DNA of 64,000 nt from Planctomycetaceae bacterium (GTDB lineage: Bacteria; Planctomycetota; Planctomycetia; Pirellulales; Pirellulaceae). Position 1 is the stretch's first letter; every line of letters begins with the position of its first letter. The stretch lies in the NCBI GenBank assembly GCA_024642205.1, contig JAHEBQ010000032.1:1129-65128 (forward strand). The letters are read 5' to 3'. Of this stretch, positions 1 to 64,000 are shown one piece after another. The notes beneath the pieces were generated by a model, which worked only from the letters and a program-made list of their open reading frames with translations, was not told the DNA's origin and did no database searches. The translations under genes were made by a program, and so were the position numbers.

Positions 1-2
1 TT

Positions 3-296
3 CCCAATCCCAATTCCGGTATCGACGCCGTGTCGCTGCAGGATGGACGGCAGCTGCTGGTTTACAACCATTCGGTCAGAAAAGACGGTTTGAACGGGAG
101 GCAAATATTGAATGTGGCGATTTCAAGCGACGGAGAAAAATGGACTCCCGTTATGACTCTCGAAAACGAAGGCGACCCGGCCGGTTATTCTTATCCGGCG
201 GTCATCCAATCAGCTGACGGCACGGTGCATATTACCTACACGTGGAGGCGGCAGAGCATCAAGCACGTGCTGATCGATCCTTCCGTGATACGGTAA
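3..296 (+). CDS. Exo-alpha-sialidase / BNR_2 (Asp-box) family protein, C-terminal part (5' truncated by window)
   Basis: Frame open from base 3: PNPNSGIDAVSLQDGRQLLVYNH...LNVAISSDGEKW (Asp-box) ...YSYPAVIQSADGTVHITYTWRR, the typical C-terminus of BNR_2 sialidase-like proteins. Confidence 0.85.
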   Translation, partial: PNPNSGIDAVSLQDGRQLLVYNHSVRKDGLNGRQILNVAISSDGEKWTPVMTLENEGDPAGYSYPAVIQSADGTVHITYTWRRQSIKHVLIDPSVIR

Positions 297-314
297 GGAA
301 CAGCTCACAATCGC

Positions 315-1886
315 ATGAAACTTCATCCCCTCGACTGGATCGTCATCACGCTGTACTTCGCCGCGATGGGATACCTCGGGTATTACTTTTCCAAAAAGAA
401 CAAGGGCACCGAGGAGTACTTTGTCGGCGGACGGGCATTCAAAGGCTGGGTGCTCGGCCTGAGCATGGTCGGCACTTCAATCAGTTCTGTCTCGTTTCTG
501 GCCTACCCTGCCGACGCCTACCGGACGGCCTGGCTGCGAATGTTGCCCAATTTCGTCATGCCGTTCGCTGCCATGGCTGCGATTTACGTTTTCATCCCGT
601 TCTTTCGCGCGGGAAAAAAGACGTCGGCCTACCAGTACCTGGGCCTGAGGTACGGCAACGGCATCCGGATTTATGGCAGTTGCGCCTACATGATGACTCA
701 GTTTGTGCGATTGGGGATCGTACTGTTTCTGGTTGGCAAGCTCCTGGAAACGATGGTCGGCTGGCCGATCTGGTTGTGCATCATTTTGGCCGGGCTCGTC
801 GTGGCAGCCTATACGATCGCCGGTGGATTCGACGCCGTGGTCTGGACGGATGTGATTCAGACGATCGTCCTCGTGATCGGCGGAGTGGCTGTTTTTGTCG
901 CGGTTGTGTCGGCGGTTCCTGGCGGACTATCGGAAATTATCCGAGTTGCCACCGCGGATGGGAAGCTCGCGTTCTCAGAACTTCAGGGCACCGAACTGGT
1001 ACCAATCGGCTGGGGATGGGCTTTGTCCGAAAAGACAGGACTGATGATGTTGATGCTCGGCCTGACGTGGTGGTTGCAGGAATTTGCGTCGGATCAAACC
1101 GTCGTGCAGCGGTACTGTTCGGCTGCCAGCGACGCGGAGGCGCGCAAGGCTGTCTGGTGGAGCGTGTTGTGCCGGTTGCCGATCTGGGCATTCTTCATGT
1201 TTCTTGGAACGGCGCTATACGTGTTCTTCCAGATAAATCCCAGCGGACCCGCGATTGCCATGTTGACCGGCGAAGACAAACCCGAAGGCATCCTGCCGTA
1301 TTTCGTCATGAATTATCTGCCGCCGGGAGTTGCGGGAATCATCATCGCAGCGGCCGTGGCGGCGGCCATGTCCTCTCTTGATTCATCCTTGAACGCCGTC
1401 TCTGCGGTATTTGTAACCGATTTGTACCGGGAAAAAATTCGGCCGGACAGCGCTGATCAACACTACCTGAAGGTGGCTCGAATCGTATCCGGTATCGCGG
1501 CAGGGATGATGATTGGCCTGGCCATACTGCTTGCCTATTCGGAAACCAAGACAATGCAGGATGTGTCCACGATCCTCGGATCCGTTTTCGGCGGTGGAAT
1601 TCTCGGCCTGTTTTTCTTCGGCTTCTTCACCAAGTGGGGCGATGGCCGGGCGGCCGCGTGTGGTGTCGCCGCAACCGTCTGTTATACGATCTGTATTATT
1701 CTGGGCGAAAAACAAATACTGCCGCTTCCACCGTTCGATCTTTATTACGCAGCGATCGTCGGCAATCTGATCATGTTCGGTGCCACCGCAATCGCGTCAA
1801 CCATTTTCCGCCGCCCCGGACATGCGTCCTTGGCGCAGCTAACGGTCTGGACGATGAAGAATTCCGTGGATGAAATCCGGGATTGA
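315..1886 (+). CDS. Sodium:solute symporter (SSS family), possibly sialic acid/sugar-acid uptake
   Basis: 523 aa, many TM helices; EEYFVGGR, GLSMVGTSISSVSFLAYP, GGFDAVVWTDVIQ, DQTVVQRY, AAAMSSLDSSLNAVSAVFVTDLY motifs; 18 bp downstream of sialidase. Confidence 0.92.
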   Translation: MKLHPLDWIVITLYFAAMGYLGYYFSKKNKGTEEYFVGGRAFKGWVLGLSMVGTSISSVSFLAYPADAYRTAWLRMLPNFVMPFAAMAAIYVFIPFFRAGKKTSAYQYLGLRYGNGIRIYGSCAYMMTQFVRLGIVLFLVGKLLETMVGWPIWLCIILAGLVVAAYTIAGGFDAVVWTDVIQTIVLVIGGVAVFVAVVSAVPGGLSEIIRVATADGKLAFSELQGTELVPIGWGWALSEKTGLMMLMLGLTWWLQEFASDQTVVQRYCSAASDAEARKAVWWSVLCRLPIWAFFMFLGTALYVFFQINPSGPAIAMLTGEDKPEGILPYFVMNYLPPGVAGIIIAAAVAAAMSSLDSSLNAVSAVFVTDLYREKIRPDSADQHYLKVARIVSGIAAGMMIGLAILLAYSETKTMQDVSTILGSVFGGGILGLFFFGFFTKWGDGRAAACGVAATVCYTICIILGEKQILPLPPFDLYYAAIVGNLIMFGATAIASTIFRRPGHASLAQLTVWTMKNSVDEIRD

Positions 1887-2479
1887 TAACACAACCCGAA
1901 GGGTAAGCAAGCGACCTGCAGGAAAGGGGTACATTCTGTCGACGTCCCCGGTTCTCCGCGCCTACACGACGGTGACCTCCAGACCAACGACAACGATCCG
2001 CAAGCCGTGACCATGGCTTGCATATGTCGGTCAAATGCAAAAGCTATTTTCTCCGCCGCCCTTGGCTGGTTGGAACGGCCGATTGCCAGCCTCGCTCAAG
2101 TTGACCAGCTAAACCGTGGGAAAGCGGCTTCTGTTTTCCCGCTGAGCGAGGTTGGTAAATTCCCATAGATCGGACCGGAGGTCGTCGTTCGTTTGTTTGC
2201 CTGCTCCAACTGCCGTGTTCCACCTGCTTCCATCCATGATCTCCCCAGCGACGACGATGCTATTCTGGTCAAGTCCCATTCGGTCTGTCTTGAGGCCGGT
2301 CATCACGCTGGCTGGTGACGGAGATCAATCCTCGAATCGGGTACTGTTTCCTGCGTATTTCACGGCCAAACCTGCTTGCCGCGTCGGTCGACTCCATTCG
2401 CGTCACGTACCCCCTCGCGACCTCGTGGTGGTGGGTGAGGACCACCTGTGGTCCGCGAGAAAATCGCCGATGGAGTCTT

Positions 2480-2953
2480 CTATGTCAACACGCCACGTTT
2501 CTGCATCGCCATCGAATAGATCACCAGCAGAAGCGAAATTGCAAAAATGATCGCCGTGAAACCAACTCCGCCCGTTCCACCTATTTCAAGCATCTTGTCG
2601 AACCCGTAATTGTGAATCGCGGTAATGACCATGGCGATCATCGCAATCACGAACACGGGCACCGCCAGTTTGGAACGACACAACAACGCCAACATTCCAA
2701 TCAAGGCCCCAAATACGGCAACCGCCCAGCTTGCAATCACCCAGGTTGGAAACCCATAGAAAAAATCGAGCTGCTCCTGGGTGAACCCGCCCATGTAAGT
2801 CTCGTTTTTTGTCATGGTCATCACGAAATCCAGAACTCCCATCGAATTCCAAAGGAGTCCAACCACTCCGATAACCCATAAATGCCACGGTGTCCTGCCC
2901 GATGCCACTGAGTCCGATTGCTTGTCCACTGCGTTTGGGCTCGTTTCATTCAT
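2480..2953 (-). CDS. Conserved hypothetical 4-TM membrane protein
   Basis: 157 aa with four hydrophobic helices (PWHLWVIGVVGLLWNSMG...; WAVAVFGALIGMLALL...); coding-like codon usage. Confidence 0.75.
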   Translation of the reverse strand: MNETSPNAVDKQSDSVASGRTPWHLWVIGVVGLLWNSMGVLDFVMTMTKNETYMGGFTQEQLDFFYGFPTWVIASWAVAVFGALIGMLALLCRSKLAVPVFVIAMIAMVITAIHNYGFDKMLEIGGTGGVGFTAIIFAISLLLVIYSMAMQKRGVLT

Positions 2954-3232
2954 GATCGACTTTCGATGGTTGGTTTTTTATCTTGTTATCTTCGTTAGAC
3001 TGCCGGTTGGTTCGGATATCTTCTGGACCAGACTCTTCCTGCGTGGCAGGAAGGTTCATTTTGTCATAGTTCCTGTCGGGTTTCAATCGTTTTTGACGAA
3101 TGTCAGACTTCGAAAAAAACACTTGTGTTGCGTTCCGGTCCTTTCGATTGTCTACTTGGCCCCAGTGTTACTCGTGATCGACTCGATTGATAACTGGTGG
3201 TTGCCATGGCAGGTGCGCGACGAATTGGTGCG

Positions 3233-4684
3233 ATGAAGTGTTACTGGAAGATGGTGCTTTTGTCGCTGGCCGGGTTACGATTTGGCCTGATTGGCCACTG
3301 TGCAATCCAGTCACCCGCCAGTCAGGTATTCATCGACCGTGCAGCGGAACTGGGATTGCAACTTGATTCGTCAGCAGCCTGCTGGGCAGACCTCAACAAC
3401 GACGGTTGGCCGGAACTTTGTTGCGGCGGCAAGGTTTGGCGAAACGAAGGAGGCAAATCGTTCACCAAACTCGCCGAGGGATTGGGCGAAGTTATCGCCG
3501 CCGACTTTGACAATGATGGTTTTGTCGACCTTTATTCCTGGTCCACGTTTCAGTTGTATCGAAATCAAGGCGGGACAGCACTGGTTGCCTTTGAGCTTCC
3601 CGAGCTGCCTCCGAGTATTGCACTCGGAGCCTGTTGGGGGGATTTCAACGGCGATGGCTACGTCGATCTCTACGTTGGCGGTTACGAAGTCTGGGAGAGC
3701 GATATCACGTATCCGGACCTCGTGCTATTGAACCAGCAAGGCGCGTCGTTCAAACTGGCTTGGACCAACGCGGCGTATCGAGCGCGGGGAGTGACCGCCA
3801 GTGATTATGATCGCGACGGTGACCTGGATGTGTATGTCTCCAATTACCGTTTACAACCAAACCTGTTGTGGATCAACCATGGTTCGGGTGATTTCAAAAA
3901 TGGTGCGGTCAGTGCCAACGCCGTCGGAACATCCGACGGGTTTGCCGGTGGCCATTCAATCGGTGCCGCCTGGGGTGATTTTGACAACGATGGATTGATC
4001 GATCTGTTGGTTGGCAATTTTGCTCACCGTGACAGTCGTGGGAATCAACCTCAGTCTCGTTTTCTCAAAAACCTCGGGCCCGACAAAGCCCATGCGTTCG
4101 AAGACCGCGGTACTTGCGGCGTCTTTTATCAGGAATCCTATGCCAGCCCTGCGGCCGGCGATTTTGACAACGATGGCAATCTCGATCTGTTCTTGACAAC
4201 GGTTTACGAAACGGCGTCGTTTGGGAAAAAAAACAACCCGGTCCTGTTTCGCAATGAAGGTGACTTTCGATTCGCTGACTCAACGGCAGCAGCTCAACTG
4301 GCCGACCTCCCGCCGACCTACCAGGCTGCCTGGGCGGATTTTGATCGGGATGGCGACCTTGATCTGGTAACCGCGGGCAAGCTTTTTCAAAACCAGGGCA
4401 ACAAACGGCACTGGCTTGAAGTGCGTCTTGAATCTGACGGCAAATCGATCAACCGATCCGCGATAGGTGCAATCGTGCGAGTCTTGATGCCGGACCGGAA
4501 ATGGACGCGACAGGTCGAAGCGGGAACAGGTCAGGGAAATCAAAATGATCTCGTCCTGCATTTCGGTTTGGGAGAACAGGCAATGCCAGTCAACCTGGAA
4601 ATCCTTTGGCCAGGCGGCAGAACTCAAACCGTCGACAATGTCACCGTCGATCAGATTCTCACGATTTGCCCGGACGATCATTAG
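3233..4684 (+). CDS. CRTAC1/ASPIC-UnbV family protein with FG-GAP (VCBS) repeats
   Basis: Repeated WxDxDxDGxxDL motifs (ADFDNDGFVDL, GDFNGDGYVDL, SDYDRDGDLDV, GDFDNDGLIDL) and C-terminal NRSAIGAIVRV...LHFGLG...LEILWPGG ASPIC domain; start taken at ATG 3233 with signal-like N-terminus. Confidence 0.9.
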   Translation: MKCYWKMVLLSLAGLRFGLIGHCAIQSPASQVFIDRAAELGLQLDSSAACWADLNNDGWPELCCGGKVWRNEGGKSFTKLAEGLGEVIAADFDNDGFVDLYSWSTFQLYRNQGGTALVAFELPELPPSIALGACWGDFNGDGYVDLYVGGYEVWESDITYPDLVLLNQQGASFKLAWTNAAYRARGVTASDYDRDGDLDVYVSNYRLQPNLLWINHGSGDFKNGAVSANAVGTSDGFAGGHSIGAAWGDFDNDGLIDLLVGNFAHRDSRGNQPQSRFLKNLGPDKAHAFEDRGTCGVFYQESYASPAAGDFDNDGNLDLFLTTVYETASFGKKNNPVLFRNEGDFRFADSTAAAQLADLPPTYQAAWADFDRDGDLDLVTAGKLFQNQGNKRHWLEVRLESDGKSINRSAIGAIVRVLMPDRKWTRQVEAGTGQGNQNDLVLHFGLGEQAMPVNLEILWPGGRTQTVDNVTVDQILTICPDDH

Positions 4685-4765
4685 CCGATTGTCACTCCCT
4701 GTTTTTTCTGAGACAGGATTTTCACGAGGAACAGGATCAAACTACGAGTTGGCAGCGATTTCACG

Positions 4766-6166
4766 TCAACGATCCAGTAGTTTGTTTGGGAACAATTCGG
4801 ATGGCTGCCGCGCATCGAGGAGCAGTTGCAACATCTTTGCGGCAAGCTCCGGTTCTTGTGTTGCGAGATCATTTGCTTCGCCGATGTCTGCCTCGAGATT
4901 GTAAAGTTCAACCGGCCCCATTTCTTTCTTGTCGCCGACCCGAACGGCTTTCCAACGGCCCATCCTCAATCCCTGTTTTGATCCAAGTTCCCAATACAGG
5001 TAGTCGTGTTTTTTCTGATCGGACTTGCCCAGCAGCTCCGGTACGAAACTGATCCCGTCGATGTGCCTGGGTGACTCCGTGCCGGCAAGCTCGGCAAACG
5101 TCGGCAACATGTCTTGAAATCCGGAAACGTGATGACTGACAGTGCCAGGTTTGATCCTGCCGGGCCAGCGAGCCACAAACGGCTCGCGTATACCTCCTTC
5201 GTATGTATCGCCCTTTTTTCCTCGAAGTGGCCCGGCCGCCTGGAATTTCGACAGCGTACCGCCTCCCCCGTGAGGACCATTGTCGGAAGTGAAAACAATC
5301 AGCGTACGGTCTTCCTCGCCCTTTTCCCTCACCAACGCCATGATCCGGCCGACATCACGATCCATCCTGCTGATCATCGCGGCCTGGGTCTTTTGTTCCG
5401 AAGTCCAATCGGTATCGGAGTATTCGCCCAGATCCGGAACCTGAAATTTCGTATGCGGAATCGTATACGGCACGTAGGCGAAGTAAGGCTTGTCCCTTTT
5501 CTTGCCGATAAAGCCGAGGGCCTCGTTGGTTATCAAGTCGTGCGAGTATTCCTTTTCGCCGCCGTTGGCATTTCCCTTGAGTATGACTTTTTCACGATTG
5601 CGCCAAAGGTGCTGTGGATAGTAGTTATGTGCCTCGCGCTGGCAGTTGTAACCAAAGAAATGATCCCAGCCTCGATTCATCGGATCACCTTCGGAGCCAG
5701 GATAGCCCTGTCCCCATTTGCCAAATGCGCCTGTCGCATAGCCCGCCTGCTTCAACATTTCGCCCATGGTCAGGTAGGACTTGGGAATCGGCACGTTGCC
5801 TTCGAATTTCAGCGCTCGGTTGCCGCGGATGGGACAATGCCCCGTATGAAGTCCAGTCAACAGTACGCAACGAGCTGGAGCGCAAACGGGAGCCCCGGAA
5901 TAGTGATCCGTAAATTTGATTCCTTCCTTTGCGATCCTGTCGATATTGGGCGTTTTGATCAACTTCTGGCCGTAACACCCAAGATCGCCGTAACCAAGAT
6001 CATCCGCCAGGATGTATATGATGTTCGGACGATCGTCGCCTGCCGGCGCCGCAGACGCCGCAGACGCCGCAGACATGATGGTGGCAACAATCGCAACAAC
6101 CAATTGCGGCAAATGACGTTGGACAGGCCGACCAATTAACATGATGTTGGCTTTCGGTTTGGACAA
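4766..6166 (-). CDS. Arylsulfatase (sulfatase family S1, Cys-type)
   Basis: RPNIIYILADDLGYGDLG, formylglycine motif CAPARCVLLTG, GKWG, SDNG, GKKGDTYEGGIR; real start may be slightly downstream. Confidence 0.95.
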   Translation of the reverse strand: MSKPKANIMLIGRPVQRHLPQLVVAIVATIMSAASAASAAPAGDDRPNIIYILADDLGYGDLGCYGQKLIKTPNIDRIAKEGIKFTDHYSGAPVCAPARCVLLTGLHTGHCPIRGNRALKFEGNVPIPKSYLTMGEMLKQAGYATGAFGKWGQGYPGSEGDPMNRGWDHFFGYNCQREAHNYYPQHLWRNREKVILKGNANGGEKEYSHDLITNEALGFIGKKRDKPYFAYVPYTIPHTKFQVPDLGEYSDTDWTSEQKTQAAMISRMDRDVGRIMALVREKGEEDRTLIVFTSDNGPHGGGGTLSKFQAAGPLRGKKGDTYEGGIREPFVARWPGRIKPGTVSHHVSGFQDMLPTFAELAGTESPRHIDGISFVPELLGKSDQKKHDYLYWELGSKQGLRMGRWKAVRVGDKKEMGPVELYNLEADIGEANDLATQEPELAAKMLQLLLDARQPSELFPNKLLDR

Positions 6167-6327
6167 AAATACTGGTTGGTAATTTCAATTCGCTCGGGCG
6201 TTCACGCAAGCACATCTACGGGCAATTCATTTACGACGCGACTCAAGCCTGCCTTGTCTTGGCTGGCACCTTATTCCCATACCCGGCAGGCAAACGGACG
6301 CTCGCCTACCGCCCCTGCGAGCGACCA

Positions 6328-7128
6328 CTATTTTCCTTGTCCGCCTGGCTTCCCTTTGAAACGTCGCGCTTTTTCGGCAGTTGACTTTCCTGCGGCTGGT
6401 TCGGTGAAAACATACGCGTCTCCGATCAATTCCCTGGCCTGGGCTTTTTGAGATGGTTTTAGCCGGGCCAGCAGTCGATCTCGGGACTTTTCCTGAAGCT
6501 TGGCAATCTCCCGTCGCAAATCCCGCTGCACTTCTTGTTCGTATTCCCTAAGTTCCTCGGACTGGCTGTCGGTGATTTCAAGATCCGCTTTGATCGGATT
6601 GCTGGTCAGAACGTCGACCAGACTGCGCCGGCGAAGCAATGACTGCATCCTGATTTGACGAAGCCGTTTGACCTGATGGGGAAGCAGGACATCGTTCATT
6701 TCTTTTTCGGCGTCAGCACGGATTTTGGCAATTTCCCCCGCGACATTCTCCGAATCGCTGAAGTCAATGGCACGGAGTTGACCGGCGAGGCGTTTTTGAA
6801 TTTCGGATTGCCGATCTCTCAATTGATGATATTGATCGTCGACCATTTCGATGTCTGCACGAATCCTGGGATCGGATAGCAATCCCAGTTCGCTGCCGGC
6901 AACCCCGTATTGCTGCGCCGTCGAACCAATCGGTCGTCCTTGAGCGATGTCGTTAATCAGGGGGATGAGTACCTGTAGTTCCGGATTGTCGACCGAGGCG
7001 CGTTTGGCCGCCCCCATGAACTGGCCATATTCTTCGCTGGAGTCGAAGATGCCATTCGCTGTTTGTGCAAGGGCGGAAGACGATGAAAACGCGATTAATA
7101 GAACAACAAGTAATTTTCGTTTTTTCAT
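6328..7128 (-). CDS. Secreted helical hypothetical protein with LTXXQ/Spy-like motifs
   Basis: Signal peptide MKKRKLLVVLLIAFSSSSALA; helical repeats LLPHQVKRLRQI, LEITDSQSEEL, LKPSQKAQARELIG. Confidence 0.75.
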   Translation of the reverse strand: MKKRKLLVVLLIAFSSSSALAQTANGIFDSSEEYGQFMGAAKRASVDNPELQVLIPLINDIAQGRPIGSTAQQYGVAGSELGLLSDPRIRADIEMVDDQYHQLRDRQSEIQKRLAGQLRAIDFSDSENVAGEIAKIRADAEKEMNDVLLPHQVKRLRQIRMQSLLRRRSLVDVLTSNPIKADLEITDSQSEELREYEQEVQRDLRREIAKLQEKSRDRLLARLKPSQKAQARELIGDAYVFTEPAAGKSTAEKARRFKGKPGGQGK

Positions 7129-7222
7129 TTCTCCCTCGTGGTTTCAGGTTTTGTTCCGACAGGATGACCATGACACAAACGAACCTGTCCTGCGATTCCG
7201 GTCAATCCGAATTGTCCGTGGT

Positions 7223-8776
7223 TCACTCTTTCCCGAAAGCATACATCGCCGAGTGCGTTCGCACATAGATGACACCGTCGACGATTGCTGGCGTCGCGTA
7301 AACGTTGTCCTGCATGTCGTTGGTAGCGACAACCTCCGGATTATCTCCGAGTTTCAGCACGCTGATCGTTCCATCGCCGGCAGTCGAATAAATATTTCCG
7401 TTGGCGATCAAGGGCGACGCGTAATGGGTTCCGCGACCGCCGGTTCGTGTTCGGTAAACGATGTTGCCTGTCTTCAGATCCAGGCACGTCAGGACGCCAC
7501 CATTTTTGACAAAATAGATTCTCTCTCCATCGCTTAACGGAGAAGGGACCTCCGGAATCCCCTGTGTTTCCAGCGTCCGGATCGAATCCACGTCGACCTG
7601 ACCCTGGCTGCCGATAGGGATGGCGAGAATTCCGTGAGTCTCATGTCCAGCGCGAAATTTCTCGATATCGGCAACCTGCTGCGACCATTCCCTGGCCGTG
7701 ATTTTCCCGTCTCGATTCCTGTCGGCTCCCTTGAACCTGATTTTTCCACCATTCATGGGTGCTTCTGCGCCATCAGGACGATGAAAAATCCAAAGCTCCG
7801 GAAACTCCTCGGGGCCGATTCGTTGATCGCTGTTCTTGTCGTTTTCAGCAATCAATTTTTCAAACGTCGGGAACGTGGGCCTCAGCGCTGGCTCACCCAT
7901 CTTGTTCCATGCGGCCACAATCACTTCGTCGCCGGCGATGACCGGGGTGCTGGTCGCCGTCGTTGCACATTTGGTAAACCAGATCTGTTCGCCACTTGCC
8001 AAATCGATGGCTTGAATGGACCGCGCCGTGTGGACAATCAGTTTGTCGCCCGCCACGACGGGAACAGCGGTGCACGCCATTTCACCGTTAATTGGTTCGT
8101 CCTGGGGAATTTTCCACAGCTCTTTGCCGGTCTGTTTGTCGAGCGCCAACAGAAAGTGATCAACATAGTTGCCGCGATACAAGACCACACGGTCACCGAC
8201 AATCACGGGTGACGTCGCGTTGCCACCAAACGATTTCGCCAACGGCATTTTGACGTCCCACAGTTTTTCGCCCGTGATGTCAAAACAGATCAGCCCGTAG
8301 GAACCGAAATAGGCGACAACGTGCCGCCCATCGCAGGCAGGCGTGCTGCTCGCCGGATTGAAGGAGGGGTGGCCTGCCTCGAATTCGTCGACTCGAATGT
8401 CGTTTTGCCAAAGCGTCTTGCCGCTCGATCTTTCCAGGCATCGCACGGCGACACTTTGGGTTGCCGCGTCACAGGTCGTAAGGAAAATTCGCTCGTCGAC
8501 GATGCAAGGCGAACTGTGCCCGGGTGCCATGCCGACTTTCCAAAGTTCGTTTTTTCCCGGGCCGAATCTTAATGGCGGAACACCTGTCCCGATTCCGGAA
8601 GAATTCACTCCGCGAAATTGCGGCCAGTCGGCCAACGTATTGGTTGGCATAAGTAACGTACTCAGCCATAGCCCGACTGCAGCCCGCAGAACAACCAAGC
8701 CGAATTCCGGCTTCCGCAAATCCTCTCGCTCGCACGTCGCGACCGCGTGGTTCACATTATCCTGGGTCATCGTCAT
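7223..8776 (-). CDS. PQQ-like (BamB-family) beta-propeller protein with EF-hand insertion
   Basis: DWPQFRG, GHSSPCIV, ASSTPACDG, ASPLIANG, YATPAIVDGVIYVRT motifs; two EF-hand-like loops DKNSDQRIGPEE and DRNRDGKITARE; start approximate (8776 or 8770). Confidence 0.9.
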   Translation of the reverse strand: MTMTQDNVNHAVATCEREDLRKPEFGLVVLRAAVGLWLSTLLMPTNTLADWPQFRGVNSSGIGTGVPPLRFGPGKNELWKVGMAPGHSSPCIVDERIFLTTCDAATQSVAVRCLERSSGKTLWQNDIRVDEFEAGHPSFNPASSTPACDGRHVVAYFGSYGLICFDITGEKLWDVKMPLAKSFGGNATSPVIVGDRVVLYRGNYVDHFLLALDKQTGKELWKIPQDEPINGEMACTAVPVVAGDKLIVHTARSIQAIDLASGEQIWFTKCATTATSTPVIAGDEVIVAAWNKMGEPALRPTFPTFEKLIAENDKNSDQRIGPEEFPELWIFHRPDGAEAPMNGGKIRFKGADRNRDGKITAREWSQQVADIEKFRAGHETHGILAIPIGSQGQVDVDSIRTLETQGIPEVPSPLSDGERIYFVKNGGVLTCLDLKTGNIVYRTRTGGRGTHYASPLIANGNIYSTAGDGTISVLKLGDNPEVVATNDMQDNVYATPAIVDGVIYVRTHSAMYAFGKE

Positions 8777-9204
8777 TGCCTCTTGATTGTTGCGCCAACT
8801 GGGCATCGGCACCTGCGTCCGAAAAGAAACGCCCCGGGGGCACGATTCAACCGTCCCTGTAGTCTAATCGAAAAGCCGCTGTTTGGTGGGTCCTCACACT
8901 CAGGAGGCTGGGATCCACGGACGAAATCGTTCTCAAGCCCGCCCCCGGATCAGTCGAAATGCTGTACCTTGCCCGCGTCGTTTTCTTGCTCGCCAGGTCG
9001 CAAGTTTCTGCGGACCATTCGAATCGCTGAAATTTGAACCCGCCCGGAATTGCGATTCCGCGCCTGATCATTGCGTTTTTTCCGACCAGAAACGACAATC
9101 GTGGTTTTCCACCGTCCACCAGTCACCAGCCATCGCGAAATGGCTTTTCTGACTTCATCGCGATGTGGTGTTGGGGTTGATTTTGTTCGTCAAACGTGGG
9201 TGCA

Positions 9205-11328
9205 ATGATGCGTGCGAACTTCATTTTTTTTTCCGTATTGGCGTTGTCCCTGGTAACCGGGAATCGTGTGTGGGCTGCGGATGGCCCCCTGCAACGCCCG
9301 ACCGCGGTTGCCGGTTTCGTCTCGATCTTTGATGGCAAATCGCTAGCCGGATGGAACGCTGTTCCCAGCGACTGCAGTTCCGACTGGACCGTTCGTGACG
9401 GGACCATTGTTGGAAATGGAAACACGAAAAGGTTGGCCTACCTGACGTGGCACGACGATCAGCTGGAAAACTTCGAACTCGAGCTGGCCTATCGGATGCC
9501 GGGCAAGGGCAACTCGGGAATCGAAGTTCGCGCCCAGCCGGACACGACCGGAAAACGACCTTTTGTCGGTTATCACGCGGACCTCGGACATGTGGGAATC
9601 GGTCCACAAATTCTCGGAGCCTGGGATTTTCATTTTGTCGGGCGCAAGGAACACGCCTGCAATCGCGGCACGAGGTTGGTGATCGACGAAGACGGTCGGC
9701 CGGAGAGAACGGCAATCCAGGATGGATTGGGGGCCGAGGATATCCGAGGGAACCAATGGAATAACGTCCGTATCATTGCCATGGGAAATCATTTTCAGTT
9801 TTTCATAAACGGAAAACTGTCATCCGAGTTTACCGACAACGCGAAGGTCGAGCGATTGGATCGTGGCGCGATCGGACTTCAGATTCACGATCCGGGAATG
9901 AGCGTCGAGTTCAAGGATATTCGATTGAAAAAACTCCCGTCCCAACTGCCGCCCGCCAGACCCAACGTACTCATGATCGCTGTCGACGACCTCAATGACT
10001 GGGTGGGTTGTCTGGCCGGCCATCCTCAAGCGCGTTCACCGAATATCGACCGGCTGGCCAAAAGGGGCACGCTGTTTACAAATGCCCACTGCCAGGCGCC
10101 GATCTGTAATCCTTCTCGAACCAGCATCATGTACGGTTTGAGGCCGTCGACCAGCGGGGTCTACATGAACGCTCCCAAACCGTGGACGGTGGCCGGACTG
10201 AAAGATCGTGTCACGCTTCCACGTCACTTTGCTGCCAATGGTTATTCGACTTATACCGCGGGCAAGATCTACCACGGCTCGGGATTGCCGGATGGCGATT
10301 TCGATGTCGTTGGGCCGCGGCCGGGACAGCGAATCAAACTCGACGAACGGCTGGTTCCCGAAACCGATGGCGGCGCCAAGGGACTTTGGGATTTCGGCGC
10401 CCAAACTTATGACGAGAAACTGTTTTCAGATCATGTTAGTGCGAGTTGGGCGATCGAGCAGATCCAGGCACACGGAAAGCCAGCAACCGGTTCTGCAACC
10501 GGAAATGGGGCTGAAACAGCACAGCCTTTCTTCATGGCAATCGGTTTCTATCGACCGCACGTCCCTTTCTATTCTCCGCAGCGCGTGTTTGATCAAATTC
10601 CGCTCGACGGCATCTCCCTGCCGTTGGTAAAAGATAATGACCGCGACGACCTGCCGGAAATCGCCATGAAAGTGGCCGTCGCCGCAGCTGCGCCAGATCA
10701 CGACTGGTTTGTGGAAACCAACCATTGGCGCCCGGCCGTTCAGTCGTATCTCTCCTGCATCCGTTTTACCGACGAGCAAGTCGGACGATTGCTCGACGCT
10801 CTCGACGAATCACCGTATGCCCGGAATACGATCGTGGTGCTTTACTCCGATCACGGGTTTTTTCTGGGTGAAAAACAGCGTTGGGCGAAGCAGGCACTTT
10901 GGGAGCGCGCGACACGGGTTCCGTTTATCATTGTCGCGCCTGGCATGAAGGCTGGCGAAGCATGTGCTCGTCCGACCGAGTTGCTTTCAATTTACCCGAC
11001 GCTGATCGAACTTTGCGGATTGCCGACCCGCAATGACCTGGAAGGACTGAGCCTGGCACCACTGCTCAAGGACCCGCAGGCAAACTGGCCACAGGTCGCG
11101 TTGACAACTCACGGCAAAGACAACCATAGCGTCCGCACGGAAACTCACCGGTACATCCGGTACCGCGACGGCTCGGAAGAACTCTACGACCATCGTACCG
11201 ATCCCAATGAATGGACCAACCTCGCCGGCAATCCGGAACATTCGGAGCTCAAGTCGCAACTTGCGAAGTCCTTTCCCTCGCACAATGCAGAACCTGCAAA
11301 TGCGGCTGGCAACAAAAGAAAGCAATAA
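9205..11328 (+). CDS. DUF1080 (3-keto-disaccharide hydrolase-like) + sulfatase fusion protein
   Basis: Signal peptide; SIFDGKSLAGW...ENFELELAYR...GNSGIEVR...WNNVRIIA...GAIGLQIH...VEFKDIRLKKL (DUF1080), then RPNVLMIAVDDLNDWVG, CQAPICNPSRTS (iduronate/choline-sulfatase-like). Confidence 0.92.
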   Translation: MMRANFIFFSVLALSLVTGNRVWAADGPLQRPTAVAGFVSIFDGKSLAGWNAVPSDCSSDWTVRDGTIVGNGNTKRLAYLTWHDDQLENFELELAYRMPGKGNSGIEVRAQPDTTGKRPFVGYHADLGHVGIGPQILGAWDFHFVGRKEHACNRGTRLVIDEDGRPERTAIQDGLGAEDIRGNQWNNVRIIAMGNHFQFFINGKLSSEFTDNAKVERLDRGAIGLQIHDPGMSVEFKDIRLKKLPSQLPPARPNVLMIAVDDLNDWVGCLAGHPQARSPNIDRLAKRGTLFTNAHCQAPICNPSRTSIMYGLRPSTSGVYMNAPKPWTVAGLKDRVTLPRHFAANGYSTYTAGKIYHGSGLPDGDFDVVGPRPGQRIKLDERLVPETDGGAKGLWDFGAQTYDEKLFSDHVSASWAIEQIQAHGKPATGSATGNGAETAQPFFMAIGFYRPHVPFYSPQRVFDQIPLDGISLPLVKDNDRDDLPEIAMKVAVAAAAPDHDWFVETNHWRPAVQSYLSCIRFTDEQVGRLLDALDESPYARNTIVVLYSDHGFFLGEKQRWAKQALWERATRVPFIIVAPGMKAGEACARPTELLSIYPTLIELCGLPTRNDLEGLSLAPLLKDPQANWPQVALTTHGKDNHSVRTETHRYIRYRDGSEELYDHRTDPNEWTNLAGNPEHSELKSQLAKSFPSHNAEPANAAGNKRKQ

Positions 11329-11549
11329 GAACCGTCTCCCGGTGAATATCGAGAATATTCGACGGATTGCCGTTTTGTTGGCACCGCATTGGTCGCCTTG
11401 CGACGCAACCTGGACAGAAGATTGCCTGCAAACAACATGCACAAGAGAATGCTTTGATGCCCGGAACAACACGATTAATCGAGTGCCAGCGAAACCTAAC
11501 GCGATCCGCAGGGTTCATCGTAGGGGGCAATGCGGCTGGAGATTTGACG

Positions 11550-12128
11550 ATGGAAATTCGACCGACGATTTGTTCCCGGGCATTGAGGCGATCGACCTGG
11601 GGCAGGACCGTCGTCGCGATTTTGCTTTCAGGATTCGTCCTTGCCGGTCAGCCCGTCGTTGCCCGAACCGTGTTAGATACTCCAACTTTCCCGTCGCAGG
11701 GTGATTTATCACCTCGCGCGCAAGCCACGCCCGATCAAACGGGACTGAAACAGATCGTCAAGATCATCGTTGAACCGGGCACCAACCGAATCCTGTTGGT
11801 AGGGACAAAGCAAGACGTTGCTGTGGTTCTCCGGACTCTGGAGTCACTCAAGGAAAAACTGAATTCCAATTCTGATCCAACGGTCACGGAGAAAATAGTA
11901 CTTGAATCCCAGTTGGCCGATACGGTCGCATCTCTCATGTCCCGTTCACTAGGCGTACACAACCCCCGCGGTCCGGAAGTCAGAATCGACCCCGTTCATT
12001 TTCCCGAGGCCATTCTTCTTTCCGGCCCGGCGTCCGCTGTCAAGCGAGCCAGGCAGCTGCTGGCGACCATCGATCGGTACGAAGGCCTTTCGGAATCCGA
12101 CGGATGTGAACCCAAACACGTTTACTAA
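11550..12128 (+). CDS. Secreted protein with secretin N-terminal (NolW-like) domains only
   Basis: GGAG RBS before ATG 11550; signal-like N-terminus; VKIIVEPGTNRILLVGTKQDVAVVLRTLESL and VRIDPVHFPEAILLSGPASAVKRARQLLATID match the NolW/secretin-N repeat pattern; no secretin barrel. Confidence 0.6.
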   Translation: MEIRPTICSRALRRSTWGRTVVAILLSGFVLAGQPVVARTVLDTPTFPSQGDLSPRAQATPDQTGLKQIVKIIVEPGTNRILLVGTKQDVAVVLRTLESLKEKLNSNSDPTVTEKIVLESQLADTVASLMSRSLGVHNPRGPEVRIDPVHFPEAILLSGPASAVKRARQLLATIDRYEGLSESDGCEPKHVY

Positions 12129-12172
12129 CGGGCTGGATGGAAACCTTGGCGGCTCGGGAGCCGGGCGAACCA

Positions 12173-13303
12173 TCATGTTGCGAGATTGCCCAATACGGAA
12201 ACAAATGACGTTAGCGTCCGATCGATATCCAGAAGCTTGTCGATCCCGAACAACCCCACTCGAAATGTCTGAAAGTCGGCTGGCTCATCGCAGGCCAGAG
12301 GAACTCCGCCCGCAACTTGAATGCCGGCATTCATGAACTTCTTGCCGTTCTTGAGGTCAGGGTCAGAGGTATAGCAAACAACGACGGTCGAAGCCCTGAA
12401 CCCTTCAGCCGCGACACTTGAAAATCCGTTTGCATCCAGGGCAGCACGGACTCGGCAGCCCAAATCCTGTTGCCAACTGCCAACCTGATCAAATCCAAAC
12501 GTCTCCATTTCCTTCATCACGTCGCGAAACCGGGTTAACGCATCGGTCGGCAGCGTTGCATGATAAGCGTGTCCGCCGTTTTCATACGCCTGCATGATTT
12601 GCAGCCACTTTTTCAGATCGCAGGAGAAGCTCGTGCTGGTCGTTTCCTCCAGTCGCTGGGTCGCCCGCTCGCTGAGCATGACCAGTCCGGCACACGGTGA
12701 CCCACTCCATCCCTTTTGGGGCGCGCTGATCAACACGTCGACGCCAAGTGCCTGCATATCGACCCACAGCGGCCCCGACGCAATACAATCCAAAACAAAA
12801 AGTCCACCGACGCGATGGGTTGCCGCAGCAACGGCTGCCAGGTAATCGTTTGGCAAAATCATTCCCGCCGACGTCTCGACGTGGGGTGCAAACACGACCG
12901 CCGGTTTTTCCGTCTCGATCGCGGTGACGACCTCTTCGATCGGTGCCGGCAGGAAAGGAGCATTTTTCTCGTCTCTTTCTGGACGGGCTTTCAAGACTGT
13001 TTCTGAAGACGGAATGCTTCCCATTTCAAAAATCTGGCTCCAGCGAAAACTGAACCAGCCGTTGCGGATAACCAGACATTTCCTGCCCGTTCCGTACTGA
13101 CGAGCGACGGCTTCCATCGCAAACGTGCCACTCCCTGGAACAACCACCACCGCGTGGGAATGATAAACCTGTTTCAAGGTCGACGAGATGTCATTCATTA
13201 CCCCCTGAAACAACCGGGACATGTGGTTGAGTGAACGATCTGAATAAACCACCGAGTATTCCAACAATCCGTCTGGATCGACATCGGGAAGTAAACCTGG
13301 CAC
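12173..13303 (-). CDS. Class V PLP-dependent aminotransferase (alanine/serine-glyoxylate aminotransferase-like)
   Basis: MPGLLPDVDPDGLLEYSVVYSDRSLNHMS N-terminus, PGSGTFAMEAVA, HVETSAG, LDCIASG, SAPQKGW (PLP Lys); AGGAG RBS. Confidence 0.9.
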   Translation of the reverse strand: MPGLLPDVDPDGLLEYSVVYSDRSLNHMSRLFQGVMNDISSTLKQVYHSHAVVVVPGSGTFAMEAVARQYGTGRKCLVIRNGWFSFRWSQIFEMGSIPSSETVLKARPERDEKNAPFLPAPIEEVVTAIETEKPAVVFAPHVETSAGMILPNDYLAAVAAATHRVGGLFVLDCIASGPLWVDMQALGVDVLISAPQKGWSGSPCAGLVMLSERATQRLEETTSTSFSCDLKKWLQIMQAYENGGHAYHATLPTDALTRFRDVMKEMETFGFDQVGSWQQDLGCRVRAALDANGFSSVAAEGFRASTVVVCYTSDPDLKNGKKFMNAGIQVAGGVPLACDEPADFQTFRVGLFGIDKLLDIDRTLTSFVSVLGNLAT

Positions 13304-13457
13304 GCGAGACTCCTGTAAGCAATGAACCGAACACTGTTTTTATAGTCTGTTTCGAAGCAGCTCGGGAGCCGGGAGAATCGCAGGCGGCAATCACGAGCCC
13401 GTCGCGAGACCATCGGCTGAGCCTCGGATTTTGCACACAGCGCAACCGAGGACGTCG

Positions 13458-13466
13458 TGCTATCAT
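13458..13466 (+). promoter_or_regulatory. Putative extended -10 promoter (TG-c-TATCAT) 6 nt before the lctP ATG
   Basis: TGCTATCAT at 13458-13466, then ATTGCC, then ATG at 13473; no SD in between. Confidence 0.4.
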
Positions 13467-13472
13467 ATTGCC

Positions 13473-15143
13473 ATGCCAGATTTGCATTCCTCACTCGTTT
13501 CGCTTTCGCCCATCCTCGTCGTTGGAATTTTTTTGGTTGGACTTCGCTGGTCGGCTGCCAAAGCCATGCCGTTGGCCTATGTCACCGCCGTCACAGTCGC
13601 CTATTTCTACTGGCAAGTCGACCTAACCCAGATTGAAGCCGCATCGCTCAAAGGATTGGCGGTCACGTTTACGCTCTTGTACATTATTTTTGGCGCGATC
13701 CTGTTGCTCAACACGCTCAGTGAAAGCGGAGGGCTTTCGGTCATCCGCAGCGGTTTTACGCGGATCACTGCCGACCGTCGCGTTCAGGTCATCATCGTTG
13801 CCTGGCTGTTCGGCTCGTTTATCGAGGGCACGGCTGGTTTTGGAACACCTGCTGCGGTCTGCGTTCCGCTGTTGGTCGGATTGGGGTTCCCAGCCAAATC
13901 CGCTGTGATTTCGGGCATGCTTATTCAAAGCACGCCGGTTTCCTTTGGGGCGGTCGGTACGCCAATCCTGGTCGGCGTCAGAAAGGGACTCGAAGGAAAC
14001 GAAAACGTGATCTCCTATGCGACTGCCAGCGGTTTTGAATCGTGGACTGAAATGTTGCCGGTCATTGCAACCAGGGTTGCCATTCTGCACGCGGTCGCCG
14101 GAACGTTAATTCCGCTGTTCGTCGTCTGTCTAATGACAAAACTATTTGGCCGGGACCAGCGGTTCAGCGACGGCTTGCGGATCTGGAAATTCGCCCTGTT
14201 TGCGGCGTTGGCGATGACGATCCCCTACGTCGCGATCGCTTTTTTGCTGGGCCCTGAGTTTCCATCGATGATTGGATCACTGATCGGTTTGGCAATCGTC
14301 GTTCCGGCAGCAAAACACAGGTTCCTGTTGCCCAAAAATGAAGTTTGGGATTTCGATTCCGGATCGAAACGGGATGAATCGTGGAACGGCAGGATTGAAA
14401 TCAAACTCGAAGAGCCGACCACCCATTTGCCGATGTGGAAGGCCTGGTTACCGTACATGATGATCGCGACCTTGCTGGTGATCTCCCGGTTGCCTGTACT
14501 TGGGATTGGCAACCTGCTGAAATCCATCACGATCCCTGGCAATGAAAACGTGTTCGGCTCCACCGTTTCCATTTCGCCCGTGGAGTTCCTCTATTCGCCG
14601 GGCAGCGTTTTCATCGTCACCTGCCTGTTCGCTGCCGTCTTGCATCGCATGAACTGGTCGGCAATGGGACGGGCCACCGCCAAAAGTGCCAAAATGGTAT
14701 TCTCCGCATCGGTCGCGCTCGTGTTTGCCGTTCCAATGGTTCAGGTTTTTATCAATTCAACCGGTGGTGCCGCCGGATTGGACTCGATGCCAAACGAACT
14801 GGCCTCCGGCGTGGCTTCCCTGGCCGGTTCGGCCTGGCCCGCGTTTTCGCCGTTGATCGGAGGATTGGGCGCTTTCGTGGCGGGCAGCAATACAATCAGC
14901 AACATGATGTTTTCCCAATTCCAGTTCGGCGTCGCGGAGCAGATCGGAGCAAGTCCGCTGTGGGTGGTCGCGCTCCAGGCCGTGGGTGGCGCCGCTGGCA
15001 ATGTAATCTGTGTTCACAATGTCGTGGCGGCTTGTGCCGTGGTCGGCTTGATCGGTCGCGAGGGAGAGATCATTCGCGTCACGTTTCTGGTTTTCCTGTA
15101 TTACATTATCGTCGCTGGCACCCTGGGAATGATGTTCGCTTGA
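13473..15143 (+). CDS. lctP: L-lactate/glycolate permease (LctP/GlcA family)
   Basis: [83 protein letters not shown] motifs; directly upstream of glcD. Confidence 0.93.
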
Positions 15144-15209
15144 TCAGGATGCTGGGCGAATTCGGGTTGGAGTGCGTAGATTGAAGAGTTCAAGTTCCTA
15201 CCCAACGAC

Positions 15210-16697
15210 ATGGCGGAAGTTCAACTAATGCCGACCTCCAATGACCGTTCAAAACCCTCATCCGCCCTGGATGAACTGGAATCGCTTTTCCCGGCGAAAC
15301 AGTTTTTCTGCGAGCCTGCACACCTGGCGGCATTTGAGTCCGACGCGCTCACCGCTTTTCAGGCCAGACCACTTGCAATCGTGGTTCCTGAATCCACCGA
15401 TGATATCATCTCCGCCGTCCGCTGGTGTGCCGTCAATCAAGTCCCGTTTGTGGCCCGTGGCAGCGGGACAAGTTTGTCCGGCGGCTCATTGCCGGTCGCG
15501 GAAGGCATCGTGATTGCACTCAACCGGATGAACAAGATTCTTTCACTGGATCCACAGGACCGAATCGCCGTCGTTCAACCGGGAGTCATCAACCTGGAAG
15601 TTTCCCGGGCCGCCGACTCACATGGACTTTATTACGCGCCCGACCCGTCCAGCCAATCGGTGTGTACCATCGGCGGCAATGTCGCGTTCAATTCCGGTGG
15701 CGCCCATTGCCTGAAATACGGAATGACGTCCAACCATGTTCTGGGATTGAAAGCAGTTTTGGCGACGGGGGAAGTCGTGACGTTTGGCGGTCCGAGCCTC
15801 GAGACAATAGGACCGGACTACACTGGCCTGTTTTGCGGCTCCGAAGGACTTTTCGGAGTCGCCTTGGAAATCACGGTCCGGTTGCTTCCCAAACCGGAAC
15901 GATTCCACACGGTGCTGGTCGGCTATCGCTCGCTGCAGGCGGCCGGTGATGCCGTGGCCGCCGTAATCGATTCGGGATTATTGCCCGGTGCACTGGAAAT
16001 CATGGACGCGCTGGCGATTGAGGCTGCCGAGGCAGCGGTTGCCTGCGGGTATCCTGAAGGGGCTGCGGCGGTGTTGATCGTCGAACTGGAGGGTCCCCAG
16101 GAAAAAATCAAACAGGAAAAACTTCAACTTGACGACTTGCTGGCTCAAACCGGTGCATTTGCCATTCGGGTTGCCGTCGATTCACAGGACCGACTTTCAA
16201 TCTGGAAAGGTCGCAAGAGCGCTTTTTCTGCAGTTGGCCGGTTGAGCCCGGATTTCATTGTTCAGGACGGAGTCGTTCCGCGAAACCGATTGGGCGAAGC
16301 GCTCGCCAGGATCGAACAGCTTTCGCGCGAAACGGGTATTCGAGTCGCCAATGTGTTTCACGCCGGTGACGGAAATCTGCATCCGCTGATTTTGTTTGAT
16401 GGAAAGATCTCCGGGGCACTGGAAAAAGCGGAACAGCTGGCAGGACAAATATTGAAAATGTGTATCGCGATGGGAGGATCCATTACGGGAGAACACGGGG
16501 TCGGCATCGAAAAACGGACGTTCATGCCCGAGATGTTTGACCAACCGACGATGGATCTGATGAAACGACTGCGATCGGCGTTTGATCCACATCAGATCGC
16601 CAATCCGGGCAAGATGTTCCCCGGACGGGAACCTCCCGCCTTGGCCCTGCATGGATTGCATCCGCTGGAAAAAGCGGGAGTTATTTCTCGTGAATGA
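15210..16697 (+). CDS. glcD: Glycolate oxidase subunit GlcD (FAD-linked oxidase)
   Basis: [86 protein letters not shown]. Confidence 0.95.
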
Positions 16698-17823
16698 AAA
16701 ACCCAACGTCCTCCGGCCGACGACAACCGACGATTTACTGGACATCATCGCCGGCCATCGATCCGTATTGCCGGTCGGAAACCGCACCAAACCGGGTTGC
16801 AGCCCGTGTCCTGACGACGCCGCTGGGAATTTCGATCGGCCGGCACTCGTGTCGCTAACCGAATTGTCCGGCATCATCGAATACGAACCGTCGGAATTCA
16901 CGTTCACGGCCCACGCGGGAACTCGCGTTACTGAAATCGTTGAAATCTTGAAAGCGAAAAACCAGTACCTGCCGTTTGACCCGCTGCTGGTCGATGCCGG
17001 CGCGACATTGGGCGGCACGGTCGCGTCCAATGCCGCCGGGCCAGGTAGATTTCGCTACGGTGGCGTTCGCGATTTCCTGTTGGCCGTTTGTCTGATTACG
17101 GGCGACGGAAAAACAATTCGCGCCGGTGCCAAAGTCGTAAAAAACTCCGCCGGGTTCGACATCCCGAAGCTCATCGTCGGATCTTTGGGTCGGTTAGGCG
17201 TCATGACTGAATTCACGTTTAAGGTGTTTCCGGTTCCATCGGCTCGAACCACGATTCAAGTCCGCTGCCGCTCGCATGATGAAGCAATCGAACAAATGTC
17301 GGTCGCAGCGAGTGCGCGGTGGGAGTTGGATGCGATCGATTATCGAGTCGCCGAGAAGACGATCTGCTACCGGGTCGCTGGTCCGAAGCCATCCAACGAC
17401 TTGATTGCCGGCGAAATCCTCGACCGCTCCAGCGGTAATGCCGATGTCATCTCGTTGGAAACCAGCGATCGCTACTGGACATCGGTTCGCGAGCTGAGCT
17501 TCACAGGGCCCGGGGCAATCGTCGTCAAGGTGCCGACCACAACGACGTCATTTCTCGAACTGGCGGACGCGTTTGCTGATAACTCAAATGTTGAAATGCA
17601 CCTCAGCGTTGCGGGTTCGCTGACCTGGCTGGCGATCCAGTCCGTGCCAGCGTTGTTGGATGTCGAAAAAACGCTTGGAGAATTGTCACTCGCCGGTTTG
17701 GTGTTTCGCGGACCGGTGGAGACAATGTGGCTGGGCCAAAGACGACGATACGAGATTGATCGTTCGATCAAGCAAGCAATGGACCCCGCAAACAAATTCC
17801 CCAGTCTTTGGCCTGACGATTAA
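16690..17823 (+). CDS. glcE: Glycolate oxidase FAD-binding subunit GlcE
   Basis: GTG start overlapping glcD stop by 8 nt with GGGAG RBS; [55 protein letters not shown]. Confidence 0.92.
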
Positions 17824-17926
17824 ACGCCCATGGAAGCAGCTCGTTCGGACGCCTTTGGCCTGTTCAGAAAGACGCCTCGGCGTTGATTACCATTGAGACT
17901 TTCGAAGTCAGCGGTTTTTAAATCCC

Positions 17927-19210
17927 ATGCAACACAATATCCCTGTCGAACAGTGTGGCCCTCTCGGTCCGAAAATGGCTGATGCGATCAGCAAATGTGT
18001 GCATTGTGGGTTCTGTCTTGCCGCATGTCCCACGTATCAGGAACTGGGCCAGGAGACCGATTCGCCGCGTGGCCGAATCGTGTTGATGAGAGAAGTCCTG
18101 GAAGGAACACTTACACCCCAGCAGGTATTGCCGCACATCGACCCTTGCCTGGGCTGCCTGGCCTGCGAACCGGCCTGCCCGTCCGGTGTTCCCTATCGCG
18201 ACTTGATCAGCCCGTTTCGATCGATGACCGAATCAAAACGCAAACGGCCCTTCATCGAGAGAATCCGCCGAATGCTGGTTCGAAACACACTGCCCTACCC
18301 TGAACGGTTTCGACTGGCGGCCCTGACGGGACGATCTTTCAAGCCGATTGCGGCGATCATGCCGGCGGCGTTCAAGCCGATGTTTGAACTGCTGCCCGAA
18401 CGCTTGCCACCAAAACAAACCTGGCTTGAGACCTATACGGCAATGGGCCAGCGCCGCGCAAGGGTCGCATTGCTGATCGGCTGTGCCCAGAGGGTACTCG
18501 ACCCGGATATCAATACTGCGACGATCGAAGTGCTTATCAAAAATGGAGTTGAAGTCGTTGTTCCACAATCGCAAACCTGTTGCGGTGCACTAAGCTGGCA
18601 TGGAGGCGACCATCGACTGGCCAGACATTTCGCGGAACAGATCCTGCAGGCGTTTCCAACCGACATCGATGCGATTGTGACCAACGCCGCCGGCTGCGGA
18701 TCTGCGCTGCATGAATACGAACTGATTCTCAAGGGGACGACTCATGAGCAACAGGCTCATGACTTCAGCGAACGCGCCTGCGACGTGTCGGTGTTCCTCG
18801 ATCAACTTGGCAACCTGACACCGATCAGGGATTCCGGGCGGAAACTGCGTGTCGCATATCATGATGCCTGCCATTTGGCCAACGCCCAGGGCATTACATC
18901 GCAGCCTCGAAAACTGTTACGGATGATTCCAGGAGTGGAGGTTCTTGAGATTGCGAACAGCCATTCATGCTGTGGTTCGGCTGGGACCTACAACATTGAC
19001 CAGCCGCAAATCGCATCGTCGTTGGGAACTCAAAAGGCGATGAACGTCATCGCATTGCAACCTGATGTCGTTGCAACGGGAAACATCGGCTGCATCACGC
19101 AGTTGAACTTTCATCTGCAAAAAAACCACAGCTCGATCCCGGTTCGCCACACGATGCAACTCGTACGCGATGCTTATCGCCCACTTGAGTCAAATCCGCT
19201 TCAGGGATGA
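17927..19210 (+). CDS. glcF: Glycolate oxidase iron-sulfur subunit GlcF
   Basis: CVHCGFCLAACPTY and CLGCLACEPACPSGV 4Fe-4S motifs; two CCG domains (QTCCGAL, HSCCGSAGTYN), YHDACHL. Confidence 0.95.
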   Translation: MQHNIPVEQCGPLGPKMADAISKCVHCGFCLAACPTYQELGQETDSPRGRIVLMREVLEGTLTPQQVLPHIDPCLGCLACEPACPSGVPYRDLISPFRSMTESKRKRPFIERIRRMLVRNTLPYPERFRLAALTGRSFKPIAAIMPAAFKPMFELLPERLPPKQTWLETYTAMGQRRARVALLIGCAQRVLDPDINTATIEVLIKNGVEVVVPQSQTCCGALSWHGGDHRLARHFAEQILQAFPTDIDAIVTNAAGCGSALHEYELILKGTTHEQQAHDFSERACDVSVFLDQLGNLTPIRDSGRKLRVAYHDACHLANAQGITSQPRKLLRMIPGVEVLEIANSHSCCGSAGTYNIDQPQIASSLGTQKAMNVIALQPDVVATGNIGCITQLNFHLQKNHSSIPVRHTMQLVRDAYRPLESNPLQG

Positions 19211-19300
19211 TTCTCACGAAATTACCAGGTGGGTCGTCTTGCGAAAAGCATGAGCCGCAGTCGTTAACGTCGGGCCACAACGATCGGTTGGCTTTTTTTT

Positions 19301-19785
19301 CAGCTCCCGAAGCGAACGCCAATGACACTTTCTTTCGATCCCTGGTCCTCGTCGGGACGACAGTAGGCAACCCACGGCGCGAACCCGCCGGATTTACCGG
19401 GGTCTTGCCCGCAACCCAAACGTGCAGACGTCCAGCGAGTCTGCGACACCAACCTCTCATAATATTTAAGCTTGGCTTTCTGATCGATGACTCAAAAAAA
19501 ATCTCATGGACAGGTACTTAATTTGGCGGGCATGTGGCCACCCACTCCATGAAGGTGCGCTACTTCACAGAACGAAATGCCACGTGTTTTTTTCCTTCGA
19601 ACCGCCAATCGATCACGCAGCGGTATCTCAAAACCAAGGAACCACCCCACAAGTCATGACTGAAACCAGGTCTTTTCTGTGCTGATCGTTGCGGTATCGA
19701 AAAGAAAAAGCTGAAGATATCGGCTCATGTCCGTCGCCCGATCCGGATCGAAAGTAAGTACCAGGGGCTGACGCCGTCGGCTCAC
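19301..19785 (+). mobile_element. ~485-bp non-coding REPIN/MITE-like element, copy A
   Basis: Aligns by eye along its length with 50333-51000 and (reverse) 46266-46623; central 50-nt hairpin 19534-19583; right end GGCTGACGCCGTCGGCTCAC 19766-19785; left end degenerate. Confidence 0.75.
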
Positions 19786-19863
19786 AGGAATAGCTTGCTT
19801 GTCCACACAGGAAATGCCAGAATTGGACCGAGTCAAACAAGCGGATTGCGAGTGGAGCCATTA

Positions 19864-20145
19864 ATGAGCATTGCGGTGCGGATTCCGAATTTGTTGCGGG
19901 ACTACTGCAATGGTATCGGCAGCATCGATTTGTCTGCGTCGAATGTCGAATCCGCTTTGCTCGAGCTTAAACAGAATCACCCGGAATTATATGGTTGCGT
20001 TTGTGATGAGACGGGTTCGGTACGACGGCACATCAACCTGTTTGTGAATTCGGAATTTGTTCCAGTCCGTGGCCAATCAGGACTTCTAACTCCGTTAGAA
20101 TCGGGCGACGTGCTTACCATTTGGACAGCTGTTTCGGGAGGTTGA
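19864..20145 (+). CDS. MoaD/ThiS family ubiquitin-like (beta-grasp) protein
   Basis: 93 aa; VRIPNLLR...HPEL...VRRHINLFVN...LESGDVLTIWTAVSGG-stop; free C-terminal Gly-Gly. Confidence 0.92.
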   Translation: MSIAVRIPNLLRDYCNGIGSIDLSASNVESALLELKQNHPELYGCVCDETGSVRRHINLFVNSEFVPVRGQSGLLTPLESGDVLTIWTAVSGG

Positions 20146-20146
20146 G

Positions 20147-21238
20147 ATGGCGGATCGAATTGTGATTGCGGTGGGAACCAAGAAAGGCCTGTTCGTGGCC
20201 GAATCGGGAAAGTCACGGCGCAAATTCGCGCTTCGTGGGCCGTTCGGGTCTGGTGTGGCTGTCTATTCCGCGCTGATCGACAACCGTGGAACTCCGCGAC
20301 TGTATGCGTCCAGCTGCAATCCGTTTTTTGGGATGAAGATCCTTGTGTCAAAAGACCTGGGGAACAAGTTCAAGCCCACCAGATCAGCTCCGGCGTTTCC
20401 CGAGGGGGATGGTCGAGCATTGGCCAACATCTGGTCACTCGAATCCGGCAATGGCAAAAAAGAACTTTGGTGTGGCTCCGAACCGGCAGCACTATTCCGC
20501 AGCGGCGACAATGGCGACTCCTGGGAAATGGTTTCGGGAATCAGCAACCACGACCATGCGCGTCAGTGGCATCCTGGCAATGGCGGACTTTGCATGCACA
20601 CCATTGTCCGTGACGGAGATCGAATGCATCTGGGAATCTCGACGGGTGGACACTATCTCAGCGAGGACGGCGGGGCAACGTTCAACGCGTCCAACCAAGG
20701 CGTTGGTGCCGGCTTTGTTCCTGATCCGTATCCCGAATTTGGTCAATGCGTGCATAAAATCGCGCGGCACGCTGACATGCCAGGACGGTTGTATATGCAA
20801 AACCACGGAGGCTGGGAGGATCGTCCGGGAATTGGCGTATTGCGCAGCGATGACCATGGGCACACCTGGACCTCCATTGCCGACGGTCTACCCTCAGATT
20901 TCGGATTCCCAATTGTCGTCCATCCCCAGAAACCCGAGACGATCTATGTTGTTCCACTGGAGCCGATGACGCGGACTTGCCCGGACGCCAAGCCGGCGGT
21001 TTGGCGCAGTGAGAACGGTGGGAATTCGTGGAAGCGAGTTGCCCGCGGCTTGCCGAAAAAGGACAGCTTCTTCACCGTGTTGCGCGATGCGATGACGATC
21101 GACGAGCTGAAATCGCCGGCGCTCTATTTCGGCACGACGACGGGGCAGTTATGGATGGGGCGGGACGGCGGGGAAGAATGGGAGTGCCTGTTCGATTCAC
21201 TGCCGCCCATTAATTGTGTCAAAGCCGCTATTGTCTGA
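20147..21238 (+). CDS. BNR/Asp-box repeat beta-propeller (sialidase/WD40-YVTN-like), uncharacterised
   Basis: AVGTKKGLF, repeated Asp-boxes (SKDLGNKF, RSGDNGDSW, SEDGGATF, RSDDHGHTW, RSENGGNSW, GRDGGEEW); starts 1 nt after Ubl stop. Confidence 0.88.
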   Translation: MADRIVIAVGTKKGLFVAESGKSRRKFALRGPFGSGVAVYSALIDNRGTPRLYASSCNPFFGMKILVSKDLGNKFKPTRSAPAFPEGDGRALANIWSLESGNGKKELWCGSEPAALFRSGDNGDSWEMVSGISNHDHARQWHPGNGGLCMHTIVRDGDRMHLGISTGGHYLSEDGGATFNASNQGVGAGFVPDPYPEFGQCVHKIARHADMPGRLYMQNHGGWEDRPGIGVLRSDDHGHTWTSIADGLPSDFGFPIVVHPQKPETIYVVPLEPMTRTCPDAKPAVWRSENGGNSWKRVARGLPKKDSFFTVLRDAMTIDELKSPALYFGTTTGQLWMGRDGGEEWECLFDSLPPINCVKAAIV

Positions 21239-21523
21239 GCCTGTTCTCCATCGGCACTTGATTTTGACCCCCGTTCGCCAAACTCACCGGTGCCGGGATT
21301 CAGCTCGAACAAGACTTGACATCAGAAACATCTGGAGTGATTCTTTGGCAAGTCCGGTCCACGCAAAAATGAAAATGGGCGTTGCGAGGTGTTATTATTC
21401 TGGATTCCGCAATCTCGGGGCTCGCCATCTAACGCGGAAACCCGGTTGCAAGGGCAAACGCTGGCGACTTTTCAACCTCGAAAACCTCGTTGACGAGATC
21501 CAGCTCCCGATTGGAAACACACC

Positions 21524-23119
21524 ATGCCATTACGTTTGATAACCTGCTTCCTCAGTTTGATCGCGTGTCTCACCAACGTGTGTTTGGCGGAGCAACCGAA
21601 TGTTCTGTTCATCGCGGTGGATGACCTGCGTCCGGAACTGGGCTGTTATGGTTCGCCTATTGCGAAAACGCCCAACATGGACAAACTGGCTTCGCAGGGG
21701 TTGTTATTCAATCGTGCTTATTGCCAGCAAGCCATCTGCCGTCCATCACGGGCAAGCTTGCTGACGGGAGCCCGTCCGGAAACAACGGGTTTGTTTCACA
21801 ACTACGTTTCGCTGCGAGAACTCAGACCGAGTATTCTTACCCTGCCGCAGCATTTCATCGCCAATGGTTACGAGACGGCGTACTGCGGAAAAATCTTTCA
21901 CCCAGGTGACACCGACGAAGCACACTCATGGAGCCGCAGCCCTGCCAAAATCAGGATTAAAAAACCGGTCGGCTATGCGCTCCGGGAAAACATCGAGATG
22001 AGGAACGAGAACCTGAAGCAGATGATCGCCCGGTATGGCGAGACAGGCAAGCGAGGACTTGGGAGCGGCCCGGCATACGAATGCGCTGACGTTCCGGATG
22101 TGACCTACGCGGATGGCTACAATACGCAGCAAGCAATCGCTACGCTCAGGGAGATGGTGAAACAGGACAAGCCATTCTTTCTTGCGTTGGGGTTCAAACT
22201 TCCTCACCTCAATTGGGTCGCGCCGAAAAAGTACTGGGATCTTTACGAACCGGAGAAAATTCCGTTGGCGACGCAAACCAGCGCTCCGGAAAACGGCGCA
22301 GCGATGGGGCTTCATGCTTCCTTTGAACTACGCACCCGCGCGGGAATTCCCAAAATCGGACCGATCGAGCCCGAACTTGCCAACACCCTCAAGCATGCTT
22401 ACCTGGCCAGTGTCAGTTACGTCGATGCTCAATTGGGCCTCATGATTGACGCGCTGGAGGAAACAGGCGTTCGTAACAACACGATCATTATTCTCTGGAG
22501 CGATCACGGTTGGCACCTTGGTGACATGGGCGTGTGGGGTAAAGCCACAAATTATGAAATGGGCACACGGGTTCCGATGATGATCTGGACACCCGACATG
22601 AAAGCGCGAGGCGCATCCACCGACGCGCTGGTTGAGTTGGTCGACATTTATCCGACGCTTTGTGAACTCGCAGACATCTCCCTACCGGACCACCTCGAAG
22701 GAAAAAGTTTTCTGCCGCTGCTTGATGATCCGCACCTGCCATGGAAGGACGCCGCGTTCAGCCAGTTTCCCAACCCGGCGCTCCGCGAATGGGCAGCCAA
22801 TCCACTTTCCCCTGCCATGCGTGAGACGTTCTTCGGACCCTTGATCAAAGAAGTCGAGGGACGCATCATCAGGCAACAGGGAGGCAAGTGGAATCGTGAG
22901 TTGTTTGAAGACCATTTGATGGGCTATTCGATGCGAACAGACCGATATCGGCTGGTCCAATGGCTGGATCACCGGTCCAAAGATTCCGATCCAGTGTTTG
23001 TGGAACTGTACGATCACGAAACGGACCCAATGGAAACGGTCAATGTAGCGGCCGATCATCCAGATGTTGTAAGTAACCTGAGTCAACGACTTTCAGTTCA
23101 GATAGACTGGAAAAAATAG
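21524..23119 (+). CDS. Sulfatase, iduronate-2-sulfatase-like
   Basis: QPNVLFIAVDDLRPELGCYG, CQQAICRPSRASLLTG, LGFKLPHL, WSDHGWHLG. Confidence 0.95.
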   Translation: MPLRLITCFLSLIACLTNVCLAEQPNVLFIAVDDLRPELGCYGSPIAKTPNMDKLASQGLLFNRAYCQQAICRPSRASLLTGARPETTGLFHNYVSLRELRPSILTLPQHFIANGYETAYCGKIFHPGDTDEAHSWSRSPAKIRIKKPVGYALRENIEMRNENLKQMIARYGETGKRGLGSGPAYECADVPDVTYADGYNTQQAIATLREMVKQDKPFFLALGFKLPHLNWVAPKKYWDLYEPEKIPLATQTSAPENGAAMGLHASFELRTRAGIPKIGPIEPELANTLKHAYLASVSYVDAQLGLMIDALEETGVRNNTIIILWSDHGWHLGDMGVWGKATNYEMGTRVPMMIWTPDMKARGASTDALVELVDIYPTLCELADISLPDHLEGKSFLPLLDDPHLPWKDAAFSQFPNPALREWAANPLSPAMRETFFGPLIKEVEGRIIRQQGGKWNRELFEDHLMGYSMRTDRYRLVQWLDHRSKDSDPVFVELYDHETDPMETVNVAADHPDVVSNLSQRLSVQIDWKK

Positions 23120-23256
23120 TCTTGTGTCGACACTTGCGGTAAACCGGTAAATCAAGGGACGCCAGAAAGAACTAACCTAGCTCGTGACCGGAAACAGCCC
23201 CGCTTGTCGCCAGAAAATTCGCAACCGGCGAATCCGATAACGAACCCCAGGATTTC

Positions 23257-26091
23257 ATGATCACCAACGACACGAATTCAAAGACGTTACGCCTGATCAC
23301 GGGCGTGGCCTGCGCATTCCTGTTCCTGATTCCATTGCTGCACGCTGACGAGATCGACTTCCATCGGGATATTCTGCCGATCTTGAAGGAAAACTGTTTT
23401 GACTGCCATGGTCCCGACGAACAGGAATCCGAATTCCGCGTCGACAATCGCGTCTCACTTTTGAAAGGGGGGGACCTTGGCGAGCCGGCGGTCGTACCTG
23501 GTGACATTGCCAAAAGCGTTTTGATCACTGCCGTTTCTTACGAGGACTCCAATCTTGAGATGCCGCCGGACGACAAGTTAAGCGAAGAAAAGATTGCATT
23601 ACTCCGGCGTTGGGTCAAGGAAGGTGCGGTTTGGCCTGGTCAGATGCAGGCCAAAGTCGAACGCGAGAAGTCGGACCACTGGTCATTTCAACCAATCGCC
23701 CGACCCAGGCTCCCGACCAGCAGGTCCACTTCTATGGCCCGAAATGAAGTCGATATCTTCCTTCAGTCCAAACTTGATAACGAGGGCATTTCCGTTTCCC
23801 CGGAAGCCGATCCGCGCACGTTGATCCGGCGGGCTTCCATTGTGCTCACGGGATTGCCGCCAACCACCGAACAGGTAGCGGATTTTCAAACAGCGTATGC
23901 CCGGGATGCTGAGAAGGCTTACGCTGGTTTGGTCGATGACCTGCTGGAATCGCCCCACTTTGGCGAGCGCTGGGCCCAACATTGGCTCGATGTGATTCGC
24001 TGGGCGGAGACCAACGGATCCGAAAGCAACATGTACCGTAAAAATGCCTGGATATACCGCGATTACGTGATTCGTTCTTTCAACGATGACAAACCTTACG
24101 ATCGATTCATCGCGGAACAATTGGCCGGTGATACCCTGGGAACTGGCGACGCAACCGGTTTCCTTGTGGCAGGACCTCACGTCCCGCCTGCAACCGTTGG
24201 CCGGGAACCGTCAGCACAACGACAGGCCCGTGCCGACCGATTGGACGAAGTCTTGCAAACCATCGGGGCATCGATGATGGGAGTCACGATCGGATGCGCT
24301 CGCTGCCACAACCACAAATTCGATCCGATCTCGATCAAAGACTACTACTCGATGACCTCCGCATTCCAGGACGTTGAGTTTGGCAGTCGTATTCCGGAAT
24401 ACTCCGAAGATCATCCCCGGCGCATTGGCGCAAGTGAACTTTGGCCTGAAATCGCAAAAAGCCGCCGCCTGCTTCGCCAAACTGGACCATGGGTCGAAGT
24501 CTCACTCGGATATGACGAACTCCATTTCAATCCCGTTGAAACGACGGCCGTGCGAGTCGAATTTCTGCAGCCCAATATACGCGTCGATGAATTGGAGTTT
24601 TTTGGCCGGAAACAGGGAAACCAGAATCTGGTTGACCACCTTGAACCCGTGACGGTCAGGCAAAACCAAAACCTTGCGGAAGCTAACGAACTCCACGTAC
24701 TCAACGATGGCGAATATGGGACGATGGCCTGGACCTGCAAATCGGGCAAAGGAAACAGGGAGCGACCCTGGGTTGAATTCGCCTTCGACTCTCCCAGGTC
24801 GCTCGACCGAATGCGAATCAGTACCAACCGGGAAGACTCCCTGGTCACGGACTACCTGACCGGATTGAACCCCAAGGGGTTTGGCAAAACGATCGTCAAA
24901 GTCAAAACGGAAGACGGCCAGTGGCAGCAGGTCGCCCACACGGGGAACATCGAACGAAACAACCACCAGAAGCCGGAGCGGGCAGCCGCGTTAGCCGAAA
25001 TCCAGAAACGGCTGGAGTTGCTCTCCGAAGAAGGTCTGAAGCCAAGTTTTATCGGCCGTTTTATTCGACCCTCAAACTCATATGTGCTTCGGCGCGGGAG
25101 TCCCGAAAACCCGGGTGACGAGGTCTTGCCAGCCGGACTGGCCGAATTGAATGGCGAACTTGGCCTGGCGCCGGATGCGAGTGGCAAAAAACGTCGCGCC
25201 GCGTTTGCCAACTGGCTGATCCAGAAAGAAAACCCTCTAACGGCGCGCGTGATGGTCAACCGGATTTGGCATCATGTTTTTGGAACCGGGATTGTTTCGA
25301 CGACCAGCGATTTTGGTAAAGCGGGCACGTCGCCGACGCATCCCGAGCTGCTCGATTGGCTGGCAAGCGAATTCATCGAGCCAACCGTCGACGGGCGACC
25401 CTTGACCAGTAACGGAGACGAAGTCCGAACCGAAAGTGCCAGGCCATTGTCCCCGTGGTCCACTAAACACATGATCCGCCTGATGGTCATGTCCCATGCA
25501 TTTCGTCAACAAAGCCTGCCACGAGTCGATTGCCTGCAGGTCGACGCCGGGGACCGACTGCTTTGGCGTTACGCACCCAGACGAGTCGAAGCCGAAGTCA
25601 TTCGTGATTCGATCCTGCAGGCGTCGGGGTCACTCGACAATACGATCGGTGGACGGAGTTATCGGATCCATAACGTAAAAAAACGCTACGCCCAATGGGA
25701 AGTCGTCGATAACCATGGCCCTCAAACCTGGCGTCGATTGATTTACCAGGAACGAATGAGAAGAGTCGACGACCAGAATTTTACGGCCTTCGATTTTCCG
25801 GACTGCGGTCAAATTCGCGCCAGACGGCCGGTTTCAACAACGCCGCTTCAGGCACTTAACTTGATGAACAGCGAATTCGTGGTGGAACAATCGAAGCTGA
25901 TCGCCCAGCGAGCCAGAAAGGAAACCGGCGGTGATGAGGCGTTAGCGCTCAAACGATGTTTTCAGTTGCTTCTGAACCGCGAACCGGCGATTGACGAAAT
26001 CGAATTATGCACTGAAATTTCGCAACAGGAAGGACTCGACATCGTCTGCCGGGCATTGATCAATTCGAACGAGTTTGCATTTCTGCAATAA
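23257..26091 (+). CDS. Planctomycete cytochrome c + DUF1549 (PSCyt2) + DUF1553 (PSD1) protein
   Basis: ENCFDCHG heme motif, MPP, HWSFQP, FGERWAQHWLDVIRWAET, GCARCHNHKFDP, NPLTARVMVNRIWHH, HPELLDWLA, TTPLQALNLMN. Confidence 0.95.
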   Translation: MITNDTNSKTLRLITGVACAFLFLIPLLHADEIDFHRDILPILKENCFDCHGPDEQESEFRVDNRVSLLKGGDLGEPAVVPGDIAKSVLITAVSYEDSNLEMPPDDKLSEEKIALLRRWVKEGAVWPGQMQAKVEREKSDHWSFQPIARPRLPTSRSTSMARNEVDIFLQSKLDNEGISVSPEADPRTLIRRASIVLTGLPPTTEQVADFQTAYARDAEKAYAGLVDDLLESPHFGERWAQHWLDVIRWAETNGSESNMYRKNAWIYRDYVIRSFNDDKPYDRFIAEQLAGDTLGTGDATGFLVAGPHVPPATVGREPSAQRQARADRLDEVLQTIGASMMGVTIGCARCHNHKFDPISIKDYYSMTSAFQDVEFGSRIPEYSEDHPRRIGASELWPEIAKSRRLLRQTGPWVEVSLGYDELHFNPVETTAVRVEFLQPNIRVDELEFFGRKQGNQNLVDHLEPVTVRQNQNLAEANELHVLNDGEYGTMAWTCKSGKGNRERPWVEFAFDSPRSLDRMRISTNREDSLVTDYLTGLNPKGFGKTIVKVKTEDGQWQQVAHTGNIERNNHQKPERAAALAEIQKRLELLSEEGLKPSFIGRFIRPSNSYVLRRGSPENPGDEVLPAGLAELNGELGLAPDASGKKRRAAFANWLIQKENPLTARVMVNRIWHHVFGTGIVSTTSDFGKAGTSPTHPELLDWLASEFIEPTVDGRPLTSNGDEVRTESARPLSPWSTKHMIRLMVMSHAFRQQSLPRVDCLQVDAGDRLLWRYAPRRVEAEVIRDSILQASGSLDNTIGGRSYRIHNVKKRYAQWEVVDNHGPQTWRRLIYQERMRRVDDQNFTAFDFPDCGQIRARRPVSTTPLQALNLMNSEFVVEQSKLIAQRARKETGGDEALALKRCFQLLLNREPAIDEIELCTEISQQEGLDIVCRALINSNEFAFLQ

Positions 26092-26094
26092 GCC

Positions 26095-27600
26095 ATGAAC
26101 CACCCAGAACACCTGTCGCTCCGCGGTCGACGATTACTTGACCGTCGCAATTTCCTTCACACGGCCGGACTTTCAACCGCCGGGTTGGCGCTCACCAGCC
26201 TGCTCGCCGCCGAAGGCCTGCTGGGGGATGACGATGTAAAGACCGTCAGTGGCAAGCAGCCGATTCGTCCCTCATTCAGTGCAGAAAATCCTTATGCTCC
26301 GCGTGAATCCCACTTTGAGGCGGCCGCGAAACAGCTGCTGGTCATTTATTGTCCCGGCGCGGTCAGCCACATCGACACGTTCGATTACAAGCCCGCATTG
26401 ACGAAGTTGCACGGCCAAAAGCCGCCTGGTATTCCTGCGGTCACGTTCGAAGGACCAACTGGCACAATCGCCAAACCGTTTTGGGAATTCAAGCCGCGCG
26501 GCGAAACAGGGAAAATGGTTTCCGATTTACTGCCAAACCTTGCCCGTCAGGTCGATGATTTCTGCTTTTTCCATGCCCTGACGACCGACACAAGCGCCCA
26601 CCCTCAAGGCGAAAACTTCATGAACACCGGGTTCACAATGGAAGGCTTCCCCTCGCTGGGAGCCTGGGTGACCTATGCACTGGGCACAGAAAACCAGGAG
26701 CTTCCAGCATTTGTGGCGATCAATGACCCGAGAGGCATGGCGCGTAGCGGCAAGAACAATTTTGGTTGTGGGTTTCTCCCAGCCGCGTTTCAGGGAACGG
26801 ACTTCAACGCCAAACGTCCGCCTTCGAATCTCTATCGCCCCCAGTCGTACTCGGGCCGAACCGACAAGCGAACCGTTGAACTTCTGCAGAGACTCAATGC
26901 AAAACATCTTCAACAGTACCCCGGCGACGCGAATCTGGCCGGCCGAATCGCAAGCTACGAACTCGCCGGAAAAATGCAAACCTCCGTTCCGGAGGTCATG
27001 GGCATCAGCGGAGAAACCGAATCAACACTCCAATCCTATGGTGTTGATTCAGGATCCGACCTAAAGCAAGAGTATGCAAAAAACTGCATTCTCGCGCGGC
27101 GATTGATCGAGCAGGGAGTCCGCGTCGTTCAACTGTTCAACGGCAGCGACCCTGCTGGAGGGAACGGAATCACCAATTGGGATTCGCATGCCAACATCGC
27201 TCAGACCCACGCCCTGCAGGCAGAAATCATGGACCAACCAACCGCCGCCTTGATCGCCGACCTCAAACAACGTGGATTGCTTGAGCACACGCTGGTTGTT
27301 TGGGCAACTGAATTTGGCCGGATGCCGTTTCTGCAAGCCAACGGAACCGGCCGCGATCACAATCCTGATGCGTTTACCTGTTTCTTGACCGGTGCCGGCG
27401 TGAAGCCTGGTTTCAGCCACGGTGAAAGCGACCAGTTCGGGTTCAAAGCCGCCGTCGATACAACCAGCGTTTACGACTTCAACGCCACGTTGCTTCACCT
27501 GATGGGGCTCGATCACGAGCGGCTCACGTACTACCACAACGGCCTCGAACGCCGCTTGACGAATGTCCACGGACACGTCGTGAAAGAAGTGTTGGCGTAG
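26095..27600 (+). CDS. DUF1501 domain protein (Tat-exported), partner of PSD1 protein
   Basis: LDRRNFL twin-arginine motif, GAVSHIDTFDYKP, LARRLIEQGVRVVQL, WDSH, VWATEFGRMP, GRDHNP, HERLTY; 3 nt after PSD1 stop. Confidence 0.95.
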   Translation: MNHPEHLSLRGRRLLDRRNFLHTAGLSTAGLALTSLLAAEGLLGDDDVKTVSGKQPIRPSFSAENPYAPRESHFEAAAKQLLVIYCPGAVSHIDTFDYKPALTKLHGQKPPGIPAVTFEGPTGTIAKPFWEFKPRGETGKMVSDLLPNLARQVDDFCFFHALTTDTSAHPQGENFMNTGFTMEGFPSLGAWVTYALGTENQELPAFVAINDPRGMARSGKNNFGCGFLPAAFQGTDFNAKRPPSNLYRPQSYSGRTDKRTVELLQRLNAKHLQQYPGDANLAGRIASYELAGKMQTSVPEVMGISGETESTLQSYGVDSGSDLKQEYAKNCILARRLIEQGVRVVQLFNGSDPAGGNGITNWDSHANIAQTHALQAEIMDQPTAALIADLKQRGLLEHTLVVWATEFGRMPFLQANGTGRDHNPDAFTCFLTGAGVKPGFSHGESDQFGFKAAVDTTSVYDFNATLLHLMGLDHERLTYYHNGLERRLTNVHGHVVKEVLA

Positions 27601-27606
27601 AGCATC

Positions 27607-27884
27607 AAAAAAAACAACTTGCGAATCGAAACGTCGTTTCACCGGATTGAACTTCGAGCAGCAGGTCGGATCGAGAGCGACCCGAATATCGATTCGCAAT
27701 GCATTCGCGAATTCTTGCAGGTCCTGTTTGAAAATAAACTGGCGGCAGTTGTTGCTGCCGCCGCATCGCAAAGCCACTGCCTGGACGTCGCTGCAGCAAA
27801 GGGACAGCGACCGATCCGCTTCCAGAACCAACGGAATCCGTCGCCAGCGAACCGGTTCGTTTTGGAGCTGATGTCAGAATCCAA
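27607..27884 (-). pseudogene. ISAzo13-family (Rhodopirellula-type DDE) transposase remnant, frameshifted
   Basis: Two frames join at about 27764: TNRFAGDGFRWFWKRIGR...WLCD / GGSNNCRQFIFKQDLQEFANALRIDIRVALDPTCCSKFNPVKRRF, matching the family pattern LCD(C/G)GGSN...LQ..A...I.V.HYP...SK.NP.E.R; degenerate sequence may extend to about 28030. Confidence 0.8.
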
Positions 27885-28157
27885 GTGGCCCTAAACAACC
27901 TCATCGACAAAAACAACGAGGGGCGTCGATCGCAAACGGGGATTATGATTTTTTTGCGCCCCACCCGCTGTTTTTATGGGTGGTCCATGGCGGAAGTTAT
28001 CTTTTTTTGACGCCAAAGCACAACAACCAGGGAAAGCCAACTCAGGTTCCAACGTGCCGGAAAATCCTCTCATTCTGGCTTCGCAGGTCTGGCCTGCCAT
28101 TGCGTCGCGCGGCGCTGTGCGGCATGAATTGGCATCCCCGGCGCGATCATTGCAAAC

Positions 28158-29162
28158 CTATTTGACCCGCACCAGTTTCATGATCCGGCCCGATACGTTC
28201 CAGTCCTGGACATAGAGATTGCCATCCCTGTCCCAATAGGATCCATGAGTGCCGTTGAAAATGCCCTCGATCCATTGCTCCTGGGGAACATTGAAACTCC
28301 CCCTCGTCTTGGGATCCGGATTGTGGCCGAGAACAGCCATGATCGTGTTGCTCTTGTCTAGGATGACCAACCGACCATGCAAATCCGGAACCGAAACATA
28401 ATCGCCCTGAATCGCCACCGAGGTCGGCATGCCCAAACCTGTCACTACTTCTTCAATGTATTCTCCGTCGAGATCATAATGCAGCAGTCGACCTTTCGGT
28501 TCGTGATTTCGATCACAAATCAGAAGCCGCGGCGGTTCGTAACGCGTATCCAGGGTCATCCCGTGGGCAGTATTGAATTGCTTCAGTCCGTTCCCTTTTT
28601 CACCGAAGTGCATCAGGTACTTGCCGTTTTTGTCGAACTTGAAAATGTGGTTGCTCGCATATCCATTGGACAAAAAAATGTCACCGTTGGGTGCGACCGT
28701 GATGGCGGTGGGATTGAATTTGATCGGTCCCAGACCTGATTCTTCCGGGTAAGGGAGCTTCAAGACGATCTCACCCCCCTTGATGTTGAACTTGATTCCC
28801 TCGGCGTCATTGTTGCGGGCTCCGTAGATGAATTCGCCATCTCCTTCTTCGCGGATTTCCATATCATGAATATTGGAATACTTGTCTCCGAGGTACTCGT
28901 GGATCACTTTGCCGTCCGGCGAAAAAACAACGACGCCTTTCTTCGCACTCGTGTAGATGTTGCCCGCTTTGTCGATTACGACCGCCCCGTGCGTCGAGCC
29001 GAGGGCAGAGTTCCCGTCCGGTCGAAGTCCCCAGCCAGGCACGGTATCAAAGGTCATCATGCCACAGCCCATTCGGACCGGTTGGGCGTCGTCCCGGGCA
29101 AACGCCGGCAGGGTCATCGCTAGCGTGATCGCGGTCGCAACCCAAGTTGAACAATATCTCAT
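28158..29162 (-). CDS. Secreted NHL-repeat six-bladed beta-propeller (PAL-like)
   Basis: Start 29162 with signal peptide MRYCSTWVATAITLAMTLPAFA; THGAVVIDKAGNIY, PTAITVAPNGDIFLSNGY, FNTAHGMTLD, THGSYWDRDGNLYVQDWN. Confidence 0.85.
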   Translation of the reverse strand: MRYCSTWVATAITLAMTLPAFARDDAQPVRMGCGMMTFDTVPGWGLRPDGNSALGSTHGAVVIDKAGNIYTSAKKGVVVFSPDGKVIHEYLGDKYSNIHDMEIREEGDGEFIYGARNNDAEGIKFNIKGGEIVLKLPYPEESGLGPIKFNPTAITVAPNGDIFLSNGYASNHIFKFDKNGKYLMHFGEKGNGLKQFNTAHGMTLDTRYEPPRLLICDRNHEPKGRLLHYDLDGEYIEEVVTGLGMPTSVAIQGDYVSVPDLHGRLVILDKSNTIMAVLGHNPDPKTRGSFNVPQEQWIEGIFNGTHGSYWDRDGNLYVQDWNVSGRIMKLVRVK

Positions 29163-29296
29163 GGTCTGGTTTCCTGGTTTTTCTTTCAATGTGACGACTC
29201 CGGAGGAAGGACCCATGATAGCCGAACTTTCGCCGGTCGTCGTGCGGGCCGAGGAGGGTTCCAGGTTGGAATTTGAAACTCCCGGTAGAGCCTCGA

Positions 29297-30583
29297 CTAC
29301 CCGACGATCCCGCTGATATCGATCAGGTGGATTTGGCGTCCGCCACCGGCGTGGGGTGAGTCGATCGCGACTGTCCTGCCATTGTTGCTTGCACGGGGAT
29401 GGGTATCGCAGCGCCATTCGCCGGAATAATCTGGCGGCGAGTGAAACGCGCCCAGTTCAACTCGCTTTCCCGAGGGAACATGAAACAGGTAGGGAACCTG
29501 CTCCCGTTTTTCCCTGCTTGGATACGTGTCATTGAGAATCCACTGGTTGTCGGCCATGGGCAGGTAGGTGTTGTGCCCGTTCTGTGTCATCACACCGCTG
29601 CCAACCGGTTCGAATTTGTCCGATGGGTCGGTGAACAGATAGAACCCGGGCGGTTGGCCAACCGGTTGAGTCCAGGCACAAACGTGTTCTGGGTCGCGCC
29701 AGATAAAATGAGACGTGTTGCCGGATGGATCAAGAATATGCCGGTTCGATCCGTCCATGGCAACGGTGAACATGCGCGTCGTAAATCTGCCTTTCGGTTG
29801 AGGATCCCGGGGGTCACCGTTGTCGTTTCGCCAACGATGGAGCACGATAAACCGCGAGCTGTCCGGACTGACCAGGAGATGGTTAAAGTAATTCCAATTC
29901 CCGGCCAGCGATTCGCCGTTGTGTTCAATTCTGGCGGCATCGGCAAGCGAGAAAATCAGATCCGATTGACCTGATTCCAGATCCATTCTCCAGACGCCGG
30001 ACGCTTCGGGAGCCCGCTGGTCAGCACACGGATCGGATAAACCGACATATCCATAGCCGGCCCGCATCCGTTGAATCCGCGAAAAATCGGCTGTAATCGC
30101 CCAGCGTCCGTCACCACTGAGCGCGTAGACGGGCCGGGGTAAGGTGCGGGCCTTTTTGGTTGTCACATCCAGCACGCGACAAACGTGCCGGTCCCCTTCC
30201 CTGTCGTTCCACACGACTTCCGACTTCGATTGCGGCCGCCACTGCAGCATACAACCCTGCTGCCAACCCCATGCCCGGCTTTCGCCCAGTGGAATCCATC
30301 TGTCATTGTCGTGCGTATCGACCATCCCGACACCAATGACATCTGTCGCGGCAGGAGTCCGATGCTCAAAGGCGACTTCGTTGGAAAGAACATATCGGTC
30401 GGTCGGATCAAACTCCAATTTGTCGTAATAACCAAACCAGTGATGCCTTGGACCCCGGGTAATGGTCCGGATCGGCGGGACGGGGTCGGTTGCCCGGACG
30501 AGACCTGGTCCCGTCCAAATCGGCAGCAGCATCGTCGAAGCCACTTTGATCGCGTCGCGCCGGGATACAGTTTTGGATTCCAT
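29297..30583 (-). CDS. Tat-exported TolB/oligogalacturonate-lyase-like beta-propeller
   Basis: SRRDAIK Tat motif; HHWFGYYDK, WGWQQGCMLQW, YFNHLLVSPDSSRF, SHFIW, GHNTY, WRCDTHPR; specific activity not assignable. Confidence 0.7.
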   Translation of the reverse strand: MESKTVSRRDAIKVASTMLLPIWTGPGLVRATDPVPPIRTITRGPRHHWFGYYDKLEFDPTDRYVLSNEVAFEHRTPAATDVIGVGMVDTHDNDRWIPLGESRAWGWQQGCMLQWRPQSKSEVVWNDREGDRHVCRVLDVTTKKARTLPRPVYALSGDGRWAITADFSRIQRMRAGYGYVGLSDPCADQRAPEASGVWRMDLESGQSDLIFSLADAARIEHNGESLAGNWNYFNHLLVSPDSSRFIVLHRWRNDNGDPRDPQPKGRFTTRMFTVAMDGSNRHILDPSGNTSHFIWRDPEHVCAWTQPVGQPPGFYLFTDPSDKFEPVGSGVMTQNGHNTYLPMADNQWILNDTYPSREKREQVPYLFHVPSGKRVELGAFHSPPDYSGEWRCDTHPRASNNGRTVAIDSPHAGGGRQIHLIDISGIVG

Positions 30584-30903
30584 GTTGGCCATACCGACGT
30601 AACTGGCTGGGATTCGAACAAGTCATTTGATTCTAGCCCGATCCGCCTGCCGGCAAAATGATGCTGCCCGGGAACGCACACCCGATACGAAAAAGAGGTT
30701 CTTGGAATGGCATCTCACTCCCGGGTGAGGTGGACAGGATCCGCAGGTAATTTTCCGCAAGTTTTTGTAGGAACCAGGCCATTGCTTCGACTTCAATCCA
30801 AATCGCCGCAAATCTGATCGACGTTCATTTTTTTTTACATTTGTACCGAAAGTGCAATCGTTTACGCACGACCGAGTTCCGCCGTTCGGTTGATTCCTTG
30901 CGG

Positions 30904-31167
30904 ATGGACATGGGCATGGATTTGACTCTGAATTTTGGCTCCCTGGACGCAGCCCATGGGATCCAAACATGTCACACGTCGTCGATCCAGTTTGCCAACC
31001 CCCGGCAATGGGACGGACAAAGCACACTCTTCGGGCTCATCCCAATGGTCAGAAAGAGGTTTTACCAGCTTTCGATCCCCCGCACCGAAGCCTGGGAACA
31101 GATGCCGATCCAAGACGTCAATGATCGCGGTATCCTGCCCGAAGCGGCGCTGGAAAATTCACCATGA
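30904..31167 (+). CDS. Small hypothetical protein (87 aa)
   Basis: Open frame with mostly G/C third positions in an otherwise empty 1.2-kb gap; no recognisable motif. Confidence 0.4.
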   Translation: MDMGMDLTLNFGSLDAAHGIQTCHTSSIQFANPRQWDGQSTLFGLIPMVRKRFYQLSIPRTEAWEQMPIQDVNDRGILPEAALENSP

Positions 31168-31867
31168 AGGGCAGCGAATTAACAATTGCGGACCATCCCG
31201 GTTCGACGACTACGAACTGTTGAGATGAGCCCGGGGAACGGAGCTTGCGTTCCGGTCGCCGCGCGACACTGGATTCAAGCACTGGATGAAATCTCGATCT
31301 CGCTCAGCATCAATCTTCGCTCACCCAGTTAGATTTGTCGCGATCGCGTCTATTTGAATGAACCGAAAGATGCGAAAGATTGGACTTCCACCAGCGACCG
31401 TCAGTCGCCAGGCCAACACATGATCCGAGCTGACGAAGTCGGCCGTGCGGGGCGCACCGGCCCGAATCAGGAAGCTGGCGAGAAAGTAGTCTTCCACGCA
31501 GCGTGGCAACGACGGCAACTTGAGCGGCTGATTGCCACTCATTTTTTTTGAACGCTTTGGATGTCAGCGGACCGATACGCACGACGCCCCCCAACCGGGA
31601 GGTTACAACAACGGTTCTGCTGCCAGGGTCGACTTGCCAGCAAAATAATTTGCGACTGGATCTACTGCAAAATCGCGAGTTTAATCAGGCGGTACCGGTC
31701 GTCGTCGCCGATAAGCTGGTTAGCTGGGATTGCATGGTTGCATTCAATAGCCCACCATGCGTCCTGTTTCCTGCCTACCATTTTTCTGTTCCGCCTCCTG
31801 ACGGTTGGTTTGCACGATTTCAATTCGTCAATTCTTGATTACGCTGCTCAGCGTTGACCGGAGCAAA

Positions 31868-32911
31868 ATGACAACCCAGAATCCCGCGTGGATCCACGAT
31901 GCGCGCGTCGCGTTGAAGGACTCGAAAACCGATTTTTTCGAGGCTCGTCCCGGTCGATATTGGTTCGATTTCATGGTGAGTGCAACATTAGCCTATGCTG
32001 CTGCGACGGTCTATTTGATGGCGCCAATGTTTTCGGTGGCCCAATTCATTGCGTTTCCGCTGGCGGTATTCTGGCTCTACCGGAGCGGTTCCCTGATCCA
32101 TGAAGTCGCCCATTTGCCCAGCCACGAATTACGGGCCTTCAAGATCGCCTGGAATATCATCGTCGGTGTCGTGACCTTGGCACCTTCCACGTTTTTTACG
32201 GCCCATCATCGTGATCATCATTCGGGAAAAATGTACGGCACTCCCAAGGACCCGGAGTATATTATCAACGTGTTCCGGCCCGGAAGCGCGCTCAGCATCC
32301 TGTTGTATGCAATCCACGTTTGCCTGTTCCCGGCATTTGTGTTTTTGCGATTCCTTCTCGCGCCGCTCACGTTTATTAATCCAAAAGTGCGCGACTTTAC
32401 GCTGCGCCGGCTTTCATCATTTACGATGAACTGGAAATACGAAAGGAACATCTCGCGACTGGATCGAAAGACGTTTGCGATGATTGAGTTACTCTGCTTT
32501 GCCCGTGCCGTCATGATCCCGGCAGGCGTCATCCTGGGCTTCATGGGCATCATGGATGTCTCATGGACACGAATCCCGTTGCTGTATGTGCTCGCAGCCA
32601 GCACGCTGTTATTCAATCAAATGCGACAACTCGCCGACCACCATTTCGAGAGCACCGGAGACCGGATGGCACTGCCGGACCATATCCTCGATTCATGCAA
32701 CTACACGAATCGTGATTTTTTCACCTGGCTGTTTTTTCCCTTCGCAATCAAATTCCACGCGCTGCATCATTTGTTCCCGTCACTGCCCTATCACAACCTG
32801 GAATCGGCCCACCGGCATCTGACGGCAACCCTGCCTTCCGATTCGCCCTACCATGGCCTGAGTCAACCGGGCTGGTGGAGCGCCGCTTCGATGACGTTTT
32901 CCAAACGCTAG
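31868..32911 (+). CDS. Membrane fatty acid desaturase family protein
   Basis: Three His boxes HEVAH, HHRDHH, HALHH plus hydrophobic segments. Confidence 0.88.
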   Translation: MTTQNPAWIHDARVALKDSKTDFFEARPGRYWFDFMVSATLAYAAATVYLMAPMFSVAQFIAFPLAVFWLYRSGSLIHEVAHLPSHELRAFKIAWNIIVGVVTLAPSTFFTAHHRDHHSGKMYGTPKDPEYIINVFRPGSALSILLYAIHVCLFPAFVFLRFLLAPLTFINPKVRDFTLRRLSSFTMNWKYERNISRLDRKTFAMIELLCFARAVMIPAGVILGFMGIMDVSWTRIPLLYVLAASTLLFNQMRQLADHHFESTGDRMALPDHILDSCNYTNRDFFTWLFFPFAIKFHALHHLFPSLPYHNLESAHRHLTATLPSDSPYHGLSQPGWWSAASMTFSKR

Positions 32912-32967
32912 CCAATGACGGATGATAAGGTCCGGGCCATCACGAACGACAAATGAACTGCCATGCG

Positions 32968-33360
32968 CTATTTCTTTTTCCGGGCCTTCTTCGCCGATTT
33001 GGCAACCGGACGCTTGGTGGGCCTGGGCATCAACCGCTGCGCGTTGGCATAGCATTTCCTGAACCAGGCCGTCATTTGCTGTTTGTTGACCAGCAGCGTG
33101 TCGGGAATCAGGACGTAATCGTTCATCAGGACTCCGTGCTGGTAGCATTCCATTCCCGGATGCGTTGCCAGAAATGCCGCACGTTCATCGGCCGAGAGTC
33201 GCAGCGCCAACCGGTTTTCGGTGGAAAGAAAACTGAACATGTTGCCGTTGAGAGACGTGTAATGTGATTTTGCGCCCTTGATTTCCAGGCCCGGCGTCGC
33301 GTCGACGAGCAACTGATAGACGGTCAACGGATCGGCGGCAGGTGGTTTCTTTTTGGCCAT
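32968..33360 (-). CDS. TfoX/Sxy N-terminal-like small protein
   Basis: YTSLNGNMFSFL...LALRLS...MNDYVLIP...W...Y pattern with basic C-terminal tail. Confidence 0.6.
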   Translation of the reverse strand: MAKKKPPAADPLTVYQLLVDATPGLEIKGAKSHYTSLNGNMFSFLSTENRLALRLSADERAAFLATHPGMECYQHGVLMNDYVLIPDTLLVNKQQMTAWFRKCYANAQRLMPRPTKRPVAKSAKKARKKK

Positions 33361-33372
33361 CGCAGTGACGTG

Positions 33373-35094
33373 TCAAATCGCAAAGAAAACGTAAACCCCA
33401 ATCACGAACATGACCAACCCGGCACCAACGTAAGGAGCAGGCTTCCAGGGCGTCAAGTCAACCAGTTTGGCATCCTGTTGGACGTAGGGCTGGTCACGTT
33501 TCATTCCTGCTGCGCCAAGCGACAGCTGGAGCACGATCAGGAAAACAAAAATCGCCCCCATGTAGTGAAATCCGGAGCCAAAAATATCCAGCAGCCAACC
33601 GGTCACTTTCGGCGTCGTCTCCGTGGCTTCGACGGCCCCGGTAAAAAATGTACCGGTAATCATCAGAACCAGACCGACCAGTAACGTGATCAGGGCCGAT
33701 TTTCCATTCACGGTCCGGTTGAACATCCCCACCATGATAATGGCCAACAGAGGGATAAAATAAACGCCGTTCAGCGTTTGAAAAAATCCAAAAATCTGCT
33801 CGCGACCATAGAAGATATTCGGGGCGGCAAGGACCGCAAACACCGCCACGACGAAACTGCAGATCTGCCCCGAAACAACGACGTTTTTCGTTGATGCCGC
33901 CGGGTTAAGGTATTGCTTGTAAACGTCCAGCGAGAACAGCGTCGCGGCCGAGTTGAGAACCGAATTGAACGTCGAGAGAATCGAGCCGACCACCACTGCT
34001 GCGAAAAATCCCAGCAGATAGTCCGGCAGGACTTTGCTGACCAGGGCACCATAGGCCCGATCGGCAATCCAGTTTCCATCTTCATTTTTGCCAACGTCCG
34101 CCATCATCTGGGCGTCCTGTGCGCCGATGACGAGGTAGGCTGCGACAATTCCGGGCAACACGAGAATCAGTGGAGCGAGGATTTTGAAAAACGCCGCCAG
34201 CAGCACACCTTTCTGGCCTTCGGCAAGGTTCTTGGCGCCGAAGGTCCGCTGAATGATCTGTTGGTTGGTGCACCAGTAAAAAAAATTCAAAAGCAATACC
34301 CCGGTGAACAGCGTCGGCCAGTGCGTCCCTTCATTGGCCGCCCCCATCGATTGAAACGCGTCCGGATCCGCGGCTTTGATTTTTGCAAACGCACCCGAAA
34401 TTCCACCTTCGTCACCGGCAACGACGGCCAACGAAAAAACCGTGATCATCAATCCGCCGATCAACAAGCCTGCCCCGTTAAACGTATCGGAGACGGCGAT
34501 CGCTTTCATGCCACCCCAAATCGCATATCCGCCACCCAAAGCCGCGATAAAAATGATGACCACCCAGATCGTCTTGATTTCCGCTGCCTGTCTGACCGCA
34601 TCCGCGATCGGCACATCACCCGTGGTATCCAGAAAACCAAGCAGGCTTTCCAGGCCCAACATCCCGTTGAGACCTCGGGCACCGAGAAACAACACGAATG
34701 GCAGCAGAATCAACATGTAGGCCACAATAAAAATCGCTGCCGTAATCGCCCGAACCGAAGAACCATATCGTTCTTCCAGGAATTGCGGGATCGTCGCGAT
34801 TCCGGATTTCAAATACCGCGGCAGGAACACCAGCCCGAGCACAACCAGTGATAGTCCGGCAACGACTTCCCAGCACATGACCGACAGCCCGTCGTTAAAG
34901 GAGCCGGCATTGAGGCCGATCAACTGCTCGGTTGAAAGATTGGTCAGCAACAATGAACCGGCGATAAAAATCCCGGTCAGACTTCTCCCCGCCAAAAAAT
35001 ATCCTTCATCCGTATCAAGGTTGGTCCCCCGGGTAAACCACCAGGTTAAGACAATGACCAGGCCAGTAAAAAAGATGAAGGTTGCAAGGGTCAT
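33373..35094 (-). CDS. Sodium:solute symporter (YidK-like SSS)
   Basis: EGYFLAGRSL, GSLLLTNLSTEQLIGLNA, FLPRYLKSGIATIPQFLEERY, YWCTNQQIIQR, GSILSTFNSVLNSAATLFSLDVYK. Confidence 0.93.
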   Translation of the reverse strand: MTLATFIFFTGLVIVLTWWFTRGTNLDTDEGYFLAGRSLTGIFIAGSLLLTNLSTEQLIGLNAGSFNDGLSVMCWEVVAGLSLVVLGLVFLPRYLKSGIATIPQFLEERYGSSVRAITAAIFIVAYMLILLPFVLFLGARGLNGMLGLESLLGFLDTTGDVPIADAVRQAAEIKTIWVVIIFIAALGGGYAIWGGMKAIAVSDTFNGAGLLIGGLMITVFSLAVVAGDEGGISGAFAKIKAADPDAFQSMGAANEGTHWPTLFTGVLLLNFFYWCTNQQIIQRTFGAKNLAEGQKGVLLAAFFKILAPLILVLPGIVAAYLVIGAQDAQMMADVGKNEDGNWIADRAYGALVSKVLPDYLLGFFAAVVVGSILSTFNSVLNSAATLFSLDVYKQYLNPAASTKNVVVSGQICSFVVAVFAVLAAPNIFYGREQIFGFFQTLNGVYFIPLLAIIMVGMFNRTVNGKSALITLLVGLVLMITGTFFTGAVEATETTPKVTGWLLDIFGSGFHYMGAIFVFLIVLQLSLGAAGMKRDQPYVQQDAKLVDLTPWKPAPYVGAGLVMFVIGVYVFFAI

Positions 35095-35307
35095 GGGTGA
35101 TCGGAAGAAAATGCCTGCGATGGATTTTGGAACGGCCTAGATGATAACACAGCGATAACCTGATCACACGTCGCGGTCTCGGGCTGCAATCAGAACACGA
35201 AACAGGAAAACAGGACTTTTCGATTCAACGTCCAACGGCTGGTTCACCGGGTGACCCGCCAGACGCAGCCTGGAATACTCCGTTTTCTCGGTCCGTTCCT
35301 GTTCAGA

Positions 35308-36267
35308 TTACCTGTTTTTTTCGCGGTTTTTCACTGCTGGTTTCACAGATCCCTGCGCCAGTTCCTGGACCACTTTTTCGATCAATTTCCTGGTCGCGAT
35401 GATTCCGTCGATCGGATTGACGCCGTGGCCTTCGAACTCGATTCCGACATATCCCTGGAAGCCGGCGTCCTTGGCGATCTTGAGCATCTTCCGATAGTCG
35501 ACGTTCTCTTCGTTGCCGTCTTTGTCAAACGACTTCGATTTTGCACACAGGACCTTCGCCCACGGCATCATCTCCGCCACGCCCTGGTAAGGATCGTATT
35601 CCTTGAAATTCTGGAAATCCGGCAATGTTCCACAGTTCTCCAACCCGACTTTCGACATCACATCGGCAAGCCAGGCTCCATTTCCGGAGTGGTTGCCGTG
35701 GTTCTCAACCAGGATCGTGAGTTCGTATTCCCGGGCAACGGTACAAAGCGCCTGTAGTCCCGCGACGGCATGCTTTTTCTGCTCGTCGGCATCGCCAGCG
35801 TGGCGCGTATCGACGCGGACAAACTGGCCCCCCAGGATCCTGGTGGCGGTTAACCAGGGTCGATACCCCTCAATGGCCCTGTTCCGGACTTCTGGCTCGG
35901 GCGAATCGATCGCATTCTTGCTGCGGCACAGCATCATCGTATTGATGGCACCGAGTTCATCACAGCGTTTTCGCAGCCGCTTGAAAAATGCCTCATCCTT
36001 CGCCTTGTCTTCCATGTGGCCGTTGAAATATTCGAGTGCCTTGATGCCAGTGCCGTCGACGACCGTCTGGGGATAGTCTTCCATCTTCAATTCGCCAGAG
36101 CGAAGTTGTTTGTTGAACGAGTACTGTTGCACGGCAACCTTCAGCCACTCCGTGGTGTCGCCGGTTTTCTCCTGACCAGGATCGTGGTCCGCAAGCAACC
36201 TGGACGGACCCATTAGCAGTACGACACTTGACGCCGCTCCAAGTCGCAGAATATCTCTTCGTTTCAT
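35308..36267 (-). CDS. Tat-exported sugar phosphate isomerase/epimerase (AP_endonuc_2 TIM barrel)
   Basis: KRRDIL Tat motif; ILVENHG, CGTLPDFQNF, AKS, YVGIEFEG. Confidence 0.9.
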   Translation of the reverse strand: MKRRDILRLGAASSVVLLMGPSRLLADHDPGQEKTGDTTEWLKVAVQQYSFNKQLRSGELKMEDYPQTVVDGTGIKALEYFNGHMEDKAKDEAFFKRLRKRCDELGAINTMMLCRSKNAIDSPEPEVRNRAIEGYRPWLTATRILGGQFVRVDTRHAGDADEQKKHAVAGLQALCTVAREYELTILVENHGNHSGNGAWLADVMSKVGLENCGTLPDFQNFKEYDPYQGVAEMMPWAKVLCAKSKSFDKDGNEENVDYRKMLKIAKDAGFQGYVGIEFEGHGVNPIDGIIATRKLIEKVVQELAQGSVKPAVKNREKNR

Positions 36268-36627
36268 CGTGCTCTCGATTGTAATGATTCGTCGGCCGCA
36301 AGCTCCGCGGCAGGATACTGGTTTTCAACTCTTGACCTGCCAGGGATGATCAAACATCCAATGTACAGGAAAAAAACGTCGTGATCGCGAGCGGCAGAAA
36401 ACACGGCCAGAAATCCGGCGGCGGGACCCGAAAGCGTCACGCTTTCCCGTAACCATCTTGCCGATGGCACCGAATGACGGAAAGCATGCTTCTCCGGACA
36501 CGCAGCGACCAGGCGTTTGGCTCCTCCGACTGCCCGGAAGCCGAATGCCAACTGAGAGCCTTGCATCACCACCGAAAACAGGTGAAACTTGACAGCCAAA
36601 TCCAGTTCCAACCTGTCTGAGGCAACG

Positions 36628-38271
36628 ATGAAATCCAAACTGCTGTTGATGCTATTGTGCCTGCTTGCCGCTTCTCCGGCAGAAGCCCAGGTTCTTCCGG
36701 CATACGATCTTGGCGGAGCGAGTAAACCGAACCCGGATCTCTCGTTCAAGAAAGAAGACCAGTACAAGCGCGTCCACCAGGCTGCGCTGCGGTTTATTCT
36801 GCGCGGCCAGCTGGATGAGACCGAAACATTTCTCGATCAATACCTGGAAAAACACCCTGGCGATGCCGAAACGCTGTATATGCTGGGCATCCTTTACGGA
36901 CAGCGTGGCAACATTCCCAGGGCCGAAGCCTTCCTGCAACGTGCCCTCGCGGCGGGCTTGCCCGATGGCCGGTTGATAGCCGGCCCTCGAAAAATGATCG
37001 AGCCGATTGAGGCGACAAAGTTGATGGAGGACCTACGGCACAAATACACCCGGGAACTCGTGCATGGTCCGCTGGTCGGCAGCGTCACCGACTCCGCAGC
37101 TTCGTTTTGGGTCCGTACCTCGACAGAAAGTCAAATCCAGGTCACCGTGATTGACCCGAAAACCGGTGACGTGGCAGGCCGAAGCGAAAAAACAACGTCG
37201 AATGCCAGCGAAGACTACACCGCCGTGGCCAACGTCAGCGGGCTTGAACCGAACACCGAATATCAATATTCGATCGACCTCGACGGTCGACCCTGTTCGC
37301 CAGGTTCCTTTCGCACGCTCAGCCCCCAAGGTAAGGCTTCCAGGTTTGTGATCGCGTTCGGCGGCGGCGCGGGTTACGTTCCGGAAAACGAACGCATGTG
37401 GAATACGATTGGAAGCTTCGATCCGCAGGCCATTTTACTGCTCGGCGACAATGTCTATATCGATGACCCTGAATCGATTGTAATGCAGCAATACACGTAT
37501 CACCGGCGCCAGTCGCGCCCGGAATGGCGAAAGCTGACGGCGAGGTCGCCGGTATTTACGATTTGGGACGATCACGACTTCAGCACCAATGACAGTTGGG
37601 GCGGTGCGGATATCGATCTGCCGTTCTGGAAAAAAGACTGGGTTTTTCCCATCTTTCGTCAAAACTGGGCCAACCCGGGATACGGCGGTGGCGATGACCA
37701 ACCGGGATGTTGGTACACATTTCACATTGGCGATGTCGACTTCATCATGCTCGACTGTCGTTACTATCGAACCAGCCCCAAGGAGTCGCCGCGCTCGATG
37801 CTGGGACCCGTCCAGAAGAAATGGCTCAAAGAGCAATTGACATCGGCTACCGGGACTTTCAAAGTCATCTGTTCATCGGTCCCATGGGATTTCCGCACCA
37901 AAGGGGACAGTCTCGATACCTGGAACGGTTACAAGGAAGAACACGAGGAGATTCTGAGTTTTATTGAATCGCAAAACATCGAGGGAGTGTTGCTGATGTC
38001 CGCCGACCGGCACCGGTCCGATGCCTGGAAGATGTCGCGGCCCAATGGATACGATCTGTATGAATTCAATTCGTCCCGACTGACCAACCAACATGTCCAT
38101 GCAACGATGGAGAAACAGGGGGCGATCTTCAGCTACAACAAACCGCAATCCTTCGGCCTGGTCACCTTTGACACGACTGTCGACGATCCCCAGGTGACGT
38201 ACGAAGTCGTCAACATCGACGGGGAAAAGCCTCACTCGATTACCGTCATGCGAAGCGAGTTGAAGAAGTAA
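36628..38271 (+). CDS. phoD: Alkaline phosphatase D family metallophosphoesterase with N-terminal TPR and FN3-like domain
   Basis: Signal peptide; TPR-like LEKHPGDAETLYMLGILYGQRGNIPRAEAFLQRAL; HGPLVGSVTDSAASFWVRT, GLEPNTEYQY; LLGDNVYID, IWDDHDF, MLDCRYYR, SADRH. Confidence 0.88.
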   Translation: MKSKLLLMLLCLLAASPAEAQVLPAYDLGGASKPNPDLSFKKEDQYKRVHQAALRFILRGQLDETETFLDQYLEKHPGDAETLYMLGILYGQRGNIPRAEAFLQRALAAGLPDGRLIAGPRKMIEPIEATKLMEDLRHKYTRELVHGPLVGSVTDSAASFWVRTSTESQIQVTVIDPKTGDVAGRSEKTTSNASEDYTAVANVSGLEPNTEYQYSIDLDGRPCSPGSFRTLSPQGKASRFVIAFGGGAGYVPENERMWNTIGSFDPQAILLLGDNVYIDDPESIVMQQYTYHRRQSRPEWRKLTARSPVFTIWDDHDFSTNDSWGGADIDLPFWKKDWVFPIFRQNWANPGYGGGDDQPGCWYTFHIGDVDFIMLDCRYYRTSPKESPRSMLGPVQKKWLKEQLTSATGTFKVICSSVPWDFRTKGDSLDTWNGYKEEHEEILSFIESQNIEGVLLMSADRHRSDAWKMSRPNGYDLYEFNSSRLTNQHVHATMEKQGAIFSYNKPQSFGLVTFDTTVDDPQVTYEVVNIDGEKPHSITVMRSELKK

Positions 38272-38401
38272 GCCGCAGGGTCAGTCCGGTCACAGGCGAG
38301 CCATCCTCCGAAGGTGGCCATTCGCTCCGCGAATGAGTGCTCGTTCGCGGAGCGAACGGCCACTAACCGGAACGGCCACTAACCGGAACGGCCGCTGACG
38401 C
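38268..38401. repeat. REP cluster: degenerate 20-mer, 50-nt hairpin (38314-38363) and 3 x 16-nt tandem repeat
   Basis: GTGGCCATTCGCTCCGCGAATGAG-TG-CTCGTTCGCGGAGCGAACGGCCAC (22/24 arm match); GAACGGCCACTAACCG x2 plus one degenerate copy; lies between convergent phoD and sulfatase genes. Confidence 0.85.
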
Positions 38402-38466
38402 GAATTCGCTGACAGGTATCGGTAGAATCAATCAAGACGGAAATCATCCGACATCGCGCGCCGCCA

Positions 38467-40017
38467 TCATTTTTCCATGGCGGCGTAGTCATCCGGTTGG
38501 ATCCAGGTCAGATCTTTCCAGTAACCGGTGTCGTTGGATTGTCGCTCCCCGGGAGTCGAACGTCCGGAACATACGATTTTCGTAATTCTGGCTTCAAGTG
38601 AATTGGCCACGTCCGGTTGTTGATCGAACAGGTTTCGGGTCTCGGCGGGATCGGCCTGCAAATCGTAAAGCTCTCGCTGGCTTTTCTGGTGTGGAAGAAT
38701 CAACTTCCATTTGCCCTCGGTGACCGAAAACCGGCCCGCAGCCGAGTGGTTGATCAACGGGACACGCTGGTGTTGGTAATCTGGATCCAGCAATACCGAG
38801 GCAAAGCTCTGGCTGTCCTCGCCGGCCTCGGGTGGAAGTTCCACGCCAATCAGTTCAGCGAACGTGGCCAGCAAATCGACTTGGCCAACGAGCTCGTTAC
38901 AAGCCCGACCCGGGTTCTTGATTCCACCGGGCCAGCGGATGAAGAACGGGACGCGGTGGCCCCCTTCGTAGATGTCCCGTTTACCACCCCGGTACTGGCC
39001 GTTACTGTGGTGATCGAAATCGGTGATCCGTTGTTGCCAGGATTTTTCCGGACCGTTATCGCTGGTAAAAACGATCAGCGTGTTTTCGTCCAGACCGGAT
39101 GTCTGGAGAAACTCCAGGACGCGACCGACGTGGTGATCCGTTTCAATCACGAACTCCCCATACCCACCACAATCACCCTGTCCCCAGAACTCGGGAAGCG
39201 GGCAGACCGGGTAGTGCGGCGAGGTATAAGGCAGGTATAGAAAAAACGGCTTGCCGTTTCGCGCATCCGCAGTTTTCTCCTTCATCCACTGGATCGCCTT
39301 GTCGGTAAAACGGGTCAGGCACTGGTTGTCGATGAAGTCCGGCGCAACTTCCATTCCGAGCGTGCCCAGTTCCTGTTTCGTCGCCTGGGGGGTCGGTTGA
39401 TAGGGAGGCATGATGCGGTAATCGACATGTCGCTGGTTTGGTTTTTTGGCCGTATACAATGTCGGCGGGACTTTCGCAAACCGGCCTTCAAACCAGGCCA
39501 GCACGCCATAGTTCAACGAGGCCGGCACGCCAAAGAAATAGTCGAATCCCTTGTCCAGCGGCATGTCGGCAATCGGTTTCGTCCAATCGCGGGTTTTCCG
39601 GTCACCCGGAAAGTCCATCCCCAGATGCCACTTGCCGACCATCGCGGTCTGATAGCCGTTTGACTTGAGCAACGAAGCGAGCGTCATCCGTCGGTCCTTG
39701 ATCAGGCAGTCGCCTTCGGCACCCATCACGCCGGTTTTCCTGATCGTCCGCCAGCAGTAGCGCCCAGTCAACAAACCGTAACGGGACGGTGTGCATACGG
39801 TGTCACTGCAATGTCCGTTGGTAAAACAGATTCCCTCGGCCGCAACTCGATCGAGGTTCGGCGTTTTGAATTTCGCATCCGGATTGAGGCAACTCGTATC
39901 GCCATAGCCCTGGTCATCGGTGTAAATCACGATGATGTTTGGTTTTTCCGCGATTGCGTTTGCGGTTTGCGCCACCCATGCGAGGGCGAATACGAGGCTG
40001 AAAAACGTCTGTTTCAT
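38467..40017 (-). CDS. Arylsulfatase A-like sulfatase
   Basis: KPNIIVIYTDDQGYGD, DTVCTPSRYGLLTG, VGKWHLG, SPHYP, FTSDNG, GGKRDIYEGGHRVPF. Confidence 0.95.
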   Translation of the reverse strand: MKQTFFSLVFALAWVAQTANAIAEKPNIIVIYTDDQGYGDTSCLNPDAKFKTPNLDRVAAEGICFTNGHCSDTVCTPSRYGLLTGRYCWRTIRKTGVMGAEGDCLIKDRRMTLASLLKSNGYQTAMVGKWHLGMDFPGDRKTRDWTKPIADMPLDKGFDYFFGVPASLNYGVLAWFEGRFAKVPPTLYTAKKPNQRHVDYRIMPPYQPTPQATKQELGTLGMEVAPDFIDNQCLTRFTDKAIQWMKEKTADARNGKPFFLYLPYTSPHYPVCPLPEFWGQGDCGGYGEFVIETDHHVGRVLEFLQTSGLDENTLIVFTSDNGPEKSWQQRITDFDHHSNGQYRGGKRDIYEGGHRVPFFIRWPGGIKNPGRACNELVGQVDLLATFAELIGVELPPEAGEDSQSFASVLLDPDYQHQRVPLINHSAAGRFSVTEGKWKLILPHQKSQRELYDLQADPAETRNLFDQQPDVANSLEARITKIVCSGRSTPGERQSNDTGYWKDLTWIQPDDYAAMEK

Positions 40018-40096
40018 GGGAGGTCACTCTTGTTCCAGGTAGCGTTTGCACATCGCAAATCGATCCAGCAACAGGGTACACCATTTCCCGATGCCC

Positions 40097-40226
40097 GTGA
40101 GCCGCAGGTGTTCGACTGGTATTGTCGGCAATCAATTGCGGTTAACACTCACGAGCCGTCAACGTCCGAAGTTAGCGCCCCATGGCTCAACCCAATCCGG
40201 GCCCGAGCCTGACGCCGACGACTGAC
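40097..40226. repeat. Degenerate inverted REP doublet
   Basis: GTGAGCCGCAGGTGT at 40097 and GCCCGAGCCTGACGCCGACGACTGAC at 40201-40226 (22/26 identical to 43812-43837). Confidence 0.5.
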
Positions 40227-40249
40227 CTGGATTGCCGCGTTTACCCTGT

Positions 40250-43200
40250 TCAGAATATCTTGTCCTTGGCTTCGTCATCATCTGACAACAGCAAATCTAT
40301 CGCTGCTTTCAGCTTTTGTTCCAGATCGCCGGAACTGCCGACTTTCACAAACGCCACGTTGCCCTCTTGATCAATGATCACGGTTTGAGGAAGTGAATGA
40401 ACATCGAACTGTCGTCCGATTGCTCCCGAGTCCAGCGCGACCGGGATTTTCAAATTACGTGTTTCGAGAAACTCCGAAATCTGATCGGCGTCCTCTTCCT
40501 GATTCACTGCCAGAAATGCAACCTGGTCGGATGGATATTGAGCGATCGTCTGTTCAATTTTCGGCAAAGCCTGAACGCAGGGGCCGCACCAGGTCGCCCA
40601 AAAGTCCAGCACCACGACTTTTCCAAGCTGTGATTGCAGCGAAAACTCTTGACCACCGACCAGCGGAGCCGTAAACGATTTCGGCGTTGTTCCGATCAAC
40701 GGTGAACCGCTGCCAAACGCAAATCCGGATCCTCGGTCGCCATTGGCACCGGTTTCCATTTTCGGTGCCGGCGCCAGCCTGGCAACCCAATCCGAATAGG
40801 GAACATCCGTTGCCTGGCTGGCGAACCTGCCGAACCGAAGCTCGTAGATTTGGTCCATCGGAATTTGACACGTACCCAACGCGTTCGACTTGCCCGTCAG
40901 GTTTTCATCGGTCCACGACGCCAGTGCCAGCGTCATTCGGCGCCCACCTTGCATCAGCACCTGTGCCGTTTGCCCGACCGTTTCCTCGGACGGGTCGGAG
41001 AGTGTCTCGATTTTGACCACCTGCGCGGAATCCGCGGTCGTTTCGCCAGGTTCGTCTGGCGTGGAATCAACCGCGGGTTTCCCGGATTCACTGACGGCAT
41101 CTGCTTCGGTGTCGGCAAGGCCCTCGGCGTGCAACCAGACGATGCTCGTCACAATGTCTCGTGGGAAGCGTTGGACCTGGTGGTTGGCGCGAAACATCAC
41201 GTACTGATCGTCCATGGCAACCAATTCACCGCGAAGCATGTCCATGTTGGTGGCACATAGAATCTGCTTCGGTGGGGTTTTTTTCTTGAGTCGCGGGATC
41301 GTTAACAACAGTTCCTTCCGCTGTGGATCGACGAGGATGCCATTTCCCGAATCGGCAAAATTGAGCTTGAAACCGGAAAGCGTGCACTTGATGTTCTGCT
41401 GATACATGTCAGTAAGTTTGAACTGGACGCCTCGACCTCGATTCGAATTCGAGGGTACTTTTTCCGAGTAGGCATTCTTTCCGTTGACGGTGACAAAAAT
41501 ATTTCCTTCCTGAAATTTGAATGCGAACTTGGCTTTGTTGTTCCTGACCGGGATCATTCCATTGGCAGGATTGGCCTGACCCGGATTGCATACGAAGAGG
41601 TTTTCTCCATACAGCATGATATTGATCTTTTGGCCCCCTTCGGCAGACTCCGCGTCCGTGATCAGGGTCCGGCATTCCAGAACGCCGTAGCTGTTACTAT
41701 TCCAGGCTAGATCAAACTCAAAACCGCCGCTGGAGAACAGCCAGGGATGCCCGAATTCGCCGTTCTTGGATACTTCCATTTTCGTGCCAGCCACTTTGAC
41801 TTTGGCTTTGGAGGCCTCGAGAATGACCCACTCTCTGTCGCTGACCGTCACTTCTTCCCCAAGGGCGATGTTACGAAAGTCGATCGCCTTGACCCGATTC
41901 TGATCAATCTGTTTAATTTCGGTAAACGATTCAATGGTAACGGCACGTTCATCCATGCCGACAATGTGACAGGGGATCGTGTCCCGGTTGGTCAAATACA
42001 GGGTGTCGGCCCATTGATCTGCAACGGCGACGATCGCCTGTTTTTTCTGCAAAACGATCCGCGCGTCGCCGCGGGAAAGCGGAACTGCCGATTCGGCTCC
42101 CGCGACCCGCCATCGCAATATGTCGTCCTTGCCGCCGGTGCCTTTTTCCAGGCGACCCTGGATTTCACCCGCGTTATTGAACAGTCGGTTCGTAAATGAT
42201 TCAGCTCCCATGGCGCTGGATGCCGGTGTATCAAATCGGAGCCGAGTTGCGCCTGTGAGCTTGTACGTGATTGGCTCATTTGCCAATTCGGTCTTCATCG
42301 TGATCGAATCGCCTTCAATGGAAACAAACTCGCCACTGGCGTACATGCCGTCATGGAACTTCAACCTCGTTCGCCCTGCAGGCCGTTGCTTGACGCGGTT
42401 TATCAAGAATGCTCCACAGAACCGGTCAACGGCAACGGTCGTAGGTAATCCCGGTTTACCATCCCTGTCACCGTCCTGGTCTGGCGTTGAAATCACCCAC
42501 TGCGTTCCATCAAAGGACTGAACCGTTCCATTGATGGCAGCTTCGTCGAGCGTCTGGATCGAGGGTTCGGTTGCGTTGAATCCTGTGGCGGACCGCCGGA
42601 TCATCAATGAGGTCATTTTCAAATCTCCCGATTTGTTTTCGATGTAAATCCCGGGATCGATATTGGAAGAGGGCTTTCCCAGGTCCGCCATCGCCAGCCG
42701 CTTCCCTTGTTCGTCATGGATGACCAGTGTGTCAAGTTTGCGATCCCAGTGAATCAGGAACTTCATTCGTTTCGTATCACCATTGCTGGATTCCATCACG
42801 ATTTCAAAATCGTCGTTGAAACTCAGCACGATCGAATCGTCCCATGACTCCAGTCGCGGAAGCGATTCGATCTTGCGCGAATTGCGGGGCACTCCAAATC
42901 CAAACGTGAAATCCAGCTTCTTCTCCCATTCCAGTTCGACTTCGATCAAAGCGGAATCGGGCAGCTCGGTTTTCAGGAATAAATGAACATTGCTTCGCAG
43001 GCTTTCCAATTGCCCCAGTTCGTTAACCTTCCAATATTTTTTTTCGCTGCGATTGGCGTCCCATTTATCCAGATCAAACTCGCCATTGATCAAACTACCG
43101 GAGGTTTTCAGATTGAGAATGGATGCGACTTGAGCACGATCGACATCAATTACACCAAACCTGGGCGACGAGATACTCAATACGCGATCATCCAGTCTTG

Positions 43201-43582
43201 TAATTTCACCGAATAGGCTGAACCCATCGATCGTCTGAATCGAGTAAGTCTCGCTGGTCTTGCTCCACTGGGTCCCGGATTGGAACTGGATCTGGTCAAG
43301 GTAAGCCAGGTCCAGGTTGAGCGGATCTCGAAACAAGCTGGTCTGCCATTTCAAACGGGAACGAGTTCCCGAGACAACATGCCCGGGAAGCTTGTCACCA
43401 TTTTTCCAGGTCAGTTCGCCGTTGAAAGGATCATCCGGGACACGGGATTCCTGTGCGGCAGAACGGTTCGCCGCCAGGCAAACCAGGGCAAGAAAAAACA
43501 TGGCCTGGAACACCTGCCAGGGAAAGTGCCCGCATCGCAAGCGGGTCGAATTTGTCATCGATAAGATCCCGTTTCGTTTCAT
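40250..43582 (-). CDS. Large exported protein with repeated small beta-barrel modules and C-terminal TlpA/thioredoxin domain
   Basis: Signal/TM N-terminus; about 8 copies of a LxxxNGDxLxGxLxxxD...IPxxxIxxIxF-type module; C-terminal GKVVVLDFWATWCGPC...PQTVIIDQEG. Confidence 0.88.
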   Translation of the reverse strand: MKRNGILSMTNSTRLRCGHFPWQVFQAMFFLALVCLAANRSAAQESRVPDDPFNGELTWKNGDKLPGHVVSGTRSRLKWQTSLFRDPLNLDLAYLDQIQFQSGTQWSKTSETYSIQTIDGFSLFGEITRLDDRVLSISSPRFGVIDVDRAQVASILNLKTSGSLINGEFDLDKWDANRSEKKYWKVNELGQLESLRSNVHLFLKTELPDSALIEVELEWEKKLDFTFGFGVPRNSRKIESLPRLESWDDSIVLSFNDDFEIVMESSNGDTKRMKFLIHWDRKLDTLVIHDEQGKRLAMADLGKPSSNIDPGIYIENKSGDLKMTSLMIRRSATGFNATEPSIQTLDEAAINGTVQSFDGTQWVISTPDQDGDRDGKPGLPTTVAVDRFCGAFLINRVKQRPAGRTRLKFHDGMYASGEFVSIEGDSITMKTELANEPITYKLTGATRLRFDTPASSAMGAESFTNRLFNNAGEIQGRLEKGTGGKDDILRWRVAGAESAVPLSRGDARIVLQKKQAIVAVADQWADTLYLTNRDTIPCHIVGMDERAVTIESFTEIKQIDQNRVKAIDFRNIALGEEVTVSDREWVILEASKAKVKVAGTKMEVSKNGEFGHPWLFSSGGFEFDLAWNSNSYGVLECRTLITDAESAEGGQKINIMLYGENLFVCNPGQANPANGMIPVRNNKAKFAFKFQEGNIFVTVNGKNAYSEKVPSNSNRGRGVQFKLTDMYQQNIKCTLSGFKLNFADSGNGILVDPQRKELLLTIPRLKKKTPPKQILCATNMDMLRGELVAMDDQYVMFRANHQVQRFPRDIVTSIVWLHAEGLADTEADAVSESGKPAVDSTPDEPGETTADSAQVVKIETLSDPSEETVGQTAQVLMQGGRRMTLALASWTDENLTGKSNALGTCQIPMDQIYELRFGRFASQATDVPYSDWVARLAPAPKMETGANGDRGSGFAFGSGSPLIGTTPKSFTAPLVGGQEFSLQSQLGKVVVLDFWATWCGPCVQALPKIEQTIAQYPSDQVAFLAVNQEEDADQISEFLETRNLKIPVALDSGAIGRQFDVHSLPQTVIIDQEGNVAFVKVGSSGDLEQKLKAAIDLLLSDDDEAKDKIF

Positions 43583-43817
43583 TACCGCCCCGGTTTTTGT
43601 CCTGTTTTCGATTATCGTTCAACCCGACACTTCAGCTGCATTGACCGGTGGTCAAATGGACCACCGCAAGCCACTGTCGCGAGTAATCCAAACACAATCA
43701 CTGTTTCTGCCAATGGTGTTCTCCCGAAGCGAACCTGGACCGCTGTCTGTTTCATCAGGCTGCGAAAATATTGATATCCGTTTTCGAGATTGTGAAATCT
43801 GTTCCTCCACCGCCCGA

Positions 43818-43837
43818 GGCTGACGCCGGCGGCTCAC
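43818..43837. repeat. REP 20-mer GGCTGACGCCGGCGGCTCAC
   Basis: 19/20 identical to 19766-19785; reverse-complement copy CTGAGCCGTCGGCGTAAGCC at 50333-50352. Confidence 0.75.
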
Positions 43838-43859
43838 GGTGGTTTGCGGCAGATTCCTG

Positions 43860-44930
43860 TCATCGCTCATAAATCGGCAGGAATCGGTAATTCAGCGCCA
43901 TCGCTAACAGCGACATGCTCGTCGAATACGCCGGCCCATGGTCGCTGTTCCCGATCTGACCGTCTTCCGATTGCAGATTGCGTAACTCTTGAATCGTATT
44001 CTGATTCCACTGCTGCCACGATTCATAGTCGGCTTGAAACAGCGCCTGGGCTTTATAATACCGTTCATAGTACGGCCAGCTCTGGTTGGCACTGAGGTCG
44101 AGGTGGTCAGCCAGGTATTTCCGGGTCCCCTCCAGTTCGCCCCAGGACTTGCGTTTCCCAATCGAAAACACCAGGCAGGCAATCGAAGTTCTTGCGCCTG
44201 ACTCGCCCAACCCACCAAGCCCACTGTATCCGACCTCGCCCGATTCGGCAGAAGTCATGGACTTCATGTAGTCGAGCGCGTCGTCAATGGTCTTGTCCGG
44301 AACGTCGATCCCGGCGTTACGAGCCGCCAGCAGTCCCATCAGGACCGCGCCCACCACCGACGTATCTGCCGAACCGTCGTTCGGCGAATATCGCCAGCCC
44401 TTGCTGGGGTTTTTTTTCTGTGACGACACAGCCAGTCGAACGGCCAGTTCCAGGGCCTCGCCAATCGATCGTTGTGCCTCCGATTTTTCTTCACCCGACC
44501 AGAGCATTTCCTCGTCGACGGCTCCATAGGCCTCGGACAAAGCCAACATTGCAAATCCGTGCACGTACATGTTGCCGGGAATATACCCCGTTTGCGCTTT
44601 TTGATTGCGGATGATATAGCGAATCGCGGCTCGCACATTCCGGGCGTAACGACCAAAGTTCGGATCTTCGCCGGTCGACAGAAACGCCATCGTCGCCAAC
44701 GCACAGATTCCACACGCTTCGTCGCCATGAAATTGCTGACCGGCTCCCCAACTCCCATCGGTGCGCTGCGATTTGGCAAGATACTCCGCTCCCTTGAGGT
44801 AAATCGTACTGACTCCCGCAGGAATCCCCGTCCCTTCATGAAGCTCCAGTTGTTCAAGCTGCCCATGGCCAGCCTGGGGGACAAGCCAAAGGACAAGCGA
44901 AGCAAAAACAGTGGGCAGGATTGGTTTCAT
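43860..44930 (-). CDS. Prenyltransferase/squalene-oxidase (PFTB) repeat protein, secreted
   Basis: Signal peptide from ATG 44930; YLAKSQRTDGSW, GNMYVHGFAMLALSEAYG, KGWRYSP, DTSVVGAVLMGLLAARNAG, YYKAQALFQ, QSEDG, FLPIYER. Confidence 0.9.
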   Translation of the reverse strand: MKPILPTVFASLVLWLVPQAGHGQLEQLELHEGTGIPAGVSTIYLKGAEYLAKSQRTDGSWGAGQQFHGDEACGICALATMAFLSTGEDPNFGRYARNVRAAIRYIIRNQKAQTGYIPGNMYVHGFAMLALSEAYGAVDEEMLWSGEEKSEAQRSIGEALELAVRLAVSSQKKNPSKGWRYSPNDGSADTSVVGAVLMGLLAARNAGIDVPDKTIDDALDYMKSMTSAESGEVGYSGLGGLGESGARTSIACLVFSIGKRKSWGELEGTRKYLADHLDLSANQSWPYYERYYKAQALFQADYESWQQWNQNTIQELRNLQSEDGQIGNSDHGPAYSTSMSLLAMALNYRFLPIYER

Positions 44931-45018
44931 GGAAGTCGGAGTTTGCGTGGTCGGAGCTTGCGTGGTCGGTGTTCGGAGTCGGAATGGACCGGGTTTGGTT
45001 CGATCCTCGGACCATTGG

Positions 45019-46056
45019 CTATTTTGCGTAGATATTGAGCAACGCTTTGACCGACCTGGCGATGGTTTCGAGCGCTCGGTCAATCAGCAACAGGAGGTTA
45101 CTTTCCTCGATCGCCACGCCTCCTCGAACAGCGACCCCTTCGTCTTCCATCCCCATCATTTGACCAATTTCTTTCGAGGGCGCGATGAAAATTTTCCATT
45201 TTTGCAATTGCGCAGGCGAAAGGACTTCCTTCAATTTCTTCGAATCTGCCTGGGAAGCGTAATAATACAGCACGAACGGTTCGTAAAACGTGAAACAGGA
45301 AATTTCCGCTTTCTCCATCGGCGGCCGGATGATTTCCGCCAGTTTGATCCGTTGCTCGCCAGTCAGTCCAAGTTCAATGGTCAGCGAACCCATCGCCGAA
45401 TCGATCAACGCGTTTCGCTTGGCGGCTTTGCGATCCTGTCTATACTCTCGGAATTTCTCCAACTGGGCGTCGGTCAAGACATTGCGAAGGGTTGATTGCC
45501 AAAACCGGTGATCCAGCGGATCGTCGAATTTGAACGGATTTCCCATTCCATTCATCATGATCATCTGCAGCGTGTTCTGATCGATCTCGTCCGCGTCGTT
45601 GATCTGGATTTCTTCCTCTTCCGCTGTATCTGATTCGTCATCGACCTGTCCACCCTGCTGGACAAGCCCCCTCTGTTGGCTCGTCTGCTTGTTCCATTCA
45701 GCCGTCAATTTCTTGACAGCGCCTTTGGCACCGATCCGCAGTTTGGTGATCTGTTTTTTGTCCAGCTTGCAAATGTTTTGAATCTCTTCGACTTCCACCA
45801 GGAAAATCTGGGTCAATTGAAATCGCTTGGCCGCCATCATCCGGCGGGCTTCCATGCCGGGGAGGCCGACAACTTGCACCGCCATAACGGCTTCTGCCTC
45901 CTCGACGACCTCGTCCTGAATTTCCGAGGCGACGCCCGGTTCGACGTCTTGCGCCAATGAGAATATTGGCATCCCTGAGCCGCTTACCGCGGCGAACAAG
46001 CAGATCAAGGTCGAGAAACCGGTTCGTCGGGTAATGTCTTGAATTAAGAACGACAT
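45019..46056 (-). CDS. Secreted acidic/helical hypothetical protein with LTXXQ-like motifs
   Basis: AAAGGA RBS; signal-like N-terminus; LDKKQITKL, VLTDAQLEKF, LGLTGEQRIKL, VLSPAQLQKW. Confidence 0.75.
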   Translation of the reverse strand: MSFLIQDITRRTGFSTLICLFAAVSGSGMPIFSLAQDVEPGVASEIQDEVVEEAEAVMAVQVVGLPGMEARRMMAAKRFQLTQIFLVEVEEIQNICKLDKKQITKLRIGAKGAVKKLTAEWNKQTSQQRGLVQQGGQVDDESDTAEEEEIQINDADEIDQNTLQMIMMNGMGNPFKFDDPLDHRFWQSTLRNVLTDAQLEKFREYRQDRKAAKRNALIDSAMGSLTIELGLTGEQRIKLAEIIRPPMEKAEISCFTFYEPFVLYYYASQADSKKLKEVLSPAQLQKWKIFIAPSKEIGQMMGMEDEGVAVRGGVAIEESNLLLLIDRALETIARSVKALLNIYAK

Positions 46057-46265
46057 CCGTTTTCCTTTGTGGCGTGATTCGTAGTGTTCTGTCTCAGCCA
46101 GGAATACAGGTCGGTCGTCGTGGACGAGGCTACGAGTCCTGGCGTTTGCTTGATCAAAAGGTCTTACGACCTCATCCACAACCCAAAAATCAAATCTTGT
46201 CGCGTCAAGAGACGTAAGCCGCGTGCGCTATTCTCTTGAGCCTGGTGATTTTGGAAGCGACTCTC

Positions 46266-46623
46266 GTGAGCCTCAGGGGCCCATGGTGCTTACTTTAGCC
46301 ACGGATGGGCCGATGGCAATGTGCCCATGGCGTCAGCCCTTGATTTTCGGCACAGAAACGACCAGCTCAAAATATACCTCGTTTTGTCGCGCCTTGCATG
46401 CGTGGCTCTTTCGGTTTCGGACACCGTTTCGTGATCCCTTGGAGGATCAACAGGGAACAATCATGTGGCATTGCTTTCCGAGAAATAGCGCACATTCACG
46501 CAGTCAAGGGCCACAGACCCGTCATGCCCCGCCAAGTTGATTGGCTGTCCAGAAGATGTTTTTGATCCATCGATCCGAAAACCGGGCTGAAGCAATATTG
46601 ACGGGTTGGTGTTATAGACTCGC
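46266..46623 (-). mobile_element. REPIN/MITE-like element, copy B (reverse orientation, truncated)
   Basis: Reverse complement aligns with copies A and C; 50-nt hairpin variant at 46465-46514; REP end GTGAGCC at 46266; stops 13 nt from the stop codon at 46637. Confidence 0.75.
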
Positions 46624-46636
46624 GGCTTGACGACGG

Positions 46637-49600
46637 TTACTTGCTCGGCTCCTGCTCGACGTTTCCTTCCAACGCTTCGAAATAGCGATCCAAACCGGTG
46701 CGGAACTCTTCGGGGAGCTCGCGGCCCGATTTGCCGGTTGCCTGATTCGTTTCGCGCTCGACAACATTGGCCTGTTTTTCTTGCGAATCACCCAGCAGTG
46801 CCAATGCCGACGCTGTGTAATTGGCACCCGATCGACTGCCGCCGCCCGGATCCGATCCTCCACCGCCGCTACCACTGCCGGCTCGTTTGGCCCTCAGCAG
46901 CCACTCGATCGCGTCGGTCTCGGCAGCAATTGCAGGTGCCCCGGTGTCGAAGCCCGCCAGGATTTCTTCGGCGTCATCCATCGCTTTGGCGGCGTTGGTC
47001 AACTGCGCGATCTCTTTGGCAAATTTCTGTTCGCCTTCAGGCAGTTCGTAAATTTTCTCAATCACCTCTGTCGTACGATTGGCCAGCTCTGCCTGGGTAA
47101 TCGAAAGTTCATCTGCCGAAGCATTGAACTTTTCATTTTTCATTTGGGATCTGGCTTGTTCCAAGCCGCGGGTTTCTTCCCGCAACGAAATCTCTGCGGT
47201 CAAGATTTTCATCACTTCCAACACCAGCGAGGGTGGCAAACTGCCACCTTTTGAGCCCGGTCACGAGCCCCCCTTTCAGCCAGGGCCGACCAGCTGTTCC
47301 GCCCAGCGGTCAAGAGTATCGGCCAGGAATTCCGAATGGGCAATCGACGTTCCCGGTTCGTTTGCGACCATCCGATCAGCCACCACGTTGACTTGCTTGA
47401 CCACCTCGATCTCACGCATTTCGGCGAGCACTGTTTTGAATTTTCCTTCCTGGATACGGTTGGAATACGCCTCCAGGTCGTCTTCGATATGCTGCAACGT
47501 CTGGCCGTGCGCCTTTTGCCGATCAGCCAACAGACTCATGCGTTCCACGGTCGCAGCTTTCAGTTCCGAGTGACGGGCACCAAAACCGGTCAACGTCGAC
47601 TGGTTGACGTCATTGGCGATCACGAGCTCGCGTCGCGACATCGCTTTGAGCCGTTTGACAAACGTGCTTCCTTCGAGATTGGCGATCAACTTTTGAAGTT
47701 CTTCGGCAACTTTCTGGAATTCCGCCAACAACGCTTCCTGCGACTCGATGGCCTGGTCCATCTGCTGGCCCGCCGGGCACGAACCGCCCCCCTGTCCCGG
47801 TGAGTTGTCCGCCAACACCACAGCCGGCAACGTGAATTTTGAGGCCTTGGGGGCTGAAGGTTCGGCAGCTTCGTCGCCCGGCTGTTTGTCGTCTGGTTGA
47901 TCCATCGATGATTCCTTCATCGAGATCGAAGGGGGTTTTTCATTTTCGTCCGGTCCGTTGGCACCCGGTTTCGACTTCGGCGGCTGCTGGCCGGGGATCG
48001 AGGGGTTATCGGAGACCGATTTGGACGGCGATCGGGAATTTTGTTCCGCAGGGCCAGCCGACGCCGCGGCCTCGGAGGCCTTCTTCAGGAGGTCGGACAC
48101 CGAGGGCATCCGGTTCTCATGGATATCGTTCAAACTCTGGATCATCTCAGCCAGTTTTTCCAGATGGTCGACGCCGAAATTCTCGTTGCGAGCCGCTTCC
48201 TTGATCAGTTGTTCTCCCGCATCGGTCAGCGCACTGAGACGGCGAGCCTGGGCACGTTCCGCCGCGGCTTGAGATTCAATTTTGCGACGCGTCTCCGGGC
48301 GATCCAATTCGTCGGGTGGCAAGTTCCGCAGTTCAACGTTCTGTTTGTACAGCTGCTGCTCCTGCTCGTAAGTTTCGAGCGATTGCTTGAACCAATCGTT
48401 CAGCCGCCGCGTCATCCAGATCGCATGCTCGTCTTCACTCAGAACGTAGACAGTGTATGGCTGCGAATAGACCCGCTCGCGATCCGGGAGGTAGTCTTCG
48501 GCGAACAATCTCAGTTGAATGGTTTGCGGTGCGATTTTTTCGCGCTGCGGAGAAAACGTGGCAGTGATCGCGTTGACCTCCGTGGCTTCCGGGTTTCCGG
48601 CATATACGATTTTGTCACCCTGGGCCGGTTCATCGGCGGATGTTGCTGCCGGTTTGCCCGTCCATTCCATTCCAATTGTTTTCACACCGTAATCGTCTGA
48701 TGCCTCAACTTCGAATGACAGTACATCGTTGACCATCACCACGCGTTGTTGTTCCAGCTCGCGACAGACCAGCGATGGGGCCTCATCTTCGGCCGACCGA
48801 ATTTTGAGTTTCAACGGTGACTTGGCGGTCAAACCCAGTGCATCCCGCCAGGCGAGCTCCAGCGTCCTGGTTTCCGACAACAGAACCGGGTTGGTCACGA
48901 TCGTTTCGCCACTGACGTTCACCGATTCCCCATCGACGGTCGCGGACGTCAGCGTCCGCGTCGCGGTCGCTTCAATCGCGATTTTGCTGCCGCCGACGAC
49001 CGACATCCCGCCTCCGCGAAGCTCGCGCCGAACCGGTGTCGTCCGTTGCAGGTAATCGGGCAGCGTGATCAATGCTGCCAGGGATGCGAGTTCTGGTCGC
49101 GGCTGAGGATCGATCTGAACGTTCTCCAGCACATCGCCGATTCGCAGTTTGACCTGGGCTGGCGATTTGAACGGGGGTAAGTCAAATTTGTAATGGCGGT
49201 CGTTGAGTTTCGAATCAACTCGGTGGCTTCCAATCCAGGCTGACCCTGAATCGGGATTCCATCGGGACGATTCGGTGAGTTTTGCGTCAAGCTCGATTTG
49301 TTCGGCCAGCGGAACAATCATTTTCTCCGGCAGTGTGTCGACTTGCGTAAACGTATACCGGTCAATGCTCTTCCAGGGCATGATCCAGCGCTGCAGCGCA
49401 TTGGATCCGGCAGCGGGAACTACCAACAGGGCCGCGGCAGATAGTGCCAATGGCACGCCCGCGATCAAGGCCCATCGACGATGGCGCGGGTGCGGGACAT
49501 CATGGAGGAAGTCCTTGTCTGCGGTTTCACGATCGGCTTGGGCGAGCGCCGCCCGGCACAGGGATTCGCTACTGCCATCCAGGTTCTGGGTATTGACCAG

Positions 49601-49948
49601 TTCGATGATGCCCAGCAGGTAATCGCCCAGTCGCGGATGCTTGACTTTGAGCATTCTGGCAACCTGTTCCAGCCGACGGCTGTTCCAGATCCAGCGATGG
49701 CAGACCAACGGAAACCAGACCGCCAGCCCGATGGCCCCGGTTAACAGAATCGCCCAGCGAAGCCAACCGCCGGTATCATAGACTCGGTCGAGGGCAAACA
49801 CCACGAGGTAGGAAACCAGCAACCCGAACGCCGCGGCGCAGAGTCCTTCGGCCAGCTTGACCATCCAGATTCGTCGCTGGAATTTCTCCAATTTGAATCG
49901 AATGCGTTCGGGAATCTGAAGTCCCGGCTTTCCTGCAATTTGGCTCAT
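46637..49948 (-). CDS. DUF4175-like membrane-anchored coiled-coil protein with two in-frame UGA codons; candidate selenoprotein (U891, U896), 1103 aa
   Basis: ORFs 47276..49948 and 46637..47239 are the same frame: GAA CAG CTG GTC GGC CCT GGC TGA AAG GGG GGC TCG TGA CCG GGC TCA AAA GGT GGC AGT TTG CCA CCC; no other stop in 3312 nt; three N-terminal TM helices, Ig-like middle, coiled-coil C-terminus. Confidence 0.8.
47232..47248 (-). promoter_or_regulatory. Putative bacterial SECIS stem-loop
   Basis: mRNA GGUGGCA-GUU-UGCCACC: perfect 7-bp stem, loop starting with GU, stem begins 12 nt after the second UGA; loop is 19 nt from UGA2 and 34 nt from UGA1. Confidence 0.7.
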
Positions 49949-50385
49949 GCACGGATCCTATTAATAAACACAAGTCACCAACCAACGCTGATCCTTCCAG
50001 GGAACCATGTCTTTAATCCCAATCTTACTCTTAATTGCACTCTCAATCCTACACCCAATCCGCCAGCCGGTCGTCCGCCACCGCCACGAAAAACCGATCA
50101 AACGTGACCCAGTTTCGTTTTTTCATGTTGTCATTGGAAGTTATTCCACGTTCGGTGACAAAGTCGCACTTGAGATCCTGACGTCTGAGGTCCGGTTTGA
50201 AACACAAGTTTGGAATAGGAGGTAACGGAGGGACCGGGAATTTGAGGACAGGACTTTTCTTTGACGGCGCAAACCAAAACCAGGGTTCGTCACCACCGTC
50301 CTGCGCCTTGAAACTCGACGGAGTTTCAAAACCTGAGCCGTCGGCGTAAGCCCAATGGCGATTACTTTGGATTCCAGATCCCCCT

Positions 50386-50511
50386 TCGGGCGACAACAGT
50401 CGGGCAACAGCAATTGGGCGAAATCATTCGGGCGACAACAGTCGGGCGAAATCAATCGGGCGAATTCATTCGGGCGAATTCATTCGGGCGAAATCATTCG
50501 GGCGAAATCAA
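50386..50511 (+). repeat. Tandem repeat, 9 x 14 nt (TCGGGCGAAATCAT consensus)
   Basis: Counted units at 50386, 50400, 50414, 50428, 50442, 50456, 50470, 50484, 50498; no spacers. Confidence 0.92.
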
Positions 50512-50676
50512 GTTACCGTTTGCGGGCGCCCGCTGGATTTACTCCTTTGTTTCGGGCAACCCAAACGTCCCGAAGTCAAGCGAGCCTGTGTCTCCAAGCC
50601 GTCATTTTATTTCAGCATGGTTTTCCGATCGATGCATCAAAGACATCTCCTGGACCGTCACTCAATTCGGCGCATA

Positions 50677-50787
50677 TGGCCATTCACTCCGTATGTGGCC
50701 ATTCACTCCGTATGTGGCCATTCACTCCGTATGTGGCCATTCACTCCGTATGTGGCCATTCACTCCGTATGTGGCCATTCACTCCGT
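50677..50787 (+). repeat. Tandem repeat, 5 x 19 nt TGGCCATTCACTCCGTATG plus a sixth copy forming the hairpin left arm
   Basis: Five identical units 50677-50771 leading into GTGGCCATTCACTCCGTGAA...TTCACGGAGTGAAATGCCAC. Confidence 0.92.
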
Positions 50788-51621
50788 GAATGTGCGCTAT
50801 TTCACGGAGTGAAATGCCACTTAAGGATCAGGTCGCCGTGTCCAAAAACAAAAGAGCCGCGCACACAGGTCATGTCAAAACCAGGCTTGATATGTCCTGG
50901 TCATCTCCGTGTCGAAAAGAAACGACTGACGACTCGGACTCACGCCCGTTGTCCAACCTTGGCCAAAGCAAGTGCCATTGCGCCAACGCCCAACAATTCA
51001 TTGAAATCCACATTTTGAAATCCCCTCGAACTCATGTCCTTTCTTCTGTTTCCTCCAGTTCAAAACCCGTCGTTCGCGGATCGCGATTGCAGCAATTCAA
51101 CAGCTAACAGTGACGCAACCTTGAGAATCCGATCAGCACCGGGTCCTTTGTGACATGTCCGTGCACCTAACGATCGAACCACAAGGCCGTTGATCTGGCA
51201 CTTCGTCCGGGCGTTCCGCAACCTGCGATTGTTGTTTTGCACACCGACCCATCCGCCGGATCAAAAAGCCAACCGTTGTAGTTGAAAACCTGTCAATGGG
51301 GAAGACAATCTGTCATTTTATTCTGCAACTGGGGAAGCCTATTGGGGAAGGCTTAGGCGCACTGACTCGCTTTGCCAGCAAATTTCGGCCAAAAAACGCC
51401 CGATTTCGCACGGTTTCGTGCGGACTTGTGCGGCTTAAATGAATTTTTCCGATTCAGTAAATTTTGCTTGAAAATTACTTGCGTGATATTGAGGTCCAAA
51501 TAAGATAAGTCTCTGCACGCCTCGCGCAAGAGAAGCATCCTGCTTCGTGCGCCTGACTTTAACTGCGATAATCAACAGGTTTTTTTCCAAGTCACTTCCA
51601 AGAATCCACGAGGGCTCTTCC

Positions 51622-54600
51622 ATGTTCCGACGCAACAGCCGCTTATTTTCATCGATTTCACGTCACAGTCGTCGAGCCGCTAAGGCCTTGTTGAGAACCC
51701 ATCGTTCTGACGCCAAGTGGATGGCGAGTTACCGGGAGCGACAAAGTCGCGTTGCACGATGGAAGTCAGCGTTCTCGTTCGTCCCGCTTAACCTCTCACG
51801 CTTCCGCGCGTTCTGGGCCGCCATGACCACTCTCGTAGCCCGCATGATTCCGACGGTGAGGGTACCCGCAGCGGTCTCCAAAGGCCGCAACACAAACGGT
51901 TCGCGAGCCGGTTTGAAACTGGCGAACGCGATGGGATATGAGAACCTTGAGCCACGGCAACTGTTGGCGGCGCTGCCATTGAACGGTGGATTTGAGTCGG
52001 TATTCACGGGCACGACGGATGACTGGCACTCTCATGGCGGGAGTTCGGGCCAGAGTGGGTCCGTATCAGATTATCTGAACAGAATCACTCCTCAGCTCAC
52101 CGAGGGTTCCTATAAAGGCGTTATAAATATTGGCGGGAATCTTGATTCTGTCGATTATGGTAATACGGCCTTTTCTGATGTGTATTCTTCGGATCATTTT
52201 TCCGGGGTCATGGGAGCCGATTTTTCGCTGGAATATGATTTTAGTGCATATAGCGATAGAGGTGGCTATTCGGCAACGCTGGTTGGGCCGTCGACGTCGA
52301 TTGTCCTCAAAGCAATGAGTTCAAGTGAATTCGCCTCTGGTACGGGCGAGAGTGGTACTTATTCGGGTTTGCTCCCCGAAACCGGTGAATTTCATTTTGA
52401 ATTTCAGGTCGCTGCCCACGATGCAACCAACGGGGGAGCAATAGGTGCGCGCCTTTATCTGGATGATGTTAAAGTGAACTCTCCGCCGGCAACCACTTTC
52501 GATACCCTGGTAACGGGATCATATACTGAAGCGACATGGCCTGGCATGATCGATGGAACATCCACCGATCCGGACACGCCAACAGAGTTCGACTCGATCG
52601 CCTCCGTTGACTTGACCATTACCAAGTCGACCGGCGAAACCTGGGATGATGGCCTGGGTATGTGGACAGCCGCTCCCACTTCGACAACGATTACCGGTGG
52701 AGCATCGCCTTTAAGCTGGTCTGAGGCCTTTCCATTCTCCAACTTCAAGTCCAGCCTCGGTGGTGGAGCCGACATCTATACAATCGTGGCCAACGCCACC
52801 GACTCAAATGGACTTACTGAAACGACCGCCACAGCGGTTGTTACGATTGTCTTGAATGCGGATATCACCGCGGCTACTCCTGGAGCCTATGTAGACAATG
52901 GGGGCATTGCCGGAGGGTCGGACACATTAACAACGACTTCCACCAATCCAACGTTAACAATCTCCGATATTAGTGCCAGTCCAATATTGGGTGGTGGCAA
53001 GAATATCATTCTGGACAACACGTCCGGACTGGGAACGCCTGGTACCTATGACCCTGGTATCGATGGTGTTTATTTCGTTGCCAACCCAACACTTGGAGCT
53101 TCTTTCTCAAGTTCATTGAGTGGGTTCGGAATTACTTCGGCGCTGCCCATCGACACGACGACATATGATTTGTATGAGCAGAATGCCGCGATCAACCTGG
53201 CGGCTGGCCAGCCATTCGTTGGCGCACTGCTTTCGGATGCAATCGAAATCAAGGTTGTTCCGACCTTGACCTTTGGAGTCAACGAAACGGGGCCACAGGA
53301 AGACTTGCTGCCGTCGATCACCTTGATCAATTCGCAAGTCACGTTCTCGCTGGATGTGGCTTCGGCGACCGATACCACCATCACTTATATGATCGGCATG
53401 GCCGGTGACACTGCCACTGCCGGCGTGGACTATGAAGTTGATCCTTCGGACGAGAACTTCAATTTTGCGACTTCAGATCCAAATATCGTTCCGGTTCCCT
53501 ATCCGACCCTTGCGGGTGGAGCCTACATGGGAACGTTGATCATCAAAGCTGGAGTGACGGAACTCAAGCTCGACATCAACATGAAGCCTGACTTGATTTA
53601 TGAAGGTAACGAAAAGTTTACCGTCAAGGTGGTCAGTGTCGACTGCGCGGACGATGCCAGTTCCCCCATCGAAGTCACGATTCTGGACAATGAAGATGGT
53701 TCGGAAGTTTCGATTATGGCCCTGGATAACATCGCAGCTGAGTCGTTCCAGTTCCCGATGGGTAACAGCCTCAATGTCAACGGTTCCGACAGTGGCAATC
53801 CGATTTTCACTGACGACATTGTTTCCAATGACAATGGTGGTACGTCCGTGGATATGGTTCAGGACGCGTTTGAAGCCCCTGTTGGCGGCGGCGAAAACTC
53901 AATCTATATCACTCAGTCCCTGGCTGATGCCTTGGGAACGCCGACTGAAGAGGGGCTCCCCAACGGCGGCATGTTTGGTGCCAATGCGTTTGGCCCCGGA
54001 GCTGTGCTTTCCTACAACGACAACAACGACGGCGTCAATGCTCGGTTGACCTCAGGTGAAATTCCCGATGTGTTCCGGTTCGATGTTCTGGATCAGGAAT
54101 ACTCTGAAATCCACCTCTTTGGTGCGGCAGCCGATGGCCGAGCCCAGGTCAGCGTGCGGTTTTACTACACCGATGGAACCAGTGCGTTGGTAACTCATAC
54201 GTTTGAAGACTGGCGGGCAAGCATCAGTGAATCCACTGATCTTTACAACCTGGTTTCCGGGCGAGACACCTCAGATACCGCGGGAGGCGTTTTGGGTGAC
54301 ACAGAGGACGTGAACATCTACGGTTCGATCTACTATCCCAATCCGCTCCGGACTCTGAAGTTCGTCGAAGTCAGTGTGAACACGAGCGCGACTGACCTGT
54401 CCGGTAACCCGTTTGATGGCGGCACGTTTGCCTTCCTCGGTGCCAGTGGAGTCACCGCCAAGGGAACGATGGGTCAGTATGCCGTGAAACTGGATGTCGC
54501 ATTGGATGAAGATCTGGTGGTCGACATCGATACGACGACCGGCGATGCGGTCAACGGATTGGATTATTACCTTTCGGTCGAAGGGGACCCTGTCAATTTC

Positions 54601-57600
54601 CCCGGTGTATTCGATGTTGATTTGCCGAGCACATCAACCGTTCAGGTAACGATTCCGGCTGGCCAGTTGCAGCGATTGGTTAAATTGACGGTGATCGATG
54701 ACATGATCATTGAAGGTGGATTCGGCGATCCAGGGTTTGGCCACGAAGACGCCACGCTAACGATTGACGCGATAAGTGCAATTCCTGTGGTACCGAATCA
54801 ACCGACCATCGATACCACCGAAGCCACCGTCACCATCTGTGACGACGATGAAGGCAAGGTCCGCATTGAGACAATTAAAGATGCGGCCGAACCTGATGTT
54901 TCCGGCAAAATCAAAGTCACTCTGGACAAAAAGAACACAACCCAAACCGGCGAAACCACCAGCAGTTCCGATACGCTGATCATGGTGGATGTTGGTGGTG
55001 AAGCACTTCCAGGCGTTGATTACCAGACAAGCATTACAAGTACCAATGGCACGAGCGTCGCGACTGCCCAGCGAGTCGACGGTTTCTGGTCACGGAAGTT
55101 TGATCCCGATATCGCCAGCCCAACCAGTTGGGTGCACAATACCGTTCGCAGTGTCGCCACCGGCGGAAAAGAGTTCTACGAAGTCGTCCTGTACGCTGAC
55201 GGAAAAATTCGAGTCGACATCGACCATACCAATGGATTCGATTCACATGTCCGGATATTGGGAGCGACGGCGGTATTCGGTAACAACAACAGCGCGGTGA
55301 CTGATGGGGCGGGTGGAAGCACCAGTCCCCTGGATTCTTTCGGGACAACAGGCGTCCTCACGGCAGGCACCTATTACATCGAGGTTTCGCGGCATACCGG
55401 TCCCGACACTGACCCAACGAACTCAGCCAGGACAAGCGTTTTACAGGCCGGTGATGAGTACACCTTGCAGATTTCAATCGAAAACAACGAAGAAGGGATC
55501 CTGATTCCGGCTGGTCAGACGATGACCATGTTCAACATTGATCCGATCGACGATGACATCGTCGAAGGCGGGCTTGTCAATAACCCAGGCTCCGAAGACG
55601 TGGTCTTCACCATGACCGGGTTCAAATCCCAGGCCGATGGCGACATCATGGTCATGCAGGCCATGTCCTCAACGACCGTCGACATCGTGGACGACGATGA
55701 TGCCACGCTTAAAATTACGGGTACCCAAAACGGTCACGAAGATCCGGAATACACCGATCCACTGGTGAGCGTCGATGGAAAATTCACGTTGACGTTGAGC
55801 GATGAAAGCTCGACCGATACGAAAGTCAAATTCAAGATTGACAATTTCAAAAACACACCTGCGCCACCGACACCGGGAACCGAAGACATTCCGGATGAAG
55901 CCACGTATGGTTACGACTATACGCTTAGCGGCACTGACTCCAGTGGCAATCCGGTTGCTTTCACGGTTTTCACCAGTGGTGCCAATAAAGGCTATGGTTT
56001 CATCACTATTCCCGCTGGTGAAACGGAAGTCTGCATTAACGTCAACGTGATCAACGATAACTTTCTCGAAGACGACGAATTCGTCCGGATCGATGTGGTC
56101 GTCAGTGGCGACAACGTGCTCGATCCGAACATCATGGTAATGCCGGCGGCTGCTGGTATTCCGACGGTGCTGATCGGCGATGAAGATCTCGCGGAAGTCG
56201 CGATCAACAACACCGTCGGAGCCGTCGAAGGGGGACAGAAGGGTGTGTTCACCGTTTCGTTGACACCCGTTCAGTCACCGAGCAATCCGGTTCCGACGCC
56301 GCGAACTTCCGATTCTCACACGGATGTTGAATTCATGTTGATGTTCGCTGACACCGCGCCACAGGCTCAACTGCCGGCAGGGTTGGAAGATGGATCGATT
56401 CCGGATCCGTCCGATTACTTCCACATTACCGTCGGTGAAGGCAATGTGATCTCCTACGACTCGTCGACGGGTATCGGTGTCGTCCGGATTCCGGCTTATT
56501 CTGCTTCGGGCAAAATCCTGGTGACCGCCGTCGATGATACGATGGTCGAGCCGACCGAGTGGATCAAGATCAAGCTGACCGAGGTGATTGATGCCGACTC
56601 GGATGTGGTGGGTGTCAAGGCTGGATTCGATTCGGCGGAAATTCCGTTGTATGACAACGATGAAGCGTTTGTCAAAATTGAGCGAATTCATGATGGCAAA
56701 GAGCCAGACATGGACGGTCAATTCAAGGTCACGTTGGTCAATGCCGCCGGTCAAATGGTCACCACGGGAACCGACGTGGTTGTCTACTATGACACGCTCG
56801 ATTCGTCCACTGCCCAGGCTGGCGCTGCACCGGGGGATGGATTTAACATCGACTACGAAACATTGCCAGGTGAGGTAACGATTCTAGCAGGCGATTCAAT
56901 GGCATTTATCAATGTCCATGTATTGGATGATATTGTCAACGAATTCGACGAAACGGTCGATGTTCAGCTGACCGGAACCGACAATCCTGACCAGATTTCC
57001 GTTCAAACCATGAACGGAATGGATCAGGCTACCGTTTTGATTCAGGACAACGACAGCGTCGTCGTCATGATCGAAGCCTCCGACGCGATGGCTCGCGAAG
57101 CCTCCGATCACGGCCAGTTCAAGTTGTCACTTGTCAATCCCAACGGTGGCGGTCCAGCGATCAGCGACGGACCGATTGTGGTCAATGTAGATGTCGTCCT
57201 GGGGATGGGCCCCAACGCGGATGCCATCGAAGGGGAAGATTATGAATTGTACGTCAATGGCGAATTGACCCATACGGTCACCTTTGGTCCGTTCGAGACG
57301 ATGGCTTTCGTCGACGTGGTAGTGCTTAACGATGCCATTCCGGAATGGAGTACCGAGCAGGTCAAACTGGCCGTTTCCTATGTATCGTCCAACTGGAGTT
57401 TGTGCAGTACGGTCACGGCAGATGATGGAACCGCAATCGTCGACATCAAGGCCGACCCGGCCGTCACGGTTGACTTCTATAATATGATGGGAACCGAAGG
57501 CAGCGACACCAATCCATCGTTCATCGTTCAGCTACCGGAAATTTCCGGTGGACCGATGGATGGCCAATACAACCTGGCCGATGGCGATCTGACGGTCACC

Positions 57601-60600
57601 TACACGGTCTTTGTTGGCGATCCGGTCAACTACGGAACTCCAGGTGCGGACTACACCACGTTGACGGGAACGGTAGTCATTCCACAAGCCGATGGTTATG
57701 CCATCTTCGAAGTGGAAATGTTGGACGACATGACAATCGAACGTGACGAGTACGTATCGATCATGTTGGAGTCGGTCGCACCGACGGTTGGTACTGGTGA
57801 TCCAAACGACGCGGACGTGAAGATCCAGAAGGATCTGTACGGACTGAGGGAAAATGGTCGGTATTTGAGCACCATTGATCCCAATACCGGTATGGAACAA
57901 GAGTCTTTTGCAATTTCGATGGTGGATGGACGCACCAATGGCGATATCGACGGCGGCGAAGGCCTGGCCGTTGATCCGACGACCTGGAAGCTGTATGCGG
58001 TTCTGGAGTTCGACGGCACCTATGAGTTGGTGACGATCGATCCGGCAACCGGTTTGGCCACGACCGTGGGTGTCCTGGGTACCGATGGATCCGATCCAGG
58101 CGATTTCAACATCGACGATATCGCGTTCGATGCCAGCGGAAACCTCTTTGGAATTACCAACAACGATGCTGGACCGACCTCGGCCAACCAGCTGTTTTCA
58201 ATCGACAAGAACACCGCCGCGGTGACAACTGCGTCGGCAGTCCTTACGGGAAGCGAACAAACGATTGCCTACAGTCCTGTTGATATGAAATTGCATCATG
58301 TCGCCAACAACGGGAACCCGGGATACGAAACACTTGGTCCGGCGACGGGAATTCCGTTGTGGGGCTCAAGCCCCTCGTCGTTCTCCACTAATGTGACGGC
58401 GATGGTGCACGCTCAAACGGGTAACTTTGATGGCGATTTCTTCTTCGCTAGTGACGAAAACGGTTATTTTTATACCGTGACCGTTGCAGATTTTGACAAT
58501 GCGGACGGCGACGACGATCCGACGACCGGAACGCTGGAATATTCCGTAGAAAACCAGGGCTTGACCTATTACAACGAGGAAGGTCTCGCGTTCCTCAAGA
58601 GCAATGCTGCGGTCAAGATCAAGGACAACGATTCCGGATTTATCGAGGTCAAAGCCAAACAGAACAAGGGCGATGATCTGCAGGATGGCAGTGTCGATAC
58701 TGGTTTCAACGTCACGATCAAGAAGTTCGTCGATGGCCAGGCCAACGATCCGACCATTTCATCGACGGATACGACGGTCAAGTTCATGGTCATGGATACC
58801 GCGACACCGTTCCTCGGTGATCAAACCGAAGATGAGGGTCAAAGCTCAACGGGTCAAGATATCGACACCTACGGGTCTATGTATGGCGGATACGGTGGAG
58901 CGAATAATTGGTCGCTCAATGGTGCGGGCGTTCCGCATACGGTCGTTAACGGGGTTGGTGACGCAACAAGCGATATGTACACCTTCACCGTGCTCAACGA
59001 CGGCGATGCGGTTGATATCATGGCGACCGGTCCGGTCAGTGCCATGCAGCTGGAAATGGTCGGCGGTAGTGTGGTCGGCACCGGTGGCAGCTCGATTTCG
59101 ATCGCTCACGGAGTATTATCGGCCGGCACTTACAAGCTGACGGTGGTCGCCAGCGTTGGCGCGGATTACAGCGTTGATGTGGCGGTCGAAAATCACCTGA
59201 TCGCTGACTACGTCCTGACCAGCGACAACGAGCTTGTGTTTGACGAAAGCACGGGTCTGTGGTGCATCACCATTCCAGCCGGCGAAGAGTCGGTGATGGT
59301 CAATGTCGAAGTCTTCAACGATACGCAGATCGAAGAAACCGAAGAAGTTTCCCTGTGGCTCAAAACCGTCTCCGACGGTGATGAAGACATCAGCACGGGG
59401 CAAATCTACTTCGCTCAAAATGAATATTACTACTACTATGGGCCTGGGAACAATCCAGGAATTGGAAGAGTTGATGTCGGCGGATCCGGTTTGACCGAGA
59501 TCGTCGACACCCAGTACTACAACGGTTACTACAGCGCTCCGTGGGGAGTTTCGATTGACCAGGCAGAAGGCAAAGTCTACTGGTCGGAAGGTCGTTCAGA
59601 CTACTATGGCTATTCTGGCTATCAGACCGGAATATGGCGATCCAATCTCGATGGCAGCGATGTTGAATTGATTTATGGGACACCGGTGTCGCCGCATGGA
59701 TTGCAAGTCGTTGGTGACCAAGTCTATTGGGTTGATAATACATCGGCCGAAATCTTCCGGATAAACAAGGATGGTAGCGGTTCCGCCCAGTTGATTGTCG
59801 ATGTGAATTTCTATCAGGACGCTTACTATTACGGATACGCGCAGAACTTGACCGACATTGCGGTGGACAACGTTCATGGACGAATTTATTGGACGTCACA
59901 AGACAGTTTTGGCAGTCGTATTTCTTCTTCCAAATTGGATGGCACGGATGTCAAGGTGGTGCTCAACAACACCGACGTTTATTATCCGTCGTCAATCGAC
60001 CTCGATGTGGCCGGTGGTAAAATGTACTGGTCCGACGAGTATTACGGTGTCAGGCGTGCAAATCTCGATGGAACGAGTGTCGAGAGCGTGGCGTACGGCA
60101 ATTATTACAGCGCTCATGGAGTCGATCTGGACTTGATGAATGGCTTCGTTTATTGGACAGAAGGAAGCAATTCAAGCAGTTCCATCTATCGCGCGAACCT
60201 CAATGGACCTTTGCCAACATCGGGAGAGCTTGTCTCCAGCACGCTGTTTTATGGGAACCAAGGTTCTGAAGAACCCCAACATCTCGATCTGTTGATTCCG
60301 ACCATGATTCATGCGACGGTCGAGATCTGCGATCATGATCTTGGTGAGGTGTATGTCGTTTCCGATAACACGGAAATGGAAGCGATGGTTGATCCGGCTT
60401 CTGAGAATCCGCTCAATCACAAGGACATTGTGCTGGGGCTGCGTGACCCGGTTACGCTGACTCCGGTCACCAGCCAGACTTACACCCAGGTGAACTACAC
60501 CTACAAGGCTGAAAGCACAGCGACCAACGGATCGGATCACGCCTTCTTACCCGGCAGTACGTATTTCATGCCTGGCCAAAGTTCGGCTGTGCTTTTTAAC

Positions 60601-63600
60601 AGCTTGAATAATGTTGCCTCCGTCTTTGTCTACGATGACAACTCACTGGAGGGGACGGAATATGTCAAGATCGGCCTGGACGCCGCCGTTGGCGATTCCG
60701 ATATCACGATTGTGGCACCGAATGTTGACATGGAAAACATGGGTGTTGTCAAGATTATCGACAACGAATCGGCGGAAGTTCACTTTGGTTTCAAAGAGGG
60801 CGATCGACTCGATGGCAAGGAACGAGATGGTTCCGTCGACGAGCCGTTGGCACCCGGCAAATTTACGCTCAGCCTGACGCGGACCAGTACCACCGACACG
60901 ACGGTGACCTTTATGGTCGCACCAGGCACCGATGCCGAGCTAAATGATTACACGCTCTCGACGATGAACGCAAGCAACATGCTGACCGATCTTGGTGGTG
61001 GCATGTGGTCGATCAAGATTCTCAAGAATCAGAAATCGGTCATGGTCAATGTAAACGTGAATGATGACAACGTAGTCGAAGTTGACGAAAACCTGAACTT
61101 GAAGATTGTGAGTGTGGTTTCGGGCAACCCGACGGCGAACATTGGTATCGGTTTGCCAAACACGGAAACCGTCACGATTTTTGACGACGATGTGGCCAAA
61201 GTCATTATTGTCGGAACTCAGGACGCGATGGAATCGACTCAGCCCGGCGAAGCTCCTGGCCAGTCCGGTGAATTCAAGGTCTCGCTGGTCGATCTCGATG
61301 GCAACATGATTACCAGTGAAACCTCGACCACGGTCAAAGTGGATGTCGTGTCCGCTGTTTCGGGAACCAATGCGACCTACGGTCAGGATTACATCATCCC
61401 GGGCGCCGTTGAATCCTCGCCCGGTTCTGGTGACTGGCATGTCATTCTCACGTTTGCTCCCGGTGAGTCGATGAAGACGTTAACCGTCCAGTTGCTCGGC
61501 GAAACTCCTCCCGATGGCAATCCCAACACGCCAGAAATCGACATGGGCGAAGAGTTTGTCAAACTGATGCTGGATCCGAACTACGCTCCAATTGCATCCG
61601 GCGGCGATGGTGTCATCGGTGACAACCAGATCCAGCTCGATGTGATGGTACCCGAGGGAGAAGGTCAGGCAGGCTACATTGATTTTGTCTGGGACGATGG
61701 CTCACCTTGCATCGACTTCCAGGTTCCTGGAATGGGCATGAACATGGACGAAATTCAGATCGTCGATGAAACCTTCAAGGTCAATATCTTCGCCAACGAA
61801 GAGAATGGCAGCGAACCGGGTACATTGCCTCTGGGCTCCGGTGAGAACGGCCAATTCCAGGTGACGATCAACAGTCCTTGGAACTTCGGTGATACGATTG
61901 TCAACTACACGATCTCCGGAACAGCCACCACCGCGTCGCTTGCCTCAGGGGCGCTGGACCCGGCCGATTACGAGGATCTGGTTGGATACGATCCATCAAA
62001 TCCAGACTTTGTCTTGGTCTCGATCGATGGCCAGGTAGTCATTCCTGCGGGAGCTGATCACGTCAACATCGATGTGACGGTCCTGGACGATCAATTGATC
62101 GAATTGTTGGAAAACGTCACCGTTACGCTACAAGGTTTCGACTACGAAACAACAACCGGACCGGAAGGCTCGGGAATGGTCGAAAACGCACCAGTCGGTG
62201 TTTACGGCTACCGATGTTTCGTAACCGATTTCCCATCCGCGACGGTCTATATCGCGGATGACGACACCGCGGTCGTTACACCGAACGTGGTTCAAAACGC
62301 GATGGAGCCCGATAACGGTGTCAGCGATCCAGTTAATGACAACGGTCAGATCACGATCAAGTTGCTCGAAGACGGCACTCCGATCATTAGTGATCAACCG
62401 ACGTTGGTGTCATTCGCGATCACGGGTGATGCGATTCTCGGCGGATCAACTCTGGCGGGAGCCGATTACAAACTCGTACTCGATGCCAGCACCGACGGCG
62501 GCGAAGGCTTTGTCCTTACCTATAACGAGGCCACCGGCTTGGGAACCGTTTTGATTCCTGCAGGTGAATCGTGTGTCAAGATCAATGTCATGACGCTTGA
62601 CGACATCATCATCGAGGATGACGAATCGGTCATCCTGACAGTGACCGCTGTCAGTAACGCCGTCAATAATCAACCCGATCAACCCGACCAGATCACGATC
62701 CCTGGTTCACCGGATAACGCCGTGGAAGTCACGATCGCTGACAAGGATGAAGGATTGTTGAAACTGGTCAAGCTGGATGTTTCCGGCAAAGAACCGGGCG
62801 GATTGAATCCGGATGCTTCATTCAGTGTCTACCTCGTTGATGCGGACGGTTCGGGAACGCTGCTGGTCAGTGATTCGGATACCGATGTGACCTACGAAGT
62901 CAAGGACAGCAGCACGGCGACTCCCGATGTCGACTATGTAGCTTTGAGCGGCATGGTCCAAATCCCTGCCTTCACCGGCGGTCTTGGTGTTACGCCAACG
63001 ACTGGCTTCGGTGGCGACGGTCAGGGCGTGATCGAAGTCCACGTGCTGAATGATCTGGAAGTCGAACTCACCGAAACGGTCGCTGTCAACGCCACGGGTG
63101 TTGCCGACAGTGAAGGTGTCCGGTCGATCGAACTGCACTCGATGCCGTCGATGTTGATGGATTCCGTCAACATTCTCGACAACGACACGGCTTTGGTCTC
63201 CATCAAGAGCGATTCAACCAATGCAGACAACGATGTCCGTGAAGGCAATCCTGGTGCTCCGAACAACGGTAAGTTCGAAGTCTTGATGAACAAGATCAGC
63301 ACGACCGATACGGTTGTGACCTTCATGGTGGTCGATGCAGAAACCACGGCCACTTATGGTGCCGGTGTCGGCGGCGACTATACGCTGTCCGGTGCCACCA
63401 CCGTGATTTCTCCGATCATGGGAACGGTCACAATTCTGGCCGGGCAACAATCGGCCATCATCGACTTGACGACCACCAACGACCTGACCCAGGAATCGCT
63501 GGAGAACGTTACGGTCAAAGTTGTGTCGACGAACAATTCGGTCATCACGGTTGATGGTTCGATGGCAAAAGCCACGATTTCGATCAAAGACGATGATTTC

Positions 63601-64000
63601 CCGACCTTCACCGTGTCCGGTGTTGGGGGTGCAATGGCTATGGCCGACGAAGGCGATGGATACATTACCTTCGAAATTACATTGAGCGAACCGATCGACG
63701 AAGATGTTTCGGTATTCCTGGAGTTGGTTGACAACACGGCGACTGGATACTTCGGCGACGGACAGGGCAATGGAACGGGCGGCGATACCAGTACTTCGGA
63801 CCAAGACTATGACCGGTCCAATACGAATCCATCGGTAACGTTCCTTGCCAATGGTGCCAACGGTTTGGTTCAGACCATCATGGTTGATATCACCGATGAC
63901 ATCTGGGTCGAGAACCACGAGTCGTTCTTTGCAAACATGATTGTCGATGGTGCTTCCACTGAAGGAATGACGGCCGGTGGACTCGAGATCAACGTGATCA
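51622..64000 (+). CDS. Giant extracellular adhesin-like protein (>4100 aa, 3' truncated): LEPR-xLL motif, many Calx-beta repeats, PPC-like, beta-propeller and YWTD domains
   Basis: Frame open from ATG 51622 (GAGG RBS) to the window end; GYENLEPRQLLA at 51934-51969; repeated TATxGxDY / IPAG / DDxxxExxExVxxxL Calx-beta motifs; absent from ORF track, consistent with no stop codon in window (frame checked by spot translation). Confidence 0.9.
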   Translation, partial: MFRRNSRLFSSISRHSRRAAKALLRTHRSDAKWMASYRERQSRVARWKSAFSFVPLNLSRFRAFWAAMTTLVARMIPTVRVPAAVSKGRNTNGSRAGLKLANAMGYENLEPRQLLAALPLNGGFESVFTGTTDDWHSHGGSSGQSGSVSDYLNRITPQLTEGSYKGVINIGGNLDSVDYGNTAFSDVYSSDHFSGVMGADFSLEYDFSAYSDRGGYSATLVGPSTSIVLKAMSSSEFASGTGESGTYSGLLPETGEFHFEFQVAAHDATNGGAIGARLYLDDVKVNSPPATTFDTLVTGSYTEATWPGMIDGTSTDPDTPTEFDSIASVDLTITKSTGETWDDGLGMWTAAPTSTTITGGASPLSWSEAFPFSNFKSSLGGGADIYTIVANATDSNGLTETTATAVVTIVLNADITAATPGAYVDNGGIAGGSDTLTTTSTNPTLTISDISASPILGGGKNIILDNTSGLGTPGTYDPGIDGVYFVANPTLGASFSSSLSGFGITSALPIDTTTYDLYEQNAAINLAAGQPFVGALLSDAIEIKVVPTLTFGVNETGPQEDLLPSITLINSQVTFSLDVASATDTTITYMIGMAGDTATAGVDYEVDPSDENFNFATSDPNIVPVPYPTLAGGAYMGTLIIKAGVTELKLDINMKPDLIYEGNEKFTVKVVSVDCADDASSPIEVTILDNEDGSEVSIMALDNIAAESFQFPMGNSLNVNGSDSGNPIFTDDIVSNDNGGTSVDMVQDAFEAPVGGGENSIYITQSLADALGTPTEEGLPNGGMFGANAFGPGAVLSYNDNNDGVNARLTSGEIPDVFRFDVLDQEYSEIHLFGAAADGRAQVSVRFYYTDGTSALVTHTFEDWRASISESTDLYNLVSGRDTSDTAGGVLGDTEDVNIYGSIYYPNPLRTLKFVEVSVNTSATDLSGNPFDGGTFAFLGASGVTAKGTMGQYAVKLDVALDEDLVVDIDTTTGDAVNGLDYYLSVEGDPVNFPGVFDVDLPSTSTVQVTIPAGQLQRLVKLTVIDDMIIEGGFGDPGFGHEDATLTIDAISAIPVVPNQPTIDTTEATVTICDDDEGKVRIETIKDAAEPDVSGKIKVTLDKKNTTQTGETTSSSDTLIMVDVGGEALPGVDYQTSITSTNGTSVATAQRVDGFWSRKFDPDIASPTSWVHNTVRSVATGGKEFYEVVLYADGKIRVDIDHTNGFDSHVRILGATAVFGNNNSAVTDGAGGSTSPLDSFGTTGVLTAGTYYIEVSRHTGPDTDPTNSARTSVLQAGDEYTLQISIENNEEGILIPAGQTMTMFNIDPIDDDIVEGGLVNNPGSEDVVFTMTGFKSQADGDIMVMQAMSSTTVDIVDDDDATLKITGTQNGHEDPEYTDPLVSVDGKFTLTLSDESSTDTKVKFKIDNFKNTPAPPTPGTEDIPDEATYGYDYTLSGTDSSGNPVAFTVFTSGANKGYGFITIPAGETEVCINVNVINDNFLEDDEFVRIDVVVSGDNVLDPNIMVMPAAAGIPTVLIGDEDLAEVAINNTVGAVEGGQKGVFTVSLTPVQSPSNPVPTPRTSDSHTDVEFMLMFADTAPQAQLPAGLEDGSIPDPSDYFHITVGEGNVISYDSSTGIGVVRIPAYSASGKILVTAVDDTMVEPTEWIKIKLTEVIDADSDVVGVKAGFDSAEIPLYDNDEAFVKIERIHDGKEPDMDGQFKVTLVNAAGQMVTTGTDVVVYYDTLDSSTAQAGAAPGDGFNIDYETLPGEVTILAGDSMAFINVHVLDDIVNEFDETVDVQLTGTDNPDQISVQTMNGMDQATVLIQDNDSVVVMIEASDAMAREASDHGQFKLSLVNPNGGGPAISDGPIVVNVDVVLGMGPNADAIEGEDYELYVNGELTHTVTFGPFETMAFVDVVVLNDAIPEWSTEQVKLAVSYVSSNWSLCSTVTADDGTAIVDIKADPAVTVDFYNMMGTEGSDTNPSFIVQLPEISGGPMDGQYNLADGDLTVTYTVFVGDPVNYGTPGADYTTLTGTVVIPQADGYAIFEVEMLDDMTIERDEYVSIMLESVAPTVGTGDPNDADVKIQKDLYGLRENGRYLSTIDPNTGMEQESFAISMVDGRTNGDIDGGEGLAVDPTTWKLYAVLEFDGTYELVTIDPATGLATTVGVLGTDGSDPGDFNIDDIAFDASGNLFGITNNDAGPTSANQLFSIDKNTAAVTTASAVLTGSEQTIAYSPVDMKLHHVANNGNPGYETLGPATGIPLWGSSPSSFSTNVTAMVHAQTGNFDGDFFFASDENGYFYTVTVADFDNADGDDDPTTGTLEYSVENQGLTYYNEEGLAFLKSNAAVKIKDNDSGFIEVKAKQNKGDDLQDGSVDTGFNVTIKKFVDGQANDPTISSTDTTVKFMVMDTATPFLGDQTEDEGQSSTGQDIDTYGSMYGGYGGANNWSLNGAGVPHTVVNGVGDATSDMYTFTVLNDGDAVDIMATGPVSAMQLEMVGGSVVGTGGSSISIAHGVLSAGTYKLTVVASVGADYSVDVAVENHLIADYVLTSDNELVFDESTGLWCITIPAGEESVMVNVEVFNDTQIEETEEVSLWLKTVSDGDEDISTGQIYFAQNEYYYYYGPGNNPGIGRVDVGGSGLTEIVDTQYYNGYYSAPWGVSIDQAEGKVYWSEGRSDYYGYSGYQTGIWRSNLDGSDVELIYGTPVSPHGLQVVGDQVYWVDNTSAEIFRINKDGSGSAQLIVDVNFYQDAYYYGYAQNLTDIAVDNVHGRIYWTSQDSFGSRISSSKLDGTDVKVVLNNTDVYYPSSIDLDVAGGKMYWSDEYYGVRRANLDGTSVESVAYGNYYSAHGVDLDLMNGFVYWTEGSNSSSSIYRANLNGPLPTSGELVSSTLFYGNQGSEEPQHLDLLIPTMIHATVEICDHDLGEVYVVSDNTEMEAMVDPASENPLNHKDIVLGLRDPVTLTPVTSQTYTQVNYTYKAESTATNGSDHAFLPGSTYFMPGQSSAVLFNSLNNVASVFVYDDNSLEGTEYVKIGLDAAVGDSDITIVAPNVDMENMGVVKIIDNESAEVHFGFKEGDRLDGKERDGSVDEPLAPGKFTLSLTRTSTTDTTVTFMVAPGTDAELNDYTLSTMNASNMLTDLGGGMWSIKILKNQKSVMVNVNVNDDNVVEVDENLNLKIVSVVSGNPTANIGIGLPNTETVTIFDDDVAKVIIVGTQDAMESTQPGEAPGQSGEFKVSLVDLDGNMITSETSTTVKVDVVSAVSGTNATYGQDYIIPGAVESSPGSGDWHVILTFAPGESMKTLTVQLLGETPPDGNPNTPEIDMGEEFVKLMLDPNYAPIASGGDGVIGDNQIQLDVMVPEGEGQAGYIDFVWDDGSPCIDFQVPGMGMNMDEIQIVDETFKVNIFANEENGSEPGTLPLGSGENGQFQVTINSPWNFGDTIVNYTISGTATTASLASGALDPADYEDLVGYDPSNPDFVLVSIDGQVVIPAGADHVNIDVTVLDDQLIELLENVTVTLQGFDYETTTGPEGSGMVENAPVGVYGYRCFVTDFPSATVYIADDDTAVVTPNVVQNAMEPDNGVSDPVNDNGQITIKLLEDGTPIISDQPTLVSFAITGDAILGGSTLAGADYKLVLDASTDGGEGFVLTYNEATGLGTVLIPAGESCVKINVMTLDDIIIEDDESVILTVTAVSNAVNNQPDQPDQITIPGSPDNAVEVTIADKDEGLLKLVKLDVSGKEPGGLNPDASFSVYLVDADGSGTLLVSDSDTDVTYEVKDSSTATPDVDYVALSGMVQIPAFTGGLGVTPTTGFGGDGQGVIEVHVLNDLEVELTETVAVNATGVADSEGVRSIELHSMPSMLMDSVNILDNDTALVSIKSDSTNADNDVREGNPGAPNNGKFEVLMNKISTTDTVVTFMVVDAETTATYGAGVGGDYTLSGATTVISPIMGTVTILAGQQSAIIDLTTTNDLTQESLENVTVKVVSTNNSVITVDGSMAKATISIKDDDFPTFTVSGVGGAMAMADEGDGYITFEITLSEPIDEDVSVFLELVDNTATGYFGDGQGNGTGGDTSTSDQDYDRSNTNPSVTFLANGANGLVQTIMVDITDDIWVENHESFFANMIVDGASTEGMTAGGLEINVI

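Follow-up and report, generated by a model that had tools for sequence, protein, structure and literature searches.

We found that two neighbouring open reading frames on the minus strand of the window (the whole stretch of 64,000 nt of DNA that was analysed, from a marine planctomycete) are very probably one gene, at a rough probability of 0.9, which would encode a 1103-residue selenoprotein with both of its in-frame UGA codons read as selenocysteine (Sec) by the canonical bacterial pathway. The Sec reading of both TGAs is strongly supported by the sequence evidence, and we show here the recoding signals, the conservation, the covariation and the Sec machinery. The features of the gene are:

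46637 to 49948, minus strand: 1103-codon gene, DUF4175-like membrane protein (from ORF joining, homologs and an AF2 model)
47276 to 47278, minus strand: UGA1, codon 891, putative Sec (Cys in 43/69 full-length homologs; TGA in the double-Sec clade)
47261 to 47263, minus strand: UGA2, codon 896, putative Sec (Cys in 62/69 full-length homologs; TGA in most Sec-form loci)
47253 to 47270, minus strand: small hairpin GGGCUCG-UGAC-CGGGCUC with UGA2 in its loop
47232 to 47248, minus strand: SECIS-type hairpin GGUGGCA-GUU-UGCCACC, built on the codons for G-G-S-L-P-P (-11.5 kcal/mol)

The 890-aa ORF (47276 to 49948) and the 200-aa ORF (46637 to 47239) share one frame. This frame runs from 49948 to 46637 for 1103 codons and is interrupted solely by the TGAs at codons 891 and 896, with no other stop and no frameshift in 3.3 kb, so an earlier reading made from the sequence only was right that a single frame is broken by two TGAs and nothing else. 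The translation around them is WAEQLVGPG-(TGA)-KGGS-(TGA)-PGSKGGSLPPSLVLEV. The same sequence-only reading had also pointed to an internal copy of the motif with Cys, GGGS-C-PAG; the copy is present (Cys724, TGC at 47779 to 47777) but is not conserved, and since only 10/69 homologs have Cys at this site, it carries no weight and we dropped it as evidence for Sec.

We found more than 1,800 homologs; those of full length, about 1090 aa, are uninterrupted and have Cys aligned with both TGA positions, as the sequence-only reading had said; for example, a 60%-identical homolog has the linker GPGCKGGKCPG. The Cys loop of the homologs is variable (CxxC, Cx3C and Cx4C) across Planctomycetota and Verrucomicrobiota. 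We found TGA within the motif at 49/108 loci, in the forms U..U, C..U, U only and CGT-U-KG (the last against CGQCKG), and position 891 is TGA also in relatives with Sec at the first position only. Single-TGA forms are spread across Planctomycetota, and double-Sec loci, 18 overall, include four metagenome relatives with identical TGA codons. Over the family tree, Sec and Cys have been exchanged repeatedly, with at least 16 changes among 105 sequences.

We found a perfect hairpin with a 7-bp stem that begins 12 nt past UGA2, which confirms the SECIS-like structure noticed earlier downstream of the UGAs. The distance to its GUU loop is 19 nt for UGA2 and 34 nt for UGA1. In the summary that PMC13188914 gives (Fig 2), the Zhang and Gladyshev consensus model of the bacterial SECIS has a loop of 3-9 nt with G in its first two positions, a stem of 4-16 bp, a distance of 16-37 nt from the UGA and a minimum free energy of -7.5 kcal/mol or lower, and the hairpin falls within all four published constraints for both UGAs. 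All observed forms stay within the 37-nt limit of this model. The mean hairpin energy is -9.4 kcal/mol in 36 unique Sec-form windows versus -3.2 kcal/mol in 59 Cys-form windows (Mann-Whitney p=1e-14, a statistic that ignores kinship). In the hairpin, 48/49 Sec forms use AGT-TTG as the Ser-Leu codons, and Cys forms use a mixture. Covariation is seen at one stem pair (CG 19, UA 11 and GC 3; 0/500 shuffles as high), so that double changes are seen in 1 of the 7 pairs, and because the hairpin overlies conserved codons (SLPP), its conservation is partly at the level of the protein. An Rfam scan of the region gave chance-level matches only, with the SECIS family not among them. A comparable version of the small hairpin that holds UGA2 can hold UGA1 in close relatives; the hairpin around UGA2 may be a by-product of Gly, Pro and Ser codons, and such small hairpins nearer the UGAs could contribute to Sec insertion.

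The genome holds everything that the pathway needs for decoding: we found selA (475 bits), selB (380 bits), selD (354 bits) and a tRNA-Sec with the anticodon UCA, the full set that the sequence-only reading had named for a search. The selD gene has an in-frame TGA of its own at the canonical UxxK site (i.e. it is Sec-type). Reassignment of TGA throughout the genome was considered as well and was rejected because TGA is the most frequent ordinary stop there.

Sequence alone cannot separate Sec from Cys at a UGA, and Cys is the homologous residue, so the strongest competitor of the Sec reading is read-through of another kind, in which the UGAs yield Cys, Trp or some other residue and the protein is full-length and free of selenium. 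The routes would be SECIS-dependent Cys insertion or near-cognate suppression. We consider this very unlikely, since the Sec pathway is complete and intact down to its Sec-type SelD, the hairpin matches the SelB-type SECIS consensus, and if Cys were wanted, a single base substitution would turn the codon into TGC or TGT, the codons that the Cys forms have. In addition, TGA forms co-occur with selA, which is present in 18/18 verified Sec-form genomes versus 4/10 Cys-form genomes (Fisher p=6e-4, again ignoring kinship).

Less probable still is that there are two real genes, with an 890-aa protein that stops at UGA1 and a separate protein of about 200 aa that starts at TTG 47239. Gene callers divide the relatives in just this way, and in public annotation the gene appears as one product of 886-896 aa and another of 188 aa. 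However, full-length homologs are continuous, the 13 codons from UGA1 to the TTG are conserved in frame with the TGAs aligned with Cys, and the TTG is itself a Leu codon inside the loop of the SECIS-type hairpin. Moreover, none of the 49 Sec-form loci has a frame shift or spacer variation.

Purifying selection is as strong downstream of the TGAs (dN/dS of 0.05-0.08) as upstream (0.04-0.09), the outcome expected of a translated C-terminal part. The double TGA is shared by 15 or more independent assemblies of a Mariniblastus-like clade of Pirellulaceae, made by different projects, which supports real codons over errors; as synonymous sites between the double-TGA assemblies are saturated (pS about 0.7), chance does not explain the shared codons. 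Hence, although the assembly is a draft of 158 contigs and the two stops are only five codons from each other, a pseudogene with two nonsense mutations, or a pair of assembly base errors, is effectively refuted: the TGAs are conserved, the downstream dN/dS is low, and 3.3 kb hold no further stop or frameshift.

If both UGAs encode Sec, SelA and SelD would make the Sec-tRNA(Sec) and SelB would deliver it to codons 891 and 896, with the single hairpin on the G-G-S-L-P-P codons directing both insertions, as it can do because its distances of 19 and 34 nt fit the consensus for both UGAs. E. coli SelB is sensitive to the spacing between UGA and hairpin; one SECIS that drives two insertions 15 nt apart would, if true, mean far looser SelB spacing than in E. 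coli. When selenium is scarce, translation would stop at UGA1 and give a product without the last ~210 residues. The full-length product would be anchored by three N-terminal transmembrane helices, and its U-x4-U motif, on the flexible loop that joins two long helices, would be the Sec version of the variable Cys loop of the homologs.

This architecture follows from the sequence and from an AF2 model with a mean pLDDT of 82.8. After three transmembrane segments at the N-terminus come three beta domains of the Ig/MG type (about residues 209-503) and then a long helical bundle (505-1022), and the motif is in a low-confidence loop that joins helices 865-886 and 906-935. A thioredoxin-like fold with Sec at a helix N-cap (the UxxC or CxxU type) is not what the model has at the motif; it has this loop instead. 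The loop, like the rest of the protein after the transmembrane helices, is probably periplasmic, as proposed before, and this agrees with hydropathy, with the positive-inside pattern and with the model. Foldseek matched the model to generic Ig/MG domains in the PDB (residues 209-503) and had no match to the motif-bearing helical domain.

We found no match of the joined 1103-aa protein in Pfam at E<=0.01 or in NCBIfam at E<=1. Its C-terminal 200 aa score 21.6 bits against PF13779 (profile positions 650-741), and in UniRef one homolog is named a DUF4175 family protein. Since this score is below the gathering cut-off of 27.3, the protein is just 'DUF4175-like': the resemblance claimed from the sequence is there but is weak and short of family membership. 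The family was thought to be undescribed, and it is indeed absent from the NCBIfam models and from the 119 prokaryotic selenoprotein families tabulated in 2026 (PMC13188914 Table 1), a table with no PF13779 or comparable entry. The families of Haft and Tolstoy 2025 were covered by way of this table and NCBIfam. Searchable literature reports no DUF4175 or Bat-system selenoprotein. Table S9 of Kim et al. 2016 (PMC4807772) has a 'hypothetical' split Sec candidate from planctomycete P1, the nearest match of which is a Rhodopirellula Cys homolog, and which may or may not belong to the present family.

Downstream of the selenoprotein gene, the window has three further genes in the same orientation:

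45019 to 46179, minus strand: 386-aa ORF with no family match, in a cluster slot that varies between genomes
43860 to 45083, minus strand: 407-aa protein, weakly DUF6288 / prenyltransferase-like alpha-alpha toroid
40250 to 43582, minus strand: exported protein of 1110 aa, with signal peptide and, at the C-terminus, a TlpA/Redoxin thioredoxin domain

The 407-aa alpha-toroid protein is downstream of the selenoprotein gene in 17/17 genomes examined, and the TlpA-like protein, with the active site WCGPC at residue 999, is a member of the cluster in the same 17/17. In relatives the order is BatA, VWA, selenoprotein gene, alpha-toroid protein and TlpA-like thioredoxin protein; the adjacent BatA (PF07584) and VWA genes are found in 15/17 related genomes and also at locus L004. 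In the present genome, BatA and VWA are on another contig (C155), and there is a dispersed repeat at the breakpoints. PF07584 is the BatA N-terminal domain, and Bat stands for the Bacteroides aerotolerance operon.

We infer that the loop serves in redox chemistry or in the binding of chalcogen or metal. It possibly forms a diselenide, and the co-conserved exported WCGPC protein possibly services it. Tentatively, and with more doubt than belief, the protein may be seen as an undescribed, phylum-wide extracytoplasmic selenoprotein whose Sec/Cys loop is the redox or chalcogen-binding centre of a BatA-VWA 'aerotolerance-like' envelope machine, recycled by the TlpA-like protein and, in the Mariniblastus-like clade, made with one SECIS for two insertions. 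A redox centre of this kind would be a diselenide or a selenylsulfide.

With both UGAs read as Sec, the prokaryotic selenoproteome, at 119 families in 2026, would gain an unlisted and taxonomically broad family, a giant membrane-anchored protein built from beta-sandwiches and a helical bundle, which is an uncommon fold class for Sec. In many Planctomycetota genomes, pipelines cut the gene into parts of about 890 and 190 aa, a systematic annotation error that can be corrected. Together, the Sec/Cys loop and the TlpA-like partner would give the first chemical hint of what the BatA/VWA-type envelope clusters of Planctomycetota do, one that points toward thiol/selenol redox or chalcogen/metal handling, and the double-UGA variant is a natural test case for the reach of one bacterial SECIS.

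Among described families, TsoB (NF045694; Haft and Tolstoy 2025), a rhodanese/DsbD fusion-like double selenoprotein, is the only prokaryotic one listed in PMC13188914 Table 1 with two Sec in a UxxxxU motif, as seen here. Unlike TsoB, the present protein has another domain architecture and another gene neighbourhood, and the two have no sequence relationship, to judge from the lack of any NCBIfam match of the joined protein at E<=1.

Two close Sec also replace a Cys pair in the UxxU group, which includes the eukaryotic SelL, the GOS Prx-like 2 family and NF041115, a putative mercuric-reductase-like metal-binding protein. A diselenide has been shown for SelL (Shchedrina 2007, cited in PMC2398784), and by analogy with the group either a diselenide or a site for metal or chalcogen would be plausible here. 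However, the members of that group have thioredoxin-like or metal-binding folds and a fixed spacing of two residues, whereas here the spacing is 4-5 residues and varies among relatives, the first position is dispensable in many of them, and the motif is in a low-confidence interhelical loop of the AF2 model.

In relatives, the gene directly follows BatA and VWA, which recalls the Bat / MoxR-associated envelope clusters. It differs from DUF4175 (PF13779) in that the whole protein has no Pfam match and its C-terminal part stays below the PF13779 cut-off, and from the Bat clusters of its relatives in that BatA and VWA are here on a separate contig.

The archetype of SelB/SECIS-dependent bacterial selenoprotein genes is E. 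coli fdhF. Like canonical genes of this type, the present gene has UGA aligned with Cys, a downstream hairpin inside the coding sequence, a small G-initiated hairpin loop 16-37 nt from the UGA, repeated exchange of Sec and Cys, and selA, selB, selC and selD in the genome. Unlike them, it has two UGAs 15 nt apart with one hairpin in range of both, and its product is a membrane-anchored protein of 1103 aa without a thioredoxin fold. The family itself is unlisted, but its decoding mechanism is canonical.

We found that the minus-strand gene at 49948-46637 runs open for 1103 codons except for two TGAs, at codons 891 and 896 (UGA1 and UGA2), and the peptide around them reads LVGPG-TGA-KGGS-TGA-PGSKGGSLPP. 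The two open reading frames that the sequence-only reading had joined across these codons do lie in one frame:

47276-49948, minus strand: 890-aa open reading frame
46637-47239, minus strand: 200-aa open reading frame, same frame as the 890-aa one
47278-47276, minus strand: UGA1, codon 891, TGA in the translation
47263-47261, minus strand: UGA2, codon 896, TGA in the translation

Judging from sequence, we put the probability that the gene truly encodes a selenoprotein with two Sec residues at about 90%.

With residues 700-1103 as the query, we found more than 1,800 homologs, mostly continuous ~1090-aa proteins of Planctomycetota with some from Verrucomicrobiota. As the sequence-only reading had expected, they run through the linker with Cys, and both TGAs align with Cys. 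At 60% identity, the nearest full-length homolog has GPGCKGGKCPG; many others have PAC-xGxCPG or CGQCKG. Cys is present at position 896 in 62 of 69 full-length homologs and at position 891 in 43 of 69. An internal Cys (GGGS-C-PAG) that had been taken for a copy of the motif is not conserved among homologs and does not count as evidence. In four ~85%-identical relatives, the called products (886-896 aa) end exactly in LVGPG and a 188-aa remainder is annotated as a separate gene; their DNA has both TGAs at identical codons, followed by ~205 open codons and the same C-terminus.

Downstream of the UGAs, dN/dS in four close relatives was 0.05-0.08 versus 0.04-0.09 upstream, with synonymous sites nearly saturated (pS 0.65-0.78). 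Hence, selection is not relaxed there, and the C-terminal 207 codons are translated and under selection.

The SECIS-like hairpin suspected after the UGAs agrees with the published bSECIS model, which sets a UGA-to-loop distance of 16-37 nt and an energy limit of -7.5 kcal/mol (PMC13188914, Fig 2):

47248-47232, minus strand: perfect hairpin GGUGGCA-GUU-UGCCACC, beginning 12 nt past UGA2

Formed by the codons for G-G-S-L-P-P, it satisfies all four constraints of that model, with a 3-nt loop starting GU, a 7-bp stem, distances of 19 nt from UGA2 and 34 nt from UGA1, and an energy of -11.5 kcal/mol. UGA1 lies at the upper limit of 37 nt in U-x5-U and position-1-only forms, and no form exceeds it. 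The SLPP protein motif is common to forms with TGA (Sec) and with Cys in the motif, whereas the hairpin goes with the Sec forms: its energy averaged -9.4 kcal/mol over 36 unique Sec-form windows and -3.2 over 59 windows of Cys forms (Mann-Whitney p=1e-14, uncorrected for phylogeny). Ser-Leu is written AGT-TTG in 48 of the 49 Sec forms, while Cys forms use a mixture of codons. One stem pair on synonymous third positions covaries (CG 19, UA 11, GC 3), with 14 cells double-changed versus 4.4 expected, a count that none of 500 shuffles reached; the remaining stem pairs are invariant or show mismatches only. An Rfam search gave no match. At 47253-47290 (minus strand), each UGA can also sit in the 4-5-nt loop of a small GC-rich hairpin (GGGCUCG-UGAC-CGGGCUC in the window, GGCCCUG-GCUGA-CAGGGC in close relatives); these hairpins may be functional or may just reflect the Gly/Pro/Ser codons.

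Genes for the Sec machinery are present in this genome of 6.83 Mb and 158 contigs:

contig C125: selA, 475 bits
contig C9: selB, 380 bits, over cut-off
contig C54, 781-880: tRNA-Sec, anticodon UCA
contig C148, 34050-34976: selD (locus L017), with its own in-frame TGA at the canonical site (YASCAG-U-AGK)

This selD is itself a selenoprotein gene and shows that the organism decodes UGA as Sec. Long frames in the genome otherwise end most often in TGA, which rules out genome-wide reassignment of this codon. selA was found in 18/18 genomes with a verified motif TGA versus 4/10 verified Cys-form genomes (Fisher p=6e-4), or 25/27 versus 6/24 including unverified cases.

The motif TGA is present in 19 of the 30 best Pirellulaceae loci, leaving out the window's own, and in ~28 of 75 readable loci of a named-genome scan, in which a Mariniblastus sp. 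MAG is the nearest relative. Pooled loci comprise 49 Sec forms and 59 Cys or no-Cys forms, with motif variants U-x4/5-U, C..U, U confined to position 1 (T or A at position 2), single GG[ST]-U-[PR]G, and CGT-U-KG where others have CGQCKG. In a 105-sequence tree, a clade of 18 (100% support; 15 double-Sec, 2 Cys, 1 without Cys) contains the window protein. The tree requires at least 16 switches between Sec and non-Sec, the kind of dynamic Cys/Sec exchange that typifies selenoprotein families. Across loci L020-L129, spacing and Cys number in the loop differ widely (CxxC, Cx3C, Cx4C, CxxCxxC, single Cys), and some Verrucomicrobia have no Cys in it. Position 1 of Sec forms is often neither Cys nor Sec, and two genomes have Sec at position 1 only; the reactive residue seems able to sit at either loop position. 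The gene also occurs in several MAGs that carry the labels Candidatus Kuenenia, Chitinophaga, Akkermansia muciniphila or Deltaproteobacteria (L068, L073, L077, L093, L106, L116), loci that nest within Planctomycetaceae, Pirellulaceae or Verrucomicrobiaceae clades; the taxonomy given for these MAGs, or their binning, is probably in error.

In 17 related genomes spanning Sec and Cys forms, the order is BatA-VWA, the gene, a variable slot, an alpha-toroid-like protein (~400 aa) and a large protein with C-terminal TlpA/Redoxin. BatA and VWA are present in 15/17, and the last two keep their order in 17/17, Sec and Cys alike. The window carries the downstream half:

45019-46179, minus strand: variable slot
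43860-45083, minus strand: alpha-toroid-like protein, weak DUF6288/prenyltransferase match
40250-43582, minus strand: exported TlpA-like protein, 1110 aa, with signal peptide, WCGPC at residue 999 and C-terminal TlpA/Redoxin

In this genome, BatA and VWA are located on contig C155. A non-coding repeat, dispersed in >20 copies genome-wide (65-80% identity), flanks the gene on both sides (46266-46623 and 50333-51000) and lies beside the VWA gene (C155:3012-3144), coinciding exactly with the break in the otherwise conserved BatA-VWA-gene order, a pattern that points to rearrangement through the repeat or to a break in the assembly. Divergent from the gene, a giant open frame (51547-63999, plus strand, >4150 codons) runs past the window end.

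Hydropathy gave three TM segments (~32-55, 63-85, 158-182), and the N-terminus and the 84-158 loop are K/R-rich; hence, by the positive-inside rule, residues 183-1103, motif included, would be extracytoplasmic, in line with the periplasmic placement first proposed. The AF2 model (69-sequence alignment, mean pLDDT 82.8) begins with helices at the N-terminus, followed by beta-sandwich domains (209-503) and a long bundle of helices (505-1022) that contains a disordered insert (634-720). Helices 865-886 and 906-935 are joined by the Sec motif (887-905), a loop modelled at lower confidence. A PDB fold search returned generic Ig/MG-domain matches only. Our best reading of the motif is a putative loop in the periplasm, redox-active or chalcogen-binding and connected with the TlpA-like partner.

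NCBIfam and Pfam searches of the protein gave no match, and of the DUF4175 likeness only some weak resemblance stands. The family is missing from the 119-family prokaryotic selenoprotein inventory of May 2026 (PMC13188914) and from the searchable text of the deep-Sep and BSepDB papers, and our literature search returned no paper pairing DUF4175 with a selenoprotein, in line with the sequence-only reading, to which no described selenoprotein of this fold was known. One 'hypothetical' Sec candidate of Kim et al. 2016 (PMC4807772) might belong to the same family. TsoB provides a UxxxxU precedent yet is unrelated to the window protein (PMC13188914), and UxxU is known from SelL (PMC2398784), Prx-like 2 and a metal-binding protein. 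Decoding follows the canonical bacterial mechanism, and what is new is the family.

Follow-up and report, generated by a model that had tools for sequence, protein, structure and literature searches.

Two UGA codons within reach of one candidate SECIS element in a planctomycete envelope protein gene

Results

A minus-strand gene with two in-frame UGA codons

The window, the whole 64,000-nucleotide stretch of planctomycete DNA analysed here, carries on its minus strand a gene of 1103 codons (46637–49948) that lies in a single frame and is interrupted only by two UGA codons. Mechanical annotation splits this gene into minus-strand ORFs of 890 and 200 aa, which inspection of the reading frames joins into one. 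UGA1 (47278–47276, minus strand) corresponds to residue 891 and UGA2 (47263–47261, minus strand) to residue 896. The minus-strand mRNA around them reads GGC CCU GGC UGA AAG GGG GGC UCG UGA CCG GGC UCA AAA GGU GGC AGU UUG CCA CCC, giving a peptide of the form ...GPG-U-KGGS-U-PGSKGGSLPP...

Two hairpins can be drawn in this segment, and their arrangement with the tandem UGAs is exactly as the first-pass annotation of the window had described it. Hairpin 1 (47253–47270, minus strand), GGGCUCG-UGAC-CGGGCUC, starts 5 nt past UGA1 and consists of 7 bp, including two G·U pairs (arms 47270–47264 and 47259–47253), around a UGAC loop (47263–47260) that contains UGA2 itself. An unpaired, A-rich linker, AAAA (47249–47252, minus strand), which supplies a Lys codon AAA in 9 of 11 sequences, separates it from hairpin 2 (47232–47248, minus strand), GGUGGCA-GUU-UGCCACC, a perfect 7-bp stem (arms 47248–47242 and 47238–47232) closed by a GUU loop (47241–47239).

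The product is a membrane-anchored protein that has TM helices at its N terminus, three Ig-like beta domains and extended helical bundles, and its AF2 model reached a pLDDT of 81.5. A homologue search returned 120 full-length sequences, each about 1100 aa long. A Pfam scan of the protein gave no match at E ≤ 0.1, an NCBIfam scan matched no family, and a fold search with the AF2 model yielded generic Ig-like matches only, with no lead on function. The name DUF4175 is attached to a single UniRef homologue (P0075); with Pfam and NCBIfam both lacking a match, we rejected this identity.

Homologues have a conserved Cys pair in place of the UGAs

In the alignment of full-length homologues, UGA1 falls on the first and UGA2 on the second Cys of a conserved CxxxxC pair, and the position of UGA2 is the sole Sec position in single-Sec orthologues. 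The genome encodes tRNA-Sec (66.7 bits), selA and selB, as well as a selD that has an in-frame UGA of its own and is itself Sec-containing. The marks of a selenoprotein gene, namely a UGA aligned with Cys, an ORF that runs on beyond it and Sec machinery in the same genome, are thus all found here. Because of the Cys/Sec pairing, the presence of the machinery and the conservation across many lineages, we take UGA1 and UGA2, five codons apart, as almost certainly encoding selenocysteine. This large planctomycete envelope protein would then represent a selenoprotein family so far unlisted in Pfam, NCBIfam and the two 2026 selenoprotein papers that we searched.

Elsewhere in the genome, a loose and noisy SECIS scan yielded five other genes with Pfam matches spanning an in-frame UGA, a thioredoxin-like one among them falling below the Pfam cut-off. 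Six other SECIS-like hairpins have GU somewhere in loop positions 1–3, a feature that the scan itself required for five of them, and their loop G lies at positions 23–30 from the U of UGA, or about 37 in the case of selD. A genome-wide scan for further close UGA pairs returned 715 mechanical matches, none of them usable.

The di-Sec form is widespread and constrained at the RNA level

The two-UGA form was found in 19 other species genomes, where the search pattern itself required the core and invariance of the core is therefore circular, and in 10 of 11 metagenome loci, which had been picked only by WAEQLVGPG followed by TGA, without regard to the hairpins. One metagenome variant (L158) keeps UGA1 and has Leu at the second position. 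In a census of proteins, 104 of 113 close relatives (protein clusters) were called as stopping at UGA1, and UGA1 is kept in more than 100 clusters though synonymous sites are saturated. The 4–5 codons separating the UGAs remain in frame as xGGS/T, with indels of whole codons, such that the family has UxxxxU or UxxxxxU spacings of 15–18 nt. The last 200 codons are conserved and are fused to the rest of the protein in all Cys homologues.

Among 390 aligned codons, synonymous divergence is lowest in a 20-codon segment that coincides exactly with GPG-U...PP (0.30, against a median of 0.60; 0.38 when the circular core is left out). None of these constraints, hairpin 2 included, is seen in six relatives from the same subclade that have Cys at both positions. 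Synonymous constraint on the three codons 5′ of UGA1, GGC CCU GGC (47279–47287, minus strand), is confined to di-Sec genes. Almost all of the 29 di-Sec sequences use CCU or CCC for Pro (CCU 16, CCC 4, n = 20), and 27 of 29 keep the central pair; the Pro codon varies freely in Cys-Cys relatives and is mixed in C...U forms. RNAalifold proposes a long-range CCUGG/CCGGG pairing that involves this segment. We rejected a role for it in decoding, because its 5′ arm is enclosed by any ribosome that is decoding UGA1; it is one possible cause of the codon constraint upstream of UGA1.

Hairpin 2 is retained and covaries in Sec-encoding genes

The bSECISearch rules for bacterial SECIS elements specify a loop of 3–9 nt, an upper stem of 4–16 bp, an MFE of ≤ −7.5 kcal/mol, a loop whose first two positions include a G, most often with G or U next to it on the 3′ side, and 16–37 nt between UGA and apical loop (PMC13188914). 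Hairpin 2 agrees with this model in loop size, stem length, loop G[G|U], spacing and MFE, its energy alone being −10.5 kcal/mol. Its stem begins 12 nt past UGA2 and its loop 19 nt past UGA2 and 34 nt past UGA1. Counted from the U of each codon, the G and U of the loop occupy positions 23 and 24 relative to UGA2 and positions 38 and 39 relative to UGA1. The proposal that one SECIS element lies in range of both UGAs therefore stands, since both distances fall within 16–37 nt.

Comparison of Sec with Cys orthologues, which the first-pass annotation had put forward as one way to judge the hairpins, came out in favour of hairpin 2. In an unbiased sample of 25 Sec genes, 90.5% of the cells in the stem alignment were paired and three pairs showed double changes, compared with 52.8% paired in the same region of 23 Cys genes. 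The GUU loop did not vary in any of the 25. Hairpin 2 is present in every Sec-bearing orthologue, with an invariant A-GUU-U apex, and absent from the Cys orthologues; the opposite pattern, equal conservation in Cys homologues or absence from other UGA-bearing homologues, was not seen. Examples of compensation include L150, in which C-G becomes U-A through two synonymous changes, and L156, in which replacement of Gly by Asp and of Pro by Ser turns G-C into A-U. Judged by its conservation and Sec-specific covariation, hairpin 2 is a genuine SECIS element. An Rfam scan of 47100–47400 gave only noise (snoRNA and miRNA families, for example) and no SECIS family.

Two further ideas about the element were rejected. 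A long stem formed by GGGCGGCAAA and UUUGCCGCCC in some single-Sec genes is broken in L051, L055 and all di-Sec genes, and the short GUU hairpin is preferred. Nor have di-Sec genes drawn the SECIS element one codon nearer (19 vs 22 nt), as single-Sec members of the same subclade likewise have 19 nt.

Folding energy is a weak guide at this locus

The minimum-energy structure from RNAfold contains both hairpins. When the first 4 nt after UGA1 were excluded to mimic a ribosome at UGA1, pairing probabilities were 0.94–0.97 for hairpin 1 at its outer and inner pairs and for hairpin 2 at its outer pair; the A-U pair that closes the loop of hairpin 2 reached 0.66. The energy of the fold was no better than chance against dinucleotide shuffles (z = −0.22). 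Synonymous recodings of GGSLPP gave hairpins averaging −7.6 kcal/mol, with p of about 0.15 for the hairpin 2 region, so that the stability of hairpin 2 is largely a by-product of this peptide. The hairpin 1 region was more stable than 98% of its synonymous recodings (p = 0.019), and about 12 of the 30 genes given the same test reached p ≤ 0.02. On these comparisons, the case that the hairpins exceed chance rests on their relatives and not on energy.

Hairpin 1 is enriched in di-Sec genes and variable in form

Hairpin 1, at −8.4 kcal/mol alone, was present in 22 of 30 di-Sec genes as against 4 of 23 single-Sec and 5 of 28 Cys genes, in counts that ignore phylogeny. It was weak, missing or register-shifted in the other 8 di-Sec genes, 6 of which have no stem of at least 4 bp. 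Its alignment was 80.5% paired, with one-sided changes only and no double (compensatory) changes. The loop begins 12 nt past UGA1, or 15 nt in forms with five residues between the UGAs, where the model minimum is 16; G is followed in it by A, not by G or U, and lineages differ in their loops (UGAC, GACC, UGAAAG). For these reasons, and with its patchy occurrence in the di-Sec clade and similar hairpins in some single-Sec relatives, the suggestion that hairpin 1 is a second, nested SECIS element was not supported. Probably it is instead an auxiliary spacer or pausing hairpin and no SelB site.

Discussion

Our results favour a model, to which we assign a probability of roughly 0.6, in which this is a di-Sec gene, hairpin 2 serves as the SECIS element for both UGAs, and hairpin 1 may help without binding SelB. 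Service of both codons by one element is probable on this evidence, and a role for hairpin 1 is possible. The distance of hairpin 2 from UGA2 is canonical; that from UGA1, 34 nt, is close to the upper limit that the model allows. With UGA1 in the A site, hairpin 2 would first recruit SelB with Sec-tRNA while hairpin 1 was still folded at the mRNA entrance; five codons further on, with hairpin 1 melted by the ribosome, the same hairpin 2 would recruit SelB a second time. Hairpin 1, which is GC-rich and built on Gly, Ser and Pro codons, appears to be under RNA-level selection in most di-Sec genes. When folded, it could compact the 27-nt spacer to 5 + 4 unpaired nt plus the width of one helix, or about 12 nt. 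Alternatively, it may slow the ribosome between the UGAs and so allow SelB to reload. A more specific version, which we regard as tentative, is that a single SECIS element is read twice with hairpin 1 as a distance adaptor, presenting about 12 nt-equivalents to UGA1 and then 12 nt to UGA2. The outcome would be a UxxxxU loop, forming a diselenide or binding metal, in a large envelope protein family that is conserved across more than 100 planctomycete lineages.

It is possible, if not the likelier outcome, that hairpin 2 does everything and that hairpin 1 is a functionless by-product of quasi-palindromic Gly-Ser/Pro-Gly-Ser codons (GGN UCN ... CCN GGN UCN) in a GC-rich stretch. Codons GGN (Gly) and CCN (Pro) are mutually complementary, and the recoded peptide still folds at about −4.5 kcal/mol; covariation was not found, RNAalifold favours the CCUGG/CCGGG pairing, and the hairpin is absent from 8 of 30 di-Sec genes, while 9 of 51 genes that lack UGA1 have one. 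However, hairpin 1 is more stable than nearly all of its synonymous recodings, here and in about 12 of the 30 genes, synonymous divergence is minimal over its codons, its frequency is 73% in di-Sec genes against 17–18% in the others, and four lineages with different peptides (L081, L088, L120 and L157) re-form a hairpin in another register. The converse reading, that the gene has two SECIS elements, with hairpin 2 binding SelB for UGA2 and hairpin 1 binding it for UGA1, draws on the 7-bp stem of hairpin 1, its energy, its enrichment in di-Sec genes and its 4-nt loop with G second; opening of the closing G-C pair would give a GU-initial loop, GUGACC. A URGGT-U-PGGPGG subgroup carries an alternative hairpin directly 3′ of UGA2, ACCGGG-AGGU-CCCGGU, which could be the first element there and whose AGGU loop, 20 nt past UGA1, is SECIS-like in position and sequence. 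We consider this reading improbable, as the hairpin 1 loop is too near UGA1 even in five-residue forms, double compensatory changes are lacking, and loops that vary by lineage, AGGU included, contrast with the invariant GUU of hairpin 2; comparable hairpins also occur in L166 and L168, neither of which has UGA1.

A separate doubt concerns UGA1 itself, which might be a leaky or selenium-dependent terminator that releases an 890-aa product, or might be read mainly by a near-cognate Trp or Cys tRNA, leaving only UGA2 to SelB. The distance from UGA1 to the loop G of hairpin 2 exceeds that of the other SECIS-like hairpins of the genome (23–30, and about 37 in selD), single-Sec orthologues have Sec at the UGA2 position only, and L158 has UGA1 with Leu at position 2. 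This is unlikely, given the conserved Cys that aligns with UGA1, its persistence in over 100 clusters despite synonymous saturation, the in-frame xGGS/T codons between the UGAs with their whole-codon indels, the conserved 200 codons downstream that are fused in all Cys homologues, and the di-Sec-specific constraint on the codons 5′ of UGA1. We also rejected a translational bypass in which the ribosome would leave the Gly codon that precedes UGA1 and land on the one that follows UGA2, as take-off and landing codons do not match within a sequence (GGA vs GGC in L065; GGC vs GGA in L112).

The preferred model, one SECIS element for two codons, departs from the textbook picture of bacterial Sec decoding, in which every UGA is followed directly by its own SECIS element, with little latitude in spacing; the consensus bacterial model likewise assigns one UGA to each element, whereas here one element is within range of two. 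A close match is the minimal SECIS element of E. coli fdhF: both hairpins are 17 nt long (GGUGGCA-GUU-UGCCACC here and GGUUGCA-GGUC-UGCACC in fdhF), both have loop G23/U24, and the stem starts 12 nt after UGA2 here compared with 11 nt in fdhF. They differ in that fdhF has a bulged U17 and a 4-nt loop, whereas the stem of hairpin 2 is fully paired, with no bulge, and its loop has 3 nt, and in that a second UGA precedes the hairpin here, 15 nt before UGA2. The spacing in E. coli has been given in review as fixed at 11 nt; a fixed spacing speaks against the model, as does the 27-nt spacer, which is not obviously functional.

Eukaryotes offer precedents for fewer SECIS elements than UGAs: SelL contains a UxxU diselenide, and SelP has many UGAs and two 3′-UTR SECIS elements. 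As in those proteins, the Sec pair here could form a diselenide or metal site. The eukaryotic elements work from the 3′ UTR via SBP2 and eEFSec, whereas the one here sits inside the coding sequence, where its distance from the ribosome counts. Among bacteria, a UxU rhodanese is known from the Olavius delta1 symbiont (PMC1976440) and a UxxU Prx-like 2 protein from GOS (PMC2398784). In these too, two Sec residues replace a Cys pair, presumably with one downstream hairpin; the family described here is instead a large envelope protein, and its UGAs are 15–18 nt apart and cannot both be at the canonical distance. The first-pass annotation had called the arrangement unusual, which must be qualified in view of the published UxU and UxxU proteins; what does stand out is a separation of 15–18 nt with one SECIS element, wider than in the published cases.

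Gene callers have cut this family into pieces of 890 and 200 aa in more than 100 database clusters, and the family may provide a diselenide or metal site in the planctomycete envelope. If the distance-adaptor version were true, SelB would deliver Sec at two codons 15–18 nt apart. A widespread gene family under clear selection, with a SECIS element at textbook distance from one UGA and 15–18 nt too far from the other, provides a natural test bed and could address the spacing tolerance of SelB, the shortening of distance by intervening structure and the speed at which SelB reloads on the same hairpin.

In the selD gene of the same genome, 31 nt separate the UGA from the loop of its SECIS-like hairpin, and a small hairpin lies between the two, so that such distances appear to be tolerated in this genome.

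A conserved pair of in-frame UGA codons

The 890-aa ORF at 47276..49948 (minus strand) terminates in a TGA at 47278-47276 (UGA1). A second in-frame TGA (UGA2, 47263-47261) lies four codons past the first and is followed by 207 open codons, to 46637, so that read-through would give a product of 1103 residues with the motif ...DRWAEQLVGPG-U-KGGS-U-PGSKGGSLPPS... A protein search returned 120 full-length homologues of ~1100 aa in Planctomycetota and Verrucomicrobiota, and the alignment puts each UGA opposite one Cys of a conserved pair, as in the closest full-length relative (GPGCKGGKCPGG).

Within the same order, 106 of 401 genomes carry an orthologue. Exactly one in-frame TGA occurs in 14 of these 106 (single-Sec genes); it occupies the UGA2 position in every case, and none of the 14 retains the first Cys. 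The window gene is the only one among the 401 genomes with two (a di-Sec gene). Nineteen more species, represented by Pirellulaceae, Mariniblastus and Planctomycetaceae MAGs, were recovered with WAEQLVGPG-U-x(4-5)-U-PG...GSLPP when the DNA of a single genome from each species was scanned for this pattern. Because that pattern itself demanded the core of the hairpin downstream of UGA2 (hairpin 2), we ran a second scan, of metagenomes, in which only WAEQLVGPG followed by TGA was demanded and the core was left free; the second UGA was present in 10 of 11 loci. In the remaining one (L158, metagenome contig Ga0163179_10001537), UGA1 and both hairpins are kept and UUA (Leu) replaces UGA2. If real, this locus means that UGA1 is decodable without a second Sec codon.

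When the N-terminal ORF was used as a protein query, 104 of 113 new 90%-identity clusters terminated exactly at ...LVGPG, which reflects gene callers stopping at UGA1; four others end as GPGCP(S)GG[TS], the form with Cys then Sec, and four are x...U forms. Relatives are 45-73% identical to the window protein, and 48-63% of the codons for identical residues differ, so the shared UGAs are maintained by selection rather than by recent common descent. Two contigs of one Mariniblastus MAG (loci L089 and L106) carry two di-Sec paralogues, with five and four residues, respectively, between the UGAs.

Selenocysteine machinery of the genome

The Sec machinery of the genome is complete, with a tRNA-Sec (found by ARAGORN; Rfam score 66.7 bits, cut-off 47), SelB (380 bits), SelA (575 bits) and SelD. 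The selD gene (contig C148:34050-34976, locus L165) is a selenoprotein gene in its own right, with an in-frame UGA and a SECIS-like hairpin, UCGCAC-AGGUC-GUGCGA. Pfam matches also run across an in-frame UGA in five more genes, at C6:15864(+), C47:5685(+), C115:24801(+), C126:31043(-) and C149:15979(-), where minus-strand offsets refer to the reverse-complemented contig. In the same order, with the SECIS-like loop of each, they are AhpC/TSA-like (AGUU), rhodanese (AGUU), AhpD/CMD-like (GGUCU), peroxiredoxin (also AhpC/TSA; CGUGA) and thioredoxin-like (GUU), the last being a weak match under its Pfam cut-off. Together, the machinery and these matches indicate that Sec decoding is active in this organism. 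Contig C24 has, on its minus strand, a 455-aa ORF with an in-frame UGA (offset 61460, counted on the reverse complement) inside the Gly-rich motif EKSGGGG-U-GGGSCEG, with a CUCGGC-GGUCU-GCCGGG hairpin after it. Pfam gave no family for this ORF, which may encode a further unlisted protein with a Sec/Cys loop.

Hairpin 2 as the SECIS element

Re-reading of the sequence placed both hairpins on the minus strand at exactly the positions given in the first-pass annotation: hairpin 1 (GGGCUCG-UGAC-CGGGCUC, 47270-47253), which holds UGA2 in its loop, an AAAA linker, and hairpin 2 (GGUGGCA-GUU-UGCCACC, 47248-47232). Both are present in the minimum-energy structure given by RNAfold. Fold energy alone is not distinctive (z = -0.22 against dinucleotide shuffles), and the GGSLPP peptide under random synonymous codons folds almost equally well (mean -7.6 kcal/mol), as the GGN codons of Gly can pair with the CCN codons of Pro.

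Comparative evidence, however, indicates that hairpin 2 is a SECIS. In an unbiased sample of 25 Sec genes its 7-bp helix is 90.5% paired; in 23 Cys genes these columns reach 52.8%, so that the helix is not equally conserved in the two groups. Three pairs show two-sided changes in the Sec genes, and none of 500 shuffles, nor any slid register, has as high a covariation score. In locus L150 the helix is kept by two synonymous changes (GGCGGUA-GUU-UACCGCC), and in L156, where Asp replaces Gly and Ser replaces Pro, the two changes jointly keep a pair (GGCGACA-GUU-UGUCGCC); the apex A-GUU-U is invariant. The 14 single-Sec genes identified through the protein search all read GGC AGU UUG CC, and Cys orthologues encode the same Gly-Ser-Leu-Pro residues with AGC CUG, AGC UUG or other codons. 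The element agrees with all of the consensus bacterial SECIS rules as given in a 2026 review (loop of 3-9 nt starting with G then G or U, stem of 4-16 bp, spacing of 16-37 nt, MFE <= -7.5 kcal/mol; PMC13188914). It also resembles the E. coli fdhF element (UGA + 11 nt + GGUUGCA-GGUC-UGCACC, confirmed against 5,413 genomes): hairpin 2 begins 12 nt after UGA2, and each element has its loop G at position 23 and its loop U at position 24. The bulged U of fdhF is missing here.

The nature of hairpin 1

The first-pass annotation had offered hairpin 1 as a possible nested second SECIS, a reading that the comparisons argue against. Its loop starts 12 nt past UGA1, or 15 nt where five residues separate the UGAs, both below the 16-nt minimum. 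The loop varies by lineage (UGAC, GACC, UGAAAG), whereas the GUU of hairpin 2 is invariant, and GU lies within the first three loop positions in all six other SECIS-like hairpins of the genome (the five candidate genes and selD), a count that is partly circular for five of them, since the scan required GU; the selD hairpin was found independently. The hairpin 1 helix (register A) is 80.5% paired with one-sided changes only, and some genes that lack UGA1 (L166, L168, L073 and L171) likewise have a hairpin around the Sec codon.

Nor is hairpin 1 clearly an accident. In the window gene, 98% of synonymous recodings fold less stably than the native hairpin, and the same comparison gives p <= 0.02 for ~12 of 30 di-Sec genes. 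Around the second Cys/Sec codon, 22/30 di-Sec genes have a hairpin of <= -6 kcal/mol, compared with 4/23 single-Sec and 5/28 Cys genes (Fisher p = 1e-6, uncorrected). Lineages with another peptide form a hairpin in a different register (for instance L081, GGGUCCU-GACC-GGGAUCC; L157, UGGGACCU-GAAA-GGGUUCCA), and a URGGT-U-PGGPGG subgroup without hairpin 1 has instead ACCGGG-AGGU-CCCGGU immediately 3' of UGA2 (-7.7 to -9.9 kcal/mol). Across 390 aligned codons, the 20-codon window with the lowest synonymous divergence is exactly GPG-U...PP (0.30, or 0.38 omitting the circular core; median 0.60). None of these constraints appears in six Cys-Cys relatives from the same GPGC subclade.

Synonymous constraint, confined to di-Sec genes, also acts 5' of UGA1, where nearly every di-Sec gene has the three codons GGC CCU GGC (47279-47287, minus strand). 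Pro is encoded there almost always by CCU or CCC, though CCG is the commonest Pro codon of these genes. The three codons vary freely in Cys-Cys relatives. Possible sources are the CCUGG/CCGGG pairing found by RNAalifold or a tRNA context in the P or E site that makes termination at UGA1 less efficient.

Probable decoding of both UGAs

The simplest reading is that one SECIS, hairpin 2, recruits SelB to both codons. When UGA1 occupies the A site, the ribosomal mRNA tunnel requires no more than about four nucleotides beyond it to be single-stranded. Hairpin 1 begins 5 nt past UGA1, and when the downstream RNA is folded without those 4 nt both hairpins are predicted to form; their pairs have probabilities of 0.94-0.97, apart from the pair that closes the loop of hairpin 2 (0.66). 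With hairpin 1 folded, UGA1 would be separated from hairpin 2 by 5 + 4 unpaired nt and one helix width, an estimated ~12 nt-equivalents, which would match the 12 nt between UGA2 and hairpin 2 after hairpin 1 melts. Hairpin 1 might thus compact the spacer; alternatively, it might slow the ribosome and let a second SelB complex load. The linear distance from UGA1 to the hairpin 2 loop, 34 nt, itself falls within the 16-37 nt established empirically. The SECIS-like loop of selD is likewise distant, 31 nt past its UGA, and a small hairpin (CGCC-GGA-GGCG) intervenes, a layout resembling that of the window gene.

The suggestion that this would be an unusual solution holds in part. Closely spaced bacterial Sec pairs are already published, namely a UxU rhodanese of an Olavius symbiont (PMC1976440) and a UxxU Prx-like 2 protein from Global Ocean Sampling data (PMC2398784), but the UGAs here are too far apart to share canonical geometry. 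In the 2026 review, a term search for multiple Sec residues found only archaeal FrhD/VhuD, and Planctomycetes and DUF4175 are mentioned neither there nor in the BSepDB paper. The protein has no match among Pfam or NCBIfam models. The window gene thus probably uses an ordinary bacterial SECIS for two UGAs, in an unlisted selenoprotein family.

Predicted structure and gene neighbourhood

An AF2 model (pLDDT 81.5) has membrane helices at the N-terminus, three Ig-like beta domains and long helical bundles, with the U-x4-U loop as a flexible tip joining helices 865-887 and 906-935; a fold search with this model returned generic Ig-like matches only. Three co-oriented genes lie downstream (40250-46179, minus strand), encoding proteins of 386 aa (no family), 407 aa (weak DUF6288 match) and 1110 aa (redoxin/AhpC-TSA/thioredoxin domain at the C-terminus). 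A possible redox or metal role of the Sec pair would be compatible with this last neighbour, and together these genes may form a redox envelope module.
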